A DNA stretch of 40,123 nucleotides from positions 1 through 40,123 of the IMG/VR virus record IMGVR_UViG_2537562231_000015; one strand, written 5' to 3'. How positions within the stretch are numbered: position 1 is the stretch's first letter; the number at the start of each line of letters is the position of its first letter. The translations under genes were made by a program, and so were the position numbers. The DNA comes from a virus (taxonomy: Duplodnaviria; Heunggongvirae; Uroviricota; Caudoviricetes). The notes beneath the pieces were generated by a model. The model was not told the DNA's origin. It ran no database searches and was given only the letters and a program-made list of their open reading frames with translations. Below, one piece after another: positions 1-40,123 of the stretch.

Positions 1-1188
1 TTATCTGCTCCAACATCTCGTGTTGCGGCGGTCCCTAACTGGAGCGCATTTCGGAAGGCTGATACATCAGAAATATCAGCTCCATTAGCCGATTTCTGCA
101 TAGCTCCGGAGGCTTTATTTATCGTTTCTCCCAAACCAAGGTATGTGAGAAGACCAGCTACATCCTTTCCACTCAAATTAGTCAGCGTATTGTCCAGCGG
201 TTGTTTACCTGCCAGTGCATTAAGCATTGTCGTGGCAAAGTTCGGGTCATTCCCCAGCGCCGCCGCCAGTTCGTTCAGTGTATCCAGTGCCGCAGGTGCA
301 GAACCCACCATTGCCGCAATCGCCGATTTCACAAATGCCGTGGTGGCAATCTGTGTATTGTTGACCGACTGTGCCGCAGTAGGTGCGGTTGGCGTTCCGG
401 TGAGTGCCGGACTCGACAGCGGCGCTTTCAGTGCCAGCGCATTGTTAATGGTGGTACTGAATTTCGGGTCATTGTTAATGGCTGCGGCAATTTCTTTCAG
501 CGTGTCCAGCGTGGCTGGCGCACCATTAATCAGGGTCGTCAGTGCCGCCTGAACAAACGCGGTGGTCGCAAGCTGCGTTGTATTATTCCCCGCCGCTGGC
601 GTTGGCGCTTTGGGGGTTCCGGTAAACGTCGGGCTGTCTTTTGGCGCATACTGTGAATGCGGGTCCGGTGCGGCAAGATGTTTTGCCATCTGATCATCCG
701 CGTACACCTTCAGCTCCAGTACCTTATCATCCACATACTTGCGGGTTGCCAGCACTACGGCAGGGTCAATTTTCAGTGTGATATTGTCCGTACTGCTGGT
801 AATCAGCACCATGCGCACGGTCTGGGTACGCCCGCTGCCTTCAGCCAGTTGCGGTTTATAGCTTTCCGGGCAGTTCCCCACGGCAATCAATGCCCCTGAC
901 TCATCAAACAGGCCCACTTCACGTATCCACCAACCGCCCTCGTTTTCAGGGATCACCTGTTCAGCAATAATCTGGCTGCTATTCTGCGGGTCGATATAAA
1001 GCATATTCAGCGCAGCCCGGCGTTTCTCATTTACCAGTGCCGTCTGCTTTGCGTCCGGCGTTGGCAATACTCCGCCGCCATCGCCCACCGCCATATGGGT
1101 AATTTTTAGCGGCACACCGAGCGCGGCGGCGCTGGCAAGTTTCGCCGCGCCAATATCCGTCAGCAGGGTATAAAATTTTGTGCTCATG
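1..1188 (-). CDS. H: Tail fiber protein (P2 gpH-like), 5' part only; gene continues beyond window start
   Basis: Minus-strand frame open from ATG at 1186-1188 to the window edge; translation MSTKFYTLLTDIGAAKLASAA... resembles P2 gpH N-terminus; lies downstream of gene I as in P2. Confidence 0.8.
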
Positions 1189-1789
1189 GATTCACTCTCA
1201 TTGTGTCAATAACATGGACCGCCCCGCCTTCATGCGCGGTGCCACCGGAAATAATCGTTTCGTTGATATACGGATAGATCGTGATTTCTTCGCCAAGATA
1301 GCTGGCGGCTCCCACCCAATGCGGTCCGCTGGTCTGCAGATTGATGGACATGCCGATCATGTGGCGGCTACATGGTTTGGCATCGCTTATCAGTCGCTCA
1401 AGTTCCAGATAGGTATCTTCAGTGATGCCCTGGTCCTGCACGCCGATATCCAGGCGAAACGTGCCCGGTGCCTCTCCGGTCTGCCACCACTCAATAATGC
1501 GGATCAGAAAGCCGAACGGCTCCACCACCCGCCGCACGGCACTGGTGGTCCCTTTATGCTGATGAATATAAAAAGCATCCTTCACCACCTGGCGCTTGAC
1601 GCTTTCTGTCCAGCCCTCGTCCCAGCGATCCACAGAGAACGCCCAGGCGAGATAAGGCAGGAAACTGACCGGACAGGTTGCCGGATTCCACAAGTCACGA
1701 AGCGGCACCTGCAGATCAGAAATCCCGCTGCAGGTTTGCGCCAGTCGGCGCTCCAGTGGTGTTGAACCCGGTGGCAGCAGACTATTCAT
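1184..1789 (-). CDS. I: Tail/baseplate protein (P2 gpI-like)
   Basis: 201-aa ORF; position between J and H in conserved P2 order; overlaps H start. Confidence 0.8.
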   Translation of the reverse strand: MNSLLPPGSTPLERRLAQTCSGISDLQVPLRDLWNPATCPVSFLPYLAWAFSVDRWDEGWTESVKRQVVKDAFYIHQHKGTTSAVRRVVEPFGFLIRIIEWWQTGEAPGTFRLDIGVQDQGITEDTYLELERLISDAKPCSRHMIGMSINLQTSGPHWVGAASYLGEEITIYPYINETIISGGTAHEGGAVHVIDTMRVNP

Positions 1790-2690
1790 CCGTTCCTCCG
1801 TTGGTTACGCTCCACTGCGTACATGATGCCGCCTGTGTTTTGTTCAGGACCACATCCGCCAGAGGAGAAGCCAGCTCCACACGCTGCACCCCCTCAACAT
1901 GCAGGGCGGCAAAGATGGCGCTACGGCGAATATCCCGACCAAGACGCGTCTGACTGGCGATGTACTTCTGCAGGCTGGCTTTTGCCGCTGCCATTACCGG
2001 CTCTGCTTCCGGTCCAGGATAGAGAAAAATGGTGGCTTCCACGCGATACGGGATGATTTCTGCGCTGCGAACCGTAAGACGGTCAGCCACCGGGCGGACG
2101 TTCTCACTGTTCAGAGCTTTTTCCACCACGTCCAGCAGGTCTTTTTCTGCGGTTCCATCGCCTTCGCGGCTAAGGACAGTCAGCACCACCTCTGCAGGTG
2201 CCGGGCTGGTTGCACTGGCATCCGCCACCCGACCGTCGGCGCTTCGGGCATGAAATTCATAAGCTGCAGTTGGCCCCGCAACTGAAAGCCCTTCAAAGGC
2301 TGCAGGCACACGCAGGCGTAACGCTTCATCGCTTTCCATCACAGCTGCAACGGGCGGCACAGCGTCATTATCAGCAGGCGTCACCGTCAGGCGTTTCACG
2401 TTGTAGTTGGCAGCGAGCTGGTCAAGATCGCTGCCCATCGCGTAAGCCACCATCACAGCCTGCGCGGCTTCGTTAATGCGCTGGCGCAGAAGCAACTCAC
2501 GGTAAGCGTTCTCCTGCAGCAATTTGGTGACGGGTTCAGATTCCAGTTCCAGCGTGCGGATCACTGCTTCCTGCTCATCTTTCGGATGAAGCGCAACAAA
2601 TTCGGCCTTGCGTTCGGCAAGCAGCGTCTCAAAGTCCGGCACATCCACAATCTGCGGCGCAGGCAACTGCGAAAGGTCAATCACTGCCAT
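1782..2690 (-). CDS. J: Baseplate assembly protein J (P2 gpJ-like)
   Basis: ORF 1782..2729; start trimmed to MAVIDLSQLPAP which matches the gpJ N-terminal pattern; synteny W-J-I. Confidence 0.8.
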   Translation of the reverse strand: MAVIDLSQLPAPQIVDVPDFETLLAERKAEFVALHPKDEQEAVIRTLELESEPVTKLLQENAYRELLLRQRINEAAQAVMVAYAMGSDLDQLAANYNVKRLTVTPADNDAVPPVAAVMESDEALRLRVPAAFEGLSVAGPTAAYEFHARSADGRVADASATSPAPAEVVLTVLSREGDGTAEKDLLDVVEKALNSENVRPVADRLTVRSAEIIPYRVEATIFLYPGPEAEPVMAAAKASLQKYIASQTRLGRDIRRSAIFAALHVEGVQRVELASPLADVVLNKTQAASCTQWSVTNGGTDE

Positions 2691-3036
2691 TCTCTGCTCC
2701 AGTTGATACGGAAAGGGAAACAGGCACACCGTTATTACGCCGCCCGCTCAGCGCCACCACCATTGAACCGTCAAAATTGCTGTTAATGGTGATGGAATCC
2801 AGCGTCAGCCGTGGCTCCCAGCGACTCAGCGCCACATACACTGCCGACATGACCTGCAGGCGTAATGCCGGATTTTGTGGCTGGTCTATTAGCGACGACA
2901 GCAGGGAACCATATTCACGACGAGCAATGCGGCTACCCTGCGGCGTCAGCAGAATGTCCCGCACCGACTGGCGCAGATGGTCAATATCAGTAATGACTTT
3001 GCCGCTGGTATTGTTCATCCCGCTATAAAGCGTCAT
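2677..3036 (-). CDS. W: Baseplate wedge protein W (gp25-like)
   Basis: 119-aa ORF, size and position typical of P2 gpW; overlaps J start. Confidence 0.8.
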   Translation of the reverse strand: MTLYSGMNNTSGKVITDIDHLRQSVRDILLTPQGSRIARREYGSLLSSLIDQPQNPALRLQVMSAVYVALSRWEPRLTLDSITINSNFDGSMVVALSGRRNNGVPVSLSVSTGAENGSD

Positions 3037-3611
3037 ACCGGGCCTCCGGTTGTATCGCCGCCTTTCAGGACGCCAGTATGCTGATGCGCATCAACCACGA
3101 TCCCGTTAGAACTCATCGCTCCGCCGCCCTGGGTAACGCCACCATTGATCACCACTTCGCTGTTAATGCGCGTGCGGTCAGCCTCCAGTACAAACTCACT
3201 GGTTTTCATGGTGATGTTGTCAGCGGCCTCAATGACCATTGATTTGATGCCCCTGACATACCAGCGCCCGGTGGCGGGTTCGTATTCAAACCAGCCACCG
3301 TCAGGATGTTCTGTCACGCAGGCGTCCGCCGACGTCGACGGTGGCGCGAACTGATTCGAATAGATGGCGGGTAACGCAAAGGCGGTTTCCAGATTGCCGC
3401 CCAGACTCAGCAGCACCACCTGCTCACCTTCCGATGGTCGCCACCATGTGCGGGCATTCCCGGCACGCAGCGTCAGCCAGCTGATCCAGTTGGTTTCAAG
3501 CTCGCCCGTTTTCACCCGGCAAAGCCAGTTTTCCCTGTCCACTTCGGTGACTACCCCTGTGCGGATCAGGTTGGTGATAAGGCGCATGATTTCGGTTAAT
3601 TGTGCGTTCAT
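3033..3611 (-). CDS. V: Baseplate spike/assembly protein V
   Basis: 192-aa ORF in V position of the P2 gene order. Confidence 0.8.
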   Translation of the reverse strand: MNAQLTEIMRLITNLIRTGVVTEVDRENWLCRVKTGELETNWISWLTLRAGNARTWWRPSEGEQVVLLSLGGNLETAFALPAIYSNQFAPPSTSADACVTEHPDGGWFEYEPATGRWYVRGIKSMVIEAADNITMKTSEFVLEADRTRINSEVVINGGVTQGGGAMSSNGIVVDAHQHTGVLKGGDTTGGPV

Positions 3612-3679
3612 AGGGAAAGGTTGCCATCAGGGGAAGAAAGGCGGCAGTGCTGCAACTTGTATCAGTGCTGATACAAAGA

Positions 3680-4126
3680 TCACCCCGCCAGCCATTGCAG
3701 AATCATGTCGCGGGTCATTGCCTCAACATCATCATTTACACCCAGCAGGCGGCGCTCTGCGTAACGGACCTCCGGTCCTTTGCGACTGACGCGATCACGC
3801 AGGCCGTAATGGTGAACACGGGCAATACGCTGCACCTTGCCTTCAAACTGTACGCTGGCAGAGTCGGCGCTGGCGGCAGTTTTCAGGTATTTTGTGGTGC
3901 GCAGCTTTGCAAACATCTGACGTTTGATGCGCCCCTTCTTGCTGCGTGCTGTTACCCTGCGCGGTTCATAACTGCTGCCATCTGGATTGCGCTGCATCCT
4001 GATATTCTGCTGCTGTGTCCGGCGCAGTTCCTGCGCCAGCTGGCGCATCATGCGGCTTCTCGTGGCTGGTTCCAGATTCGCCAGCAAGGCACTCAGCCAG
4101 TCGTCCACTTTCTGCAGTTCAGCCAC
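3680..4126 (-). CDS. S: Tail completion protein S
   Basis: 148-aa ORF, synteny R-S-V. Confidence 0.75.
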   Translation of the reverse strand: MAELQKVDDWLSALLANLEPATRSRMMRQLAQELRRTQQQNIRMQRNPDGSSYEPRRVTARSKKGRIKRQMFAKLRTTKYLKTAASADSASVQFEGKVQRIARVHHYGLRDRVSRKGPEVRYAERRLLGVNDDVEAMTRDMILQWLAG

Positions 4127-4571
4127 GTTTCACCGTCCACATTTCTTCAGGTTCATCGGGTTCTGCTACAGCTTCAACGCTCGACACACTGCCGTCAGTG
4201 CTGACCAGCACACGTTCCGTCAGTTGCAGGTTAAGACTGATATCACAGACATCGTTGCGCAAAATATCCACATCAAAGGTGAATAGCTTTTCCCGTAACG
4301 CCGGGTTATTGATGGCATCGGGCTGGTTATCCCGCAGCCACAGCAAAACCGGGGCCATAAGCAGATTCTGGTCGCCGCTGAAATCCTCTATCACCACGTT
4401 CAGGGTGTAGCGGTACTCCCATGACATGGAGCTGGCCCCCGTGGCAACCAGCGAACCGTTATCCACAAACAGATGCAGTTTGTCCGGGTTATTGCGGGCA
4501 TAAGGCACCGCTTTATTGAGGGCGTGGCGCAGGGATTGTGGTTTGTTCACTGTTTCGCTCCTGACACGCAA
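4119..4571 (-). CDS. R: Tail completion protein R
   Basis: 150-aa ORF, synteny lysB-R-S, overlaps S start. Confidence 0.75.
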   Translation of the reverse strand: MRVRSETVNKPQSLRHALNKAVPYARNNPDKLHLFVDNGSLVATGASSMSWEYRYTLNVVIEDFSGDQNLLMAPVLLWLRDNQPDAINNPALREKLFTFDVDILRNDVCDISLNLQLTERVLVSTDGSVSSVEAVAEPDEPEEMWTVKRG

Positions 4572-4803
4572 TAATCATGTCCACTTTGTCTGCACAGACC
4601 GCCCAGGCGGCCTCCGTTTCATCCTGCAACGCGTTCAGGTCACCGTTAGTGCGCGGCGCTGCCTGCCCCAGCCGACACGGCGTCACTCGCGGACAACCAC
4701 TGACGGTAAGCTGCACCTCCGGTGAGTGCCGGACGTTCCCGCAGCCGGATAATGTCAGCAGGCAAAGGAGTATCAGCCCAGCGGCGTAAATCCTCGTTCT
4801 CAC
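4513..4803 (-). CDS. lysC: LysC-like o-spanin lipoprotein (Rz1-like), embedded in alternate frame of lysB 3' region
   Basis: 96-aa ORF with lipobox-like LTLSGC near N-terminus; overlaps the lysB ORF out of frame. Confidence 0.5.
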   Translation of the reverse strand: MRTRIYAAGLILLCLLTLSGCGNVRHSPEVQLTVSGCPRVTPCRLGQAAPRTNGDLNALQDETEAAWAVCADKVDMIIACQERNSEQTTIPAPRPQ

Positions 4804-5074
4804 GTTTCAGTTCCTCAATCCGGTGTTGTCGTTGTCTCAGTAGTGCGCTGGTCTGTTCTGCGTCGGCATAGAGTCGCGCCTGCTCCCGGTTGTTGGTTTC
4901 TGTCAGAATGGACAGGCTGATAAGCTGGCTGTTGCTCTTTGCCAGTGCCTGGCTTTTGCTCCGAAGCACATCTGCCTGCATGCTGATGGTCTGGCTGGCA
5001 TCAGCCAGCCGCCACGTCTGCCAGCCCAGCGCCGCCAGTAATAACGCCAGCACAACCAGCAGCAACCGGTTCAT
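4646..5074 (-). CDS. lysB: LysB-like i-spanin (Rz-like)
   Basis: 142-aa ORF with N-terminal hydrophobic segment and coiled-coil-like charged region; follows lysA. Confidence 0.7.
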   Translation of the reverse strand: MNRLLLVVLALLLAALGWQTWRLADASQTISMQADVLRSKSQALAKSNSQLISLSILTETNNREQARLYADAEQTSALLRQRQHRIEELKRENEDLRRWADTPLPADIIRLRERPALTGGAAYRQWLSASDAVSAGAGSAAH

Positions 5075-5448
5075 GCTGCTACCTGTTGCGCCATCTGATT
5101 ACGGGTGATCCAGAAGGCAATAACGGTCAGTAGATAAAAGACCAGGGTAATAGCCCACCCCGTCCAGGCGAGACTGACGACAATCAGCAATCGCATCATC
5201 CAGCTGATAAATACGTTTTCTTTTCGGGTAATTGTCTTCAGCAAAGATGCCCTCAACTCCTGCCAGAGCGGGCCGTTCTTAATTAACGCAGCCAGTGATA
5301 CCGGAATTACTGCCCATGTCAGCAGACAGGCTACCCAGACACCAGATGCTGCCAGTACCGGAAAAATCCCCTGCGGATACACCATTGCGGCGATTAACAG
5401 CGCTATCCATAACATCAGAAACAGCCCGCTGATTACTTTCTTTTTCAT
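5071..5448 (-). CDS. lysA: LysA-like multi-pass membrane protein (lysis timing)
   Basis: ORF 5071..5520; start trimmed to MKKKV preceded by AGGGAG; several hydrophobic helices. Confidence 0.6.
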   Translation of the reverse strand: MKKKVISGLFLMLWIALLIAAMVYPQGIFPVLAASGVWVACLLTWAVIPVSLAALIKNGPLWQELRASLLKTITRKENVFISWMMRLLIVVSLAWTGWAITLVFYLLTVIAFWITRNQMAQQVAA

Positions 5449-5449
5449 T

Positions 5450-5962
5450 TCAGTTTGCTCCCTGTAAGCACCAGGCCATCTCCCGCGCACGGCGGTTATC
5501 CAGCCCCTGATTAAACACACCTTTTACATACACCCAGCGCGGCAACTGTCGGCACGCATCCGCCCAGCGCCGCTGATTGAGCAATTTCACCAGCGTGGAA
5601 CTGCAGGCATTGCCCGTACCCACGTTGAAGGCAAACGACACCGCAGCGTCATACACCTTCTGCGGCGGCTGTTGCTTCACACACCTTTCCAGCGCCCGCT
5701 CCACACGCAGCACGTTGGAGATCAGCCCTTCTGCTGCCTGTCGCTCCGTAATGGTTTTGCCGGGAATGACGCCCGACGTATTACCAATGCCGTCGGTCCA
5801 GACACCCGCGCTGCACTGATACGGCTGCAGACGACAACCTTCGTAATCGGCAATCAATTTCAGCCCTTCCACGGAGGTGTGAAGCTGCTGAAAACCCGGC
5901 AGCGTGGCAGCAATAGCCAGCACGGCCCCGACAAGGCAGCGTTTAACGATTGATGGATTCAT
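5450..5962 (-). CDS. K: Endolysin (P2 gpK-like lysozyme)
   Basis: 170-aa ORF in K position of the P2 lysis cassette; N-terminal signal-anchor-like segment. Confidence 0.8.
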   Translation of the reverse strand: MNPSIVKRCLVGAVLAIAATLPGFQQLHTSVEGLKLIADYEGCRLQPYQCSAGVWTDGIGNTSGVIPGKTITERQAAEGLISNVLRVERALERCVKQQPPQKVYDAAVSFAFNVGTGNACSSTLVKLLNQRRWADACRQLPRWVYVKGVFNQGLDNRRAREMAWCLQGAN

Positions 5963-6158
5963 AGTCCTCCCGCGAGATCTGCCCGTCGCGCAGAAGCTGG
6001 TAGGCTTTGTGTTTGTAGTACCAGTTGATAGCCAGCATCAGCACACCAATCATCAGGCCGCCCAGCGTTGAGGCATCCTTGATGGACAAATCGCCCAGCC
6101 AGGCCAGCACGACGGCGATGCAATACGTGATAAAGGCGCTGATTCGCTCAAGCGTCAT
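5943..6158 (-). CDS. Y: Putative holin
   Basis: 71-aa ORF with two hydrophobic helices and charged C-terminus, directly upstream of endolysin. Confidence 0.6.
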   Translation of the reverse strand: MTLERISAFITYCIAVVLAWLGDLSIKDASTLGGLMIGVLMLAINWYYKHKAYQLLRDGQISREDYESINR

Positions 6159-6161
6159 AAT

Positions 6162-6365
6162 TCAGTCCCATAGCTGGACGGTCTGCACGGTGGTGGTGGT
6201 CGGAATGTCCGGCAACTCCACCTGCAGCCCGTGAGGTAAAAAGGGGCCGTATTCGGCAAGCCCCGGATTTGCCTTCAGTACCTGCTCCGTGACACCCTGC
6301 GTGCGCCCGTAATGACGCCAGCAAAGCGCGTCCACCGTGTCATACTGATGCGCACGCACTTTCAT
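6162..6365 (-). CDS. X: Tail protein X
   Basis: 67-aa ORF in X position of P2 order. Confidence 0.75.
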   Translation of the reverse strand: MKVRAHQYDTVDALCWRHYGRTQGVTEQVLKANPGLAEYGPFLPHGLQVELPDIPTTTTVQTVQLWD

Positions 6366-6829
6366 CAGATAAGCTCCACTGTGCAGTGCGGCGCATCCTG
6401 CACCCGGCTGATGGCCCAGCGGGCGTCACGCCACAAATCACCGCTTGCTTCCGCCAGTTCCTCGCCCCGCTTCACACCGGACGCCGTGGCGTCATAGTCC
6501 TGGTAACGTTCGTTGAGCATGGCGCGTGCCCAGCAGTAAACCGCGTTGAAATAGTGCTGAATGCGCTCACTTTTGCCGTCCAGCTGTTCCGCCGGAACCT
6601 CTGCCAGCGAGGCATACCCCAGCATCTGCTGGCGTCTGCGAAACTCATACAGCTCTGCGTTGACCTCCGAAATTGCCGACAGCGCAACCTGCTTTAAACG
6701 CGGCTGCGTCACCGTGCCGTCAGTGCGCATCACGCTGCGAAACTCCGACAGGTCCACATCAGGCCAGAACGGCGTATTTCTGATGATTTCCGCCTGTTCC
6801 GGTGCCTGTTCTGGCGCAACAAACTTCAT
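6365..6829 (-). CDS. L: Head completion/stabilisation protein L
   Basis: ORF 6365..6892; start placed at MKFV preceded by GGAGAA; synteny M-L-X. Confidence 0.7.
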   Translation of the reverse strand: MKFVAPEQAPEQAEIIRNTPFWPDVDLSEFRSVMRTDGTVTQPRLKQVALSAISEVNAELYEFRRRQQMLGYASLAEVPAEQLDGKSERIQHYFNAVYCWARAMLNERYQDYDATASGVKRGEELAEASGDLWRDARWAISRVQDAPHCTVELI

Positions 6830-6924
6830 GCTGCTTTCTCCTGAAATAAAGGGCGGTGGACGGGGTTTTGATGTGGCAGTGCCTTTCGCCACCCCGTGCC
6901 GCCCGTGCGCGGGGGCACGTTCTG

Positions 6925-7575
6925 TCAGCGGCTGTCATTGCGCAGTCTGCGCTCCAGCTGCTGTTTGTCTTTTTTCACGCCACAGCGGGGATCGAGCTGT
7001 AACGCATGGTTGAGATGATTAAGGGCGGAAGCCGGATTGCTTTCACTCAGGACAGCGCCAATCGCTTTATGCAGACGTGCCCGTGACTGGTCCGGCATAT
7101 CCAGACCGTCTGTCAGCTCCAGCGTCTGCAGCAACAGATCAGCATCAAAGCCGGTGGCGGCAAGCATTGCGCTCTGCGCCGCGTCTGCCATTTCCTCTGC
7201 CAGCACGGTCTGCACGTTGCGGTTACCCAACGGCATCACCCAGCCATGACGCAGGGCGTGACGCCCGATCTCCAGCGCCCCGGCATAATCTCCGGCATCA
7301 ATGCGCCACAGCATCACGTACATCAGCACGTCATCCTGTTGCGCGCCTCCGCCAGCCAGGACACCCTCTGCCCAGGCGGCGTATTTCGGCAGCAGTTCCA
7401 CCTTGATTTCCGCTTTTTTGACCGTGGACTGAACGCCCTTGAGACGGCGGCGGTCTTCCGCCAGTTGCAGCAGCATCAGGTCATAGCCCGACGCGTGGCG
7501 AACACTGCCACCCTCGCGAGCGGCCTGTTCAGCCTGAACGCGCAGGCGATGCTGCCGTGCGGGACTCAGGCTCAT
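6925..7575 (-). CDS. M: Terminase small (endonuclease) subunit M
   Basis: 216-aa ORF in M position. Confidence 0.75.
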   Translation of the reverse strand: MSLSPARQHRLRVQAEQAAREGGSVRHASGYDLMLLQLAEDRRRLKGVQSTVKKAEIKVELLPKYAAWAEGVLAGGGAQQDDVLMYVMLWRIDAGDYAGALEIGRHALRHGWVMPLGNRNVQTVLAEEMADAAQSAMLAATGFDADLLLQTLELTDGLDMPDQSRARLHKAIGAVLSESNPASALNHLNHALQLDPRCGVKKDKQQLERRLRNDSR

Positions 7576-7578
7576 GAA

Positions 7579-8637
7579 TTACACTCCGGTTTCTGCTGCG
7601 GCGGCGCTGAAGTCACCAATCTGGATGTTTTCCACCAGTGCGGCGCAGCGGTAGTCCTCAACCACATAGGCTTCGTTAACGGATTCAAAATTTTCAATCC
7701 GGTCACGTTTCGGGTTGTCGATAACTGAACGGCGGCGGGTATCTTCCTGCCAGTAGATGGACAGGTTATCCAGACGGGTGATCAGCAGCGCATTCGGCGG
7801 GAAGAACGGCGCACGCACGGCCTGCAGGCCACCCATGCGTTTCTGACTGATGATCATATCGGCTGCCAGTTTTTCACTGTTTTCCTGCTCTTTGTTGACC
7901 AGCGGGAAATACTTGTCAGACAGCAGTTCACGACCGCAAATCACCACCAGATCGTCATCGTCCTGGTAGACCACGTCGATAAGCTCATTGACCGCATCCA
8001 TCACAACAGCGTCCAGGTTGGCATATTCGCCACCTTTCCCGACTTTCACCGCACCCGGTGTGGTTTCGCCGCCCGTGGTGGTGCTGCCCATGACGTGATC
8101 CGGTGCATCCTCACGGATTTTCTGCAGCCAGCCTTTGTTCACATCCTGCAGCAGCGGGTTTTCACTACGGTTGGAGGTTTTCGCACGCTTCACGCCGTTA
8201 AAGCCGATCATGATGCGGTCCAGTGCCTGACGTTTCACGATGGCGTCACGGATACGCACCTGGAAATCCTGAAACTTCGCCCACAGGTCCAGCTTCGCGT
8301 AGGTCAGCACCGTGTCAAAGTTGGTCTGCTCGCATTTGTATTCCACATCGACCATCAGCGTCGGATCGACAGGTTCACGCTCTTTCGCGGTGGTGTCAGT
8401 GGTTCCGGCAATGGTGCTGCCAACACCCAGCCCCAGCAGCTGACCGGACTGCTCAGTCACTGGCGTGACGTTAATCAGCGTCAGGAAAGCGGCGGACTGC
8501 TGGATCTGGTCTTCCAGCGTCTGCTGCACAGACGGCTCTACAGTGAACTTGCTGGACAGTTCTTCAACTGCCACACCGTTCAGACGTGCCAGTTGCTGCA
8601 GGTAAGCGTTAAAAGCAAAGCGGGTATTCTTCTTCAT
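7579..8637 (-). CDS. N: Major capsid protein N
   Basis: 352-aa ORF, size and position of P2 gpN. Confidence 0.85.
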   Translation of the reverse strand: MKKNTRFAFNAYLQQLARLNGVAVEELSSKFTVEPSVQQTLEDQIQQSAAFLTLINVTPVTEQSGQLLGLGVGSTIAGTTDTTAKEREPVDPTLMVDVEYKCEQTNFDTVLTYAKLDLWAKFQDFQVRIRDAIVKRQALDRIMIGFNGVKRAKTSNRSENPLLQDVNKGWLQKIREDAPDHVMGSTTTGGETTPGAVKVGKGGEYANLDAVVMDAVNELIDVVYQDDDDLVVICGRELLSDKYFPLVNKEQENSEKLAADMIISQKRMGGLQAVRAPFFPPNALLITRLDNLSIYWQEDTRRRSVIDNPKRDRIENFESVNEAYVVEDYRCAALVENIQIGDFSAAAAETGV

Positions 8638-8653
8638 CAGGTTTTGTGCTCCA

Positions 8654-9487
8654 TCAGCAATTGGTCAGAGTGTCAGCGGGGGCGTTACCGCCTGTTGCAC
8701 GCTGGCGGTAGTCCTGGCGGCTGTCTTCATGACTCAGCTTATTCACCAGTTCGTTAAAGGCGGTTTGCTGCTCCTGCAGAGCAGTCTCCAGCTCAGACAG
8801 GCGTTCTTCCTGCTCAGACAGGGATTTTTCGGTGCGTGCGCTCAGGTTCTGCTGCTCAGTGGCGACCAGCTCCACGGCCTTATGCACATCAGAGAACCGG
8901 GCGTCATCGGACTGCTCTTTTTTGGTAAACAGCGCCGTGACACGGGCAAACAGGGACGGCTTGTCCTCCTGGATTTCTTCCAGTTCGATCACCGTTTCCT
9001 CTGCAGCGGTAAAAAGATTGGCGGGATTCTGCTTGCGGTTTGTCAGCGGGTTATGGGCTGCACTGGCGCTGAATGTCAGCATTTCAGTGCCCAGACTGGC
9101 AGGGTCATCAGTGGCCGCCAGGCCGACCAGGTAGGCTTTGCCCGTATCAGCAAACTTCGGGCTGACTTCCATAGATGTGAATAATTTCTGGCCTTTTTTC
9201 ACCAGCTCCACCAGGGACTCCGTTGGCTCAACGTCGGCATACAGCGCCATCTTGCCCGCCAGCGGACCTTCCGTGATTTCTTCAGCAAACAGCGCCGTCA
9301 CCTTGCCGTAGCGGTTAAAGGTGCTGTCCGGCAGATAAGACTTAATGTGCTCAAGGTTAATCAGCGCGGTATACACCGCCGGGTTGTAGCTGGCTGCCAT
9401 CTGTTCCAGCCATTCACGCTGGATTTCACGTCCGTCGGTAGTGGCACCTTCCACCCCGATGCGAAAACGCTTTGCTTTCACTGTCAT
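8654..9487 (-). CDS. O: Capsid scaffolding protein O
   Basis: 277-aa ORF, acidic coiled-coil-like C-terminus, divergent from P. Confidence 0.85.
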   Translation of the reverse strand: MTVKAKRFRIGVEGATTDGREIQREWLEQMAASYNPAVYTALINLEHIKSYLPDSTFNRYGKVTALFAEEITEGPLAGKMALYADVEPTESLVELVKKGQKLFTSMEVSPKFADTGKAYLVGLAATDDPASLGTEMLTFSASAAHNPLTNRKQNPANLFTAAEETVIELEEIQEDKPSLFARVTALFTKKEQSDDARFSDVHKAVELVATEQQNLSARTEKSLSEQEERLSELETALQEQQTAFNELVNKLSHEDSRQDYRQRATGGNAPADTLTNC

Positions 9488-9564
9488 GAGCCGTGCTCCG
9501 TTAGAAAAAACTTACTGGAGCCTTATGGTTGCGGTGATGGGGGCAGTGAAACAATGCGCGGTAT

Positions 9565-9582
9565 TTGTACCGACAACCACAC
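9565..9582. promoter_or_regulatory. TGT-N12-ACA dyad in O/P divergent intergenic region (candidate Ogr-type late activator site)
   Basis: TGTaccgacaaccacACA between the O and P starts; motif also expected by chance about ten times in 40 kb. Confidence 0.3.
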
Positions 9583-9629
9583 AAACCGCAGGCGGGGAAA
9601 GCCTTCATTCAAGGCTGTAGGTTTGTGCC

Positions 9630-11396
9630 ATGAACACCACACTGACACCCGCAGATCTCGATCCCCGTCGGCAGGCCATGCTGCTGTACTTTCAGGGATA
9701 CCGCGTAGCCCGCATTGCTGAAATGCTGGGCGAGAAAGTTGCAACCGTTCACAGCTGGAAAAAACGCGACAAGTGGGGTGACTATGGGCCGCTGGATCAG
9801 ATGCAGCTCACCACCGCCGCACGCTACTGCCAGCTCATCATGAAGGAGCACAAAGAAGGGAAAGATTTCAAAGAGATTGACCTGCTGGCGCGCCAGTCTG
9901 AGCGCCACGCGCGGATCGGCAAGTTTAACAATGGCGGCAACGAAGCCGACTTAAACCCTAACGTCGCCAACCGCAACAAAGGCCCGCGTCGTCAGCCGGA
10001 AAAGAACGTTTTCACTGATGAACAGATTGAGAAGCTGGAAGAAATCTTCCATTCCTCCATGTTCAACTACCAGCGCCACTGGTGGGAAGCCGGAAAAACC
10101 AACCGCATCCGCAACCTGCTGAAGTCACGCCAGATCGGCGCGACCTTTTACTTTGCCCGTGAAGCCCTGATTGACGCCCTGCTTACCGGACGTAACCAGA
10201 TTTTCCTTTCTGCCAGTAAGGCACAGGCTCACGTCTTTAAGCAGTACATCATCGACTTCGCCAAAGAAGTCGAGGTGGAGCTGAAAGGCGATCCGATGGT
10301 GCTTCCTAACGGGGCCACGCTTTACTTCCTCGGCACCAATGCCCGCACGGCCCAGAGTTACCACGGCAACCTGTATCTGGATGAATATTTCTGGATACCG
10401 AAATTCCAGGAGCTGCGCAAAGTGGCTTCCGGTATGGCTATTCACAAAAAATGGCGACAAACCTATTTTTCCACGCCATCCAGCCTGACCCACAGTGCTT
10501 ATCCGTTCTGGTCCGGTGCGCTGTTCAACCGTGGGCGCAACAAAGCCGATAAGGTGGACATCGACCTGTCCCACAGCAATCTGGCCCCCGGCCTGCTGTG
10601 CGCAGACGGGCAATACCGCCAGATAGTCACCGTGGAAGATGCGGTGCGCGGCGGCTGTAACCTGTTCGACCTTGACCAGTTGCGCATGGAGTACAGCCCG
10701 GACGAATACCAGAACCTGCTGATGTGCGAGTTTGTGGACGATCTCGCGTCCGTGTTCCCGCTCAGCGAACTGCAGGCGTGCATGGTGGACAGTTGGGAAG
10801 TCTGGACCGACTTTCATGCACTGGCCCTGCGCCCGTTTGGCTGGCGCGAGGTGTGGATCGGTTATGACCCGGCAAAAGGTACGCAGAACGGCGACAGCGC
10901 CGGATGCGTGGTGGTGGCACCGCCAGCCGTGCCGGGCGGTAAGTTCCGCATTCTTGAGCGTCACCAGTGGCGCGGGATGGACTTCCGCGCCCAGGCTGAC
11001 GCCATCAAAAAACTGACTGAACAGTACAACGTGACCTACATCGGCATCGACTCGACAGGTGTCGGCCACGGGGTTTACGAGAACGTGAAAGCGTTTTTTC
11101 CAGCCGTCCGGGAGTTTGTCTACAACCCCAACGTTAAAAACGCCCTGGTACTCAAGGCCTACGACATTATCAGTCACCGCCGTCTGGAGTTTGACGCCGG
11201 GCACACCGACATTGCGCAGTCATTCATGGCAATCCGTCGCGCAACCACCGCCAGTGGCAACCGCCCAACCTATGAAGCCAGCCGCAGCGAAGAAGCCAGC
11301 CACGCCGATCTGGCTTGGGCAACGATGCACGCACTGTTTAACGAACCGCTGCAGGGCGAGTCCGCCAATACCAGCAATATTGTGGAGATTTTTTGA
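9630..11396 (+). CDS. P: Terminase large (ATPase) subunit P
   Basis: 588-aa ORF; N-terminus resembles P2 gpP (RRQAMLLY..QG.RV..IAE); divergent from O. Confidence 0.9.
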   Translation: MNTTLTPADLDPRRQAMLLYFQGYRVARIAEMLGEKVATVHSWKKRDKWGDYGPLDQMQLTTAARYCQLIMKEHKEGKDFKEIDLLARQSERHARIGKFNNGGNEADLNPNVANRNKGPRRQPEKNVFTDEQIEKLEEIFHSSMFNYQRHWWEAGKTNRIRNLLKSRQIGATFYFAREALIDALLTGRNQIFLSASKAQAHVFKQYIIDFAKEVEVELKGDPMVLPNGATLYFLGTNARTAQSYHGNLYLDEYFWIPKFQELRKVASGMAIHKKWRQTYFSTPSSLTHSAYPFWSGALFNRGRNKADKVDIDLSHSNLAPGLLCADGQYRQIVTVEDAVRGGCNLFDLDQLRMEYSPDEYQNLLMCEFVDDLASVFPLSELQACMVDSWEVWTDFHALALRPFGWREVWIGYDPAKGTQNGDSAGCVVVAPPAVPGGKFRILERHQWRGMDFRAQADAIKKLTEQYNVTYIGIDSTGVGHGVYENVKAFFPAVREFVYNPNVKNALVLKAYDIISHRRLEFDAGHTDIAQSFMAIRRATTASGNRPTYEASRSEEASHADLAWATMHALFNEPLQGESANTSNIVEIF

Positions 11397-12430
11397 TGGG
11401 AAAGAGTAAGAAAAACCGCACTGCGGCGACGAATCAGATCCAGCATAAAAACCAGACTACAGCCGAAGCATTCAGCTTCGGCGATCCCGTTCCAGTTCTG
11501 GACCGCCGAGAATTACTGGACTATGTGGAATGCGTACAGATGGACCGTTGGTATGAGCCGCCCGTCAGCTTTGACGGACTGGCGCGCACCTTCCGCGCTG
11601 CCGTGCATCACAGTTCCCCGATTGCAGTAAAGTGCAACATTCTGACCAGTACCTATATCCCTCATCCGCTGCTCAGCCAACAGGCTTTTTCGCGTTTTGT
11701 ACAGGACTATCTGGTATTTGGTAACGCCTATCTGGAGAAACGCACGAACCGCTTCGGTGAAGTTATCGCCCTTGAACCTGCGCTGGCAAAATACACCCGA
11801 CGCGGGTTAGACCTGGATACCTACTGGTTTGTGCAATACGGCATGACCACGCAGCCGTATCAGTTCACGAAAGGCAGCATTTTCCATCTGATGGAACCGG
11901 ACATAAATCAGGAGATCTATGGCCTGCCCGGCTATCTTTCTGCCATTCCGTCAGCCCTGCTCAACGAGTCCGCCACGCTGTTCCGCCGCAAGTATTACAT
12001 TAACGGCAGTCATGCAGGCTTCATCATGTACATGACCGATGCCGCGCAGAACCAGGAGGACGTGAACAACCTTCGCAATGCGATGAAAAGCGCCAAAGGA
12101 CCAGGTAACTTCCGCAATCTGTTTATGTACTCGCCTAATGGTAAAAAAGACGGTCTTCAGATTATCCCGTTGTCAGAAGTCGCAGCGAAGGATGAGTTTC
12201 TGAATATCAAAAACGTGAGCCGTGATGACATGATGGCTGCGCACCGCGTGCCGCCGCAAATGATGGGGATAATGCCTAATAATGTTGGGGGTTTTGGGGA
12301 TGTGGAGAAGGCCGCGAAAGTATTTGTTATGAATGAGTTACTACCAATTCAAAAACATATTCTGCAACTTAATGAATGGGCTAAAAAAAACATCATCTCA
12401 TTCAGTGAATACTCTGTGGAGTGTATGTAA
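11393..12430 (+). CDS. Q: Portal protein Q
   Basis: 345-aa ORF overlapping P stop; P2 gpQ size and position. Confidence 0.9.
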   Translation: MMGKSKKNRTAATNQIQHKNQTTAEAFSFGDPVPVLDRRELLDYVECVQMDRWYEPPVSFDGLARTFRAAVHHSSPIAVKCNILTSTYIPHPLLSQQAFSRFVQDYLVFGNAYLEKRTNRFGEVIALEPALAKYTRRGLDLDTYWFVQYGMTTQPYQFTKGSIFHLMEPDINQEIYGLPGYLSAIPSALLNESATLFRRKYYINGSHAGFIMYMTDAAQNQEDVNNLRNAMKSAKGPGNFRNLFMYSPNGKKDGLQIIPLSEVAAKDEFLNIKNVSRDDMMAAHRVPPQMMGIMPNNVGGFGDVEKAAKVFVMNELLPIQKHILQLNEWAKKNIISFSEYSVECM

Positions 12431-12441
12431 ATTGAATAATG

Positions 12442-12460
12442 GCAGGTACTATACCTGCCA
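12442..12460. terminator. Hairpin between convergent Q and the GmrSD-like gene
   Basis: GGCAGGTA-cta-TACCTGCC 8-bp stem; U-rich tract only moderate on either strand. Confidence 0.4.
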
Positions 12461-12466
12461 CTGAAC

Positions 12467-14248
12467 TTATATTTTAGCAAACGTTTCTAACGCCAAGCTA
12501 TCTGTTCTTTCTTTTATTAATGAATCATCCCATTTATGTTCTCTTGCTTCTGACTCACTAACAAACTCTGTAACTAATTTTAAATCAGATTTTTTATAAG
12601 ATTCTATTTTTTTGTGCAACTCATAATTCTTGCAATCTTCATTAAGTGAAAAACAGAGTGGTAGTAAATTACCAATCATACCCACGACTGACTCGTTAGT
12701 TTTGCTTTGAGATGATATGTGTTCCAAAGAAACTATATCCATTTTTAACTCTCGCGTCCCTCGTCTGATACGTTCCAACTTGTCAAAAATATAAACAATC
12801 AACTTCCTTTGCCCAGACTTTTTATTTGTATAAACAATATTCTTTGAAAATGCTTGTTTGAATATATTTTCTGAAGGCCCTTTCTGTGTAAAATAATCTA
12901 ATGCGTCATTAATAACACCCTCAACATCTCTTTTATTTAATGCCTTATTCATTCTTACTGCTAATACAGAATATTTTGCATCGATTCCAGATGGTCTTAG
13001 ACGACATACTGCATTAAACTTAAAGTGAAATGACTCTAAGGACTTCAAACATTCTATCAGCATTGATTGTGTAAGGGCTCTCGGTTTCTCTTTACGTTTT
13101 CTAAGTAATGAGAGTACAAATGGTCGAGGAATACTCACATTAAAAATCTCGAATGCTTTTAACGAGTTGTAAATTTCACGCTGATCAGGTTGAGGCCAGT
13201 CATCTGTATTTGGCGCTATTATTTTACAGTATAATTCAACATCATCATATAATTCGTTCAGAAATGATGCTGATGACAATAAAGTATTCTCATCTTGAAT
13301 CTCACGTTTAAAAGCACGATAAAGTTGATCTTCTCCAATATAATTATACTTAGAAAGCCACCACGTTCTAATATAATCAGCAATAGTGCTATTACTATCC
13401 CTAGACTCAATTTGAGTAACGATATAATCCCATTTTGTTTTTGCAATATCTACCGGATATGTTTGAGTGCAAGTTTGGAATACTTTATTCTTTATCAAAT
13501 CAATTGAACTTAAGTTTATCCCTCGAGCATTCAACACTTCAAAAATATCATAAGCATCATCCTCCTTACCTACAGATATTTTTACCAACTTCAAATAATT
13601 GGTAATCATTCTATATACAGCAGTCAAACAAAATATATAATCTTGGTTATTATAATGTTTTGCACCATCTCGCAACAATGCAGAACAGAGTGATTTCCTC
13701 CCTAGTTTTCTAGAAAGAAAAATTCCTGCATAACTTATACGTACATCCTCTTCACAAGATTCATCAACTTGATGCTCTTCGCGATCTTGATATTTTAACT
13801 TAAAATATGTTCTATCGCTATTTTTTGCTAATTTTTCAATAAATGTCTCACCATTTGAGGCTAATTGGCTTCTGCTAAATGTAGGACTCACAGTAACGAT
13901 ATATGTTTTAAATATATCATCCGCTAATGAATCTTGCCCTAAGGAACGCAATTTACGCGATATTAATGAAAGCAATATAGTAATAACTGAAAATCGTTGT
14001 TGTCCATCAACCACTTCTAATACATCATCACTATCTGCTCCAGAAAGAACAATAGTCCCTATAAAATATTCTGAACACTCCAAGTTCTGTCCATCTTCAT
14101 TCAACCTTATGTTTCTGACAATATCTTGCCATAATTCTTCAAGCTGAAGCTTTTCCCAACTAAACTCACGTTGATTACGTGGAATAACATATCTTTGTTT
14201 TACAGATAGAATGTTTTTTATATTTAGTGGTGTTGCATCAAAATTCAT
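12467..14248 (-). CDS. GmrSD-family (DUF262/ParB-like N-terminal, DUF1524-like C-terminal) putative modification-dependent nuclease
   Basis: 593-aa ORF; N-terminal YVIPRNQREFSW and VVDGQQR motifs typical of DUF262; C-terminal LEHI...GNLLPL resembles the DUF1524 His-Me finger; markedly AT-rich versus flanking phage genes. Confidence 0.65.
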   Translation of the reverse strand: MNFDATPLNIKNILSVKQRYVIPRNQREFSWEKLQLEELWQDIVRNIRLNEDGQNLECSEYFIGTIVLSGADSDDVLEVVDGQQRFSVITILLSLISRKLRSLGQDSLADDIFKTYIVTVSPTFSRSQLASNGETFIEKLAKNSDRTYFKLKYQDREEHQVDESCEEDVRISYAGIFLSRKLGRKSLCSALLRDGAKHYNNQDYIFCLTAVYRMITNYLKLVKISVGKEDDAYDIFEVLNARGINLSSIDLIKNKVFQTCTQTYPVDIAKTKWDYIVTQIESRDSNSTIADYIRTWWLSKYNYIGEDQLYRAFKREIQDENTLLSSASFLNELYDDVELYCKIIAPNTDDWPQPDQREIYNSLKAFEIFNVSIPRPFVLSLLRKRKEKPRALTQSMLIECLKSLESFHFKFNAVCRLRPSGIDAKYSVLAVRMNKALNKRDVEGVINDALDYFTQKGPSENIFKQAFSKNIVYTNKKSGQRKLIVYIFDKLERIRRGTRELKMDIVSLEHISSQSKTNESVVGMIGNLLPLCFSLNEDCKNYELHKKIESYKKSDLKLVTEFVSESEAREHKWDDSLIKERTDSLALETFAKI

Positions 14249-14368
14249 AACTTATCCTCAGAGACAACAAATTGATAATAATGTCCTATTCAAATGGCTA
14301 ATGATATGACATAAAAAAAGAAAAATGCAATGTACTACAAGAATATCAGTAAACGTTTCTAGCGCGCG

Positions 14369-14387
14369 CTCGTATCCCCGCCACGCC
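14369..14387 (-). other. cos site of the P2/186-like prophage (19-nt cohesive-end sequence)
   Basis: Minus strand reads GGCGTGGCGGGGATACGAG flanked by AAAGCGGGC and CGCGCGC, homologous to P2 cos GGCGAGGCGGGGAAAGCAC and oriented toward Q. Confidence 0.6.
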
Positions 14388-14432
14388 TGCCCGCTTTATG
14401 TAGTGGTTTTCATGCAGGTGCATGATCTACGC

Positions 14433-14458
14433 AAAAGCCCGCCAGTTCCGGCGGGCTT
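14433..14458 (-). terminator. Putative intrinsic terminator
   Basis: AAGCCCGCC/GGCGGGCTT 9-bp stem; on the minus strand followed by TTTTG. Confidence 0.4.
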
Positions 14459-14727
14459 CAGCTAAAACGATCCTCAAACGATCATGCGGATTCATGCGGC
14501 ATAGACATGCACCTGTGCGCCTTTAATCAAACATGGAATAATTATTTGTTCAGCGGGAGTAGCAATATAGCGGCGGCTATTGGTTTAGAAGGGCTTATGA
14601 TGACTGTTTTTGGTTAGAGTTTGAACGCCCAACATCGCCGGGCGGTGGTATTACTACATCATGGCAATGAGAAGGGGTGAACCCTTTGCCAGTTTGTCCG
14701 ACGATGATATCCATCCAGAGTAAGCGT

Positions 14728-15387
14728 TTATTCTGTTGAGATTGTAGATATTTCGGCTTGTTTTTTCTCTATGTACATCCGACATTCCGCAAGGCATTTA
14801 CCTACGGCACCACCGAAGTTTGGCCCTGACGAAAGCAGCAATGCATCGACATTCTTGATTGATTCAAAGAAGGAAGGTGAGGTTTCTGGATTAAGGTATG
14901 TCATCAATAACATCCTTGCTGAAAGGGTGCGATGCGATGATGTAATGTAGCTTTCATGCGCTGCATTTCTCTTATCAATAAAATCGTTATTACCCTTAAG
15001 AATGTAATCCATTGCAAGGTTATAATCGTTTTTGTACCTATTAGATTCAAGCGCTAAGGATAGGTACTGGGCACATGATTCCCGCACGTTCCGACATTCT
15101 TCTTTTTTTATCTCAATTTCCGTAGCAATTTGAGTTTGCACTTTCAGTGCTTTGGTTTGCTGCGCAATATTTTTGTCGAATTCAGATGATTGCCGTTTTG
15201 AGGTGATTTCAAATTGGCGGTGTGAACGATTCATAGCCCGCCATGCAACAAAAGCAGTTGCCGCAGCTGGCAGAACAGCTTTTGCGAGGTCAAACCATGG
15301 AGTCAGGGGCTCCTTTTGACTCGCAATTTGTACCGTTACCACGTCTTTAGCGGGCTTCAGTACTTCCAATAACTGAATGATGTCCAT
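14728..15387 (-). CDS. Hypothetical protein with one predicted transmembrane helix (cargo gene in the old/tin position)
   Basis: 219-aa ORF; hydrophobic segment LAKAVLPAAATAFVAWRAM; no family recognised; lies between cos and the tum/DinI module. Confidence 0.5.
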   Translation of the reverse strand: MDIIQLLEVLKPAKDVVTVQIASQKEPLTPWFDLAKAVLPAAATAFVAWRAMNRSHRQFEITSKRQSSEFDKNIAQQTKALKVQTQIATEIEIKKEECRNVRESCAQYLSLALESNRYKNDYNLAMDYILKGNNDFIDKRNAAHESYITSSHRTLSARMLLMTYLNPETSPSFFESIKNVDALLLSSGPNFGGAVGKCLAECRMYIEKKQAEISTISTE

Positions 15388-15588
15388 TGCCTTTTTCCTG
15401 AGAAAAAGAAACCATCATAGCAAAAAGCCTGCCGCTTGCTAGGGGCTTCCCGCGCCTAACCCTTCACGAAATTGAATCCTCTCCGGCCTTTTCGTTATCT
15501 GTCCGCATTGAGGGCGGCTAACGCCTCGCACGGCTCGTTGTTCAACCTTGCTGGCGCCAGAAGCAAGTTCAGACGCCAGCAACGTTTC

Positions 15589-15822
15589 TTAATGCAGCCA
15601 GCTGTCGTCTTCCCACACCTTCTGCATAATTTTCATCACTTGTTTTCTTTCTTCGTCCAGTTGCAGTCCGGTCAGTTCCACACCGTTAGAGCTACCTTTG
15701 CGGATACGAATTACCGTTTTGGGATACAGGGGGCGCAGATTGCGGTAAAGCTCGGATTCAAGGGCGTCCAGGATAGACTGGCTAATCTTCTGCTCTTTAT
15801 CGATCATTATTTCAATGCGCAT
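15589..15822 (-). CDS. DinI-family protein
   Basis: ORF 15589..15894 trimmed to MRIEIMIDK... preceded by GAGGTGA; aligns along its length with E. coli DinI (MRIEV.I.K...IDAL..EL...WE...W). Confidence 0.8.
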   Translation of the reverse strand: MRIEIMIDKEQKISQSILDALESELYRNLRPLYPKTVIRIRKGSSNGVELTGLQLDEERKQVMKIMQKVWEDDSWLH

Positions 15823-15832
15823 AAAAGTCACC

Positions 15833-16021
15833 TCAACTGATGACATCCATTGAGCGGTTGTATTCGTGGGTTCTGATTTTTGCCATGAGTTCATCTGTTA
15901 GTTCAGAAACCCACTGCAAAGCCAGCCCCTTCTCTTCATCACTACACTCACTAGCCGCTACAAGCTTAAGAAAAAAATCAATGCGCTGGAGCTTCAAAGA
16001 CTCCAAAAAATAGTCCTGCAT
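15833..16021 (-). CDS. Small protein, possible Tum-like antirepressor N-terminal module
   Basis: 62-aa ORF starting MQDYF with GGAGGAAAG SD; LexA box immediately upstream; overlaps the DinI-like start by 11 nt in another frame. Confidence 0.45.
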   Translation of the reverse strand: MQDYFLESLKLQRIDFFLKLVAASECSDEEKGLALQWVSELTDELMAKIRTHEYNRSMDVIS

Positions 16022-16064
16022 CTTTCCTCCTATGACACCACAAGAAATACTGTATACATAACCA

Positions 16065-16080
16065 CTGTTTATATTTACAG
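16065..16080. promoter_or_regulatory. LexA box (SOS operator)
   Basis: CTGTTTATATTTACAG fits CTGT-N8-ACAG, about 45 bp upstream of the MQDYF start. Confidence 0.6.
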
Positions 16081-16174
16081 TATATAATAATCTTACTGAT
16101 GTAAAACGTTTTTTTACGTTCATCAGCCTGATATTCCTGGTATTATTAAGAGCACGAATTGTTAACCCGCGTAA

Positions 16175-18589
16175 TTAATACAGGTTCCGCCACTTATCAT
16201 CTTCCCGCAAACGCTGGTTCCGATAGAAGATACGCAAGCCTGCTCCTGACGGAATACTGCCACCGCGAAGGAGCAAATCGACTTCTTTCTCGCTGCCATC
16301 AAATCCTCTGGACTTCAGTTCATAGACGAGCTGCTGATGCTGATGATCTGTAATTCGCTGTTTGTAGTCTTTACGCCGTTTCGGTTTCACCAAGCGCAAC
16401 CTTGCTGCCAGCTCCCGGCGATCTTTTTTGCTCATACTGTGCAGGTAATCGTGCAATTCCTTGTCATCCATGCGGGTAATGTCCGTTCTGGAGCCCCCAT
16501 CAGCTGATTTGTCTTTCCCTTGTTGGTACAAATTTTCAGCAAGGGGACAGTTATTGCCACGAGTCCAAGGGGCGCAAGCGCCCTGGTCGGCTGCCGCCTC
16601 CTGAACGTCAACGGCTTTACGAACCATTTTCCACTTCACTGCATGAGTGCAGATCTTGCCCTCTGCAATGGGTGACCAGATGCCATAAATACGAATACCG
16701 TGATCGCCATAGGCGGTCGGCTCTTCGTTAATTTCATAAGCAGTTCTGATGAGGTGATATTTACGGGGAACCAGTACACCTCCCTGCTTCATGATATAGG
16801 TGGCAAAACAACCAGCATCAGCAGCAGCCAGAATGGCATCAAGGCGCGGGTTATCCAGTACCGGCACACCTGCTTTTTTGTCACCCTGCTGCCTTGCCGC
16901 CTGACCAGCCAGCAATCGCAGTTCACGGTAAGCCTGACGCCCCGGAATGCCAAAGAAGCGGAATTGCTGAACACGATGCAAAGACGCCCAGGCATTCACG
17001 TATTCAGCATTATCACGCAGAGATTTACCCGTTTCCTTGCTGATCTCGCCAGCCAGACCACGCCCGTCAATGTTCTTGCTGATATATTTCGCGATGTAGC
17101 TTGTCGGCGTTCCTTTGCGCGGGTTAATCAACTCAGACTTAAAGCGTGGTCCCGTGTTATTCCCCAGCTCCTCGCGGTCTTCACGAATGGCAAACTTACG
17201 CAACAAAGCAGTAATGGCGCGGCGATCTTTTTTGCGCATAAAACACAACAGGTGCCAGTGAACTGTACCGTCATGATGCGGCTCAGCCACCCGCACGCCA
17301 TACCAGCGCAATCCGGCTTTGTGCATAGCCTTACGAAATGCAGCAAACATGCCGACCAGATAATCGCTGCTTTGTCTTACTGTCGCGTTGGTCCAGGTCG
17401 GGTTTGGCCTGCCGTTATTTAGCGTGGAATGGAAACGTGACGGACAGGTGATGGTGTAGAAAACGGCGCAGTCACCACGCATTTCCGCGATAAGCTCCAG
17501 ACCTTTAACGCAGGCCATCATCTCATTGCGGCGATGCGCCGGGTTGCTGCTGCTGGCGTTTACCACATCCTCCATGTCCAGCATGTCGCCGTCTTCGTTC
17601 ACCAGTTCATGAGAACGGAAAAACTCCAGCGACTTACGGCGCTGCTCACGTTTATGCATCACGGCTTCATAGCTGACATAGGGAGATGCTTTTTTGCTGA
17701 CCAGACAGACAGCACGCAACTGCTCTTCCCGCCATTCGCAACGCATCTTCCATAATTTCCGATACCACCAGTCGGCGCACAGCATACGCGCCAGCGAACC
17801 CGGAATGAGTTCATAGGGCACAGGTTTGCGGCGGTTTCTTTTCCGGCGGAGTTGCTCAAACGCAGGCGGTATGACATCCAGTCGCAGGGTTTCTGCTGCC
17901 ACCTTTTCCCATGTCTTGCGGATTTCTTCCGGCTTAACATCATCGGAGGCGTACAAATCACCACAAGCGGCATCAAGACACATGCTCATATGCGCAGCGA
18001 CAAGGGTGGACAGGCGTTTCACCTGATCCTGACTCATTTCAGGCAGGATCAGCAGACCGTCCAGCCCTTCATGGCTTGCCATAAAACGAAAAGATGCAGA
18101 TAGCTGGCTGTCGCGTACATGCTCCAGTCGTTCCAGGCATGGCTTAATCGTCTCACGCAAATAGCGGGAATAAGCCTTTGGCCTGCCCAGGTTGCTGAAG
18201 TATTTAATACGTTGCATCAGCGGCTTGCTGATATGGGAAGGCTGGGCGTTGACATCCGCCAGAATGACCATATCCGGATTAAAACGCTGCTGCTCATGCG
18301 CCAGCTTTGCCCGGCTAATTAGCTTATCCTGCTCCATTTCGCGCTGGACAGGATCACGGGATTCATTAAAGAAATAACGCTCCCAGACCTGATCACTCAG
18401 TGCCTCGCGGCGCAGTTGTTCCTGCTCGTTATCGGCAGCGTACAGAGTGATCAGGTTTGAAAGCGCAGAAACCGGCGCAACTTCCGCCGGGTCCAGATAA
18501 GGGTTAATGGCCTTTTTCGGGCTGTTCCATGAGAATGCTGCGGCAGCCTCGTTAAAGCCGCAGCAGTTGTTCATATCGGCATGACTCAT
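16175..18589 (-). CDS. A: Replication initiation protein A (rolling-circle nicking endonuclease)
   Basis: 804-aa ORF; contains [19 protein letters not shown] and [12 protein letters not shown] matching conserved P2 gpA motifs. Confidence 0.9.
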
Positions 18590-19443
18590 GCACGTACTCC
18601 GTACACGGCAGAACTGTCCACGCCACGCGAATAATCAAATCCCACCCAGCAGCGCGGCCCGGAAACAGCAATGATTTCTGTTGCTGATTTACCCTCGCCA
18701 GCTGCCACACCGATGCTGCGTTTTGCTTTGATGTAGTGGTGGGTGAAATTGCGATACAACGAACGGATCAGGGATGTGTCACTGTTAGAAACAATGACCG
18801 GATGTCCTTCTGATAACCGATGTTCAAGAACGGATGCCAGGTGATACTGGTCATCTTCAGTGAAACCATCAGTGTGATAGCCGGAAAACGTACCGTCATA
18901 CGGCGGATCGCAATACACCACATCCCCCGCCTTCAACATCGCCAGCGTTTCATCAAAGCTGGCGCAGATAAACGTTGCTCGCTGGGCTTTTTCTGCAAAT
19001 GCGCGAATTTCTTTTTCAGGGAAATACGGATTTTTATAATTACCGTAGGGAATGTTGAAATGCCCGCTCTTGTTATAGCGACATAAACCACGGTAACCGT
19101 GACGATTGAGATACAGGAAATATACCGCTTTCATGAAATCAGTAATTTCAGTTGAGTAATTAAACTCCTGCCTTATGTTGTAATAAGCCACCTCCCTGTT
19201 TGCTTCCTCAAATAAAGCTCTGGCGCGAGATATAAACGATTCACAATCAGCAGCAACCTTTTTATAGAGGTTGATTAAATCAGGATTAATATCCGCAACA
19301 AGATAGCTGGGGTACTCCGTCTCCATCATCACAGCACAGGAACCCGCGAAAGGTTCAACCAGTCGCGGGCCAGCAGGAAGATGCTTTTTCAGTTCGGACA
19401 TAATGGCGGTTTTATTTCCCGCCCATTTCAGGATGGTGCTCAT
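18586..19443 (-). CDS. dam: DNA adenine methyltransferase (Dam-like)
   Basis: ORF 18586..19503 trimmed to [11 protein letters not shown]; Dam-like N-terminus and DPPY motif ([10 protein letters not shown]); ATGA overlap with upstream ORF. Confidence 0.85.
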
Positions 19444-19667
19444 ACAGCACCTCCGTTGTAATGTTTGCCTTTCAGCTCTGCGATTTCCTGACAGGTAATG
19501 CAAAGCTGCACACCCGGAATGGCGCGGCGGCGTGCTGGCGGAATTGGCGCTTCACACTCAATGCAAAGCACGCGGGACACGCCCGGCGTTTTGGCACGGG
19601 CAGAACGGATATGGCGCTGGCGTTCTTCTTCAACGCGCTGCTGTACGAGATCCATTGCATCAGCCAT
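19440..19667 (-). CDS. TraR/DksA-type C4 zinc-finger protein
   Basis: 75-aa ORF with CIECEAPIPPARRRAIPGVQLCITCQ four-cysteine motif. Confidence 0.6.
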   Translation of the reverse strand: MADAMDLVQQRVEEERQRHIRSARAKTPGVSRVLCIECEAPIPPARRRAIPGVQLCITCQEIAELKGKHYNGGAV

Positions 19668-19906
19668 TAGTGGATCTCCTGCGCTTCGTTCTGGATTGCT
19701 TCAGCTGCCACACGCAGCAGTTCAGCCGCTTCAACGTGGTTTAGCTGGCGGGATGTGATATGGCACGCAAGGCTATCAAGGCGAGCTGCCATTGCTTCAG
19801 CTCTTGCCCGGCGTTCTTCCAGACGAGCCTCTGTCAGTAAAATATTAAGCCCTGCATCATCCGGTCCGGTTTTAGTCGTGAGGGTTTCAATATTACGCAT
19901 AATCAA
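19667..19906 (-). CDS. Hypothetical early protein
   Basis: 79-aa ORF co-oriented in the early operon; no family recognised. Confidence 0.35.
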   Translation of the reverse strand: MIMRNIETLTTKTGPDDAGLNILLTEARLEERRARAEAMAARLDSLACHITSRQLNHVEAAELLRVAAEAIQNEAQEIH

Positions 19907-19967
19907 TTCTCCTGAATTTAGCTAAAGGGATACCCGGCGGGTTTACGCCATGAATTTCATTAGTTGG

Positions 19968-20309
19968 TTAATTCGGCATGGTTAGCCGTCTGGGAAATAA
20001 GCTCACCACTGCACGAAAATGATTCATTGCTTTAATCAGCTCCCGCTTTTCGTCAGTGGTCAGCTCATTAATGCTGATGCTATGACGTTCAGCTGGAATT
20101 TTTGCCATAAAGAATATAGCAGCCAGTGCCCGTTTATTTTGTTCATTATTGATATCCCGTGGATCACGCATATCTTTAATAAACCGCTCCAGCTCTGACT
20201 CAATATTCAGGCCAAAAACTTTCGCCCTTAACTCCGCAATATGATTAAGTCCATTCAGGCGTTCACCGGGTCTTAATGGAACAGTCGCCGCAGCGCCTTC
20301 AATAGCCAT
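19968..20309 (-). CDS. Hypothetical early protein
   Basis: 113-aa ORF in early operon; no family recognised. Confidence 0.35.
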   Translation of the reverse strand: MAIEGAAATVPLRPGERLNGLNHIAELRAKVFGLNIESELERFIKDMRDPRDINNEQNKRALAAIFFMAKIPAERHSISINELTTDEKRELIKAMNHFRAVVSLFPRRLTMPN

Positions 20310-20503
20310 TGGTTCCCCCGTTTTTTCGTTGATAGTTCTGCCAGCAATTCATCTTGCGAACGGCACGGATGCCAGCGTTTACCATCCTCACCCATGATCC
20401 AGCCGTGACCGTAGTGCATTGCCGGACTTTGTTTTACCAGCAGCGATGCAAATGATGGTTCTTTCGTCAGCATAAGCACCTCACAGCAAACCGAATGAAG
20501 CAC
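20273..20503 (-). CDS. Hypothetical early protein
   Basis: 76-aa ORF directly after cII; start uncertain. Confidence 0.3.
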   Translation of the reverse strand: MLHSVCCEVLMLTKEPSFASLLVKQSPAMHYGHGWIMGEDGKRWHPCRSQDELLAELSTKKRGNQWLLKALRRLFH

Positions 20504-20990
20504 CGAGGCCAGTCACGGTATCAACTGCACTCGCCATCGCAGGATTAGCCTGTAAACGGGCCTGCAATGAAACAGCAGCCAGCGCCATCAGTCGTGTAAC
20601 AGAGTTAATGCTGCTGATCGCATCACGACGGCCTACACTGGTTTTTACATCGCCAGAAACCGCACCTGCCGCGACACGCCCTATCTCTGCAGTTGCACTC
20701 ATGACGTAATGCGGCAGTTTCTCTTTTGCCACCTCATTAATCGGTACACATGGCAGGCAGTGAATCTGTGCCAGAAAACCGTCTACCAGCGTTGAATCTT
20801 CCGTCAGATCGGTAAGTAGCCAGATATCTGGCGCATTGAGCTGATGCGGTTGATCTGGGTTGAGTTTGTTTCGCAGAGTCTGGACATTCATTCCTGCACG
20901 TTCTGCCAGCTTCGCCATATTGTGACGAAGTGCAAAAGCTCTACAGGCTTCATCAAAATGCGGGTGTTTGGAAATCTTATAATCAAACAT
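20481..20990 (-). CDS. cII: CII-like lysogeny-establishment transcriptional activator (phage 186 type)
   Basis: 169-aa ORF; near full-length similarity to my recollection of 186 CII (...SKHPH.DEACRAFA.RHNMAKLAERAGMNVQTLRNKLNP...). Confidence 0.8.
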   Translation of the reverse strand: MFDYKISKHPHFDEACRAFALRHNMAKLAERAGMNVQTLRNKLNPDQPHQLNAPDIWLLTDLTEDSTLVDGFLAQIHCLPCVPINEVAKEKLPHYVMSATAEIGRVAAGAVSGDVKTSVGRRDAISSINSVTRLMALAAVSLQARLQANPAMASAVDTVTGLGASFGLL

Positions 20991-21022
20991 GCTACCCCCT
21001 TAGAAAGTTCTCATAATTGAAC

Positions 21023-21265
21023 TTACTTACCAACAATGACGCGGAAGTTGGAATGACCGAGGGATTCACGGACCTGATCGGTTTTGTACATTAAATAACG
21101 CAGGCTTACGCGGCCTTTGTTTTTTTCTTTCTTGACCATGTATTTAGCAAGCTGACCATGGTGAATTTTTTGATACACGGAGCCGCGGGAGATACCTTCC
21201 CATTCCGCGAACTCTGCAGGCGTAGCCATCTCTTTTGGTACACGAATTGAAATATCAGTGCTCAT
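21023..21265 (-). CDS. apl: Apl/Cox-like excisionase-repressor
   Basis: 80-aa ORF with helix-turn-helix-like segment, first gene of the lytic operon divergent from cI; GGGAGA SD. Confidence 0.6.
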   Translation of the reverse strand: MSTDISIRVPKEMATPAEFAEWEGISRGSVYQKIHHGQLAKYMVKKEKNKGRVSLRYLMYKTDQVRESLGHSNFRVIVGK

Positions 21266-21324
21266 AGTGCAGTATCTCCCGATTAAGGTTTGGTTTACGT
21301 CGTTTTATCTCGTTTTACTTGATT

Positions 21325-21367
21325 CAATATTTGATACATCGAGATACTACGATCCAATATTTGATAC
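21325..21367. promoter_or_regulatory. Direct repeats in the immunity switch region (candidate repressor operators)
   Basis: CAATATTTGATAC present twice, 30 bp apart, between divergent apl and cI. Confidence 0.4.
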
Positions 21368-21384
21368 GTCAACAGGATTAAAAA

Positions 21385-22017
21385 ATGATACAGGTAAAGG
21401 TTGGAGAGAATACAGGGGGAAGAGAGGCTATCCATAGACTAATGGCAGCCTATGATTTCAAGTCCAGACAGCAACTTTGCGATCACTTAGGCGCATCAAA
21501 AAGCACCATGGCAAACAGATACTTAAGAGATAGTTTTCCTGCAGAGTGGGTGATTCAGTGCGCCTTGGAAACAGGAGTTTCTTTACTGTGGCTAACCACC
21601 GGACAGGGGGAGCCAGGTCCAAACATTGAACCTAAAAAAAATATCAATTCCGTGAACTCCAGCAAGGTTGTACCTCTTTCTGAACTAGTATCTCCTGAAA
21701 TTGACAAGGCGACTCTCAACGGTGGTTTATTGGTCGATGCTGGAAAAGCAATCATTGATAGCAGCATACTCCCCTCAGACTCAAGCAACCTACTGCTGGT
21801 GACTACTTCTGGTGATTCTTATTTAATAGATCGCAACCAAACACCACCAGTAAATGGTATGTGGTTAGTCGATATCGACGGGATAAAAAGCATCGTTAAA
21901 TTGACTCGACTCCCGGGAAACAAATTAGTAGTGCATCAGGATGATTCATCGTTTGAGTGCGGTCTGGATGACATTGAGGTAGTAGGCCGCGCACTGAAAA
22001 TCATTAAGAGCCTTTGA
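21385..22017 (+). CDS. cI: CI-like immunity repressor
   Basis: 210-aa ORF with N-terminal HTH-like segment; followed immediately by int as in 186. Confidence 0.7.
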   Translation: MIQVKVGENTGGREAIHRLMAAYDFKSRQQLCDHLGASKSTMANRYLRDSFPAEWVIQCALETGVSLLWLTTGQGEPGPNIEPKKNINSVNSSKVVPLSELVSPEIDKATLNGGLLVDAGKAIIDSSILPSDSSNLLLVTTSGDSYLIDRNQTPPVNGMWLVDIDGIKSIVKLTRLPGNKLVVHQDDSSFECGLDDIEVVGRALKIIKSL

Positions 22018-22018
22018 T

Positions 22019-23050
22019 ATGACCATCAGAAAACAGCCGAACGGAAAATGGTTGTGTGAGTGCTATCCCAATGGACGCAATGGCAAGCGCGTGCGTAAGC
22101 AATTTGCCACGAAAGGCGAAGCCATTGCGTTTGAAAGCTTCACAATGGAAGAAGTGAATAAAAAACCGTGGTTGGGTGAAAAGGATGATCGGCGACGCCT
22201 ATCAGAATTAATTGAGCTTTGGTATTCCCTGTATGGTCAGACACTCGCAGACCCCAAGCGCCTCATGGCGAAACTTAGAATTATCTGTAATGGTCTAGGC
22301 GACCCCATCGCCTCTGAGCTGACAGCCGGAGACTTTACGAAATACCGCGAAGCACGGTTAAAAGGTGAAATACGAAATGAAGATGGCACGCTTATGTCGC
22401 CCGTTAAGCCCCGCACGGTAAACCTTGAACAGCGCAATCTATCATCGGTGTTCGGTACATTAAAAAAACTAGGACACTGGTCAGCACCAAACCCGCTGGC
22501 AGGACTTCCGACCTTCAAAATTGCCGAAGGTGAGCTGGCTTTTCTTTCCACGGACGAAATCAAGCGCCTGTTGGCGGCATGTGCTGAATCTCAAAGCCCT
22601 AGCTTACTAATGATTGCAAAAATATGCCTAGCTACTGGCGCACGGTGGAGTGAAGCAGAAAATCTGCAGGGCCATCAGTTATCCAAATACCGCATCACTT
22701 ATACCAAGACGAAGGGCAAGAAAAACCGTACCGTGCCAATATCTCAGGATCTTTACAACGAACTCCCTAAAAACAGAGGAAGGCTATTCACCCCATGCAG
22801 AAAAGCCTTTGAACGGGCAGTAAAACGAGCTGGTATTGAACTGCCAGAGGGACAATGCACCCACGTTCTACGCCATACATTCGCCAGCCATTTCATGATG
22901 AACGGCGGAAACATACTGGTACTGCGCGATATTTTGGGCCATGCCGATATAAAAATGACGATGATTTACGCCCATTTTTCTCCAGACCATCTGGAAGATG
23001 CAGTAACGAAAAACCCTTTGAACTTTATATACTTGTCGAATAACATGTAA
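22019..23050 (+). CDS. int: Tyrosine integrase (P2/186 type)
   Basis: 343-aa ORF; C-terminal HVLRHTFASHFMMNGG...LGHADIKMTMIYAHF catalytic motifs. Confidence 0.9.
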   Translation: MTIRKQPNGKWLCECYPNGRNGKRVRKQFATKGEAIAFESFTMEEVNKKPWLGEKDDRRRLSELIELWYSLYGQTLADPKRLMAKLRIICNGLGDPIASELTAGDFTKYREARLKGEIRNEDGTLMSPVKPRTVNLEQRNLSSVFGTLKKLGHWSAPNPLAGLPTFKIAEGELAFLSTDEIKRLLAACAESQSPSLLMIAKICLATGARWSEAENLQGHQLSKYRITYTKTKGKKNRTVPISQDLYNELPKNRGRLFTPCRKAFERAVKRAGIELPEGQCTHVLRHTFASHFMMNGGNILVLRDILGHADIKMTMIYAHFSPDHLEDAVTKNPLNFIYLSNNM

Positions 23051-23072
23051 CTTATAATGTAAGTACACAAAA

Positions 23073-24086
23073 GTGATCTTAATCTTAAATATGAAACCTA
23101 ATTTAATTTCACGTAAACAGTACCAACACCTCAAAAATGAGTTAAATAGACTTGAGAGCTTACCATATAGACGAGGAAACAACCCAACCAACCTCAGAAT
23201 ATTAAAACTAAGAGAAGATCTAACAAACTCTCTTGTTGAATCCAGAAAAAGAAATTCAAAAAAAATTAATAGAGGAAATGTTAGCTGTATAATATGCAAG
23301 AAAAATTTCAAAAGTGCTCATGGCCTATATGAGCACTATCGCGCCAAGCATAGCAATATGATTGAACACCCTACCTCATTGTTTAATAAAGAAATAAATG
23401 GCAATACAACACTGCTTGAAAGCATTTCGCATCCTGTCACAAAAGGTATACCAATAGCAGAACACGATAAAAAAATATCATCCATTACGCTAAACAGGGA
23501 AACTAAATATTTCAATGTAGATGCGTATAATCTGGCATGCCTTTCATTAACAAAAAGTGAAGCAATAAAAATCGCTAAAGATGAATTATTATCAAGGCAG
23601 TTTCTTGGACAAAAAAACATTCTAGAACCTACTCTACCGCCAGTCATATTTATAAATCCCTCTGATACAATTAGTATACCAGTTGTCACAAAAGGCAATA
23701 CTCATCTGCAAACAATATTACAGCGTGACTCTGGCGAACAGGTTGACTTTAAAAAAAGGGTTCTAAAAAACTTCTCAAATGTATGCGCAATAACAGGTTA
23801 CAACCTCCCAGTATTGCAGGCATGTCACCTTGAACCATTTTCTCAGACCCAAAACCATAGAACCAACAATGGAATACCTCTTGAACCTACCCTTCATGCC
23901 TTGCTTGACCGAGGTCTACTAGCCATACATCCAGATAATTTAACTATTCATTTTGCTATCGATTGCTATTACAAAAATATATATGAAGGAAAAAACATCA
24001 AACCTCATAAGATTGATTTAGATAAAAATTCACTGCTAATAATTTGGAAGAACTTTCTTTTGAATGTTAAAAACAGCCAACCGTAA
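23073..24086 (+). CDS. Zinc-finger plus HNH-like nuclease domain protein (cargo gene)
   Basis: 337-aa AT-rich ORF; C2H2-like CIICKKNF..HGLYEHYRAKH near N-terminus; C-terminal CAITGYN...QACHLEPF...NGIPL...HALLDRGLLAI resembles HNH (HNH_2-like) fold. Confidence 0.55.
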   Translation: MILILNMKPNLISRKQYQHLKNELNRLESLPYRRGNNPTNLRILKLREDLTNSLVESRKRNSKKINRGNVSCIICKKNFKSAHGLYEHYRAKHSNMIEHPTSLFNKEINGNTTLLESISHPVTKGIPIAEHDKKISSITLNRETKYFNVDAYNLACLSLTKSEAIKIAKDELLSRQFLGQKNILEPTLPPVIFINPSDTISIPVVTKGNTHLQTILQRDSGEQVDFKKRVLKNFSNVCAITGYNLPVLQACHLEPFSQTQNHRTNNGIPLEPTLHALLDRGLLAIHPDNLTIHFAIDCYYKNIYEGKNIKPHKIDLDKNSLLIIWKNFLLNVKNSQP

Positions 24087-24213
24087 GTTAGCCTAAAATT
24101 GGCGACAACTTGGCGGCAGAGCATTAAAAATGCGTAAAACGGATAAACACAGGATAATAGTAACACACTGTTTTTGAACGCAAACTACTGTTTTCATTGT
24201 ATTAAAAATAGTA

Positions 24214-24258
24214 TGTAGGAATTTCGGACGCGGGTTCAACTCCCGCCAGCTCCACCAC
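24214..24258 (+). ncRNA. ssrA: 3'-terminal fragment of tmRNA gene ssrA (T-arm and acceptor 3' strand ending CCA); attachment-site core
   Basis: ATGTAGGAATTTCGGACGCGGGTTCAACTCCCGCCAGCTCCACCA matches the E. coli ssrA 3' end from memory; upstream sequence is unrelated AT-rich DNA, so only the 3' portion is present. Confidence 0.75.
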
Positions 24259-24283
24259 TTGCTCTTCCGGATACGTCCGGAGA

Positions 24284-24316
24284 AATCCTGAAAGCCCGCA
24301 TAGCACAAGCTCTGCG
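24284..24316 (+). terminator. Intrinsic terminator downstream of ssrA 3' end
   Basis: GCCCGCA...TGCGGGC stem followed by TTTTTTG. Confidence 0.6.
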
Positions 24317-24367
24317 GGCTTTTTTGTGTCTACCGTTGTCCGAGGATATCCAGCTAAATCCAGTGAT

Positions 24368-24417
24368 TATTGGTATACGTTTAGGTATACGGTAGGATGT
24401 ATACCTAAACGCGTATA
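24368..24417. repeat. Integrase arm-type repeats (GGTATACG family), attL side of the P4-like element
   Basis: ATTGGTATACGTTTAGGTATACG plus inverted GTATACCTAAACGCGTATACC; near-identical 23-mer recurs at 38313-38336. Confidence 0.45.
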
Positions 24418-25051
24418 CCAATTCATGAAGGAGCGGCCAAATTGGCAAGAACGACACGCCCCCTGACCAACACAGAAGTACTGCGCGCTAAAGCGTTAGA
24501 AAAGGATCTAACGTTGCATGATGGCGATGGTCTTTTTCTACTCGTTAAAACGAACGGTAAGAAGTTATGGCGTTTCCGTTATCAACGTCCGGCAACAAAG
24601 CAACGGACAATGATGGGGCTAGGAGCCTTCCCAGCCCTTTCACTTGCTGACGCCCGACGCTTAAGAGCGGATTACCTTTCCTTGTTAGCCAACGGAATTG
24701 ACCCGCAAATTCAAGCTGAAATTGCAGAGGAACAGCAGCAAATCGCACAGGACAGTATTTTCTCGACGGTCGCCGCTAATTGGTTTCAGCTCAAAAGCAA
24801 AAGTGTTACCCCTGATTATGCAAAAGATATTTGGCGCTCATTGGAAAAAGATGTATTCCCCGCCGTTGGTGAGATGCCCGTTCAGCAGATCAAAGCTAGA
24901 ACATTGGTCGAAGCACTTGAGCCAGTCAAAGCTCGTGGGGCATTAGAGACTGTACGTCGTCTGGTGCAACGCATTAACGAAATAATGATTTATGCGGTTA
25001 ACACTGGCTTGATTGATGCAAACCCAGCATCAGGTGGGTAATGACTCCAAC

Positions 25052-25555
25052 TTATTGATAGTGTTTTATGTTCAGATAATGCCCGATGACTTTGTCATGC
25101 AGCTCCACCGATTTTGAGAACGACAGCGACTTCCGTCCCAGCCGTGCCAGGTGCTGCCTCAGATTCAGGTTATGCCGCTCAATTCGCTGCGTATATCGCT
25201 TGCTGATTACGTGCAGCTTTCCCTTCAGGCGGGATTCATACAGCGGCCAGCCATCCGTCATCCATATCACCACGTCAAAGGGTGACAGCAGGCTCATAAG
25301 ACGCCCCAGCGTCGCCATAGTGCGTTCACCGAATACGTGCGCAACAACCGTCTTCCGGAGCCTGTCATACGCGTAAAACAGCCAGCGCTGGCGCGATTTA
25401 GCACCGACATAGCCCCACTGTTCGTCCATTTCCGCGCAGACGATGACGTCACTGCCCGGCTGTATGCGCGAGGTTACCGACTGCGGCCTGAGTTTTTTAA
25501 ATGGCGGAAAATCGTGTTGAGGCCAACGCCCATAATGCGGGCGGTTGCCCGGCAT
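25052..25555 (-). CDS. insB: IS1 InsB
   Basis: 167-aa ORF matching IS1 InsB. Confidence 0.9.
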
Positions 25556-25749
25556 CCAACGCCATTCATGGCCATATCAATGATTTTCTGGTGCGTACCG
25601 GGTTGAGAAGCGGTGTAAGTGAACTGCAGTTGCCATGTTTTACGGCAGTGAGAGCAGAGATAGCGCTGATGTCCGGCGGTGCTTTTGCCGTTACGCACCA
25701 CCCCGTCAGTAGCTGAACAGGAGGGACAGCTGATAGAAACAGAAGCCAC
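25474..25749 (-). CDS. insA: IS1 InsA
   Basis: 91-aa [26 protein letters not shown]... matching IS1 InsA. Confidence 0.9.
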
Positions 25750-26411
25750 TGGAGCACCTCAAAAACACCATCATACACTAAATCAGTAAGTTGGCAGCAT
25801 CACCCATCAGGTGTTGGCATGGCCTTCGAAAAGCCAAAAAAACAAAACATGCCGACGCTTCGACCTGAAGAATTACCAAAGCTGATGCGTTCTTTAGTCA
25901 TGTCAAATCTGTCTATCCCGACTCGCTGTCTAATTGAATGGCAACTCCTGACTCTTGTGCGCCCTTCTGAAGCCTCCAGTACTCGGTGGGAAGAAATCGA
26001 TCTTCATGCAAAGCTCTGGACGATTCCTGCCGAACGGATGAAGGCTAAACGGGAACACATAATTCCTCTATCATCTCAGGCATTAGAGATTCTTAATGTG
26101 ATGAAGCCTATTAGTGCTCATCGTGAATATGTTTTTCCGAGTCGGAATGACCCAAAGAAACCAATGAACAGTCAGACTGCAAATGCAGCTTTAAAACGTA
26201 TTGGTTTTGGCGGAAAATTAGTTGCCCATGGATTACGTTCAATAGCAAGTACAGCCATGAATGAAGCTGGATTAAATCCTGATGTTATCGAGTCTGCCTT
26301 AGCCCACAGTGATAAAAATGAAGTTAGAAAAGCATACAATCGTTCTACTTATCTCGTGCAGCGAATTGAATTGATGGATTGGTGGGGAGAATACGTTAAA
26401 AATAAAAGGGG

Positions 26412-28121
26412 TTAGCCCCCCTTTTTTCTATACAATCTCAAGCACTCGTCCAATTCAATAAGTTGTGAATTACTTAATCGTTCTTTTATATAATAAAATA
26501 CATCTTTTACTGAAGCAATTTCTCTCATCGCTCTATTGCCCATTAAAACATAGTCTTGATACATTCCAATTCTGAAGAATGAATTTGCTGCGCAAGCCAA
26601 CATAATTACTTCGGTCATTGCAGGGAGATTTAAACGATTTGGCTTAAATTTATTTTTATCATATTCGTTAAAACAAGACAAAAAGTTTCTCAATGTTTTT
26701 ATATCAGCAATACCATTTGAAACATTAGTAAATGATTTATATAAATATGGAGAGCATGAATACCAATATATATCACAAACAAGTATAGAACTTCGCTTGT
26801 TCGCAAACTCAAGCCATTCACCCTTATTTCCATTATGCATTAAGTTATATAAGAAATAAAAATGCAACAACCCATTTTTATATTCTTTTTTGGATTGATC
26901 ATAGATTATCTCAATTTTGTCCATGATAGACTGCAAATCAGTGACTTCGCCTAAATTTAACATATTTAGGTATTCACTAAACCACTTCGCTATACTTTTA
27001 GCTGTAAATCCGTCTGCATTCCAGAGCCAATATTGTGCAGATATCTCTGCAACCATTACACCCGATGTTTCCATCACCCAATTAACAGACTCTCTTTTTT
27101 GACTGTAGTTTTTACGGCAAAAATTTATTATCACATGGCGAAGAAGTCGAAGCAATCCAGAGTAACTGAAGTGAGGTTCGCCAAAAAGAACCAGACAATC
27201 ACCAACAGGATTGTAGGCTTTCGAGATCATTGCATCAAGTGGCTTAAGCTCATGGACAAAAGAAGACCTGATTTTGTATAAATTATCTAAAGCTCTACTA
27301 AGGAAGCTATAGCGGATTGGATATCTCTCTGTTTCATTGAAATAATTTTCTTCAAGATTTTTCAGTATAAAATCTTTGAACCTTTTTTGTAATCTGAATT
27401 GTTTGCCTTCAATAAGTATTGATTTAATTTTACAAACATCCTCACCAGGCATATGCTCAAATACAGACTCTAATTCACCTCTGGTTTTTTGATCGTAGTC
27501 ATCCCAATCAGACTTATAGTTATCATTTCTTTGAGACAAAGACTCCAAGGCATAGACTAACATGGAATAAGTCAGGTCAAAGTTGGTTGACAATGATTCT
27601 TTTGAATCACTAATTATTTTTAACGCTGCCATTAAAGATTTAAAGGCAGATCTATTTAGATTCACTACATCTTTAATAAAAGCAGAAAACCCAGAGACAT
27701 CATCAAATGAAACTCTTCGATTAATCTCCACTAAATATGGGGCAACTTCAAGCGCAATTTTTGAGTGATGTTTATTAAAATTTGATAATGCACATATTTT
27801 TTTAACCGATTCTTTTTCTACTCTAGCCACACAATCAAAATAGAATTCCCATAATAAAATAAATTGTTGCCTATAATCCTCATCACCAGCCCTAACTACG
27901 ACTCCAGCTTCAATTCGTTCTGGTTTTTCGGTCAGGAGAGTATAGTTTACCACATAACAGTTTATACCATCATGACTTATTTTATTTGCTTTAAAAAGAG
28001 GGGAGGTGTTTTCCACCGAGAAAGACACATCAACATTTGAATAAAAAACAAATGTGCCATCGTGTTTTTCTATTTTATCTAAATCAAAGAACACTCCAGC
28101 TGATATCTGAAACATACTCAT
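26412..28121 (-). CDS. Hypothetical 569-aa protein in the P4 int-cos variable slot (candidate anti-phage defence)
   Basis: Long AT-rich ORF with no recognised family; contains an R-x4-H motif (RSSFVH); sits where P4 carries gop/beta/cII. Confidence 0.6.
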   Translation of the reverse strand: MSMFQISAGVFFDLDKIEKHDGTFVFYSNVDVSFSVENTSPLFKANKISHDGINCYVVNYTLLTEKPERIEAGVVVRAGDEDYRQQFILLWEFYFDCVARVEKESVKKICALSNFNKHHSKIALEVAPYLVEINRRVSFDDVSGFSAFIKDVVNLNRSAFKSLMAALKIISDSKESLSTNFDLTYSMLVYALESLSQRNDNYKSDWDDYDQKTRGELESVFEHMPGEDVCKIKSILIEGKQFRLQKRFKDFILKNLEENYFNETERYPIRYSFLSRALDNLYKIRSSFVHELKPLDAMISKAYNPVGDCLVLFGEPHFSYSGLLRLLRHVIINFCRKNYSQKRESVNWVMETSGVMVAEISAQYWLWNADGFTAKSIAKWFSEYLNMLNLGEVTDLQSIMDKIEIIYDQSKKEYKNGLLHFYFLYNLMHNGNKGEWLEFANKRSSILVCDIYWYSCSPYLYKSFTNVSNGIADIKTLRNFLSCFNEYDKNKFKPNRLNLPAMTEVIMLACAANSFFRIGMYQDYVLMGNRAMREIASVKDVFYYIKERLSNSQLIELDECLRLYRKKGG

Positions 28122-28412
28122 TCCTTAAACTCAATTGGATCAATCTATCTATATTAACGGATATATTAACAGAACAAAATAATCCTATGCAGTAGCCTAG
28201 CTACTCAAACAATTTCATTACGTTTGTAAGCAATACTCTCCCCACTACACCGTCGAAAGGCGGCTATTTACCACTCCCCTCAGAAGCCATCAGCGGCACA
28301 CTTACCAACATTACCGCGCGACGTCAGGCACCTCCCCTATCCCCCCCAGCCCCTTCCCGACGGTGCTCGGGCGCAAAAAACATTAGTAACGAGCACCAAC
28401 CGGGGGCGCGCA

Positions 28413-28431
28413 GTGCTTTCCCCGCCTCGCC
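28413..28431 (-). other. cos site of the P4-like satellite (identical to P2 19-nt cohesive end)
   Basis: Minus strand reads GGCGAGGCGGGGAAAGCAC exactly, within AAAGCGGGCGGGCGAGGCGGGGAAAGCACTGCGCGC. Confidence 0.8.
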
Positions 28432-28532
28432 CGCCCGCTTTGCGGGGCGGTTTTAATGCAGTTGCACTGACACGCTCAGACCGCGCCGGGAATGGCGCGG
28501 TCTGCAGAAAATGAGGCAGGGAAACGCATGCA

Positions 28533-28566
28533 AAGCCATGCACCTTATCGATGCATGGCTTTTTTC
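28533..28566. terminator. Hairpin with flanking A/T runs between cos and psu
   Basis: AGCCATGCA...TGCATGGCT stem followed by TTTTTT on the plus strand and preceded by an A-run (possible bidirectional terminator). Confidence 0.4.
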
Positions 28567-28595
28567 AGTAAAAACGGGCGGATTTTCGGGGAATT

Positions 28596-29168
28596 TTACA
28601 CAGACTGACGTGATGCCAGTTGCGCACTTTTACGCGAAAAAATCATGTTCTGCGCAGGGGTGAATTTTTCACGGCTGTCATCCACCGAAGCCGCGTCAGG
28701 CCTGAATCCGATGGTCGTTAAAATGTCGCTATCCTGTGCGGAATAATTAATTTTTTCACCCTTCGCAAGCCAGGACAGGAGGGCTTCACGCAGGGCATCT
28801 GTGGCACGCTGTATGGCACAGTTTCGGGCAATGGCCGTCAGATCACTGTAGCCCATCAGCTCCGGTGCCAGTGCCGCCGCCAGTGCTGTGCCGTGCTGCT
28901 GCATAAAATCATTCAGCCGGTCGCGGATGCTGATGTGCTGAACGGCTTCATGCGAACGAATATAACGACCGGCGGCCTGATTCACCTGCCATTTTCTGAC
29001 TTCGATAATATTGCGTAATTCGTCCAGGCGACTGACGTTTCTGCCTTCTCCTGACAGAAGCCGCAGATATTCCTGTTCGGCCGCAGCCAGCTCATTTTTG
29101 CGTTGCAGCCATGCTGCTTTGTTATTCTGACAGGTGTCAAAGGCCTGCTGTAAGGCTGTGCTTTCCAT
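28596..29168 (-). CDS. psu: Psu (polarity suppression / capsid decoration) protein
   Basis: 190-aa ORF, same length as P4 Psu, in the sid-delta-psu-cos arrangement. Confidence 0.85.
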   Translation of the reverse strand: MESTALQQAFDTCQNNKAAWLQRKNELAAAEQEYLRLLSGEGRNVSRLDELRNIIEVRKWQVNQAAGRYIRSHEAVQHISIRDRLNDFMQQHGTALAAALAPELMGYSDLTAIARNCAIQRATDALREALLSWLAKGEKINYSAQDSDILTTIGFRPDAASVDDSREKFTPAQNMIFSRKSAQLASRQSV

Positions 29169-29241
29169 CGTTATCTCTTTCTCATCATGCTGAAGAATAA
29201 AAATACGGTGTGTGGCGACGGCCGGTGTTAACCGGCAGCCC

Positions 29242-29742
29242 TCATTCCAGACGCAGCGAATATGATTGTGTTTTTAACCGTACTGGCGGCAGTTCCTGTT
29301 TTTCATGCAGGCGTTCTGCCAGTTCGTCCGGCGTGACCGGGCGGACAATGAAGCGGGTGATGGTCTGAAGCGTTTTAAACACCAGACCACAGCCCGGATC
29401 CGTGCACACATAAAAACGCTCGGTGACTTCCTGAGACAGACGCCGCGATGTTCTTGACAGTGCAAGGCCTTTACATCTCCGACAACAATATCCGGTAACA
29501 AGCATTCTTTTCGGGCGTTTCATACTGCCGGAGGCCGACGTCAGTGAATCGCGGTATCTCTGTTTGCCTGAAATGTATTCCATTCCTGAATCTTTACTGT
29601 CAGAGAAAAAGCTTTCACTCGCTTCAAATGTCGCAGAGCAATAAATATTCCGGCACTGTGCAATCATTATCTTGGTGCCATCGTCCATGAAATGTGCGCG
29701 ACGGGTGTGAGCAACATGTCCACACGACGGGCAGTAAATCAT
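29242..29742 (-). CDS. delta: Delta late-gene transactivator (tandem Ogr-like zinc finger)
   Basis: 166-aa ORF starting MIYCPSCGH with C-x2-C...C-x4-C pattern, a second Cys cluster further on; same length as P4 Delta. Confidence 0.85.
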   Translation of the reverse strand: MIYCPSCGHVAHTRRAHFMDDGTKIMIAQCRNIYCSATFEASESFFSDSKDSGMEYISGKQRYRDSLTSASGSMKRPKRMLVTGYCCRRCKGLALSRTSRRLSQEVTERFYVCTDPGCGLVFKTLQTITRFIVRPVTPDELAERLHEKQELPPVRLKTQSYSLRLE

Positions 29743-30473
29743 GACAGCAGTCCTCTGGCCTTAAGCTCTGCTCCCTGCTGGTCTATTTTGTCCTGCCACA
29801 CCTTGCGCTGTGCCGGTGTGCCTGCCACCTCATAATCCATGTGCGGGAGTGTTGCCGCTGACAGTCCGGTCAGCCGGAGAACCGGCTCGCCGGTGAGGCT
29901 GATTTGCATCTGTTTAATTTTCTGTTCCAGCGATGATTTCACCTGCTGCATGACAGCCTTTTCCGGTGCGACGTAGCCCTGATGGCCGGTGGTGTTGGCG
30001 AGCGGATTTTCCTGTACCAGGATACTCAGATGCATTGCCCGGACAAGCGCCTCACAGGTTTCATTCAGGGCGTGTTCCAGCTCATGCTCTGCATACAGAC
30101 TCAGAAGGTGATGATGTGCCTTCCGGTAGGCGGTGGCCGTGCTGTCACACGCCCCTTTCAGGCGTTCACGTTCAAAATTCAGCACCACGGCCAGATTGTC
30201 ATATTCCTGTACCAGCTCCCGGCGTGCCACGCGCTCAATGTGGCGCTGTTTCAGCTCGTCGCTCAGGACACCACCGGCTGCACGAAAGGCTGTGCGCCAG
30301 TCATCAGCGTCATTTCCGTCGGCCTGCGCCAGCGCATTTTTTTCCTGCTCTGCCCGTTCAATGGCCTTGACGGTCTCATCCATCAGTCGGGCGTTCTCAA
30401 GATGAGCGGCTCTGGCCTTTTCCAGTTGTGCCAGTGCGGGTTGCAGATATTCAGGGATGGTGTTGTCAGACAT
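29739..30473 (-). CDS. sid: Sid capsid size-determination protein
   Basis: ORF 29739..30491 trimmed to MSDNTIPEYLQ (244 aa, P4 Sid length); overlaps delta start. Confidence 0.85.
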   Translation of the reverse strand: MSDNTIPEYLQPALAQLEKARAAHLENARLMDETVKAIERAEQEKNALAQADGNDADDWRTAFRAAGGVLSDELKQRHIERVARRELVQEYDNLAVVLNFERERLKGACDSTATAYRKAHHHLLSLYAEHELEHALNETCEALVRAMHLSILVQENPLANTTGHQGYVAPEKAVMQQVKSSLEQKIKQMQISLTGEPVLRLTGLSAATLPHMDYEVAGTPAQRKVWQDKIDQQGAELKARGLLS

Positions 30474-30516
30474 TTTCCGGCTCCTCGTCACTTCAGATTA
30501 AGAAAATTGTGACGTA

Positions 30517-30573
30517 CACCGGACAACAACACGACGCATTGCAGATGTGCCAGCCCTGACACAGGAGACTCAT
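30517..30573. promoter_or_regulatory. Two TGT-N12-ACA dyads in the sid upstream region (candidate Delta/Ogr sites for Psid and a divergent late promoter)
   Basis: TGTgacgtacaccggACA at 30517-30534 and TGTgccagccctgacACA at 30556-30573. Confidence 0.35.
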
Positions 30574-30639
30574 CCTCAGACCGGCAAGCCAGGAAAAGGT
30601 CGCAGGAAAAACCGGCTTACTGTTTGTTTTTTTATATTT

Positions 30640-30770
30640 TACTGTTCACCTCTGTTCACCATAAGAAAAAAGATAAGTAATACAGTAAGTTAAAGGGTGA
30701 ACAATCGCAGTAATGACTGTTCACCGTCTGTTCACCACTGTTCACCCGCTCATGGACTTTTTGTGCTGTT
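30640..30770. repeat. P4-type replication origin iterons (TGTTCACC octamers)
   Basis: Six copies of TGTTCACC or its complement at 30643, 30653, 30696, 30718, 30729 and 30739. Confidence 0.6.
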
Positions 30771-31025
30771 TACTACTGTTTGTTTTTATTAATTCGCCGT
30801 GAATGAATAAGAAGAAACGATTTGTATTTCACTATAAAAATTACGAATTGCATTAAGTGGCTTTAAATGACTTTAAGTGGGAATGAACAAAAAACACACA
30901 GTCATTGTAAGGCTGCCGGAACAAATCCCCCCTGTTGCGTCTGCCAAAAATATTCACAAAATAAAGCGCTACCCGAAGCCGGACGGACTTATCCGGTGCT
31001 GTATGGACATTAACGAGGTAGCCCG

Positions 31026-31292
31026 ATGCAAGCTGTTTTTTCTTCCCCGTCTCCCGCCCCTGTGACGCCACTGATGCCGCTGCCGGACATCACGCAGGAG
31101 CGTTTTTTACGTCTGCCGGAAGTGATGCACCTGTGCGGCCTGTCACGCTCGACCATCTATGAACTCATCCGTAAGGGGGAATTTCCGCCGCAGGTGAGTC
31201 TTGGCGGTAAAAATGTGGCCTGGCTGCACTCTGAAGTCACCGCATGGATGGCCGGACGCATTGCCGGACGCAAACGGGGGTACGACGCATGA
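31026..31292 (+). CDS. vis: Vis/AlpA-family excision regulator (P4 orf88 equivalent)
   Basis: 88-aa ORF with AlpA-like HTH ([27 protein letters not shown]); GAGGTAG SD. Confidence 0.75.
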
Positions 31293-31325
31293 TGATGCCC
31301 GCTCTGCAAAAACTCCCTTTTTCTG

Positions 31326-31355
31326 GCTTGCCTTTTTCCGGCATTTGCGGATATA
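31326..31355 (+). promoter_or_regulatory. Candidate sigma70 promoter (PLE-like)
   Basis: TTGCCT, 18-bp spacer, TATAGT; upstream of the RNA-immunity region. Confidence 0.35.
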
Positions 31356-31510
31356 GTTTTTCCGCTGCCGCAAAATCGGCAGCCGGGCGTAGGAACCCGA
31401 GTTACTTCAAGGCGACATATGACGCGCCATGCGTCTTTTTTTACGTCGTTGCTTCGGCACACCTGTTTTTCTGGCTGTGGTTTTTAAACCGTAGCCTCTG
31501 TCAGATAATG

Positions 31511-31590
31511 GTGGTCCGGGCGGGGCAGCCTTCGGGCTGGCCGGTTTCCTTGAAGGCCGGTATTCCTACCCCCGTCCGGGCTACCACCCA
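31511..31590 (+). ncRNA. cI: Candidate P4-type CI immunity RNA
   Basis: Structured GC-rich segment containing CCTTGAAGG and TATTCCTAC, complementary to repeated GTAGGAAC...ACTTCAAGG elements at 31385-31412 and 31595-31640. Confidence 0.45.
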
Positions 31591-31645
31591 TGAGCGTAGG
31601 AACTCCAGTGGTAGCTGTAACTGTTACTTCAAGGAGGCTGCCATC

Positions 31646-31843
31646 ATGGCTACAACCCTTACCCCCTCACACCCTGAATTTGTCTTTGTGTTTGCGGCTG
31701 TCCGTCGCGCAGGCCGTCATCCCCGTATCTGTATGCTTCGCACCGTCGCCGGTGATGAACGCAGCGCCCGCCGTTCCCTTGTCCGTGACTATGTGCTCTC
31801 CCTTGCTGCCCGTCTGCCGGTGGTGGAGGTGTCCCGTGCGTAA
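31646..31843 (+). CDS. Small protein downstream of the immunity RNA
   Basis: 65-aa ORF with AAGGAGG SD that overlaps the downstream target repeat. Confidence 0.4.
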
Positions 31844-32100
31844 TAAAAAAGCCCCTCAGACCGTCTCAGCACGTCATGACGCCCGTGAACACCTCAGCAT
31901 TGAGGCTTACCATAAGCTCAACCGCGCCAGCGCCGTATCCCAGTTTGTTGGGGGTGATTTGATTCACCGTGAACTCTCCGGCCTGCATCAGCTCTACATT
32001 CCGCATATTTTCAGCGTAAGCGTAAACTGACCGCCGTATGTAGCCATCAGACGAGAATTGGTAACTTAGACGCCCATCTGATATAGACGGACATCTAAGT

Positions 32101-32526
32101 ATGGAATTACAGGACTGGCGAAAAGAACCTCGTAAAAACTATTCGAATGAATTCAAACTTCGTATGGTGGAACTGGCATCACAACCTGGAGCTTGTGTTG
32201 CACAGATTGCACGTGAAAATGGCGTCAATGATAATGTTATTTTCAAATGGCTCAGGCTCTGGCAGAACGAAGGGCGTGTTTCGCGGCGTCTTCCGGTAAC
32301 GACCTCTTCTGACACTGGCGTTGAATTATTACCTGTAGAAATAACGCCGGATGAGCAGAAAGAACCTGTGGCGGCCATTGCGCCGTCTTTATCCACTTCC
32401 ACTCAGACCAGAGTCAGTGCCAGTTCCTGCAAGGTGGAATTCCGTCACGGTAACATGACGCTGGAAAATCCATCGCCAGAGCTGCTCACAGTGTTGATCC
32501 GTGAACTGACCGGGAGGGGAAGATGA
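32101..32526 (+). CDS. IS66-family accessory protein (orf1/TnpA)
   Basis: 141-aa ORF, first gene of the IS66 three-gene array. Confidence 0.8.
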   Translation: MELQDWRKEPRKNYSNEFKLRMVELASQPGACVAQIARENGVNDNVIFKWLRLWQNEGRVSRRLPVTTSSDTGVELLPVEITPDEQKEPVAAIAPSLSTSTQTRVSASSCKVEFRHGNMTLENPSPELLTVLIRELTGRGR

Positions 32527-32873
32527 TCTCACTCCCATCAGGTACCCGTATCTGGCTCGTTGCCGGCGTTACCGATATGCGTAAATCCTTCAACGGACTG
32601 GGAGAACAGGTACAACATGTGCTGAATGATAATCCCTTCTCCGGTCACCTGTTTATCTTCCGTGGCCGACGGGGTGACACCGTCAAAATTCTTTGGGCTG
32701 ATGCTGATGGTCTGTGCCTGTTCACCAAACGCCTGGAGGAAGGCCAGTTTATCTGGCCTGCGGTACGTGACGGCAAGGTATCCATTACCCGCTCGCAACT
32801 GGCAATGCTCCTCGATAAGCTGGACTGGCGTCAGCCAAAAACATCCAGCCGTAACTCACTGACAATGTTGTAA
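32523..32873 (+). CDS. IS66-family Orf2 (TnpB)
   Basis: 116-aa ORF overlapping orf1 stop; conserved IS66 orf2 size. Confidence 0.85.
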   Translation: MISLPSGTRIWLVAGVTDMRKSFNGLGEQVQHVLNDNPFSGHLFIFRGRRGDTVKILWADADGLCLFTKRLEEGQFIWPAVRDGKVSITRSQLAMLLDKLDWRQPKTSSRNSLTML

Positions 32874-32903
32874 AAAACTCCTGACCGCATTATAAAAACG
32901 GTC

Positions 32904-34517
32904 ATGAGTCAGAAATACCTCATTCGCATCGCAGAGCTGGAAAGGTTGCTCTCTGAGCAGGCTGAAGCCCTCCGTCAGAAAGACCAGCAACTGAGTCTGG
33001 TTGAAGAGACGGAAGCCTTCCTGCGCTCTGCACTGACACGTGCCGAAGAAAAGATCGAAGAAGATGAACGGGAAATAGAACATCTGCGGGCTCAGATAGA
33101 AAAACTGCGCCGGATGCTGTTCGGTACCCGTTCTGAAAAACTGCGTCGTGAAGTTGAACTGGCTGAGGCTCTGCTGAAACAACGTGAACAGGACAGCGAT
33201 CGTTACAGTGGGCGGGAAGACGATCCTCAGGTTCCCCGCCAGTTGCGACAGTCGCGCCATCGTCGTCCGTTACCGGCACACCTTCCCCGTGAAATACACC
33301 GCCTGGAGCCAGAAGAAAGCTGTTGCCCGGAGTGTGGCGGTGAGCTGGATTATCTGGGGGAAGTCAGCGCTGAACAGCTGGAACTGGTGAGCAGTGCCCT
33401 GAAAGTGATCCGCACAGAACGGGTAAAAAAAGCCTGTACAAAATGTGACTGTATTGTTGAAGCACCGGCGCCGTCCCGCCCGATAGAGCGTGGTATCGCG
33501 GGCCCCGGATTACTTGCCCGCGTGTTAACGGGAAAATACTGCGAACATCTGCCACTGTATCGTCAGAGTGAAATCTTTGCCCGCCAGGGTGTCGAACTGA
33601 GCCGGGCCTTACTCTCCAACTGGGTTGACGCGTGCTGCCAGTTAATGACACCGGTGAATGATGCCCTGTACCGTTATGTAATGAACACCCGCAAGGTTCA
33701 CACTGATGACACACCGGTAAAGGTACTGGCACCGGGTCAGAAAAAGGCGAAAACAGGGCGTATCTGGACGTATGTCCGGGATGATCGCAATGTGGGTTCG
33801 TCATCTCCTCCAGCGGTCTGGTTCGCGTACTCGCCGAACCGGCAGGGGAAACACCCGGAGCAACACCTCCGCCCCTTCCGGGGTATCCTGCAGGCGGATG
33901 CGTTCACAGGTTACGACAGGTTGTTCAGTGCAGAACGTGAAGGTGGTGCACTGACAGAAGTTGCGTGCTGGGCCCATGCCCGGCGAAAAATCCACGATGT
34001 ATACATCAGCAGCAAAAGTGCGACGGCAGAAGAAGCCCTGAAGCGAATCAGTGAACTGTACGCCATCGAGGATGAAATACGGGGATTACCGGAGTCAGAG
34101 CGTCTTGCCGTCAGGCAGCAGCGAAGCAAAGTGTTACTGACGTCGCTGCATGAATGGATGGTGGAGAAGAATGGTACGCTGTCGAAAAAATCCAGACTGG
34201 GCGAAGCGTTCAGCTATGTACTGAATCAGTGGGATGCCCTCTGTTATTACAGTGATGACGGTCTGGCGGAGGCGGATAATAATGCTGCGGAAAGAGCGCT
34301 TCGTGCAGTCTGTCTCGGAAAGAAAAACTTTATGTTCTTTGGCAGCGATCACGGCGGCGAGCGTGGAGCACTGTTGTACGGGCTGATCGGCACCTGCCGT
34401 CTGAACGGTATCGATCCGGAAGCGTATCTGCGCCATATCCTGAGCGTACTGCCGGAATGGCCTTCCAACCGAGTTGACGAACTCCTGCCATGGAACGTAG
34501 TACTCACCAATAAATAA
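32904..34517 (+). CDS. IS66-family transposase (TnpC)
   Basis: 537-aa ORF with N-terminal coiled coil, zinc-finger-like CPECGG and C-terminal DDE region. Confidence 0.9.
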   Translation: MSQKYLIRIAELERLLSEQAEALRQKDQQLSLVEETEAFLRSALTRAEEKIEEDEREIEHLRAQIEKLRRMLFGTRSEKLRREVELAEALLKQREQDSDRYSGREDDPQVPRQLRQSRHRRPLPAHLPREIHRLEPEESCCPECGGELDYLGEVSAEQLELVSSALKVIRTERVKKACTKCDCIVEAPAPSRPIERGIAGPGLLARVLTGKYCEHLPLYRQSEIFARQGVELSRALLSNWVDACCQLMTPVNDALYRYVMNTRKVHTDDTPVKVLAPGQKKAKTGRIWTYVRDDRNVGSSSPPAVWFAYSPNRQGKHPEQHLRPFRGILQADAFTGYDRLFSAEREGGALTEVACWAHARRKIHDVYISSKSATAEEALKRISELYAIEDEIRGLPESERLAVRQQRSKVLLTSLHEWMVEKNGTLSKKSRLGEAFSYVLNQWDALCYYSDDGLAEADNNAAERALRAVCLGKKNFMFFGSDHGGERGALLYGLIGTCRLNGIDPEAYLRHILSVLPEWPSNRVDELLPWNVVLTNK

Positions 34518-34655
34518 GCGTCAATACGGTGCTCCGTTGACGCTTACTTTTCAGCTACCTGAATGAAGATATTGATTTTGTGCTGAATGAGCTGAAAGCC
34601 AAAGGCCTGTGCCGCGATTTTCTCGCCCAGCAGAAAGACCGGGGAGACAGGACGC

Positions 34656-35111
34656 ATGTTTGATTTTCCCCAGCCCGGTGAGATTTACCGTTCTGCCGGT
34701 TTTCCCGATGTGGCCGTGGTCGGCATTCTGGAAGACGGTATTCCGTGGGAAATGCCGTACCGCTGCCCGGACATTGTCTGGAACCCGTACCGCCGTAAAT
34801 TCAGTATCCTTGTGCGTATCCTCGCTGACGGGCGCACCACAGACATCCCGCTGGGGCGTTTTCTGCGGGAATTTACCTGTGACCGTCCTGACCTGTTCAA
34901 ACGCAGCCCCGTAAACCGGCATGCGGTACTGAAAGAAATGGCCGGAGACCCGGAATTACAGAAATGGCGGGAGAAATATCTGGATATTTACCCGCAGGAC
35001 ACTGTTCCGGTCAGCCGGGCGGCACCGGTGGCGCGGGAATGGCGGGAAATTCCCCGCACGGAGCCTGACCCGGAAATCACCCCGGATAACAGTTACCGCA
35101 ATTATCTGTAA
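34656..35111 (+). CDS. P4 orf151-like protein
   Basis: 151-aa ORF, same length and position as P4 orf151. Confidence 0.55.
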   Translation: MFDFPQPGEIYRSAGFPDVAVVGILEDGIPWEMPYRCPDIVWNPYRRKFSILVRILADGRTTDIPLGRFLREFTCDRPDLFKRSPVNRHAVLKEMAGDPELQKWREKYLDIYPQDTVPVSRAAPVAREWREIPRTEPDPEITPDNSYRNYL

Positions 35112-35246
35112 TTAAAAAACGACACCCGAAAAATTAAATGTGCGTATTCGCGCAGGGATACGCACGTCTTCAGGAGACGCAGATATGCCTTATCAGTTAA
35201 TGCAACCGGCACGGAATGCAGTCATCTGTCACAGGGAGGAAAGCAA

Positions 35247-35567
35247 ATGAAAACACCCTTACCGCCCGTCTTACGCGCTGCCCTTTACCGTCGCGCTGTC
35301 GCCTGTGCCTGGCTGACCGTGTGCGAACGTCAGCACCGCTACCCGCATCTCACCCTTGAGTCACTGGAGGCGGCCATCGCCGCTGAGCTGGAAGGCTTTT
35401 ATCTGCGCCAGCACGGTGAGGAAAAAGGGCGTCAGATAGCCTGTGCCCTGCTGGAAGATTTAATGGAATCCGGCCCCCTGAAGGCCGCGCCGTCGCTGTC
35501 CTTTCTCGGGCTGGTTGTGATGGATGAACTCTGTGCCCGTCACATAAAAGCGCCGGTACTGCACTGA
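35247..35567 (+). CDS. P4 orf106-like protein
   Basis: 106-aa ORF directly upstream of alpha. Confidence 0.55.
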
Positions 35568-35581
35568 AGGAGAACAACACC

Positions 35582-37915
35582 ATGAAAATGAACGTAACCG
35601 CCACCGTCAGCCATGCGCTCGGCCACTGGCCGCGTATTCTCCCGGCGCTGGGGATTCAGGTGCTGAAAAACCGTCATCAGCCCTGTCCGGTCTGTGGCGG
35701 GAGTGACCGCTTCCGTTTTGATGACAGGGAGGGGCGCGGCACCTGGTACTGCAATCAGTGTGGTGCCGGTGACGGCCTGAAACTGGTTGAAAAGGTGTTT
35801 GGTGTCTCCCCGTCCGACGCGGCCGCAAAGGTGGCTGCCGTGACCGGCAGTCTGCCCCCGGCTGACCCGGCAGTGACGGCCGCCGCCGTTGCTGAAACAG
35901 ACGCTGCCCGGAAGAACGCCGCCGCACTGGCACAAACCCTGATGGCAAAAACCCGTCCCGGAACCGGTAACGCCTACCTGACCCGCAAGGGCTTTCCCGG
36001 CCGGGAATGCCGGATGCTGACCGGCACACACAGAGCCGGTGGCGTGAGCTGGCGCGCCGGTGACCTTGTGGTGCCACTGTATGACGACAGCGGCGAACTG
36101 GTTAACCTTCAGTTAATCAGTGCTGACGGCCGTAAGCGTACCCTGAAAGGCGGACAGGTCAGGGGCACCTGTCACACCCTTGAAGGACAGAATCAGGCCG
36201 GAAAACGTCTGTGGATAGCGGAGGGATACGCGACCGCACTTACCGTACATCACCTGACCGGTGAAACGGTGATGGTGGCGCTTTCTTCCGTGAACCTCCT
36301 TTCTCTGGCCAGCCTTGCCCGGCAGAAGCATCCGGCCTGTCATATTGTCCTTGCTGCTGACCGTGACCTCAGCGGTGACGGCCAGACAAAAGCCGCCGCA
36401 GCCGCAGATGCGTGTGAAGGTGTTGTTGCCCTGCCGCCGGTCTTCGGTGACTGGAATGATGCCTTCACGCAGTACGGCGGGGAAGCCACCCGTAAGGCCA
36501 TTTATGATGCCATCCGGCCACCGGCTGAAAGCCCGTTCGACACCATGAGCGAAGCGGAGTTTTCCGCCATGAGTACCAGCGAAAAGGCCATGCGTATCTA
36601 TGAGCATTACGGCGAGGCGCTCGCGGTCGATGCCAACGGCCAGCTTCTGTCCCGTTATGAAAATGGTGTCTGGAAGGTGCTGCCACCACAGGACTTTGCC
36701 CGGGATGTGGCCGGGCTGTTTCAGCGGCTGCGCGCGCCGTTCTCCTCCGGGAAGGTGGCCTCCGTGGTGGACACCCTGAAGCTGATTATTCCGCAGCAGG
36801 AAGCCCCCTCCCGCCGCCTGATTGGCTTTCGTAACGGCGTGCTCGACACGCAGAGCGGCACGTTCCACCCGCACAGTCCGTCACACTGGATGCGCACCCT
36901 GTGCGATGTGGATTTCACCCCGCCGGTGGAAGGGGAAACGCTGGAAACCCACGCCCCCGCGTTCTGGCGCTGGCTTGACCGTGCCGCCGGTGGTCGTGCG
37001 GAAAAACGCGACGTGATTCTGGCCGCACTGTTTATGGTGCTGGCAAACCGCTACGACTGGCAGCTCTTTCTGGAGGTGACCGGTCCCGGCGGCAGCGGCA
37101 AAAGTATCATGGCCGAAATAGCCACCCTGCTGGCCGGGGAAGATAACGCCACGTCGGCCACCATTGAGACGCTGGAATCCCCGCGTGAACGTGCCGCGTT
37201 AACTGGCTTCTCACTGATACGCCTGCCGGACCAGGAAAAATGGAGCGGCGACGGAGCCGGACTCAAGGCCATCACCGGCGGCGATGCGGTGTCCGTTGAC
37301 CCGAAATACCGGGATGCGTACTCCACGCACATCCCGGCGGTGATTCTGGCCGTGAACAATAACCCGATGCGCTTCACCGACCGCAGCGGCGGCGTGTCAC
37401 GCCGGCGGGTGATTATTCACTTCCCGGAACAGATAGCCCCGCAGGAGCGCGACCCGCAGCTTAAGGACAAAATCACCCGCGAGCTGGCGGTCATCGTGCG
37501 TCACCTGATGCAGAAGTTCAGCGACCCGATGCTCGCCCGGTCACTGCTTCAGTCCCAGCAGAACTCAGACGAGGCGCTGAACATCAAACGGGATGCCGAC
37601 CCGACGTTTGATTTTATCGGCTATCTGGAAACCCTGCCGCAGACCAGCGGCATGTATATGGGGAACGCGAGTATCATCCCGCGCAATTACCGTAAATACC
37701 TCTATCACGCCTATCTGGCCTACATGGAGGCAAACGGCTACCGGAACGTACTCAGTCTGAAAATGTTCGGGCTGGGGCTGCCGGTGATGCTGAAGGAATA
37801 CGGACTGAATTACGAGAAGCGCCATACCAAACAGGGGATACAGACCAACCTGACGCTGAAAGAGGAAAGCTACGGCGACTGGCTGCCAAAATGTGACGAC
37901 CCTGCAACAACCTGA
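35582..37915 (+). CDS. alpha: Alpha primase-helicase (P4 replication protein)
   Basis: 777-aa ORF, same length as P4 alpha; N-terminal zinc-binding primase motif CPVCGGSDRFRFDD...WYCNQCG. Confidence 0.9.
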   Translation: MKMNVTATVSHALGHWPRILPALGIQVLKNRHQPCPVCGGSDRFRFDDREGRGTWYCNQCGAGDGLKLVEKVFGVSPSDAAAKVAAVTGSLPPADPAVTAAAVAETDAARKNAAALAQTLMAKTRPGTGNAYLTRKGFPGRECRMLTGTHRAGGVSWRAGDLVVPLYDDSGELVNLQLISADGRKRTLKGGQVRGTCHTLEGQNQAGKRLWIAEGYATALTVHHLTGETVMVALSSVNLLSLASLARQKHPACHIVLAADRDLSGDGQTKAAAAADACEGVVALPPVFGDWNDAFTQYGGEATRKAIYDAIRPPAESPFDTMSEAEFSAMSTSEKAMRIYEHYGEALAVDANGQLLSRYENGVWKVLPPQDFARDVAGLFQRLRAPFSSGKVASVVDTLKLIIPQQEAPSRRLIGFRNGVLDTQSGTFHPHSPSHWMRTLCDVDFTPPVEGETLETHAPAFWRWLDRAAGGRAEKRDVILAALFMVLANRYDWQLFLEVTGPGGSGKSIMAEIATLLAGEDNATSATIETLESPRERAALTGFSLIRLPDQEKWSGDGAGLKAITGGDAVSVDPKYRDAYSTHIPAVILAVNNNPMRFTDRSGGVSRRRVIIHFPEQIAPQERDPQLKDKITRELAVIVRHLMQKFSDPMLARSLLQSQQNSDEALNIKRDADPTFDFIGYLETLPQTSGMYMGNASIIPRNYRKYLYHAYLAYMEANGYRNVLSLKMFGLGLPVMLKEYGLNYEKRHTKQGIQTNLTLKEESYGDWLPKCDDPATT

Positions 37916-37921
37916 CCCACC

Positions 37922-37947
37922 TGACCGGCATCTGCCGGTCTTTTTTT
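37922..37947 (+). terminator. Intrinsic terminator after alpha
   Basis: GACCGGCA-tct-GCCGGTC stem followed by TTTTTTT. Confidence 0.7.
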
Positions 37948-37954
37948 ATCCCGA

Positions 37955-38270
37955 CCTCCCCCGAAGGTGAACAATCCACTGTTCACCCTTCACCGTATAT
38001 TCACCCGTTATCACACTGAAATTAAAAGAGAAAAATGAAAGGTGAACAGTGTGAACAATCAAATCAAAAAAAACTTTTTTCTCCCTGTGTGATTTCAGTA
38101 CGGGGGATTAATCACCAGTAGGAGTCACACCGGCAGAATGCCGGAGGTGAAGAATCGAATGTTCACCCTTCACCCATTATTCACCACCTATCATACTGAA
38201 ATAAAAGGAGAAAAAAGAAAGGTGAACAGTGTGAACAGTTCTTTCGAAAAAAAATTTTTTTCCTGTACGA
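37955..38270. repeat. crr-like cis replication region: two ~125-bp direct repeats with TGTTCACC/GGTGAACA iterons
   Basis: Units at about 37955-38080 and 38140-38268 align along their length, separated by about 60 bp. Confidence 0.65.
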
Positions 38271-38312
38271 TATAGCATCAATCCAAGTAAAAATGCGCTT
38301 TCATTTCACATT

Positions 38313-38336
38313 AACTTACAGCCATTGGTATACGAT
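38313..38336. repeat. Integrase arm-type repeat, attR side of the P4-like element
   Basis: ATTGGTATACGATTAGGTATACG, one mismatch from the copy at 24368-24390. Confidence 0.45.
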
Positions 38337-38547
38337 TAGGTATACGCACAAAAACTAAATTAAACAAAATCATTAAAAATCAAAGCAATAAAGCATTTAT
38401 TCAAACTCCGCCAGCCAATCATGATTGGACGGTGTAAGGACAACACCAACAAAAACAGGAAGTTAGAAGTCTCAGCAAAACACCGACCAGACGGTGAGGA
38501 GACATAAAAGGATACGCAAAGGAGCCGCGGCTCCTGGTAACATGAAA

Positions 38548-38571
38548 GCCCACAGATGTGGGCTTTTTCGT
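38548..38571 (+). terminator. Putative intrinsic terminator
   Basis: AGCCCACA-gat-GTGGGCT stem followed by TTTTT. Confidence 0.45.
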
Positions 38572-38577
38572 TGATGG

Positions 38578-39353
38578 TCAGAACGACCAGTTCACACCAG
38601 CTACCGCGTTCCACGGGGATTCCACACCGGCACTATGGCTATACCCCACCCCAAGATGCCCGCTTAACGTACTGCTGAATGAGGCTTTAATACCTGCCTG
38701 GTATATTCCACGTCTGCCCGACAAATAATTGACGAAATTACCGTCACTATTCACTTTCACCCGGTTATCATCGACAAATTCTTTGCGCACAGCCGCCTTC
38801 AGCCACGGCTCAACTTCCATACCGTTCCCCAGACGCATGTTGTAACTCAGCGTTGCGCCCAGTTCACGATATATACTGCGGGTATCGACTGATTTCGATT
38901 TCATGCCATTGGATAAATGATATTCGGGGTTATCAGCGGTGAACCCCGTTAACGATGCATACGGCGTCAGGTTCCAGTTACCATCGGTAAATCGCATCCC
39001 GGTTTCAATGTGACCGCCCAGCCCGTTGCTGTGGTAACTGCCATTGGCGGCTCCACCGCTGCTCATTTTACCTGCTACGTTACTTTTAAAACGGTTCAGC
39101 TTCACGACACCGTCCAGATAGAAACCACTTTCATGTTCCCAACTGGCATAGCCGCCCAGAGAATAACTGCCCACACTGCCATGTCCTCCGCGATCAAAAC
39201 CGATATGTGAATGGGAATAGCCCATAAAAGCGCCTAGCGTGGTAATTCCTTCAGGAATATCATTACGGCTGTCGATCCCCACTGTCATTCCGGTCAGCGT
39301 CTGCTCAAACCCGGCACCCGCATCGGTGGTGACATTATTACGGGTGTTATACG
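38578..39353 (-). pseudogene. Autotransporter beta-barrel domain remnant, 5'-truncated by IS66-family insertion
   Basis: Glycine/aromatic-rich beta-strand pattern ending ...GVNWSF; gene upstream is replaced by the IS end at 39354. Confidence 0.55.
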
Positions 39354-40123
39354 GTAAGCGACTCGTCAGAACCGTATTGATATTTACTGAGAGCTCAGAT
39401 CAACTTTCCAGGGCAACAGATCGCGTACCCGGTTTGCCGGCCAGTCCTGGATATGTTCAATGACGTAACGCAGCCACTTTTCTGGCTCCACATTGTTCAG
39501 ACGGCATGTGCCGATCAGCGAGTACAACACCGCCGCATGTTCACCACCGCTGTCGGAACCCGCGAACAGCCAGTTTTTCCGGCCTACGGCCACTCCCCGT
39601 AAGGCGTTCTCTGCGATGTTGTTGTCGATTTCCACCCAGCCATTACTGCAGTACACGTTCAGGGCCTCCCACTGTTTCAGCAGGTATGCGAACGCTTTTG
39701 CCGTATCCGAGTGACGCGACAGTGTTTTCATCTGAGTCTGTATCCAGTCATACAGTGACTGCATCAGTGGCGCAGCTCTGGCTTTTCTTGCTGCCAGACG
39801 CTGTTCTGCTGAACATCCCCGGACTTCTGCCTCGATGGCATACAGTTCACCGATACGCTGCAGGGCTTCCGTGGTGATATCGGTTGGCGCTCTTGCATGC
39901 ACATCGTGGATTTTTCTCCGGGCATGGGCCATACACGCGGCTTCCGTTATTCTGCCGGATTCGTATAACGCCCGGTAGCCACCGTAAGCATCGGCCTGAA
40001 GCACTCCGCTGTAACCGGCCAGGTGATTTTGTGGATGGATGCCTTTCCGGTCCGGGCTGTACGCGAACCAGACCGCCGCAGGCATCTGTGAACCGGCGTT
40101 ACGGTCATCACGGACGTAGACCC
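39354..40123 (-). mobile_element. Second IS66-family element, partial (runs off window)
   Basis: Terminal GTAAGCG... at 39354 located 30 bp beyond the transposase stop, same geometry as the first IS66 copy. Confidence 0.8.
39384..40123 (-). CDS. IS66-family transposase C-terminal portion (partial at window edge)
   Basis: Translation aligns with the C-terminal part of the TnpC at 32904-34517 but is clearly divergent. Confidence 0.85.

Follow-up and report, generated by a model that had tools for sequence, protein, structure and literature searches.

At both ends of a P4-like satellite there stand two almost identical 23-bp repeats, and they raise the question of whether such repeats are the limits of the element, sites for its integrase, or something else. 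A sequence-only reading of the DNA analysed here (a stretch of 40,123 nucleotides, the whole of the IMG/VR virus record IMGVR_UViG_2537562231_000015, hereafter "the window") had proposed that they are candidate integrase arm sites which, together with a degenerate ssrA-like core at the far end, delimit the satellite. We find that, as judged from sequence comparison, the repeats are very probably the arm sites at which the satellite's own tyrosine integrase, of the P4 family, would bind, and that they belong to a P4-type attachment site of standard form that was split when the element integrated at a well-known hot spot.

Six copies of one short unit occur only at the two ends of the element

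The first 23-mer, ATTGGTATACGTTTAGGTATACG, occupies positions 24369-24391 and the second, ATTGGTATACGATTAGGTATACG, positions 38324-38346. Both match the sequences quoted earlier exactly, and the two agree with each other at 22 of 23 positions; the starts had been given as 24368 instead of 24369 and as 38313 instead of 38324, the latter 11 nt off. When both strands of the 40-kb window are searched with the pattern ATTGGTATACGNTTAGGTATACG, allowing up to three mismatches, only these two sites are found, and the chance expectation from 100 dinucleotide-preserving shuffles is 0.00. The earlier reading had thus correctly seen near-identical repeats at both ends of the satellite.

The repeating unit is the decamer TWGGTATACG at a spacing of 12 bp. 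The 40 kb contain five exact copies and one with a single mismatch, all at the element's two ends: on the + strand copies begin at 24370, 24382, 38325 and 38337, and on the - strand they lie at 24398-24407 (the mismatched copy) and 24412-24421. Two direct and two inverted units form a palindrome at 24369-24422, and the span originally noted, 24368-24417, is therefore most of this palindrome. The units are arranged as follows.

24369..24392, + strand: two tandem 12-bp units, ATTGGTATACGT and TTAGGTATACGG; P' arm, int side, repeat 1
24398..24422, - strand: two inverted units, TAGGTATACA (1 mismatch) and TTGGTATACG, completing the palindrome
38324..38347, + strand: two tandem 12-bp units, ATTGGTATACGA and TTAGGTATACGC; P arm, crr side, repeat 2

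The int-side tandem units begin 111 nt past the CCA (24257) of an ssrA fragment, and the inverted units stop 19 nt short of the TTG start codon of int and 6 nt short of its AAGGAG ribosome-binding site. At the other end the crr-side tandem units stand about 52 nt ahead of the core motif. With these distances from the junctions the repeats are inside the element and are not themselves its limits.

The repeats belong to a P4 satellite with a different integration cassette

Starting from the int side, the satellite carries int (split by an IS1), a gene for a 569-aa cargo protein, psu, delta, sid, Vis/AlpA, the CI-RNA immunity region, an IS66-family element, the alpha primase-helicase gene and crr. 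The gene set of a P4 satellite (psu, delta, sid, alpha, Vis/AlpA, epsilon/ash, CI RNA and int) is present in P4 order, and Pfam recognizes Psu, Ogr_Delta, Phage_AlpA, Phage_ASH and primase-helicase domains among the products. The features that matter below are these.

24442..25036, + strand: int 5' part, codons 1-198, with Arm-DNA-bind_3 and Phage_int_M domains (Pfam)
25037..25804, - strand: IS1, 768 bp, inside int (blastn against the IS-free copy; transposase Pfam hit)
25805..26415, + strand: int 3' part, with the catalytic Phage_integrase domain (Pfam)
31026..31292, + strand: Vis/AlpA-family excisionase gene (Pfam Phage_AlpA; BLASTP against P4 Vis)
32016..34547, + strand: IS66-family element, 2,532 bp, in the immunity/epsilon region (comparison with the IS-free copy)
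37961..38260, + strand: P4 crr (cis replication region), the last P4-homologous segment (identity to P4 record NC_001609)

From psu to crr (28432-38260) the window is 98% identical to P4 positions 11624-4291. This homology ends at P4 position 4291, which corresponds to window position 38260, and the swapped attachment region begins beyond it. Since the P4 backbone ends at crr, both sets of arm sites, the core and int lie together in a swapped, non-P4 module. The integrase is only 36% identical to P4 Int, and a 98% P4 backbone with a 36% integrase therefore makes the element a P4 whose integration cassette is a different one. This agrees with the literature, in which P4-like satellites are described as frequently swapping their integrases (PMC8628076).

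The intact integrase WP_000124719 of E. coli ATCC 8739, to whose gene the int 5' part in the window is 99.9% identical, has an Arm-DNA-bind_3 domain (residues 8-91), a Phage_int_M domain and a Phage_integrase domain by Pfam. The window integrase has the same three domains, with IS1 parting the arm-binding and central domains from the catalytic one; the gene adjacent to the repeats is accordingly that of a tyrosine integrase with an N-terminal arm-DNA-binding domain. IS1 is flanked by a 9-bp target duplication, CATCAGGTG (25028-25036 and 25805-25813), and the IS66-family element by one of 8 bp, TTTTCAGC (32008-32015 and 34548-34555). The Vis product is identical to P4 Vis (ORF88) at 87 of 88 residues (99%, BLASTP).

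Some other contents of the satellite may be recorded here. Rfam reports c4-a1b1, isrK and C4 antisense RNA hits at 31351-31591 (+ strand), the counterpart of the P4 immunity (CI RNA) locus, and these overlap an Ash-family ORF at 31244-31843. The 569-aa cargo gene (26412-28121, - strand) occupies the int-cos variable region and is also found in ATCC 8739; Pfam gives no hit for its product, and PADLOC matches it only weakly, to an ApeA-like model (E = 7e-6).

With two IS elements and the crr iteron region (37961-38260) close by, the repeats might be chance matches, IS or transposon ends, or P4 replication iterons that have nothing to do with the ends of the element. We consider such an origin extremely improbable. 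Zero chance matches are expected for the repeat pattern; the ends and target duplications of IS1 and of the IS66-family element lie elsewhere; P4 iterons are of the TGTTCACC type, and P4 homology ends at 38260, short of the repeats; and the repeats are also present in the ATCC 8739 copy, which has no IS.

Comparison with the empty site places the junctions at the ssrA 3' end

The attachment region contains the following features.

24213..24257, + strand: ssrA 3' fragment, 45 nt, ending in CCA; prophage attR and satellite attL core
24243..24250, + strand: CCGCCAGC, left copy of the 8-bp shared segment and putative crossover (junction alignment)
24291..24328, + strand: intrinsic terminator hairpin supplied by the element in place of the native ssrA one (inverted repeat plus T run)
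38400..38417, + strand: attR core, TTCAAACT-CCGCCAGC-CA, followed from 38418 by the native flank ATCATGATTGG

The 45-nt ssrA fragment is identical to the ssrA 3' end of ATCC 8739 and of strain 720632. ARAGORN and Rfam detect no complete tmRNA gene in the window, because a P2/186-like prophage separates the real ssrA, which is outside the window, from the satellite. At the far end the motif TTCAAACTCCGCCAGCC, which had been read as an ssrA-like core at 38399-38415, lies at 38400-38416; it does resemble ssrA, with 13 of 17 positions identical to the ssrA 3' segment TTCAACTCCCGCCAGCT in an ungapped comparison, and it runs straight into the native ssrA downstream flank ATCATGATTGG.

The earlier reading had suggested that an empty ssrA site in related strains would define the exact junctions. 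With a chimeric query of ssrA plus the right flank, an empty ssrA-ypjA site was found in 1385 of 5426 complete E. coli genomes. In the empty site the ssrA end reads ...CCGCCAGCTCCACCA|ATCATGATTGG (in strain 720632, ...GGTTCAACTCCCGCCAGCTCCACCA|ATCATGATTGGACGG), and the right end of the satellite in the window reads ...TTCAAACTCCGCCAGC-----CAATCATGATTGG, or, read further, ...TTCAAACTCCGCCAGC-----CAATCATGATTGGACGG. The ssrA-like motif is therefore the true right junction, and native chromosome begins at 38418. The segment CCGCCAGC, whose right copy is at 38408-38415, is the only stretch that recurs without change in attL, attR and the empty site, and the core is thus shared by the ssrA 3' end and both junctions. 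As at other ssrA islands, attL has a complete, element-supplied 3' end (...CCGCCAGCTCCACCA), and attR retains a short and defective one (CCGCCAGC-----CA).

Since the junctions lie in CCGCCAGC at 24243-24250 and 38408-38415, the element is 14,165 bp long, measured between the two CCGCCAGC copies. Without IS1 and its 9-bp duplication and the IS66-family element and its 8-bp duplication it would be 10,848 bp. The IS-free copy in ATCC 8739, which lies between intact ssrA and ypjA and has the arm repeats, is 10,883 bp, and P4 is 11,624 bp. The sizes first proposed, about 14.2 kb and about 10.9 kb without the IS elements, agree with these values, and the approximate boundary was right; only the use of the repeats as limits has to be given up, since the junctions are in CCGCCAGC. 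A boundary past the second IS66, which had been named as the outcome that would overturn the proposal, is contradicted by the end of the element at the ssrA-like motif.

The description of the far-end core as degenerate fits its right half and not its left. The right half is a displaced chromosomal ssrA remnant that has lost five nucleotides, TCCAC (CGCCAGC-----CA). The left half, TTCAAACT, is an imperfect copy of the chromosomal TTCAACTC. The form TTCARACT ahead of CCGCCAGC is also found in CP4-57 of K-12 and in related elements of Kluyvera, Citrobacter, Enterobacter and others, whatever the host; this constancy across hosts and elements shows that the left half is the element's own and part of its attachment site, and rules out that this half arose by mutational decay from a chromosomal copy. 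The CGCCAGC-----CA variant has been tabulated for Salmonella LT2 Stm27X, E. coli RS218 and EDL933 OI-108, and a remnant lacking 1 nt for CP4-57, CP4So and others (PMC10107115 Table 1, citing Williams 2003 and Wang 2009).

Excision of CP4-57 deletes T357 from ssrA and inactivates the tmRNA (PMC10107115). Strand exchange there must therefore occur 5' of T357, the base that follows CCGCCAGC, which is consistent with an exchange in that segment, and from this literature and our junction comparison we infer that the crossover in the present element is within CCGCCAGC as well. We also considered a crossover in CCACCA, with an element-borne GCCAGC-CCACCA far end; this is ruled out by the loss of T357 from CP4-57 hosts and by the junction in E. 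coli XYEH3783, in which a complete TCCACCA adjoins this satellite end. The survey of far-end variants in E. coli covered a sample of 60 of the 296 genomes that have this end, and homology stops at 38415-38416 in about half of the sample. ECC-1470 has the same satellite end plus a complete TCCACCA and then another island, S1-INA-02-B has the same end followed by CCACCA (without the T), and the CA-only remnant is present in the window and in ATCC 8739; all compared E. coli versions of the junction keep TTCAAACT and CCGCCAGC. The remnant lacking 5 nt also occurs at islands with unrelated integrases (EDL933 OI-108, RS218). The three remnant states, and the fact that the 5-nt state is common to islands with unrelated integrases, raise the possibility that elements might integrate into, and so repair, an ssrA gene already damaged by an earlier excision.

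The replacement terminator consists of an inverted repeat (24291-24304/24309-24322) and a following T run, and is conserved in all related loci; the native ssrA terminator is displaced to 38545-38570.

The layout is that of the P4 attachment site

The P4 attP and its arm sequence repeats were reportedly described by Pierson and Kahn in 1987, and the P4 record NC_001609 annotates 12-bp "attP arm sequence repeats". Read in the orientation of int, the P4 site opens with a tandem pair of units, which 53 nt separate from a core of 20 bp that ends in CCA; 112 nt beyond the core comes a second tandem pair, and after 15 nt more a single inverted unit that overlaps the int ATG. The window has the same order, orientation and spacing of 12-bp units (about 52 and 111 nt against 53 and 112 nt in P4), with its six TWGGTATACG units on both sides of the core and outside it; in both elements the core ends in the CCA of a tRNA-like gene and int adjoins an inverted unit. 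The two differ in target (the tRNA-Leu gene leuX in P4, ssrA here), in the unit itself (TTGGGGGCAT in P4, TWGGTATACG here), in the number of inverted units (one in P4, two here) and in the identity between core and target (20 bp in P4, the 15-nt CCGCCAGCTCCACCA here).

Among P4-integrase islands at ssrA, CP4-57 of E. coli K-12 is reportedly treated in Kirby 1994, Williams 2003 and Wang 2009; such islands are also the subject of Onodera 2022 (PMC10107115). CP4-57 and the other islands share with our element the target, the segment CCGCCAGC, an imperfect, element-borne left half (TTCAGACT in CP4-57, TTCAAACT here), a replacement terminator, a mutated far-end ssrA remnant, a tandem pair of arm-like units with inverted ones ahead of intA, and a further tandem pair some 60 nt short of the far-end core. 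CP4-57 differs in its units (TAGGCCCA / TRGGACCA), in its integrase (IntA is about 57-61% identical), in being a 22-kb cryptic island and no P4 satellite, and in its remnant, which lacks 1 nt (T357) where that of the window lacks 5 nt.

More distant systems are instructive as well. Lambda Int is a heterobivalent tyrosine integrase whose N-terminal domain binds arm repeats flanking the crossover (P1, P2, P'1-P'3). In the present element, as in lambda, the probable arm sites differ from the core and lie to either side of the crossover, but its integrase belongs to an unrelated subfamily with another N-terminal Pfam fold family, and the sequences, numbers and spacings of the sites differ. In KplE1, the integrase sites of intS overlap the promoter region and give negative autoregulation, which is said to hold for P4 also (PMC2951348). 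As in the KplE1 IntS/TorI system the integrase gene of our element adjoins its attachment site, and autoregulation would be a shared property; the element, the integrase and the site sequences of KplE1 are different ones.

The units covary with the N-terminal domain of the integrase

A scan of one genome per species gave 79 loci with relatives of the integrase, 69 of them with a usable N-terminus, and nearly all of these loci adjoin the ssrA 3' end. Of the 69 related Enterobacterales loci, at least 55 show, shortly before int, a pair of direct units accompanied by an inverted one. Counted from the CCA, this pair lies 112 nt away in 28 loci and 122-123 nt away in 18. One helical turn separates the two distance classes (seen at loci L004-L082 in the 260 nt upstream of int), and this suggests that phasing is constrained.

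Depending on the clade, the unit is GGTATACG, GGTACACG or GGCCTACG; that of CP4-57 is TAGGCCCA and that of P4 TGGGGGCA. The central bases vary among related loci (TATA, TACA, CCTA) and the layout is kept. When P4, the window, CP4-57 and two other clades are aligned, the units fall in the same columns and only their central bases differ. In all six loci whose far end lies within the fetched DNA (L007, L039, L040, L058, L068 and L074), the far-end pair is of the same variant as the int-proximal pair and is followed by about 70 nt and then TTCAGAYTCCGCCAGC; in ATCC 8739, K-12 and P4, too, both pairs are of one variant.

The integrases of three unit classes compare with the query as follows (median identity).

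GGTATAC class: residues 1-95, 89.5%; rest of the protein, 86.7%
GGTACAC class: residues 1-95, 68.4%; rest of the protein, 84.5%
GGCCTAC class: residues 1-95, 63.2%; rest of the protein, 77.7%

We counted as class-separating those positions at which the GGTATAC and GGTACAC classes have residue sets without overlap. There are 13 among the 95 N-terminal positions against 2 among the 303 elsewhere (Fisher p = 2.8e-7), and the repeats thus vary with the cognate integrase. Such N-terminal-specific divergence is the pattern expected of sites that are read by the arm-binding domain, and it suggests that specificity resides in the four central bases of the unit, which would have diverged together with that domain. 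Motif class and integrase clade are phylogenetically confounded, and the contrast between domains reduces this confounding and does not remove it. The P4 layout, the neighbouring Arm-DNA-bind_3 gene, the agreement of the units from end to end and their covariation with one domain all argue for the original proposal that the repeats are integrase arm sites.

The same data bear on two other explanations of the repeats. The first is that they are sites for the Vis/AlpA excisionase, that is, for a recombination directionality factor, rather than for the integrase. The element does carry a Vis/AlpA gene (31026-31292), P4 Int and Vis both down-regulate int (PMC2951348), and a place just before int would suit a Vis-type regulator. 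Vis, however, is 99% identical to P4 Vis, yet the unit is wholly different (TTGGTATACG against TTGGGGGCAT in P4) and follows the integrase N-terminal domain; the repeats moreover flank the core on both sides, as is typical of Int arm sites, and a better Vis candidate exists in the block GTCCGAGG...AAATCC, which is kept in P4, in the window element and in CP4-57. We regard the excisionase explanation as very unlikely.

Between core and arm units, at 24266-24288 and 24339-24361, there are four TCC(G)-N7-8-TCC units with a phasing of about 10 nt. Directly to the left of the int-proximal units stands the block GTCCGAGG..TCC..AAATCC, which is kept in P4, CP4-57 and relatives despite their differing arm units. 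These TCC blocks are candidate binding sites for the Vis/AlpA excisionase.

The second explanation is that the int-proximal palindrome (24369-24422) is mainly structural, an int leader RNA hairpin or a DNA cruciform that would control int expression or transcript stability, with the far-end copy incidental. A strong hairpin is indeed predicted (-31.4 kcal/mol, z = -7.7, in the window; -28.5 in locus L039; -24.8 in P4), and the complementarity of the palindrome survives the change of motif. The far-end pair, on the other hand, consists of direct units alone and shows no significant fold (z = -1.9), but some 10 kb away it has the same clade-specific variant in every element checked. The sites are also better conserved than the stem, since elements of the GGTACAC class have a degenerate inner inverted unit and P4 has one inverted unit in all, and no U-run follows the hairpin. 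A mainly structural role is therefore unlikely, though somewhat less so than the excisionase reading; a dual role, in which the palindrome would serve both as arm sites and as an RNA or cruciform structure, is possible in view of the predicted fold.

How the integrase would use these sites

If the repeats are arm sites, the integrase would be heterobivalent, with its N-terminal domain on the arm sites and its other domains on the core. The circular form of the element would hold both arm sets and the core in a single attP of about 300 bp, in the order crr, a tandem pair of units, a gap of about 52 nt, the core (TTCAAACT CCGCCAGC TCCACCA), 111 nt with the replacement terminator, a second tandem pair, two inverted units and int. 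Integration at the ssrA 3' end, by strand exchange within CCGCCAGC, would split this attP and leave two units at the right end (38324-38347) and four beside int (24369-24422). By analogy with lambda and P4, Arm-DNA-bind_3 would grip the TWGGTATACG units and the central and catalytic domains the core, and the bridging of arm and core DNA would build the recombination complex.

Occupied int-proximal units would in addition repress transcription of int. P4 Int represses its own promoter by binding DNA directly near the int transcription start (PMC2951348, citing Piazzolla 2006). A scan with a simple consensus detected no sigma-70 promoter around the int-proximal units, and the autoregulation step therefore draws no support from the present sequence. 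Binding by the integrase, the exact points of cleavage and autoregulation are the parts of this model that we infer.

The copy in the window has an int gene cut by IS1 after codon 198 and a far-end remnant without TCCAC, and it is in this respect not equipped for recombination. With a split int and a remnant 5 nt short, the element is probably immobile on its own; its sites would probably be relics, and the satellite would need an integrase supplied in trans.

Stacked islands behind one ssrA core

A P2/186-like prophage occupies positions 1-24212 of the window; its identity with Klebsiella phage Kp4849-2 is 95.8%, and homology to that phage ends exactly at 24212. The prophage encodes a P2-family capsid protein, terminase, portal, GPA replication protein, CI repressor and integrase. 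A potential helper prophage and a satellite thus stand in tandem at one ssrA site. Two cargo genes of the prophage may be mentioned: one at 12467-14248 (- strand), beside portal, for a GmrSD-family (PADLOC HEC-06 / Orf5-like) type IV restriction protein, and one at 23073-24086 (+ strand), between int and the attachment site, for an HNH-domain protein, in whose place TOK-001 has GapS1.

Because of the arrangement in ATCC 8739 and the 45-nt block of identity, the satellite evidently came first, and the P2-like phage would later have inserted itself into ssrA, so that the original 3' end now lies farther downstream together with the satellite. E. coli TOK-001 (L087) has the same tandem arrangement and an identical integrase protein, and its satellite is truncated by ISKpn26. 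In ECC-1470 (L086, 560-660) the same satellite, with GGTATACG units, is followed by a P4-family integrase island with int-proximal repeats of the TGGGACCC type, and thus neighbours on one ssrA core carry different arm units. This single case, ECC-1470, suggests that islands stacked on one ssrA core carry distinct arm sites.

Our results leave the understanding of site-specific recombination unchanged. Full-text literature searches for the decamer sequences returned no relevant paper, and neither the TWGGTATACG unit of this integrase clade nor the covariation series appears in the literature searched; their novelty is modest. What the analysis provides is base-level boundaries for a P4-type satellite that stands second in an ssrA tandem, behind a P2-like helper prophage, and that is essentially P4 with a swapped integration cassette. 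It also provides an annotation rule for such islands: at the far end, two 12-bp-spaced units about 50 nt ahead of a CCGCCAGC remnant, and on the int side the same units about 111 or 122 nt past the ssrA CCA. The pairs of arm-unit and N-terminal variants are predictions for integrase specificity.

We tentatively propose, as a possibility that we rate a little below an even one, that the P4-family integrases of ssrA form orthogonal pairs of N-terminal domain and arm site, which would limit interference among stacked islands. The covariation data and the one tandem pair in ECC-1470 point to such orthogonality with the same degree of reserve. The pairs may differ mainly in the central four bases of the unit (TATA, TACA, CCTA, GGGC and others) and in about a dozen N-terminal residues. 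Since ssrA stacks islands behind one core, orthogonality would confine each integrase to the ends of its own element. If this is true, neighbouring islands would neither be cross-excised nor be fused, and the arm units and N-terminal domains would offer a readable specificity code for integrase engineering.

Follow-up and report, generated by a model that had tools for sequence, protein, structure and literature searches.

A HEPN-TPR gene in the cargo hotspot of a P4-like satellite is an unproven candidate single-protein anti-phage effector

HEPN-TPR occupies the cargo slot of a P4-like satellite

The window analysed here, a 40,123-nt stretch of Caudoviricetes DNA (IMG/VR record IMGVR_UViG_2537562231_000015), contains a P4-like satellite that carries the gene HEPN-TPR in its psu/cos-int cargo slot. 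The slot and its flanks comprise the following features (strand in brackets).

24442-26415 (+): P4-type integrase gene, split by IS1 into pieces 24442-25041 and 25819-26415; one boundary of the hotspot
26404-26425 (-): terminator-like hairpin, from a consensus scan and ORF coordinates; a pattern match only
26412-28121 (-): HEPN-TPR ORF, with its stop codon at 26412-26414 and its probable start at 28115
28122-28260 (-): AT-rich upstream leader/promoter region of HEPN-TPR, from reading of the sequence and a promoter scan
28413-28431 (-): P4/P2 cos 19-mer GGCGAGGCGGGGAAAGCAC, exact single match; the other boundary of the hotspot
28596-29168 (-): psu (polarity suppression protein), a backbone gene next to the hotspot; Pfam Psu E = 1.6e-88, and annotated at the homologous locus in RefSeq

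The 19-mer at 28413-28431, which we take to be P4 cos, has one exact match in the window against 0 expected by chance. Pfam and Rfam identified further backbone features (Ogr/Delta, alpha primase-helicase, AlpA, integrase domains and the C4/CI RNA), and with psu and the 19-mer these bear out the P4 backbone that an earlier sequence-only reading had placed around the gene. The same 19-mer is present in the P4 fragments that Rousset et al. 2022 cloned. HEPN-TPR is the only ORF of substance listed between int and cos, as that reading had proposed. Its int flank holds as the boundary of the slot but not as an intact gene: the N half (Pfam Arm-DNA-bind_3 and Phage_int_M) is separated from the C half (Phage_integrase) by IS1 at ~25037-25804, recognized by DDE_Tnp_IS1 between the halves and by a break in the alignment with Escherichia coli ATCC 8739. 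A second insertion sequence in the window, of the IS66 family (~32014-34541), lies in the early region of the satellite. At the ssrA att site the satellite forms a tandem with a further island; no tmRNA was found within the window, where ssrA is represented only by a 3' att fragment. The psu/cos-int slot of P4-like satellites is a documented anti-phage hotspot (PMC9122126), in agreement with the sequence-only reading, and defence was seen in 7/19 tested systems from P4 hotspot cargo (Rousset et al. 2022).

The HEPN-TPR ORF is a real gene. Counted from the first ATG it encodes the 569 aa originally read from the sequence, it has homologues, and the probability of 569 codons without a stop at GC 0.33 is ~1e-21. 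Translation probably starts at 28115 (567 aa), because homologues begin with MFQIS or MLQIS (70/70) and AGGA precedes the second ATG; RefSeq annotates the ATCC 8739 copy (WP_000486482.1) as 567 aa. GC content is 0.30-0.36 in the gene against 0.50-0.57 in the adjoining P4 backbone, which confirms the AT-richness noted earlier and points to horizontal acquisition. HEPN-TPR and int converge, their stop regions sharing 4 nt. The upstream region (28122-28260) contains a 9-nt direct repeat, GTTAATATA, twice at 28150-28170 and has no coding-strand match to the sigma-70 consensus at the scan threshold; it is included in the native-promoter fragment cloned in pFR83 (Rousset et al. 2022).

A predicted HEPN domain carries a near-invariant Rx4H motif

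Three domains can be delimited in the predicted protein, with two conserved motifs in the central one.

27717-28121 (-): N-terminal domain, ~residues 1-135, from the AlphaFold model; no family or fold matched
27087-27716 (-): predicted central HEPN domain, ~residues 136-345
27537-27545 (-): conserved E193-S-L in helix LVYALESLSQ (predicted HEPN helix 1), from conservation
27252-27269 (-): predicted catalytic Rx4H motif RSSFVH (R285...H290), family signature Y282-x2-R-S-x3-H
26415-27086 (-): C-terminal TPR-like helical-repeat domain, ~residues 346-569, the least conserved part

In the AlphaFold model (m0b725753f047, pLDDT 85), the N-terminal domain comprises a beta-sheet (17-65) plus helices, and its extreme N-terminus is strongly conserved across the family (Q5, G9, F11, S28 and N29). 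The central domain, as modelled, has the HEPN fold with an all-alpha, up-down four-helix core, and helix 271-290 ends with RSSFVH. This motif, already picked out at residues 285-290 by the sequence-only reading, is the sole Rx4-6H in the protein; it is weak evidence by itself, as had been conceded, because 78% of shuffled sequences carry at least one Rx4-6H. It is invariant across 33 homologues, and in representatives at 18-37% identity Y282 and S286 are kept in 125/125 and R285 and H290 in 124/125. W206 and R157 are likewise retained (124-125/125), as is E193 (33 of 33 homologues and 124/125 distant representatives), probably an active-site or structural acidic residue. This conservation pattern fits a catalytic rather than merely structural HEPN, because near-absolute conservation of this kind is what marks out HEPN RNases that are catalytic (Anantharaman et al. 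2013, PMC3710099). Predicted fold and motif conservation together uphold what had been a tentative HEPN call.

As modelled, the C-terminal domain resembles the peptide/ligand receptors ComR, Rap and PlcR, and it is presumed to be the sensor. The TPR assignment comes from the predicted structure; no Pfam TPR model matched the family. Searches with the full-length protein gave no usable match in Pfam, NCBIfam or PHROGs. In PADLOC, the 'Cas13-ApeA' HEPN model matched (E = 7e-6; 13/33 family members) and nothing else did. Sequence searches of the PDB returned 0 matches for the protein, 0 for the family profile and one chance match to SecA (E = 4.7) for the domain profile, and Foldseek found nothing significant in the PDB for the full-length model (best E = 0.85). 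No significant sequence homology to validated defence proteins was found with PADLOC models or hhalign.

A widespread family of single genes

The family includes 1,204 clusters at 50% identity with the full-length architecture, spans several phyla and is found in satellites, prophages, plasmids (of at least 6 genera) and defence islands. For example, the Pectobacterium homologue occupies the same P4 slot as in the window, the Vibrio homologue adjoins Gabija-like genes, the Aeromonas homologue SIR2 and HerA, the Cellulomonas homologue HEPN_AbiV and a ResIII helicase, and the Ferrimonas homologue DUF4145 and a kinase/PP2C pair. Another lies within a Toprim/DUF927 element with DUF3800, and the Lacrimispora homologue sits in a prophage between TerL and portal. 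The neighbourhood of one homologue was uninformative. Neighbours vary in every context examined, and HEPN-TPR stands alone as a gene, without a conserved partner; a conserved downstream partner in Aeromonas and Lacrimispora was considered and rejected, the two downstream genes being unrelated to each other. Among complete E. coli genomes the gene is present in 20/5,426, of which 18 carry full-length copies (99.6-100% identical), one an IS1-interrupted copy and one a 35% fragment. Near-invariance of the predicted active site at 18-37% identity, across so many full-length clusters, indicates purifying selection on the family.

The gene has been on record since 2022

In Rousset et al. [quoted passage not shown] The window protein differs from WP_000486482.1 by one residue (H420Y; 99.7% nucleotide identity), and the two loci occupy the same P4 slot, although the window satellite is additionally disrupted by IS1 (int) and the IS66 element. 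The gene was also flagged by DefensePredictor (2026), with a log-odds of defence of 7.09 that exceeds the stringent cutoff of 4; this is a prediction, for which the gene was not cloned. HEPN-TPR is therefore not a new discovery, and its description from the sequence as a novel, unrecognized gene does not stand. The newly named P4 systems Crouga, Bandua, Aernus, Toga, Reve and Hailong were considered as identities, and none matches a lone HEPN protein of 567 aa.

In the published test, HEPN-TPR was not among the systems protecting MG1655 against lambda, T4, P1, 186cIts, CLB_P2, LF82_P8, AL505_P2 or T7, under its native promoter and with expression unconfirmed. In E. coli C challenged with P2 and four P2-like phages, TIR-NLR alone was protective and HEPN-TPR was not. 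One system in the same study was active only when driven by Ptet (Rousset et al. 2022). The sequence-only reading had held that unchanged plaquing on expression would refute a defence role, and the 2022 result goes part of the way: pFR83 was not protective against these 8 + 5 phages, a small panel used with the native promoter. A literature search on the name 'HEPN-TPR' and the accession gave no later validation, and the gene remains an unproven anti-phage candidate.

Relation to ApeA and other HEPN systems

A close comparison is ApeA (Gao_Ape; Ec1ApeA/Ec2ApeA, PDB 9HXN/9HXI), which like HEPN-TPR is a single-gene HEPN protein of ~570-600 aa found in phage/satellite hotspots, with insertions between the core HEPN helices. 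ApeA cleaves tRNA anticodons and thereby causes abortive infection, and it forms a doughnut-shaped decamer or dodecamer activated by 5'-phosphorylated deoxydinucleotides. HEPN-TPR could be a divergent member of this family, that is, a decameric, deoxydinucleotide-activated tRNA-anticodon nuclease, but we regard this as quite improbable. The matching PADLOC domain model does bear the name 'Cas13-ApeA', one UniRef member is named 'Apea-like HEPN', lengths are comparable (567 vs 583-601 aa) and P2/P4 hotspots carry both families. Motifs also look alike, with A-L/I-E-S-L in helix 1 (ALESL vs IAIESL) and Y-x2-R-[SN]-x3-H in helix 3 (LYxxRSxxVH vs IYRTRNLIVH); by eye, the E193 helix resembles WIAIESLIP of Ec2ApeA and WIALECIF of Ec1ApeA, a likeness without statistical support. 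Pfam HEPN_Apea (PF18739) is sub-threshold in 6/33 members (best E = 0.011) and matches nothing in the window protein, full-length or domain, at E <= 1; it is not discriminating, because it also misses the validated Ec1ApeA and Ec2ApeA. Against membership, the full-length PADLOC ApeA model (PDLC02157) recovers both of these (E = 0 for Ec1ApeA and 1e-12 for Ec2ApeA) but 0/33 HEPN-TPR members at E <= 0.01, and hhalign gives E = 0.26 at the family level and 0.057, out of register, for the HEPN domain. Domain order differs as well: ApeA has an N-terminal domain, a Mid domain and a C-terminal HEPN (335-583; R502 or R521), whereas the predicted HEPN of HEPN-TPR is central (~136-345, R285) and followed by a TPR-like domain of ~220 aa. 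The dinucleotide pocket of ApeA, formed by its N-terminal and HEPN domains, cannot be mapped onto HEPN-TPR, and hhalign detected no similarity between the N-terminal domains of the two.

DARNA/PD-T7-3 is likewise a single HEPN protein with an all-helical, repeat-like, non-catalytic sensor domain C-terminal to the HEPN, and is a tRNase that is switched on by an infection cue and acts by abortive infection. It has 456 aa, its HEPN (R117x4H122) is N-terminal and its Pds5-like C-terminal domain binds ssDNA, whereas HEPN-TPR has an additional 135-aa N-terminal module; membership was rejected because of this architecture and the lack of a match to the PADLOC PD-T7-3 model. LA2681-like proteins also combine HEPN with TPR (Anantharaman et al. 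2013, PMC3710099), and membership was rejected here too (Pfam HEPN_LA2681, 0/33 members at E <= 1). Sequence identity to the HEPNs of HepT/SO_3166, AbiV and Csm6 is 4-16%. These are either stand-alone toxins of ~130-150 aa accompanied by MNT antitoxins, or HEPNs linked to CARF or another sensor; HEPN-TPR has no antitoxin neighbour.

Proposed function and alternatives

We favour, with modest confidence, the reading that HEPN-TPR encodes an effector of immunity or abortive infection that works as one self-contained protein, is carried as P4 satellite hotspot cargo and combines an N-terminal module, a HEPN RNase and a TPR-like domain. From ApeA, DARNA/PD-T7-3, PrrC and Csm6 we infer by analogy its RNase activity, dimerization, RNA target, trigger and anti-phage function. 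HEPN-TPR would be held inactive before infection; the TPR-like domain, perhaps together with the N-terminal one, would sense a ligand specific to infection (a phage protein, peptide or nucleic acid), and binding would rearrange or assemble HEPN dimers to create a composite Rx4H active site. The activated protein would then cut RNA of the cell, the most plausible target being the anticodon loops of tRNAs, and so stop translation and abort phage replication. A more specific proposal, which is possible but doubtful, is that the E. coli protein is the founding member of a large single-protein sensor family in which a TPR-like receptor detects a phage protein or peptide and activates the HEPN RNase; if so, the 2022 negative would reflect a phage panel that was too narrow or a native promoter that was silent.

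That negative would also be accounted for if the HEPN nuclease served the mobile element rather than anti-phage defence of the host, as a selfish or addiction toxin or as a competition factor against rival satellites, plasmids or helpers, because such a role need not show against lytic coliphages. We consider this unlikely. Such a role is hard to reconcile with the absence of a conserved adjacent antitoxin-like gene among neighbours that differ in each context, with the co-localization of homologues with the bona fide defence systems Gabija-like genes, SIR2-HerA and AbiV, and with the cloning of HEPN-TPR alone on a plasmid, from which it follows that the protein is not constitutively toxic; in the published test, P2-like helpers were affected by TIR-NLR alone. 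It is improbable that a degraded satellite carries the gene as decaying or functionless cargo, kept by chance or recently acquired. The window copy of P4 is crippled by its two insertions, the gene is rare in E. coli, where two of the 20 copies are broken, and no phenotype is reported for pFR83. Yet the ORF is intact in the window and nearly identical at full length in 18 genomes, the family-wide conservation amounts to strong purifying selection, and a preprint on P4/P2 hotspots finds defence-gene pseudogenes to be rare there. The HEPN domain might instead bind a ligand or RNA without being catalytic, like the HEPNs of sacsin and of the KNTase-associated group, which would make the protein a regulator or adaptor; near-absolute conservation of R285, S286, H290, Y282 and E193, with no conserved partner enzyme gene nearby, makes this highly improbable.

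Implications

As a HEPN cargo of a known hotspot, HEPN-TPR is ordinary in kind. It is also a cautionary case, in which a place in a hotspot, a domain of defence type and a high log-odds of 7.09 stand alongside a published absence of phenotype, and it could calibrate how far guilt-by-location and machine-learning predictions are trusted. Should the single-protein effector proposed here prove to be a working defence, it would represent a widespread and compact HEPN effector family (one gene, ~1.7 kb) with its own sensor architecture, and would provide, with ApeA and DARNA, a third case in which to compare the silencing and triggering of HEPN RNases. If it senses a phage protein or peptide, its activation logic would be distinct from those of ApeA (deoxydinucleotides) and DARNA, whose trigger is SSB-presented ssDNA, and the likeness of the TPR-like domain to ComR, Rap and PlcR suggests that the trigger could be tractably sought through phage escape mutants.

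Gene call and satellite setting

The AT-rich frame that the sequence-only reading placed on the minus strand at 26412-28121 is present in the ORF listing, at 569 aa counted from its first ATG. Translation probably starts at 28115, yielding a 567-aa product as in RefSeq WP_000486482.1, because all homologues begin MFQIS or MLQIS and AGGA is found upstream of the second ATG. GC content is 33% (GC3 28%) compared with 50-57% in the flanking backbone, and the chance probability of 569 codons without a stop at this composition is ~1e-21. The AT-rich leader contains two copies of a 9-nt direct repeat (GTTAATATA), 12 nt apart at 28150-28170 (-), 30-55 nt upstream of the start codon, which could function as an operator or as part of a promoter; a promoter scan found no sigma-70 consensus match upstream on the coding strand.

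The surrounding P4-like backbone was confirmed by Pfam, Rfam and a cos match. Psu (Pfam E = 1.6e-88), Ogr/Delta, alpha primase-helicase, AlpA and integrase domains were all identified by Pfam, and the 19-nt sequence that we take to be P4 cos occurs as an exact copy at 28413-28431. The HEPN-TPR gene is indeed the sole gene of substance from cos to int in the ORF listing. The earlier account requires two corrections. One is that int is interrupted by IS1, which separates the Arm-binding/central half of the P4-type integrase from its catalytic half, and excision of this satellite copy is probably not possible. The other is an IS66-family element, which occupies the P4 early/immunity-proximal region and is missing from the satellite of E. 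coli ATCC 8739, which is elsewhere 98-99% identical. This satellite copy is crippled, and its HEPN-TPR cargo gene is intact.

Features of the satellite and the adjoining island in the window
21385-24212, second integrative island, in tandem at the ssrA att site
21385-22017, CI-type repressor of the second island
22019-23050, tyrosine integrase of the second island
23073-24086, HNH_2 endonuclease-domain protein of the second island, 337 aa (GC ~33-36%; PADLOC HNH models E = 5e-9)
24442-26415, int, interrupted
25037-25804, IS1 element inside int (InsA/InsB ORFs, DDE_Tnp_IS1)
31351-31403, c4-a1b1 (Rfam)
31364-31441, isrK (Rfam)
31504-31591, C4/CI antisense immunity RNA (Rfam)
about 32014-34541, IS66-family element (three ORFs: HTH_Tnp_1, TnpB_IS66, DDE_Tnp_IS66)

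The P4 immunity RNA region (31351-31591) is intact, and all of its RNAs exceed Rfam gathering scores. The HNH_2-domain protein may be a further candidate for cargo or defence. Of ssrA, just ~45 nt at the 3' end are present, abutting P4 int, and no tmRNA gene was detected anywhere in the window.

Sequence family and predicted structure

Searches with the whole protein gave no match in Pfam, NCBIfam, PHROGs or PDB sequences. One weak PADLOC match was obtained, to the 'Cas13-ApeA' HEPN-domain model (187 positions; E = 7e-6, residues 150-275), and this model matches 13 of 33 aligned family members. Clustered at 50% identity, the family yielded 1,204 representatives in an exhaustive profile search, of which 477 scored E <= 1e-30; nearly all representatives are full-length at 560-620 aa. 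R285, S286 and H290 of the RSSFVH motif are invariant among the 33 homologues, at identities down to 18%, as are E193-S-L, Y185, R157, W206, R247 and Y282. When the query was combined with 124 additional full-length representatives (18-37% identical to it), Y282, S286 and W206 were conserved in 125/125 sequences and R285, H290 and E193 in 124/125. The weight rests on this conservation, since an Rx4-6H pattern is uninformative by itself, being present in 78% of shuffled sequences.

The AlphaFold2 model built from the family alignment is confident (pLDDT 85.2). In it, a beta-sheet with helices forms the N-terminal region (up to about residue 135), the centre is helical, and successive helical hairpins make up the C-terminal region (about 374-567). 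The structure-match table lists the HEPN protein 4NQF (8.6), AbiV (7.9), the AMPylated HEPN toxin 8XDJ (7.7), HepT 5YEP (7.3), the HEPN toxin 7AE2, Csm6, AbiA and AF0298 (each 7.1) and sacsin HEPN (6.9). These matches bear out the HEPN assignment, which had been offered as a weak guess. The modelled architecture is a beta/alpha N-terminal module followed by HEPN and a TPR-like repeat, and in our view the protein very likely combines a catalytic HEPN domain with a TPR-like domain at the C-terminus. Conservation is lowest in this C-terminal domain (column mean 0.34 versus 0.46), as would be expected of a sensor.

Comparison with ApeA, DARNA and LA2681

The comparison that suggests itself first is with ApeA; Ec1ApeA and Ec2ApeA were recovered from E. 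coli genomes and an ApeA family alignment was built. The full-length PADLOC ApeA model matches both proteins but 0/33 HEPN-TPR members, hhalign between the two families gave E = 0.26, and the order of domains differs; identity with ApeA was therefore rejected. Alignment of the HEPN regions alone gave E = 0.057 and was out of register, and ApeA structures, although included in the searched PDB copy, are absent from the top structural matches. Pfam HEPN_Apea cannot settle membership, as at E <= 1 it also misses the validated Ec1ApeA and Ec2ApeA. The helix-1 and helix-3 motifs look similar in ApeA and HEPN-TPR, so the family may fall with ApeA in one broad Apea-like HEPN clade. The validated Ec2ApeA gene, annotated merely as 'hypothetical protein', lies in a P2-like prophage of E. 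coli JNQH497 (locus L010, 3105-4856), flanked by baseplate (gpV) and virion-morphogenesis genes.

DARNA (PD-T7-3), in which HEPN precedes a helical sensor domain, is a nearer functional analogy, but its HEPN is N-terminal, it has 456 aa and there is no profile match. The LA2681 HEPN-TPR family (Anantharaman et al.) also gave no match. The HEPN-TPR family is distinct, large and uncharacterised, with an architecture of its own.

Genomic distribution

Of 5,426 complete E. coli genomes, 20 contain the gene, in each case on the chromosome and adjoining a P4-type integrase. It is broken by IS1A in E. coli SCPM-O-B-7615 (NZ_CP144926.1, 1186401-1188889), and only its last 35% remains in NZ_AP018395.1; both are examples of cargo decay. 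Among sampled loci, relatives occur in the same P4 slot at ssrA in Pectobacterium; beside Gabija-like genes, IS elements and a trypsin-STAND gene in Vibrio navarrensis; beside SIR2 and HerA in an Aeromonas integrase island; beside HEPN_AbiV and a ResIII helicase in Cellulomonas; beside DUF4145 and a kinase/PP2C pair in Ferrimonas; in a Toprim/DUF927 element with DUF3800 in Vreelandella; beside a resolvase and a UmuD-like gene in Klebsiella; in a Lacrimispora prophage; and on plasmids of Bacillus, Paenibacillus, Acinetobacter, Ralstonia, Bradyrhizobium, Nocardia and a cyanobacterium. One metagenomic neighbourhood was uninformative. Neighbours vary at each sampled locus, and same-strand downstream genes compared between two loci are unrelated; mobile elements and defence islands thus carry this gene as a single-gene module. 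In Lacrimispora sp. (locus L007, 8001-10355), a 26%-identical homologue and an unrelated 215-aa ORF separate the large terminase gene from the portal gene, an unusual moron position within the packaging module.

Prior record and function

Rousset et al. 2022 (PMC9122126) list NC_010468/WP_000486482 as a P4-encoded hotspot locus (Table S1A) and plasmid pFR83 'HEPN-TPR', one ATCC 8739 gene together with the native sequence upstream of it, in Table S2B. The pFR83 upstream region starts with the psu 3' end and cos region that the window also shows, the listed protein sequence starts MFQISAGVFFDLDKIEKHDG (PMC9122126), and H420Y is the sole residue difference between the window protein and the ATCC 8739 allele. 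Table S2B holds 'additional tested systems' and Table S2A validated ones; robust resistance was seen with seven of those cloned from P4 hotspots (PMC9122126). The panels comprised lambda, T4, P1, 186cIts, CLB_P2, LF82_P8, AL505_P2 and T7 on MG1655, and P2 with four P2-like phages on E. coli C, in which TIR-NLR alone was protective (PMC9122126). In a literature search neither the name 'HEPN-TPR' nor the accession WP_000486482 turned up again later, and none of the newly named P4 systems of a 2026 preprint corresponds to it. DefensePredictor scores WP_000486482.1 as 'Predicted novel defense gene' (mean log-odds 7.09, above the stringent cutoff of 4), and the protein is missing from that study's tables of cloned and tested units (PMC13092281). 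This record changed our verdict: the observation and the HEPN call of the sequence-only reading stand, but novelty does not, the gene having been named, cloned, put to phage tests that gave no reported phenotype, and picked out by machine learning. It is of a known kind, HEPN effector cargo of a P4 hotspot.

Analogy with ApeA, DARNA, PrrC and Csm6, the genomic contexts and the independent machine-learning score somewhat favour a protein that would act as an infection-triggered RNase in anti-phage defence. The lack of a phenotype against 13 phages in the published tests counts against this, weakly, because one system of the same authors was silent under its native promoter and active under Ptet (PMC9122126). 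Rather unlikely is a selfish toxin of the mobile element or a factor in competition between elements. Decaying cargo, which the decay of two E. coli copies favours and the intact frame in the window counts against, is very unlikely; a divergent true ApeA, for all the motif likeness, is slightly less probable again given the profile results. Least probable is a non-catalytic HEPN, against which the near-invariance of R285 and H290 counts.

Follow-up and report, generated by a model that had tools for sequence, protein, structure and literature searches.

Replication of the satellite phage P4 is initiated without a need for host DnaA, and Cnr acts as the regulator of alpha activity and copy number. 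The P4 record annotates six ori type 1 repeats (9310-9413) and three type 2 repeats (9176-9205), the same ori features are present in an older record (i.e. X05623), and a further region, crr, is described as required in cis for replication both in the P4 GenBank record and in a recent P4-engineering preprint. As the P4 origin and crr have been annotated in GenBank since the P4 sequencing era, both are already known. Binding of the origin repeats has been assigned to alpha (PMC4234260), a protein in which a primase, an SF3 helicase and a winged-helix domain follow one another in this order (PMC2777425). A single polypeptide in which primase, D5_N/SF3 helicase and winged-helix succeed one another is likewise found in pRN1 ORF904 and poxvirus D5, although the primase fold is different (prim/pol in pRN1) and the pRN1 origin, unlike a P4-type ori, is without iterons. 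The pri-rep-ori modules of Gram-negative PICIs (Fillol-Salom et al. 2018, PMC6092414) are similar to the P4 system in having two sets of short iterons flanking an A+T-rich stretch and a primase/replicase encoded by the element; their origins are, however, described as one site beside the replication genes, whereas P4 needs crr as a distant second cis site. A survey of P4-like satellites of Enterobacterales, which scored proteins and not ori or crr, reported such elements in nearly half of the genomes of E. coli (Moura de Sousa and Rocha 2021, PMC8628076).

The window analysed here (i.e. the whole stretch of 40,123 nt of IMG/VR record IMGVR_UViG_2537562231_000015) contains a P4-like satellite prophage (24210-38420) located at ssrA, with the autotransporter gene ypjA at its right border. 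All seven core components of P4-like satellites were found, in order; two of these, int (split by IS1) and epsilon (split by an ISEc23-family element), are pseudogenes, a difference from the satellites of that survey (PMC8628076). Three segments aligned to the reverse strand of P4 (X51522), namely 28432-31448 with 11624-8608 (98.1% identical), 31507-32015 with 8504-7996 (93.5%) and 34548-38260 with 8003-4291 (98.4%). We conclude that the locus is almost certainly the ori1/crr/alpha replicon of a P4-type satellite prophage. Since the octamers, alpha, the crystallised origin-binding domain and Cnr all match P4, this identification is correct and was already known; its import beyond annotation is small, and its use is a precise map of the cis sites, alpha, cnr and two disconnecting insertion sequences.

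Repeats of the origin and of crr

The octamer TGTTCACC occurs as six exact copies at 30643-30746, located 170-270 bp upstream of the sid start (30473). The first-pass annotation had placed six iterons at 30640-30770 upstream of sid; all six are exact, but they comprise five direct copies and one that is inverted. Iterons 1 (30643..30650, +) and 2 (30653..30660, +) correspond to the P4 'ori type 1 repeat' at 9406-9413 and to P4 9396-9403, respectively. A 35-bp A+T-rich spacer follows, bounded on its other side by the inverted iteron 3 (30696..30703, -; P4 9353-9360), and iterons 4 (30718..30725), 5 (30729..30736) and 6 (30739..30746), all on the + strand, are the counterparts of P4 9331-9338, 9320-9327 and 9310-9317. 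The region between sid and orf88 hence contains six type 1 octamers on the two sides of an A+T-rich spacer, in the order and orientation of P4 replicon I (X51522, X05623 and X02534).

BLAST-block mapping combined with the P4 annotation placed the counterpart of the P4 'origin of DNA replication' (P4 9086-9809) at 30247..30970, an interval that comprises the beginning of sid and the region between sid and orf88. Within it, three 10-bp ori type 2 repeats (GCATTAAGTG GCTTTAAATG ACTTTAAGTG) are found at 30851..30880 (P4 9176-9205). One of these differs from both P4 and an IS-free relative by a substitution at base 30852, the sole change from P4 within any annotated repeat. The GC content was 27-32% across 30630-30720 and 25-32% over 30513-30852, and no ORF of at least 50 aa was present on either strand of the latter interval. 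Searches of ori for DnaA boxes, IHF sites and GATC found none, and the absence of DnaA boxes is consistent with DnaA-independent initiation.

Two direct repeats of 120 nt, 83% identical to each other, were observed 3' of alpha at 37961..38080 (P4 4471-4590) and 38141..38260 (P4 4291-4410). Their starts are 180 bp apart and a 60-bp spacer separates them, reproducing the 120 + 60 + 120 bp geometry of the P4 crr. The repeats after alpha and their sharing of the origin octamer had been noticed before, and both hold, with the length corrected from 125 bp to 120 nt. Ten octamer sites with at most one mismatch, five per 120-nt unit, were located at 37966-, 37980+, 37998+, 38041- and 38050- in the first repeat and at 38146-, 38160+, 38178+, 38221- and 38230- in the second, and are the same ten that are annotated in P4. 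Exact copies of TGTTCACC directly after alpha number five (i.e. 37966(-), 37980(+), 38041(-), 38160(+) and 38221(-)), and the one-mismatch octamers of the crr repeats are TATTCACC, TGTTCACA and TCTTCACC. The alpha terminator (t-alpha; 37923..37940, +), a 7-pair stem followed by a T-run that is equivalent to P4 'talpha' (4604-4628), lies between alpha and crr as in P4, and homology to P4 ends at 38260 with the end of the second repeat. The left half of ori has the layout of the core of a crr unit, i.e. two direct octamers, an A+T-rich spacer of ~35 bp and an inverted octamer.

Alignment of the window to the annotated P4 origin and crr gave 97.5-99% identity, bearing out the earlier proposal of a P4 ori plus crr architecture. 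The accompanying claim that the cis elements and alpha are intact also stands: all 16 octamers annotated in P4 (six in ori and ten in crr) are identical, base for base, and the alpha ORF is full-length at 777 aa.

Alpha, Cnr and the interrupted operon

The alpha gene (35582..37915, +) is uninterrupted and encodes a combined primase, SF3 helicase and origin-binding protein, identical to P4 alpha at 768 of 776 residues (99%). Pfam domains Zn_Ribbon_Prim, Toprim_3, D5_N, DUF5906 and Pox_D5 were detected, and residues 671-770 are 100% identical to PDB 1KA8, the crystallised P4 origin-binding domain; the zinc ribbon, Toprim primase, SF3 helicase and C-terminal winged-helix are therefore all present. 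No extra iteron cluster that might represent a second origin was found within alpha, which contains three scattered one-mismatch sites alone. Directly upstream of alpha is cnr (ORF106; 35247..35567, +; Pfam DUF5375), whose product is identical to P4 ORF106 at 106 of 106 residues. By analogy with P4, the C-terminal winged-helix domain of alpha would bind the octamers at ori and crr, the SF3 helicase would then unwind the A+T-rich DNA and the Toprim primase would prime synthesis; crr would be needed in cis, and Cnr would restrain alpha and hence copy number. Octamer binding by alpha and alpha-dependent replication from ori plus crr are thus predicted from the identity to P4 and from the assignment of repeat binding in the literature (PMC4234260).

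Sid, Delta, Psu and ORF88 are 98-99% identical to their P4 counterparts. The capsid size determination gene sid (29739..30473, -; 99.2% to P4 Sid) is transcribed away from ori, and orf88 (31026..31292, +; 98.9% to P4 ORF88; Pfam Phage_AlpA), encoding an alpA/vis-type HTH protein, is the first gene rightward of it. A P2/P4-type cos site was read directly as the cohesive-end sequence GGCGAGGCGGGGAAAGCAC (28413..28431, -) by comparison with the P4 ends. A consensus scan detected a promoter-like site (TTGCCT-18-TATAGT; 31328..31357, +), which is probably the P4 early promoter PLE; a '-10' is annotated at the equivalent place in X02534. An isrK-like RNA (31364-31441, +; Rfam RF01394, 73.4 bits) and a C4-family antisense RNA (i.e. 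the P4 CI immunity RNA; 31504..31591, +; Rfam RF01695, 86.1 bits) follow. As compared to P4, a divergent patch of 58 bp (31449-31506) replaces 103 bp (P4 8505-8607). This patch is located between the isrK-like RNA and the C4/CI RNA, and the next 0.5 kb is 93.5% identical to P4 as against 98% elsewhere; together, the patch and the diverged 0.5 kb could represent a different immunity specificity.

Damage by insertion sequences had been annotated as lying elsewhere, a description that does not hold for the ISEc23-family (IS66-like) element of 2,532 bp at 32016..34547 (+), which sits inside the alpha operon. The element was delimited by BLAST blocks and NCBIfam matches, carries tnpA, tnpB and a transposase gene, and is named after an equivalent copy that RefSeq assigns to the ISEc23 family; the junction sequences contain an 8-bp target duplication, TTTTCAGC, at 32008-32015 and 34548-34555. 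It has the orientation of the operon, which it interrupts 3.5 kb 5' of alpha, and divides epsilon (ash) into a 5' part (residues 1-60; 31836..32015, +) and a 3' part (residues 58-95; 34547-34660), both identified by tblastn with P4 epsilon. The insertion leaves orf88, the promoter-like site, the isrK-like RNA and the C4 RNA on its 5' side and orf151, cnr and alpha on its 3' side, the first intact operon gene beyond it being orf151 (34656..35111, +; 99.3% identical to P4 ORF151). An uninterrupted operon from the ori-side promoters through epsilon, orf151, cnr and alpha, as in P4, is therefore not present, and the ori-crr distance is increased from 4,675 to 7,215 bp (i.e. 7.2 kb as compared to 4.7 kb in P4). 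The broken operon bears on the activity of the present copy and not on its descent from the P4 family.

Separation of the upstream promoter region from orf151-cnr-alpha means that expression of alpha is not to be assumed; the site at 31328-31357, now cut off from alpha, is the sole promoter-like site detected 5' of alpha other than in the transposase gene. A consensus scan for promoters between the insertion and alpha produced nothing convincing: the region contained three sites as compared to 4.0 expected, the sole 9-of-12 match (34255-34283) was within the transposase gene, and the old '-10' annotation of X02534 at 3627-3632 (~35152-35157 of the window) is a mere consensus match. A search of the + strand over 31436-37922 revealed no strong intrinsic terminator, and read-through into alpha is possible since the insertion is co-oriented with the operon.

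The second insertion, an IS1 at 25037..25804 (-), was identified from NCBIfam and Pfam matches, comparison with the IS-free relative and the junctions, and is flanked by a 9-bp target duplication, CATCAGGTG. It splits the integrase into an N-terminal part starting at 24442 and a C-terminal part extending to 26415. The parts of the replicon are structurally intact; the module is disconnected by the ISEc23-family element and the integrase is split by IS1.

Alternative readings and present state

Two other explanations of the octamers themselves were weighed against an origin. A chance or low-complexity feature has nothing in its favour beyond the A+T-rich context and is refuted: TGTTCACC occurs 14 times in the whole window as compared to 1.39 expected (sd 1.40, largest 7) from 100 dinucleotide-preserving shuffles, a tenfold enrichment that none of the 100 shuffles reached, and the octamers are identical to those of P4 at each base and conserved between genera. 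Copies at 3811, 32719 and 39538 are scattered and within chance. It is extremely improbable that the sid/orf88 octamers are mainly operator sites for transcription factors of divergent promoters and not origin iterons. They do lie between divergent gene sets (i.e. sid-delta-psu and orf88 onward), in an interval where the P4 late promoters are located, but the same octamer recurs ten times in crr, 3' of a terminator, where it drives no gene, and in the P4 records these sites are listed as repeats of the origin. Against an operator function there is also the literature, which gives origin-repeat binding to alpha (PMC4234260).

With the origin assignment retained, the question becomes one of activity. 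The present state is most likely that of a non-excising prophage with an origin that, judging from the sequence, would be silent or poorly served by alpha. Its rescue through provision of alpha in trans should be feasible. The earlier inference of retained replication competence is supported in part and was overstated. An appreciable possibility, to which we give rather less than even weight, is that the locus is a dead relic in which the cis sites and alpha are intact only through the recency of the insertions, alpha is unexpressed and there is no replication, excision or packaging in the natural setting. An IS-free twin in E. coli SCPM-O-B-9504 exhibits ~6 differences over the shared stretch and none in alpha, the iterons or crr, indicating that the insertions are recent; intact ORFs then reflect recent insertion and are no evidence of retained function. 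The splitting of both epsilon and int, the lack of a clear promoter between the ISEc23-family element and alpha, and a size of ~14.2 kb with both insertions as compared to ~10.8 kb without them, which may hinder packaging into small capsids, point in the same direction. Polarity may, however, be partial, as the ISEc23-family element is co-oriented and without a strong terminator, every part needed in cis and in trans is unmutated, and an adjoining P2/186-type helper prophage could supply activators. Very unlikely, in our judgement, is a locked element (i.e. with int split by IS1) with a complete ori/crr/alpha that fires in situ, via read-through from the insertion or via the helper, and amplifies the ssrA-region chromosome together with the helper prophage. 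If this were so, cnr-alpha could escape P4 immunity control by being expressed through read-through from ISEc23, which is located 3' of the immunity region with the CI RNA, or the adjacent P2/186-type helper could activate the alpha operon on induction, and an ISEc23 insertion in the alpha operon of strain RM9387 would hint at recurrent, selected rewiring and not at accident.

The RM9387 insertion was detected in a search of complete E. coli genomes, none of which contained the exact P4/ISEc23 junction. The sole full-coverage match to the junction, in RM9387, represents another insertion, which is situated 0.56 kb beyond this point and in a distinct P4-like element. This independent ISEc23-family insertion (NZ_CP009104.1, 8760-11300) has the same orientation, belongs to a P4-like element at tRNA-Leu and is positioned in the alpha operon between orf151 and cnr; its occurrence could be a coincidence or could indicate that the operon is preferred, or selected, as a target.

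An Int fragment (199 aa) truncated by IS1 exactly as here was present in at least 29 blocks of public assemblies, and its left neighbour varied, being ssrA alone, a prophage of the P2/186 type or some other phage. Presence of the truncated fragment in so many blocks with several left neighbours indicates that the IS1 insertion marks a lineage, and the variation in these neighbours that it is older than several rearrangements at the site. In the L085 assembly, no P4-type genes were called past IS1, suggestive of a partial deletion of the satellite.

Prophage context and distribution

Apart from the insertions, the element differs from P4 in its integrase, which is just 35-37% identical to P4 Int, and in its location at ssrA and not at the P4 site. 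The location was assigned from relatives and from reading of the sequence, the ssrA/ypjA arrangement being found also in the E. coli SCPM-O-B-9504 and PSS-08-2 relatives. No tmRNA was detected in the window by ARAGORN, or at gathering score over 23500-40123 with Rfam; the 3' end of ssrA alone is present, on the attL side. This ssrA 3' fragment (~24222-24262) is situated between the satellite and a P2/186-type prophage (window 1-24200) lying in tandem with it, a helper-plus-satellite arrangement also observed in PSS-08-2. The P2/186-type prophage encodes a replication endonuclease (16175-18589), a CI protein (21385-22017) and an integrase (22019-23050).

Pairs of 11-bp repeats (ATTGGTATACG and TTAGGTATACG) were observed near both ends of the satellite, at 24369-24391 and 38324-38346, and resemble the arm-type sites of integrases. 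At ~38404-38420, the ssrA 3' end is repeated in degenerate form as CAAACTCCGCCAGCC, which is likely the attR core. Beyond this border, the ypjA remnant consists of the autotransporter beta-domain alone (38578-39288); a second IS66-family transposase gene (39384-40085, -) is 70-85% similar to the ISEc23-family copy, and its element truncates ypjA from 39354.

In the variable slot between int and cos, a single gene of 569 aa (26412-28121, -) takes the place of gop, beta and cII of P4. No Pfam or NCBIfam match was obtained for its product, and PADLOC produced a weak match to Cas13-ApeA (E = 7e-6, residues 150-275), making this a candidate anti-phage gene.

The distribution of the origin was examined with a 341-bp ori segment, counted at a coverage of at least 80%, which was present in 976 of 5,426 complete E. 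coli genomes (~18%). The segment was always chromosomal in these genomes, and without a RefSeq feature; the survey of P4-like satellites likewise reports elements that are chromosomal only (PMC8628076). Conservation beyond E. coli was assessed for 57 loci with enough flanking sequence, from other Enterobacterales genera, in which the alpha homologues are 58-86% identical. A cluster of at least four iterons (one mismatch allowed) was found 1.6-2.6 kb upstream of alpha in 43 of the 57 loci. At least four octamers, at the same stringency, were located within 500 bp downstream of alpha in 22 of 57, as compared to a median of two for background clusters. The downstream cluster was displaced to +0.7 to +2.3 kb in several of the loci, indicating that spacing of the ori-crr type varies naturally. 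In Rosenbergiella, Pectobacterium and Serratia, where the alpha homologues are just 58-61% identical, clusters of TGTTCACC (one mismatch at most) are still found upstream of the gene, and conservation of the iteron may therefore exceed that of its cognate initiator.

Follow-up and report, generated by a model that had tools for sequence, protein, structure and literature searches.

An RNA immunity cassette of the P4 CI type, with an allele different from that of P4, in an Escherichia coli satellite prophage

RESULTS

Homology of the cassette to the P4 cI region

Sequence comparison supports the cassette at positions 31326-31640 of the window (here, the whole 40,123-base stretch of DNA that was analyzed) as a true homologue of the phage P4 cI immunity region, more than a look-alike. 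With high confidence, we explain it as an immunity cassette belonging to a P4-family satellite prophage, with a CI RNA switch that acts on two targets. Within the known P4 CI RNA/C4 antisense immunity family the locus is unexceptional; it is carried by an E. coli P4-type satellite prophage, and how P4 immunity works has been understood since the 1990s. The only mildly new point is at the population level, where the data suggest that the specificity boxes reassort into many perfectly matched combinations.

An arrangement like that of the P4 CI RNA had been proposed in the initial annotation of this DNA, and alignment to the P4 cI region, one of the checks listed there, bore the proposal out: the locus is homologous and its flanks are nearly identical, the vis-to-epsilon stretch (window 30900 to about 32015-32050) being 95% identical overall to P4 (NC_001609, about 7996-9156). 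Three Rfam models and a three-way covariation in 118 of 121 loci (see below) agree with the alignment. Rfam calls were judged against the curated gathering thresholds, and all three models exceeded theirs. The isrK model, which corresponds to seqA plus terminator t1 in P4 terms, matched 31364-31441 (73.4 bits versus a threshold of 50); c4-a1b1, the seqA target boxes of P4, matched 31351-31403 (49.6 versus 46.7 bits); and C4, the P4 CI RNA, matched 31504-31591 (86.1 versus 45 bits, E = 9e-16). A passage in PMC3632133 describes isrK and C4 as structural homologues of the seqA and CI RNA of the P4 literature. Both C4 and c4-a1b1 are above their gathering scores and lie upstream of an icd-like gene, the combination by which Rfam clan CL00128 is recognized, and the order of parts in the DNA (PLE, seqA, t1, cI, seqC, kil nested in eta, epsilon, and alpha) is that of a P4-type element. 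As to nomenclature, P4 usage gives the names seqA and seqC to the two flanking targets and reserves seqB for the complement that lies inside CI RNA.

Promoter, leader, and terminator

The cassette begins with a sigma-70-like promoter, PLE (31328-31357, + strand), composed of TTGCCT, an 18-nt spacer, and TATAGT, which matches P4 base for base. A promoter scan of 30500-32100 found no sigma-70-like site other than PLE. In the P4 record X02534, one '-10 consensus' is annotated between ORF88 and the old ash/cI ORF; we infer this to be the PLE hexamer. PLE is probably constitutive, and the leader and CI RNA, together with the kil-epsilon-alpha operon, would be transcribed from it.

The leader 5' hairpin and seqA occupy 31364-31412 (+ strand; isrK at 73.4 bits, c4-a1b1 at 49.6 bits). 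A first hairpin is followed by a second that presents box a1, GUAGGAA (31389-31395), in its loop, while box b1, CUUCAAGG (31405-31412), is single-stranded. Both boxes are perfectly complementary to CI and readily accessible, with opening energies of 0.08 (a1) and 0.98 (b1) kcal/mol. Directly after seqA, a terminator scan identified the Rho-independent terminator t1 (31421-31442, + strand), which consists of GACGCGCCAUGCGUC followed by U7, coincides with the 3' hairpin of the isrK model, and was conserved in 20/20 related loci. The 61-nt spacer between t1 and CI (31443-31503, + strand) has diverged from P4 in the alignment and is 45 nt shorter than its P4 counterpart (gaps of 6, 22, and 17 nt), a length difference that keeps the eta reading frame (ORF 31244-31843 is open).

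CI RNA, seqC, and kil

The CI RNA gene, of the C4 antisense RNA family, lies at 31504-31591 (+ strand) and was identified by the Rfam C4 model (86.1 bits) and by its fold. This is the GC-rich structured middle segment noticed in the initial annotation, with 66% G+C over 88 nt. Folding, which had been suggested as a check, returned a stable central structure with a minimum free energy of -53.3 kcal/mol (z = -5.0 relative to shuffled sequences). A 17-bp closing stem (31509-31525 with 31570-31586) encloses two inner hairpins. Box b', CCUUGAAG (31548-31555), sits in the loop of the second inner hairpin, where it is mostly unpaired and costs 2.6 kcal/mol to open, and box a', UUCCUAC (31563-31569), sits in a single-stranded joint that is fully unpaired in the ensemble; together, b' and a' make up seqB. 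The window CI aligns column for column with P4 CI. Across 15 distinct alleles, all 27 CI helix pairs are kept (100% of cells), 11 of them with changes on both sides, a degree of conservation reached in 0/500 shuffles and not approached by any slid register. Since many G-U pairs are tolerated in these helices, the constraint appears to act on the + strand RNA and not on DNA or the opposite strand. Structure covariance models scored 74-88 bits in all relatives.

Immediately downstream, seqC (31594-31637, + strand) carries box a2, GUAGGAA (31596-31602), and box b2, CUUCAAGG(A) (31627-31635). Overlap of the downstream repeat copy with the ribosome-binding region of the next small gene had been claimed, and it is present: the copy, CTTCAAGG(A) in the DNA, shares bases with the Shine-Dalgarno sequence AAGGAGG (31631-31637), located 8 nt before the kil ATG at 31646. 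The kil gene (31646-31843, + strand) encodes a 65-aa Icd-like cell-division inhibitor (NCBIfam phage_ICD_like, E = 1.4e-20), homologues of which are named 'host cell division inhibitor Icd-like protein' in RefSeq. It is likely to be the first gene translated from PLE and, by analogy with P4, kil translation would be the step under CI control.

Complementarity of CI to two flanking targets

The flanking repeats are located where they had first been described: GCGTAGGAAC has its upstream copy at 31387 and its downstream copy at 31594, and GTTACTTCAAGG has copies at 31401 and 31623. The intervening segment contains their complements, CCTTGAAG (31548-31555) and TTCCTAC (31563-31569), whose proposed antiparallel pairing with both copies held as exact complementarity. 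CI can pair with 7 + 8 nt in seqA and with 7 + 8 nt in seqC (9 nt with the extra base). Duplex prediction, likewise named beforehand as a check, gave cognate box duplexes of -7.7, -9.7, and -11.6 kcal/mol, the last being the 9-nt b'/b2 duplex.

Within the 40,123-base window, the two-part motif GTAGGAA-N(5-35)-CTTCAAGG has exactly three occurrences, in seqA (+), in CI (as the reverse complement), and in seqC (+), compared with 0 expected by chance and no match in any of 100 dinucleotide-preserving shuffles. Rfam and motif searches of the 40 kb window turned up neither a further C4-like RNA nor any additional CI target. A lone CTTCAAGG at 36178 (- strand) was considered as an additional target and rejected, having no a box beside it; the four copies of the 8-mer in the window are about the number given by chance.

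Repeats with an inverted copy between them could also be DNA sites, that is, repressor operators or iterons of the nearby P4 origin arranged in a DNA palindrome, and the P4 ori repeats are indeed close by, between sid and vis, a few hundred bases upstream. We give this reading almost no credence. The repeats annotated for ori differ in sequence and are found upstream of vis, tolerance of G-U (G-T) pairs is strand-dependent, which points to RNA, and the targets are placed in a hairpin loop and over a Shine-Dalgarno sequence. Furthermore, the module is conserved without a repressor protein gene.

Covariation of the boxes across P4-like loci

A CI RNA that recognizes two targets has boxes at three sites, and these were compared across P4, 5 loci from other genera, 14 E. 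coli variants, and 119 IMG/VR loci. The IMG/VR loci were collected with a DNA pattern based on the invariant CI hairpin; a Kil-protein search of genome contigs had yielded only 5 loci. Fifteen of 136 matches, which lacked the canonical target geometry and are not C4 systems, were left out, giving 121 loci. One locus (L035) passed the geometry filter by chance and is not a genuine C4 system. For pairing, box-level pair counts and accessibility-aware energies were used in place of whole-segment duplex energies, which were dropped because the opening of CI stems blurs the difference between cognate and non-cognate combinations.

In 118 of the 121 canonical-geometry loci, all 30 of 30 pairs across a'/a1, a'/a2, b'/b1, and b'/b2 were retained. 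The loci carry ~12 a' alleles and 28 b' alleles, in 48 combinations among 107 distinct sequences, and the mean for non-cognate allele combinations was 19.8/30 pairs. Six of 2352 non-cognate combinations still reached 30/30 pairs, via G-U wobble, so the number of functional immunity groups is expected to be somewhat lower than the 48 sequence combinations. We regard this three-way covariation as the strongest sequence-level evidence for the predicted pairing of CI with both flanking targets.

Two loci in the set stood apart. In L021 (E. coli CUVET21-H2, NZ_CP115343), box a of seqA (locus about 245-275) is of the P4 type (GTGAGAA), and CI a' and seqC a2 are of the window type, leaving one mismatch and one G-U pair at seqA only. 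This locus looks recombinant and is possibly a snapshot of box reassortment. L037 (IMGVR_UViG_2660238469_000004) carries two C4/CI-type RNAs on the same strand, 2.6 kb apart (7278-7304 and 9908-9934), whose alleles differ in both boxes (TTCCTAC/TCTGTGGA versus TTCTCAC/CCATTGAG).

A reading frame through the RNA region

The immunity region is also spanned by eta, a 199-codon ORF in the kil frame (31244-31843, + strand, from the ORF list) whose start precedes PLE and which continues across seqA, t1, CI, and seqC. Among 93 distinct relatives, 81 keep the kil frame open over 280 nt or more before the kil ATG, versus 6 and 2 for the other two frames; thus translation through the RNA region (eta) appears to be kept up as well. 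Pfam Phage_ASH (PF10554) matches eta residues 37-146 (E = 3e-34), exactly the stretch that encodes seqA, t1, CI RNA, and seqC, and relatives are labeled 'ash family protein' in RefSeq.

The open frame, its retention in relatives, and the Phage_ASH match could be taken to mean that the region simply encodes an 'Ash'/eta protein and that the motifs are peptide repeats or codon constraints unconnected with RNA pairing. We consider this very unlikely. What stays constant across alleles is the nucleotide complementarity at three sites, perfect in all but three of the 121 loci, whereas the peptides change with each allele; the helices covary with G-U intermediates, and the covariance models score well in every relative. 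Eta coding and RNA function coexist, and coding alone leaves the pattern unexplained. The apparent Phage_ASH protein family is largely a reflection of a conserved RNA gene that doubles as eta coding sequence.

Differences from P4 and predicted specificity

As a P4-type CI switch, the cassette resembles that of P4 (NC_001609, about 8370-8700) in the order of parts, the base-for-base PLE, the CI fold, the box positions, and the Shine-Dalgarno overlap; kil, vis, and the 5' part of epsilon are nearly identical, and t1 differs at one loop base. Unlike P4, it has a box a of GUAGGAA (target)/UUCCUAC (CI), compared with GUGAGAA/UUCUCAC in P4 (2/7 positions differ), and a box b of CUUCAAGG/CCUUGAAG, compared with UUCACAGG/CCUGUGAA in P4 (5/8 pairs in register). 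Several stem positions and the 45-nt-shorter t1-CI spacer differ as well. What the initial annotation overlooked is that the allele is not that of P4: both specificity boxes differ, in a compensated manner.

The box changes relative to P4 are matched at all three sites (seqA, CI, and seqC). Predicted cross duplexes between window and P4 boxes, in either direction, were weak (-0.8 to -4.1 kcal/mol) in comparison with the cognate duplexes given above. The boxes are therefore neither identical to those of P4 nor, by predicted energies, strongly cross-pairing. Because both boxes differ from P4 with compensation at three sites, a different immunity specificity is predicted, and the element is modeled to be heteroimmune to P4.

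The window allele is common: 132 complete E. coli records share its 321-nt core (31340-31660) at 99% identity or more, with up to 5 places per E. coli genome matching the core search, and the (a', b') type UUCCUAC + CCUUGAAG occurs in 8 IMG/VR contigs. None of the phage records searched carries this allele.

The satellite prophage and its insertions

Around the locus we identified the P4 gene set of psu, delta, sid, vis, kil/eta, epsilon, ORF151, and alpha primase, with P4-like satellite ORFs at 28596-30491 (psu, delta, and sid), 31026-31292 (vis), and 35582-37915 (alpha). Near-identical elements with the same RefSeq annotation are found in other E. coli at ssrA. The vis gene (+ strand) equals P4 ORF88 and encodes an AlpA-family regulator/excisionase (Pfam Phage_AlpA, E = 7e-21); by analogy with P4, the PLL transcript would begin with this gene, which precedes the immunity cassette. 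On the other side of the cassette is the 5' part of epsilon, the helper derepression gene (31836-32015, + strand), at the end of which the P4 alignment stops (32015), to resume at 34548. An IS66-family element, recognized by its IS66 transposase domains, fills this gap in epsilon (32016-34547), with tnpA at 32101-32526, tnpB at 32523-32873, and a transposase at 32904-34517; it is flanked by a perfect target duplication of 8 bp (TTTTCAGC, 32008-32015 and 34548-34555). The integrase is split into fragments at 24442-25041 and 25819-26415 by a ~768 bp insertion (about 25040-25804) with a flanking CATCAGGTG duplication; this looks like IS1, based on its size and on the IS1A transposase annotated in a close relative. 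With its integrase interrupted, the satellite probably cannot excise, and, given the insertions in integrase and epsilon, the switch may control little beyond kil and alpha in this strain.

It could be argued from these two IS insertions, each with a target-site duplication, that the satellite is degraded and the cassette an inert relic, its RNA switch no longer expressed or functional and its repeats only inherited sequence. We find this improbable. The cassette is intact from the promoter to the kil stop, with PLE, t1, the CI helices, and all 30 box pairs perfect, and its 321-nt core is 100% identical to that of satellites without an IS in epsilon, such as NCTC9699. In addition, alpha and kil are intact and still need repression, and the perfect target duplications suggest that the insertions are recent.

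Other genes in the window were noted. In the P4 int-psu cargo hotspot, a 568-aa ORF (26412-28121, - strand) gave a weak PADLOC match to Cas13-ApeA (E = 7e-6, residues 149-274) and no Pfam or NCBIfam match; it may be an uncharacterized anti-phage defense gene. A P2/186-like prophage (1 to about 24100) adjoins the satellite and encodes capsid, terminase, and portal proteins (about 7.5-12.4 kb), a replication gene (16175-18589), a CI-like repressor (21385-22017), and an integrase (22019-23050). The satellite and a helper-type phage are thus arranged in tandem at ssrA, an arrangement also seen in E. coli PSS-08-2. The P2-like prophage further encodes a type IV restriction protein of the GmrSD type (12467-14248, - strand; Pfam GmrSD_N/C, PADLOC HEC-06/Orf5 E = 1e-74), and its integrase is followed by an HNH_2 endonuclease-like ORF (23073-24086, + strand); both are probably defense cargo.

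DISCUSSION

Proposed mechanism

The mechanism that we propose for this immunity cassette takes homology, RNA structure, exact complementarity, covariation, accessibility, the Shine-Dalgarno overlap, and the terminator from the present analysis; for processing, termination enhancement, and the involvement of Rho, it draws on published work on P4 and P1. PLE would transcribe a leader with seqA, t1, the CI gene, and seqC, followed by kil, epsilon, and alpha, and the CI segment would fold into a long-stemmed, tRNA-like structure. As for P4 CI and P1/P7 C4, RNase P and 3' trimming would then excise CI as a stable RNA of roughly 80 nt. Boxes b' and a' of the mature CI would pair in trans with GUAGGAA...CUUCAAGG at two places on new PLE transcripts. 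At seqA, by analogy with P4, pairing would favor termination at the adjacent t1 and would also make CI self-limiting. At seqC, it would cover the kil ribosome-binding site, and the untranslated RNA would be terminated downstream (at the Rho-dependent timm in P4), so that epsilon and alpha primase are, as we propose, silent and the satellite is quiescent. A superinfecting satellite with the same boxes would be repressed in the same way, resulting in superinfection immunity. Transcripts from the upstream PLL promoter would translate eta through the whole region and are therefore proposed to escape CI control.

In P4, CI is processed by RNase P and PNPase, and transcription terminates at t1, t4, and the Rho-dependent timm, as worked out by Dehò, Ghisotti, and colleagues. 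Pairing of P4 CI with seqA and seqC, leading to premature termination, is described in a passage of PMC4825925.

Implications for annotation and immunity typing

These results mainly settle annotation: the RefSeq label 'ash family protein / Icd-like protein' covers an RNA immunity switch. They also place the prophage as a P4-type satellite beside a P2/186-like helper-type prophage. The three-way covariation offers a sequence-only way of sorting P4-like satellites into immunity groups, and typing by boxes could predict which satellites exclude each other or coexist. Passages in PMC8628076 and PMC9122126 report P4-like satellites from more than 30% of Enterobacterales genomes and describe the anti-phage defense hotspots in them; given this frequency and these hotspots, an immunity typing scheme would be useful.

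A broader reading is that boxes a and b behave as independently reassorting specificity modules, that recombination generates dozens of RNA-defined immunity groups, and that the window belongs to a common group heteroimmune to P4. We consider the case for this reading to be evenly balanced. If it is true, several satellites could coexist in one genome. We found no systematic description of such box reassortment in the searchable literature.

Comparison with other known systems

Retronphage phiR73 follows the same principle, in that a P4-type CI RNA with altered seqB and targets defines a separate immunity group. This P4 relative is reported to be heteroimmune (Sabbattini et al. 1996, Virology).

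The c4 system of P1/P7 (RF01695, RF03163) is similar in its Rfam families, in its two-box logic (a', b'), and in the c4-icd-ant operon, where one target pair lies upstream (a1/b1) and the other (a2/b2) lies over the ribosome-binding site of an Icd-like gene. Allelic boxes define heteroimmunity in P1/P7. Both CI and C4 are RNase P substrates, as stated in a passage of PMC5499578. The two systems differ in what they control: the P1/P7 module acts on an antirepressor (ant), whereas the window module would act on satellite replication and derepression genes (epsilon and alpha). The window also has the intrinsic terminator t1 next to seqA, which by analogy with P4 would be CI-responsive, and the overlapping eta ORF.

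The third comparison is with Salmonella Gifsy-1 IsrK/STnc1160/orf45-anrP (RF01394), which shares the seqA-plus-terminator leader, the isrK match of 73.4 bits being a structural one. The isrK family is defined as a short, terminated, trans-acting RNA that binds Hfq. In a passage of PMC4825925, IsrK is given as structurally homologous to the seqA RNA of P4, and a processed RNA resembling C4 lies downstream of it. In Gifsy-1, the short IsrK RNA acts in trans and activates translation of an antiterminator-type gene, whereas the leader in the window is taken to be the target of the CI RNA and not a regulator.

Follow-up and report, generated by a model that had tools for sequence, protein, structure and literature searches.

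The window (the whole stretch of DNA analysed, 40,123 nt in length) contains a P4-type satellite bordered on one side by a 3′ fragment of ssrA and on the other by ypjA, which is the CP4-57 site. All members of the P4-like core set (int, psu, delta, sid, alpA/vis, eps, alpha and cos) are present and follow the P4 order, although an IS interrupts both int and eps. Coordinates are collected in Table 1.

Table 1. Features of the satellite and of the element inserted in eps (window coordinates)
Feature	Position	Strand	Remarks
Satellite integrase	24442–26415	+	IS1 at 25037–25804 with 9 bp TSD CATCAGGTG; reconstructs to 398 aa
P4 cos cohesive-end sequence GGCGAGGCGGGGAAAGCAC	28413–28431	−	Exact
sid–delta–psu operon	28596–30491	−	Intact; in block of 98.1 % identity to P4
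vis/orf88 (AlpA family)	31026–31292	+
seqA/isrK-like target of CI RNA	31351–31441		Upstream of eps
CI immunity RNA (Rfam C4 family)	31504–31591	+	Upstream of eps; 86 bits, E=4e-16
eps 5′ part, codons 1–60	31836–32015	+	GTG start; GGAGG Shine–Dalgarno at 31825–31829
Present-day eps ORF	31836–32030	+	64 aa: 60 Eps residues + VSVN; TGA in IS left end
Target-site duplication TTTTCAGC, left copy	32008–32015	.	P4 coordinates 7996–8003
ISEc23 (IS66 family)	32016–34547	+	2,532 bp, complete; co-oriented with eps operon
IS66 tnpA	32101–32526	+	141 aa; HTH_Tnp_1, E=5e-12
IS66 tnpB	32523–32873	+	116 aa; PF05717 TnpB_IS66, E=1e-36
IS66 tnpC, DDE transposase	32904–34517	+	537 aa; DDE_Tnp_IS66, E=9e-98
Target-site duplication TTTTCAGC, right copy	34548–34555	.
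eps 3′ part, codons 61–95 + TGA	34556–34663	+	Now untranslated
orf151	34656–35111	+	ATG overlaps eps stop
cnr/orf106 (DUF5375)	35247–35567	+
alpha primase-helicase	35582–37915	+	777 aa, intact; same operon, downstream of IS; in block of 98.4 % identity to P4

The original prediction placed an IS66-family element, flanked by an 8 bp target-site duplication (TSD), within a gene resembling P4 epsilon, and this structure is borne out. When the IS and one copy of the duplication are removed, the two parts of eps join in frame as a 288 nt ORF (95 codons plus stop), and the product, put at about 95 aa, is exactly 95 aa long. The GTG start and its GGAGG Shine–Dalgarno sequence are where they were expected, and the TGA of the reconstructed gene (34661–34663) does overlap the orf151 ATG (ATGTTTGA). 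Alignment of the reconstructed protein with P4 Eps (NP_042039) gave 94 identical residues of 95, the sole difference being Q36/R36; residues 1–60, encoded by the 5′ part, match P4 Eps except at that position. The reconstructed protein also matches PF25738 at positions 2–95 of 95 (168.7 bits, cut-off 27; E=2.4e-50), and it alone gives a full-length match to this family. Its location is likewise that of an eps gene: the cI/ash region precedes it, orf151 follows with its start codon overlapping the eps stop, and the order eps–orf151–orf106(cnr)–alpha is as in P4. The ORF that remains today is not intact, being truncated at residue 60, with the conserved block 61–82 gone.

The interrupting element is ISEc23, with 100 % identity over its full length to ISEc23 copies annotated in RefSeq. 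It carries tnpA, tnpB and a DDE tnpC, all in one orientation, and tnpC matches the Pfam families LZ_Tnp_IS66, zf-IS66, DDE_Tnp_IS66 and DDE_Tnp_IS66_C. The terminal inverted repeats are imperfect (IRL GTAAGCGTAAACTGACC..., IRR GTAAGCGTCAACGGAGC...), and both ends begin GTAAGCGT; we take a GTAAGCG terminal start to be a signature of the IS66 family. Re-examination of the IS ends showed the flanking direct repeat to be perfect and to stop at 8 bp, the typical TSD length for IS66, and the probability that 8 bp at fixed positions agree by chance is approximately 1.5e-5. Alignment to P4 agrees with this assignment, as the two flanks align to P4 8492–7996 and 8003–4291 and overlap by exactly 8 bp (7996–8003). 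The event is a standard IS66-family insertion with an 8 bp duplication. Both the IS and the gene were known before, and the disruption of a prophage gene by a mobile element is an ordinary occurrence.

The empty site is present in strain SCPM-O-B-7615 at 99.9 % identity. A search with the reconstructed 288 nt sequence returned 720 records at 99 % identity or higher, and among the matches listed the sequence is uninterrupted at 100 % identity in 30 of 30 genomes. The interrupted allele was found in one strain only (contig ADUM01000119.1); in the index searched, the exact 64 aa product occurs solely in this contig (under two samples) and in one Logan assembly, SRR040457. A 32-mer spanning the left junction had no matches when searched in one genome per species, and when 5,426 complete E. 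coli genomes were searched with 400 bp of junction sequence, RM9387 alone was recovered, at another insertion site.

The Eps family has 24 invariant columns, and 12 of them (Y61...F82) fall in the lost 3′ part. In the AlphaFold model of a 98 % identical homologue (P0001), the break lies within helix 51–75, and residues 61–80 have pLDDT values of 85–92. With the family's most conserved block removed, family alignment and structural model together indicate that eps::ISEc23 is almost certainly a null allele and a pseudogene in this strain. An active C-terminal Eps fragment was considered and ruled out, given an in-frame stop at 34538 and a GTG at 34580 as the sole in-frame start of the 3′ part. 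Eps derepresses the helper prophage by binding the P2 C repressor (PMC2995052). The original prediction that the satellite may have lost the ability to induce its helper is a reasonable one, since the conserved C-terminal third of Eps is lost; it is also incomplete, as the integrase is broken too, the IS lies upstream of alpha in the same operon and the adjacent helper-type prophage has a CI repressor of 186 type. Another copy of eps, or a helper of P2 C type, could be located elsewhere in the genome.

Immunity in P4 operates through premature termination ahead of the genes for replication (PMC4825925). In a lysogen the CI RNA would terminate the left operon upstream of eps, and the insertion would therefore be phenotypically silent. 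Once the operon is switched on, the presence of 2.5 kb of foreign DNA, together with the loss of translational coupling that follows from the overlap of the orf151 ATG with the eps stop, would probably reduce expression of orf151, cnr and alpha. The upstream IS may in this way be polar on the replication genes, to judge from their arrangement. Against polarity, the three ORFs of the IS are co-oriented with the operon and translated, and Psu of P4, an anti-Rho factor, could relieve any Rho-dependent polarity (PMC12360218). A promoter and terminator scan of 30400–35700 yielded no more hits than expected from shuffled sequence, and no significant intrinsic terminators were found on the + strand within the IS. 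Near the right end of the IS the only structure is a hairpin formed by IRR (centroid −19.2 kcal/mol; z = −2.1 over a 91 nt stretch) followed by UUUU from the TSD, which makes a weak candidate for a terminator.

Loss of excision, of replication and of packaging with a helper is predicted for this satellite because int is split by IS1 and an IS is located upstream of alpha. With its integrase interrupted by IS1, it is very likely immobile.

Taken as a whole, the account that we favour, and hold with high confidence, is that a copy of ISEc23 transposed into codons 58–60 of eps in a P4-type satellite at ssrA of E. coli, leaving an allele that is almost certainly null and would be silent in the lysogen. 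Eps was cut to 60 of its 95 residues with four foreign residues appended, and the satellite would be left unable to produce the factor that derepresses a helper prophage by binding its P2 C-type repressor. The insertion was probably fixed neutrally, and the satellite appears to persist as an island in decay or domestication, with sid–delta–psu and a hotspot gene retained.

Other disruptions of eps and of the left operon were found. E. coli OZ042436.1 carries a 2,579 bp IS21-family element in eps with an 8 bp TSD, 15 nt downstream of the ISEc23 site. RM9387 carries ISEc23 (two mismatches, same orientation) with the 8 bp TSD AATTAAAA just after orf151, between orf151 and cnr. Both insertions are events independent of the present one. 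One IS end (IS21 family, in L007) shows read-through at four distinct positions (P0029, P0015, P0009 and P0005), and a split eps is present in Salmonella (P0074/P0086). A further apparent truncation (P0073/L009) was not counted, the locus being riddled with frameshifts that are probably sequencing errors. Separately, a fusion of eps to P2 late genes is seen at L010, which may be a deletion or a misassembly.

Three other readings of the locus have to be weighed. An assembler could have placed the IS into the contig while the real genome has an intact eps, and several circumstances invite this suspicion: the assembly from which the window comes, as one contig, is a draft, ISEc23 occurs in multiple copies in E. 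coli, and the contig itself terminates in another IS66-family element. However, misassembly does not produce target duplications, and the one observed is perfect and of the length typical of IS66; moreover, a contig of the separate Logan assembly of run SRR040457 crosses the left junction from the eps side and enters the IS by 30 nt. An artefact is accordingly very improbable. A more serious possibility, to which we give somewhat less than even weight, is that the insertion is real and the loss of eps is of no consequence here, either because the repressor controlling the resident helper-type prophage is not sensitive to Eps or because the satellite was already dead through the IS1 in its integrase, so that the insertion would be a neutral marker of decay and not a specific loss of helper induction. 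The adjacent helper-type prophage encodes a 210 aa CI of 186 type (PF07022 + PF16452) and a 186-type CII. Prophage 186 is reportedly not derepressed by P4, which depends on delta. The cos cores of this helper and of the satellite differ at 5 of 19 positions. The only documented target of Eps is P2 C, which has no sequence similarity to 186 CI (PMC2995052), and a literature search found no statement on derepression of 186-type prophages by P4 Eps. Yet other genomes in which a 186-type prophage and the satellite stand in the same tandem arrangement, PSS-08-2 for example, retain an intact eps, and Eps could target superinfecting phages, or other resident phages of P2 C type, outside this contig.

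The third reading is that the insertion was selected: a knock-out of eps or of the operon behind it would benefit the host by averting helper induction triggered by the satellite, and the cell death that follows, and would lock the satellite into its site, where it would act as a defence island. The independent eps disruptions described above (the IS21-family positions and the split Salmonella gene) are in keeping with this, as are the ISEc23 of RM9387 between orf151 and cnr and the intact sid–delta–psu and hotspot gene of the present satellite. Disruption is rare, however: eps occurs in 976 complete E. coli genomes, of which 973 carry a copy that covers at least 80 % of the gene, and the present allele is seen in a single strain. 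The operon is in addition already silenced by the CI RNA in the prophage state, which leaves little to select on, and an IS is also found in int here and in the hotspot gene of a sister strain, as random decay predicts. Selection is therefore considered unlikely. The broader proposition that insertions repeatedly inactivate eps and the left operon behind it in natural P4-like satellites, with IS66- and IS21-family elements hitting at several positions, and that this amounts to IS-driven domestication, is equally unlikely. If it were true, hosts that silence the helper-induction/replication module would keep the defence cargo without lysis triggered by the satellite. An enrichment of eps knock-outs, if proved, would bear on satellite domestication, but the count of 973 in 976 argues against it.

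Importance beyond annotation is small. Both eps and int of this satellite should be marked as defective, and the satellite should not be counted among functional P4-like elements. Surveys have used the Phage_ASH profile PF10554 as ‘epsilon’ (PMC8628076), whereas the real eps gene belongs to PF25738. Such surveys overlook the real gene, and a knock-out of this kind would therefore escape their notice.

The closest known system is P4 itself. P4 eps, annotated as ‘helper derepression protein’ and assigned to the same Pfam family, agrees with the present gene in its GTG start, in overlapping the upstream ORF and orf151 by 8 nt each, and in gene order; it is uninterrupted there and split after codon 60 here. 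The flanks of the insertion are 94–98 % identical to P4 DNA. In contrast, the satellite at ssrA has a different, 398 aa integrase and another hotspot gene, which together replace int, cII, beta and gop of P4. Compared with the CP4-57-type cryptic prophages at ssrA, this satellite is far closer to P4 (98 % identity over about 7 kb), and all P4 genes in the aligned region from psu to alpha are intact, eps and int aside. The insertions in OZ042436.1 and RM9387 lie at different positions, and that in OZ042436.1 is also a different element. With annotated ISEc23 copies the likeness extends to the 2,532 bp length, the tnpA–tnpB–tnpC arrangement, the GTAAGCG termini and the 8 bp TSD; the element here is without any difference from them, and the insertion site alone is new.

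The interruption of eps, the gene for the P4 anti-repressor Eps, can be placed exactly. Reading of 31500–35200 with a scripted cut delimited an element of 2,532 bp, bounded by the direct repeat TTTTCAGC, whose match stops at 8 bp, and ending in imperfect inverted repeats that each start GTAAGCGT. Copies elsewhere in E. coli, in other genomes and on plasmids, match it at 100 % identity over the full length and are annotated 'IS66-like element ISEc23'; Pfam finds IS66 domains in the element's ORFs. With the element and one repeat removed, the two eps segments rejoin in frame as 288 nt (95 codons and TGA); GGAGG lies 6 nt ahead of the GTG start and the stop codon shares bases with the ATG that opens a 151-codon ORF (ATGTTTGA), an arrangement that is the same in P4. 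The rebuilt protein is identical to P4 Eps (NP_042039) at 94 of 95 positions, the sole change being Q36 for R36, and matches the Pfam 'Derepression protein family' (PF25738) at positions 2–95 of 95 (E = 2.4e-50). The flanks map to 8492–7996 and 8003–4291 of the P4 genome, and the stretch they share is exactly the 8 duplicated bp. Uninterrupted, the 288 nt are present at 100 % identity in 30 of 30 genomes among those listed, with 720 records at at least 99 % identity; in strain SCPM-O-B-7615 the sister satellite has the empty site and aligns across it at 99.9 % identity. Since rejoined ORF, P4 match, flank mapping and empty sites all agree, the original prediction of an IS66-family insertion with an 8 bp target duplication, splitting an epsilon-like gene of about 95 codons with its Shine–Dalgarno sequence and orf151 overlap, is correct to the base.

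Features of the window, with orientation and assignment where available
Feature	Position	Orientation	Assignment
P2-family prophage	1–24260		
GmrSD-type gene	12467–14248		PADLOC HEC-06/Orf5, E=7e-75
Prophage cos-like core	14369–14387	−	
Prophage integrase	22019–23050		
HNH-domain ORF	23073–24086		
ssrA 3′ fragment	about 24215–24258		
IS1 in satellite integrase	25037–25804		
Hotspot gene	26412–28121	−	
Satellite cos	28413–28431		exact P4 cohesive-end sequence
ORF directly upstream of eps	31244–31843		
seqA/isrK-like target of CI RNA	31351–31441		Rfam
Stretch without alignment to P4	31448–31519		
CI immunity RNA	31504–31591		C4 family (Rfam)
Diverged block	31519–32015		
eps, 5′ segment	31836–32015		
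Direct repeat copies	32008–32015, 34548–34555		
ISEc23	32016–34547		
Element ORF 1	32101–32526	co-oriented with other two	HTH_Tnp_1 (Pfam)
Element ORF 2	32523–32873	co-oriented with other two	TnpB_IS66 (Pfam)
Element ORF 3	32904–34517	co-oriented	DDE_Tnp_IS66; zinc-finger, leucine-zipper and C-terminal IS66 modules (Pfam)
eps, 3′ segment	34556–34663		
Second IS66-family element	39354–40123	transposase on −	

The window is the whole contig ADUM01000119.1 of draft assembly GCA_000184765.2, and a junction created by assembly is an extremely improbable explanation. An 8 bp target duplication is typical of the IS66 family, and misassembly would not yield a perfect duplication of family-typical length. 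Additionally, a contig from a separate Logan assembly (run SRR040457) extends out of the satellite sequence and covers the first 30 nt of the IS, crossing the junction independently.

The ORF now present specifies Eps residues 1–60 followed by VSVN, with a stop within the IS. An alignment of 34 Eps-family members from Escherichia, Salmonella, Citrobacter, Enterobacter, Klebsiella, Serratia, Edwardsiella and Buttiauxella has 24 invariant columns, and 12 of them fall in the lost part (Y61, D65, V69, L70, E72, L73, K74, K76, G77, L78, C79 and F82). AlphaFold models a 98 %-identical homologue as all-helical (mean pLDDT 72.5); the break falls within the long helix 51–75 (residues 61–80 at pLDDT 85–92), and helix 79–89 is also lost. 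The frame of the 3′ fragment contains a stop at 34538 and just one start codon, the GTG at 34580. From the lost invariant columns, the broken helix and these poor start options, we infer that eps::ISEc23 is a null allele.

ISEc23 precedes orf151, cnr and alpha and points the same way. The translational coupling of orf151 to eps is gone, and transcription must now cross a foreign insert of 2.5 kb; a polar effect on alpha is plausible. A consensus scan of the insertion region gave nothing above shuffle expectation, and near the IS exit the sole structure is an IRR hairpin with a UUUU tail supplied by the target duplication. P4 Psu inhibits Rho (PMC12360218), thus Rho-dependent polarity could be relieved.

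The adjoining P2-family prophage carries genes for capsid, terminase and portal as well as replication gene A; it stands in tandem with the satellite, as in strain PSS-08-2 and other E. coli genomes; only the HNH-domain ORF and the ssrA fragment lie between them. Its GmrSD-type gene is located between portal gene Q and the prophage cos, whose core GGCGTGGCGGGGATACGAG is unlike the satellite's P4-type cos at 5 of 19 positions. The prophage repressor is a 186-type CI of 210 aa (PF07022 and PF16452), and a 186-type CII is also present. P4 is not known to derepress 186. The documented action of Eps is as an anti-repressor: it binds the P2 C protein (99 aa), whose family has no similarity to that of 186 CI (PMC2995052). 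Repressors of this type weaken the specific suggestion that the satellite may have lost the power to induce this helper; the claim that eps is broken is not weakened by them.

The satellite is flanked by the 3′ fragment of ssrA and by ypjA. An IS1 of 768 bp interrupts its integrase gene between copies of the 9-bp duplication CATCAGGTG (25028–25813); removal of IS1 leaves a clean 398-aa ORF whose DNA is identical to that of the PSS-08-2 integrase. Eps and integrase have thus each been hit by an IS, two independent knock-outs, and the satellite is very probably unable to excise. In P4 lysogens the CI RNA causes premature termination, leaving the replication genes unexpressed (PMC4825925), so in the prophage the eps insertion would be silent, in line with neutral fixation. 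Similarity to P4 in the aligned satellite is lowest in the immunity region, where about 70 nt stay unaligned and the adjacent block is 94.4 % identical to P4 versus 98 % elsewhere, which hints at an immunity specificity other than that of P4. The int–psu hotspot holds a 569-aa gene whose product gave no match in Pfam or NCBIfam searches and only a weak PADLOC match (Cas13-ApeA, E=7e-6), making it a candidate defence gene; its homologue in SCPM-O-B-7615 is split by IS1. The second IS66-family element, which starts GTAAGCGACTCG and is ISCro1-like by annotation of a related genome, truncates ypjA and reaches the contig end, and is probably why the assembly breaks there.

The exact allele is rare. 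The eps/ISEc23 junction was not found in 5,426 complete E. coli genomes or in a search of one genome per species, and in a gene index the exact 64-aa product occurs only on ADUM01000119.1 and in the SRR040457 Logan assembly. Among complete genomes, 976 have eps, and in 973 of these a copy spans at least 80 % of the gene. Other disruptions do occur. Different strains share one foreign tail (AYFHERRS...), which is joined to eps at four separate positions (proteins P0029, P0015, P0009 and P0005); in locus L007 (OZ042436.1, 4696–7274) it comes from a 2,579-bp IS21-family element (istA/istB) with an 8-bp duplication at eps nt 188–195, 15 nt downstream of the ISEc23 site. In a Salmonella genome, eps is divided in two (P0074/P0086). 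An independent ISEc23 copy with 2 mismatches and the same orientation sits in another P4-like satellite, that of E. coli RM9387 (L001, 6763–9294), directly after orf151 and before cnr, with the 8-bp duplication AATTAAAA. Together with IS1 in the integrase and in the sister-strain hotspot gene, these varied hits look like the ordinary accumulation of IS copies in a silent prophage region and not like targeted inactivation. In a Logan ERR5376561 contig (L010, 4501–5456), eps runs to residue 49 and then continues into late genes of P2 type (gpR, gpS, baseplate), either a deletion joining satellite and helper or a misassembly.

In related loci the ORF directly upstream of eps (L007, 3918–4508) matches Pfam Phage_ASH (PF10554). 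A survey of P4-like satellites took the PF10554 profile as its 'epsilon' marker (PMC8628076), and knock-outs of true eps (PF25738), like the present one, would therefore be invisible to that scheme. The proposed functional consequence of the eps break is plausible, and is overshadowed by the integrase knock-out and by the doubt over Eps acting on the neighbouring helper. The finding is real and correctly read: both the insertion sequence and the gene it entered were already known, and the satellite is a well-studied one. From cos through psu, delta, sid, vis, the immunity region, eps, orf151, cnr and alpha to the crr repeats, the satellite is 94–98 % identical to P4, and its gene lengths from psu to alpha equal those of P4, eps excepted.
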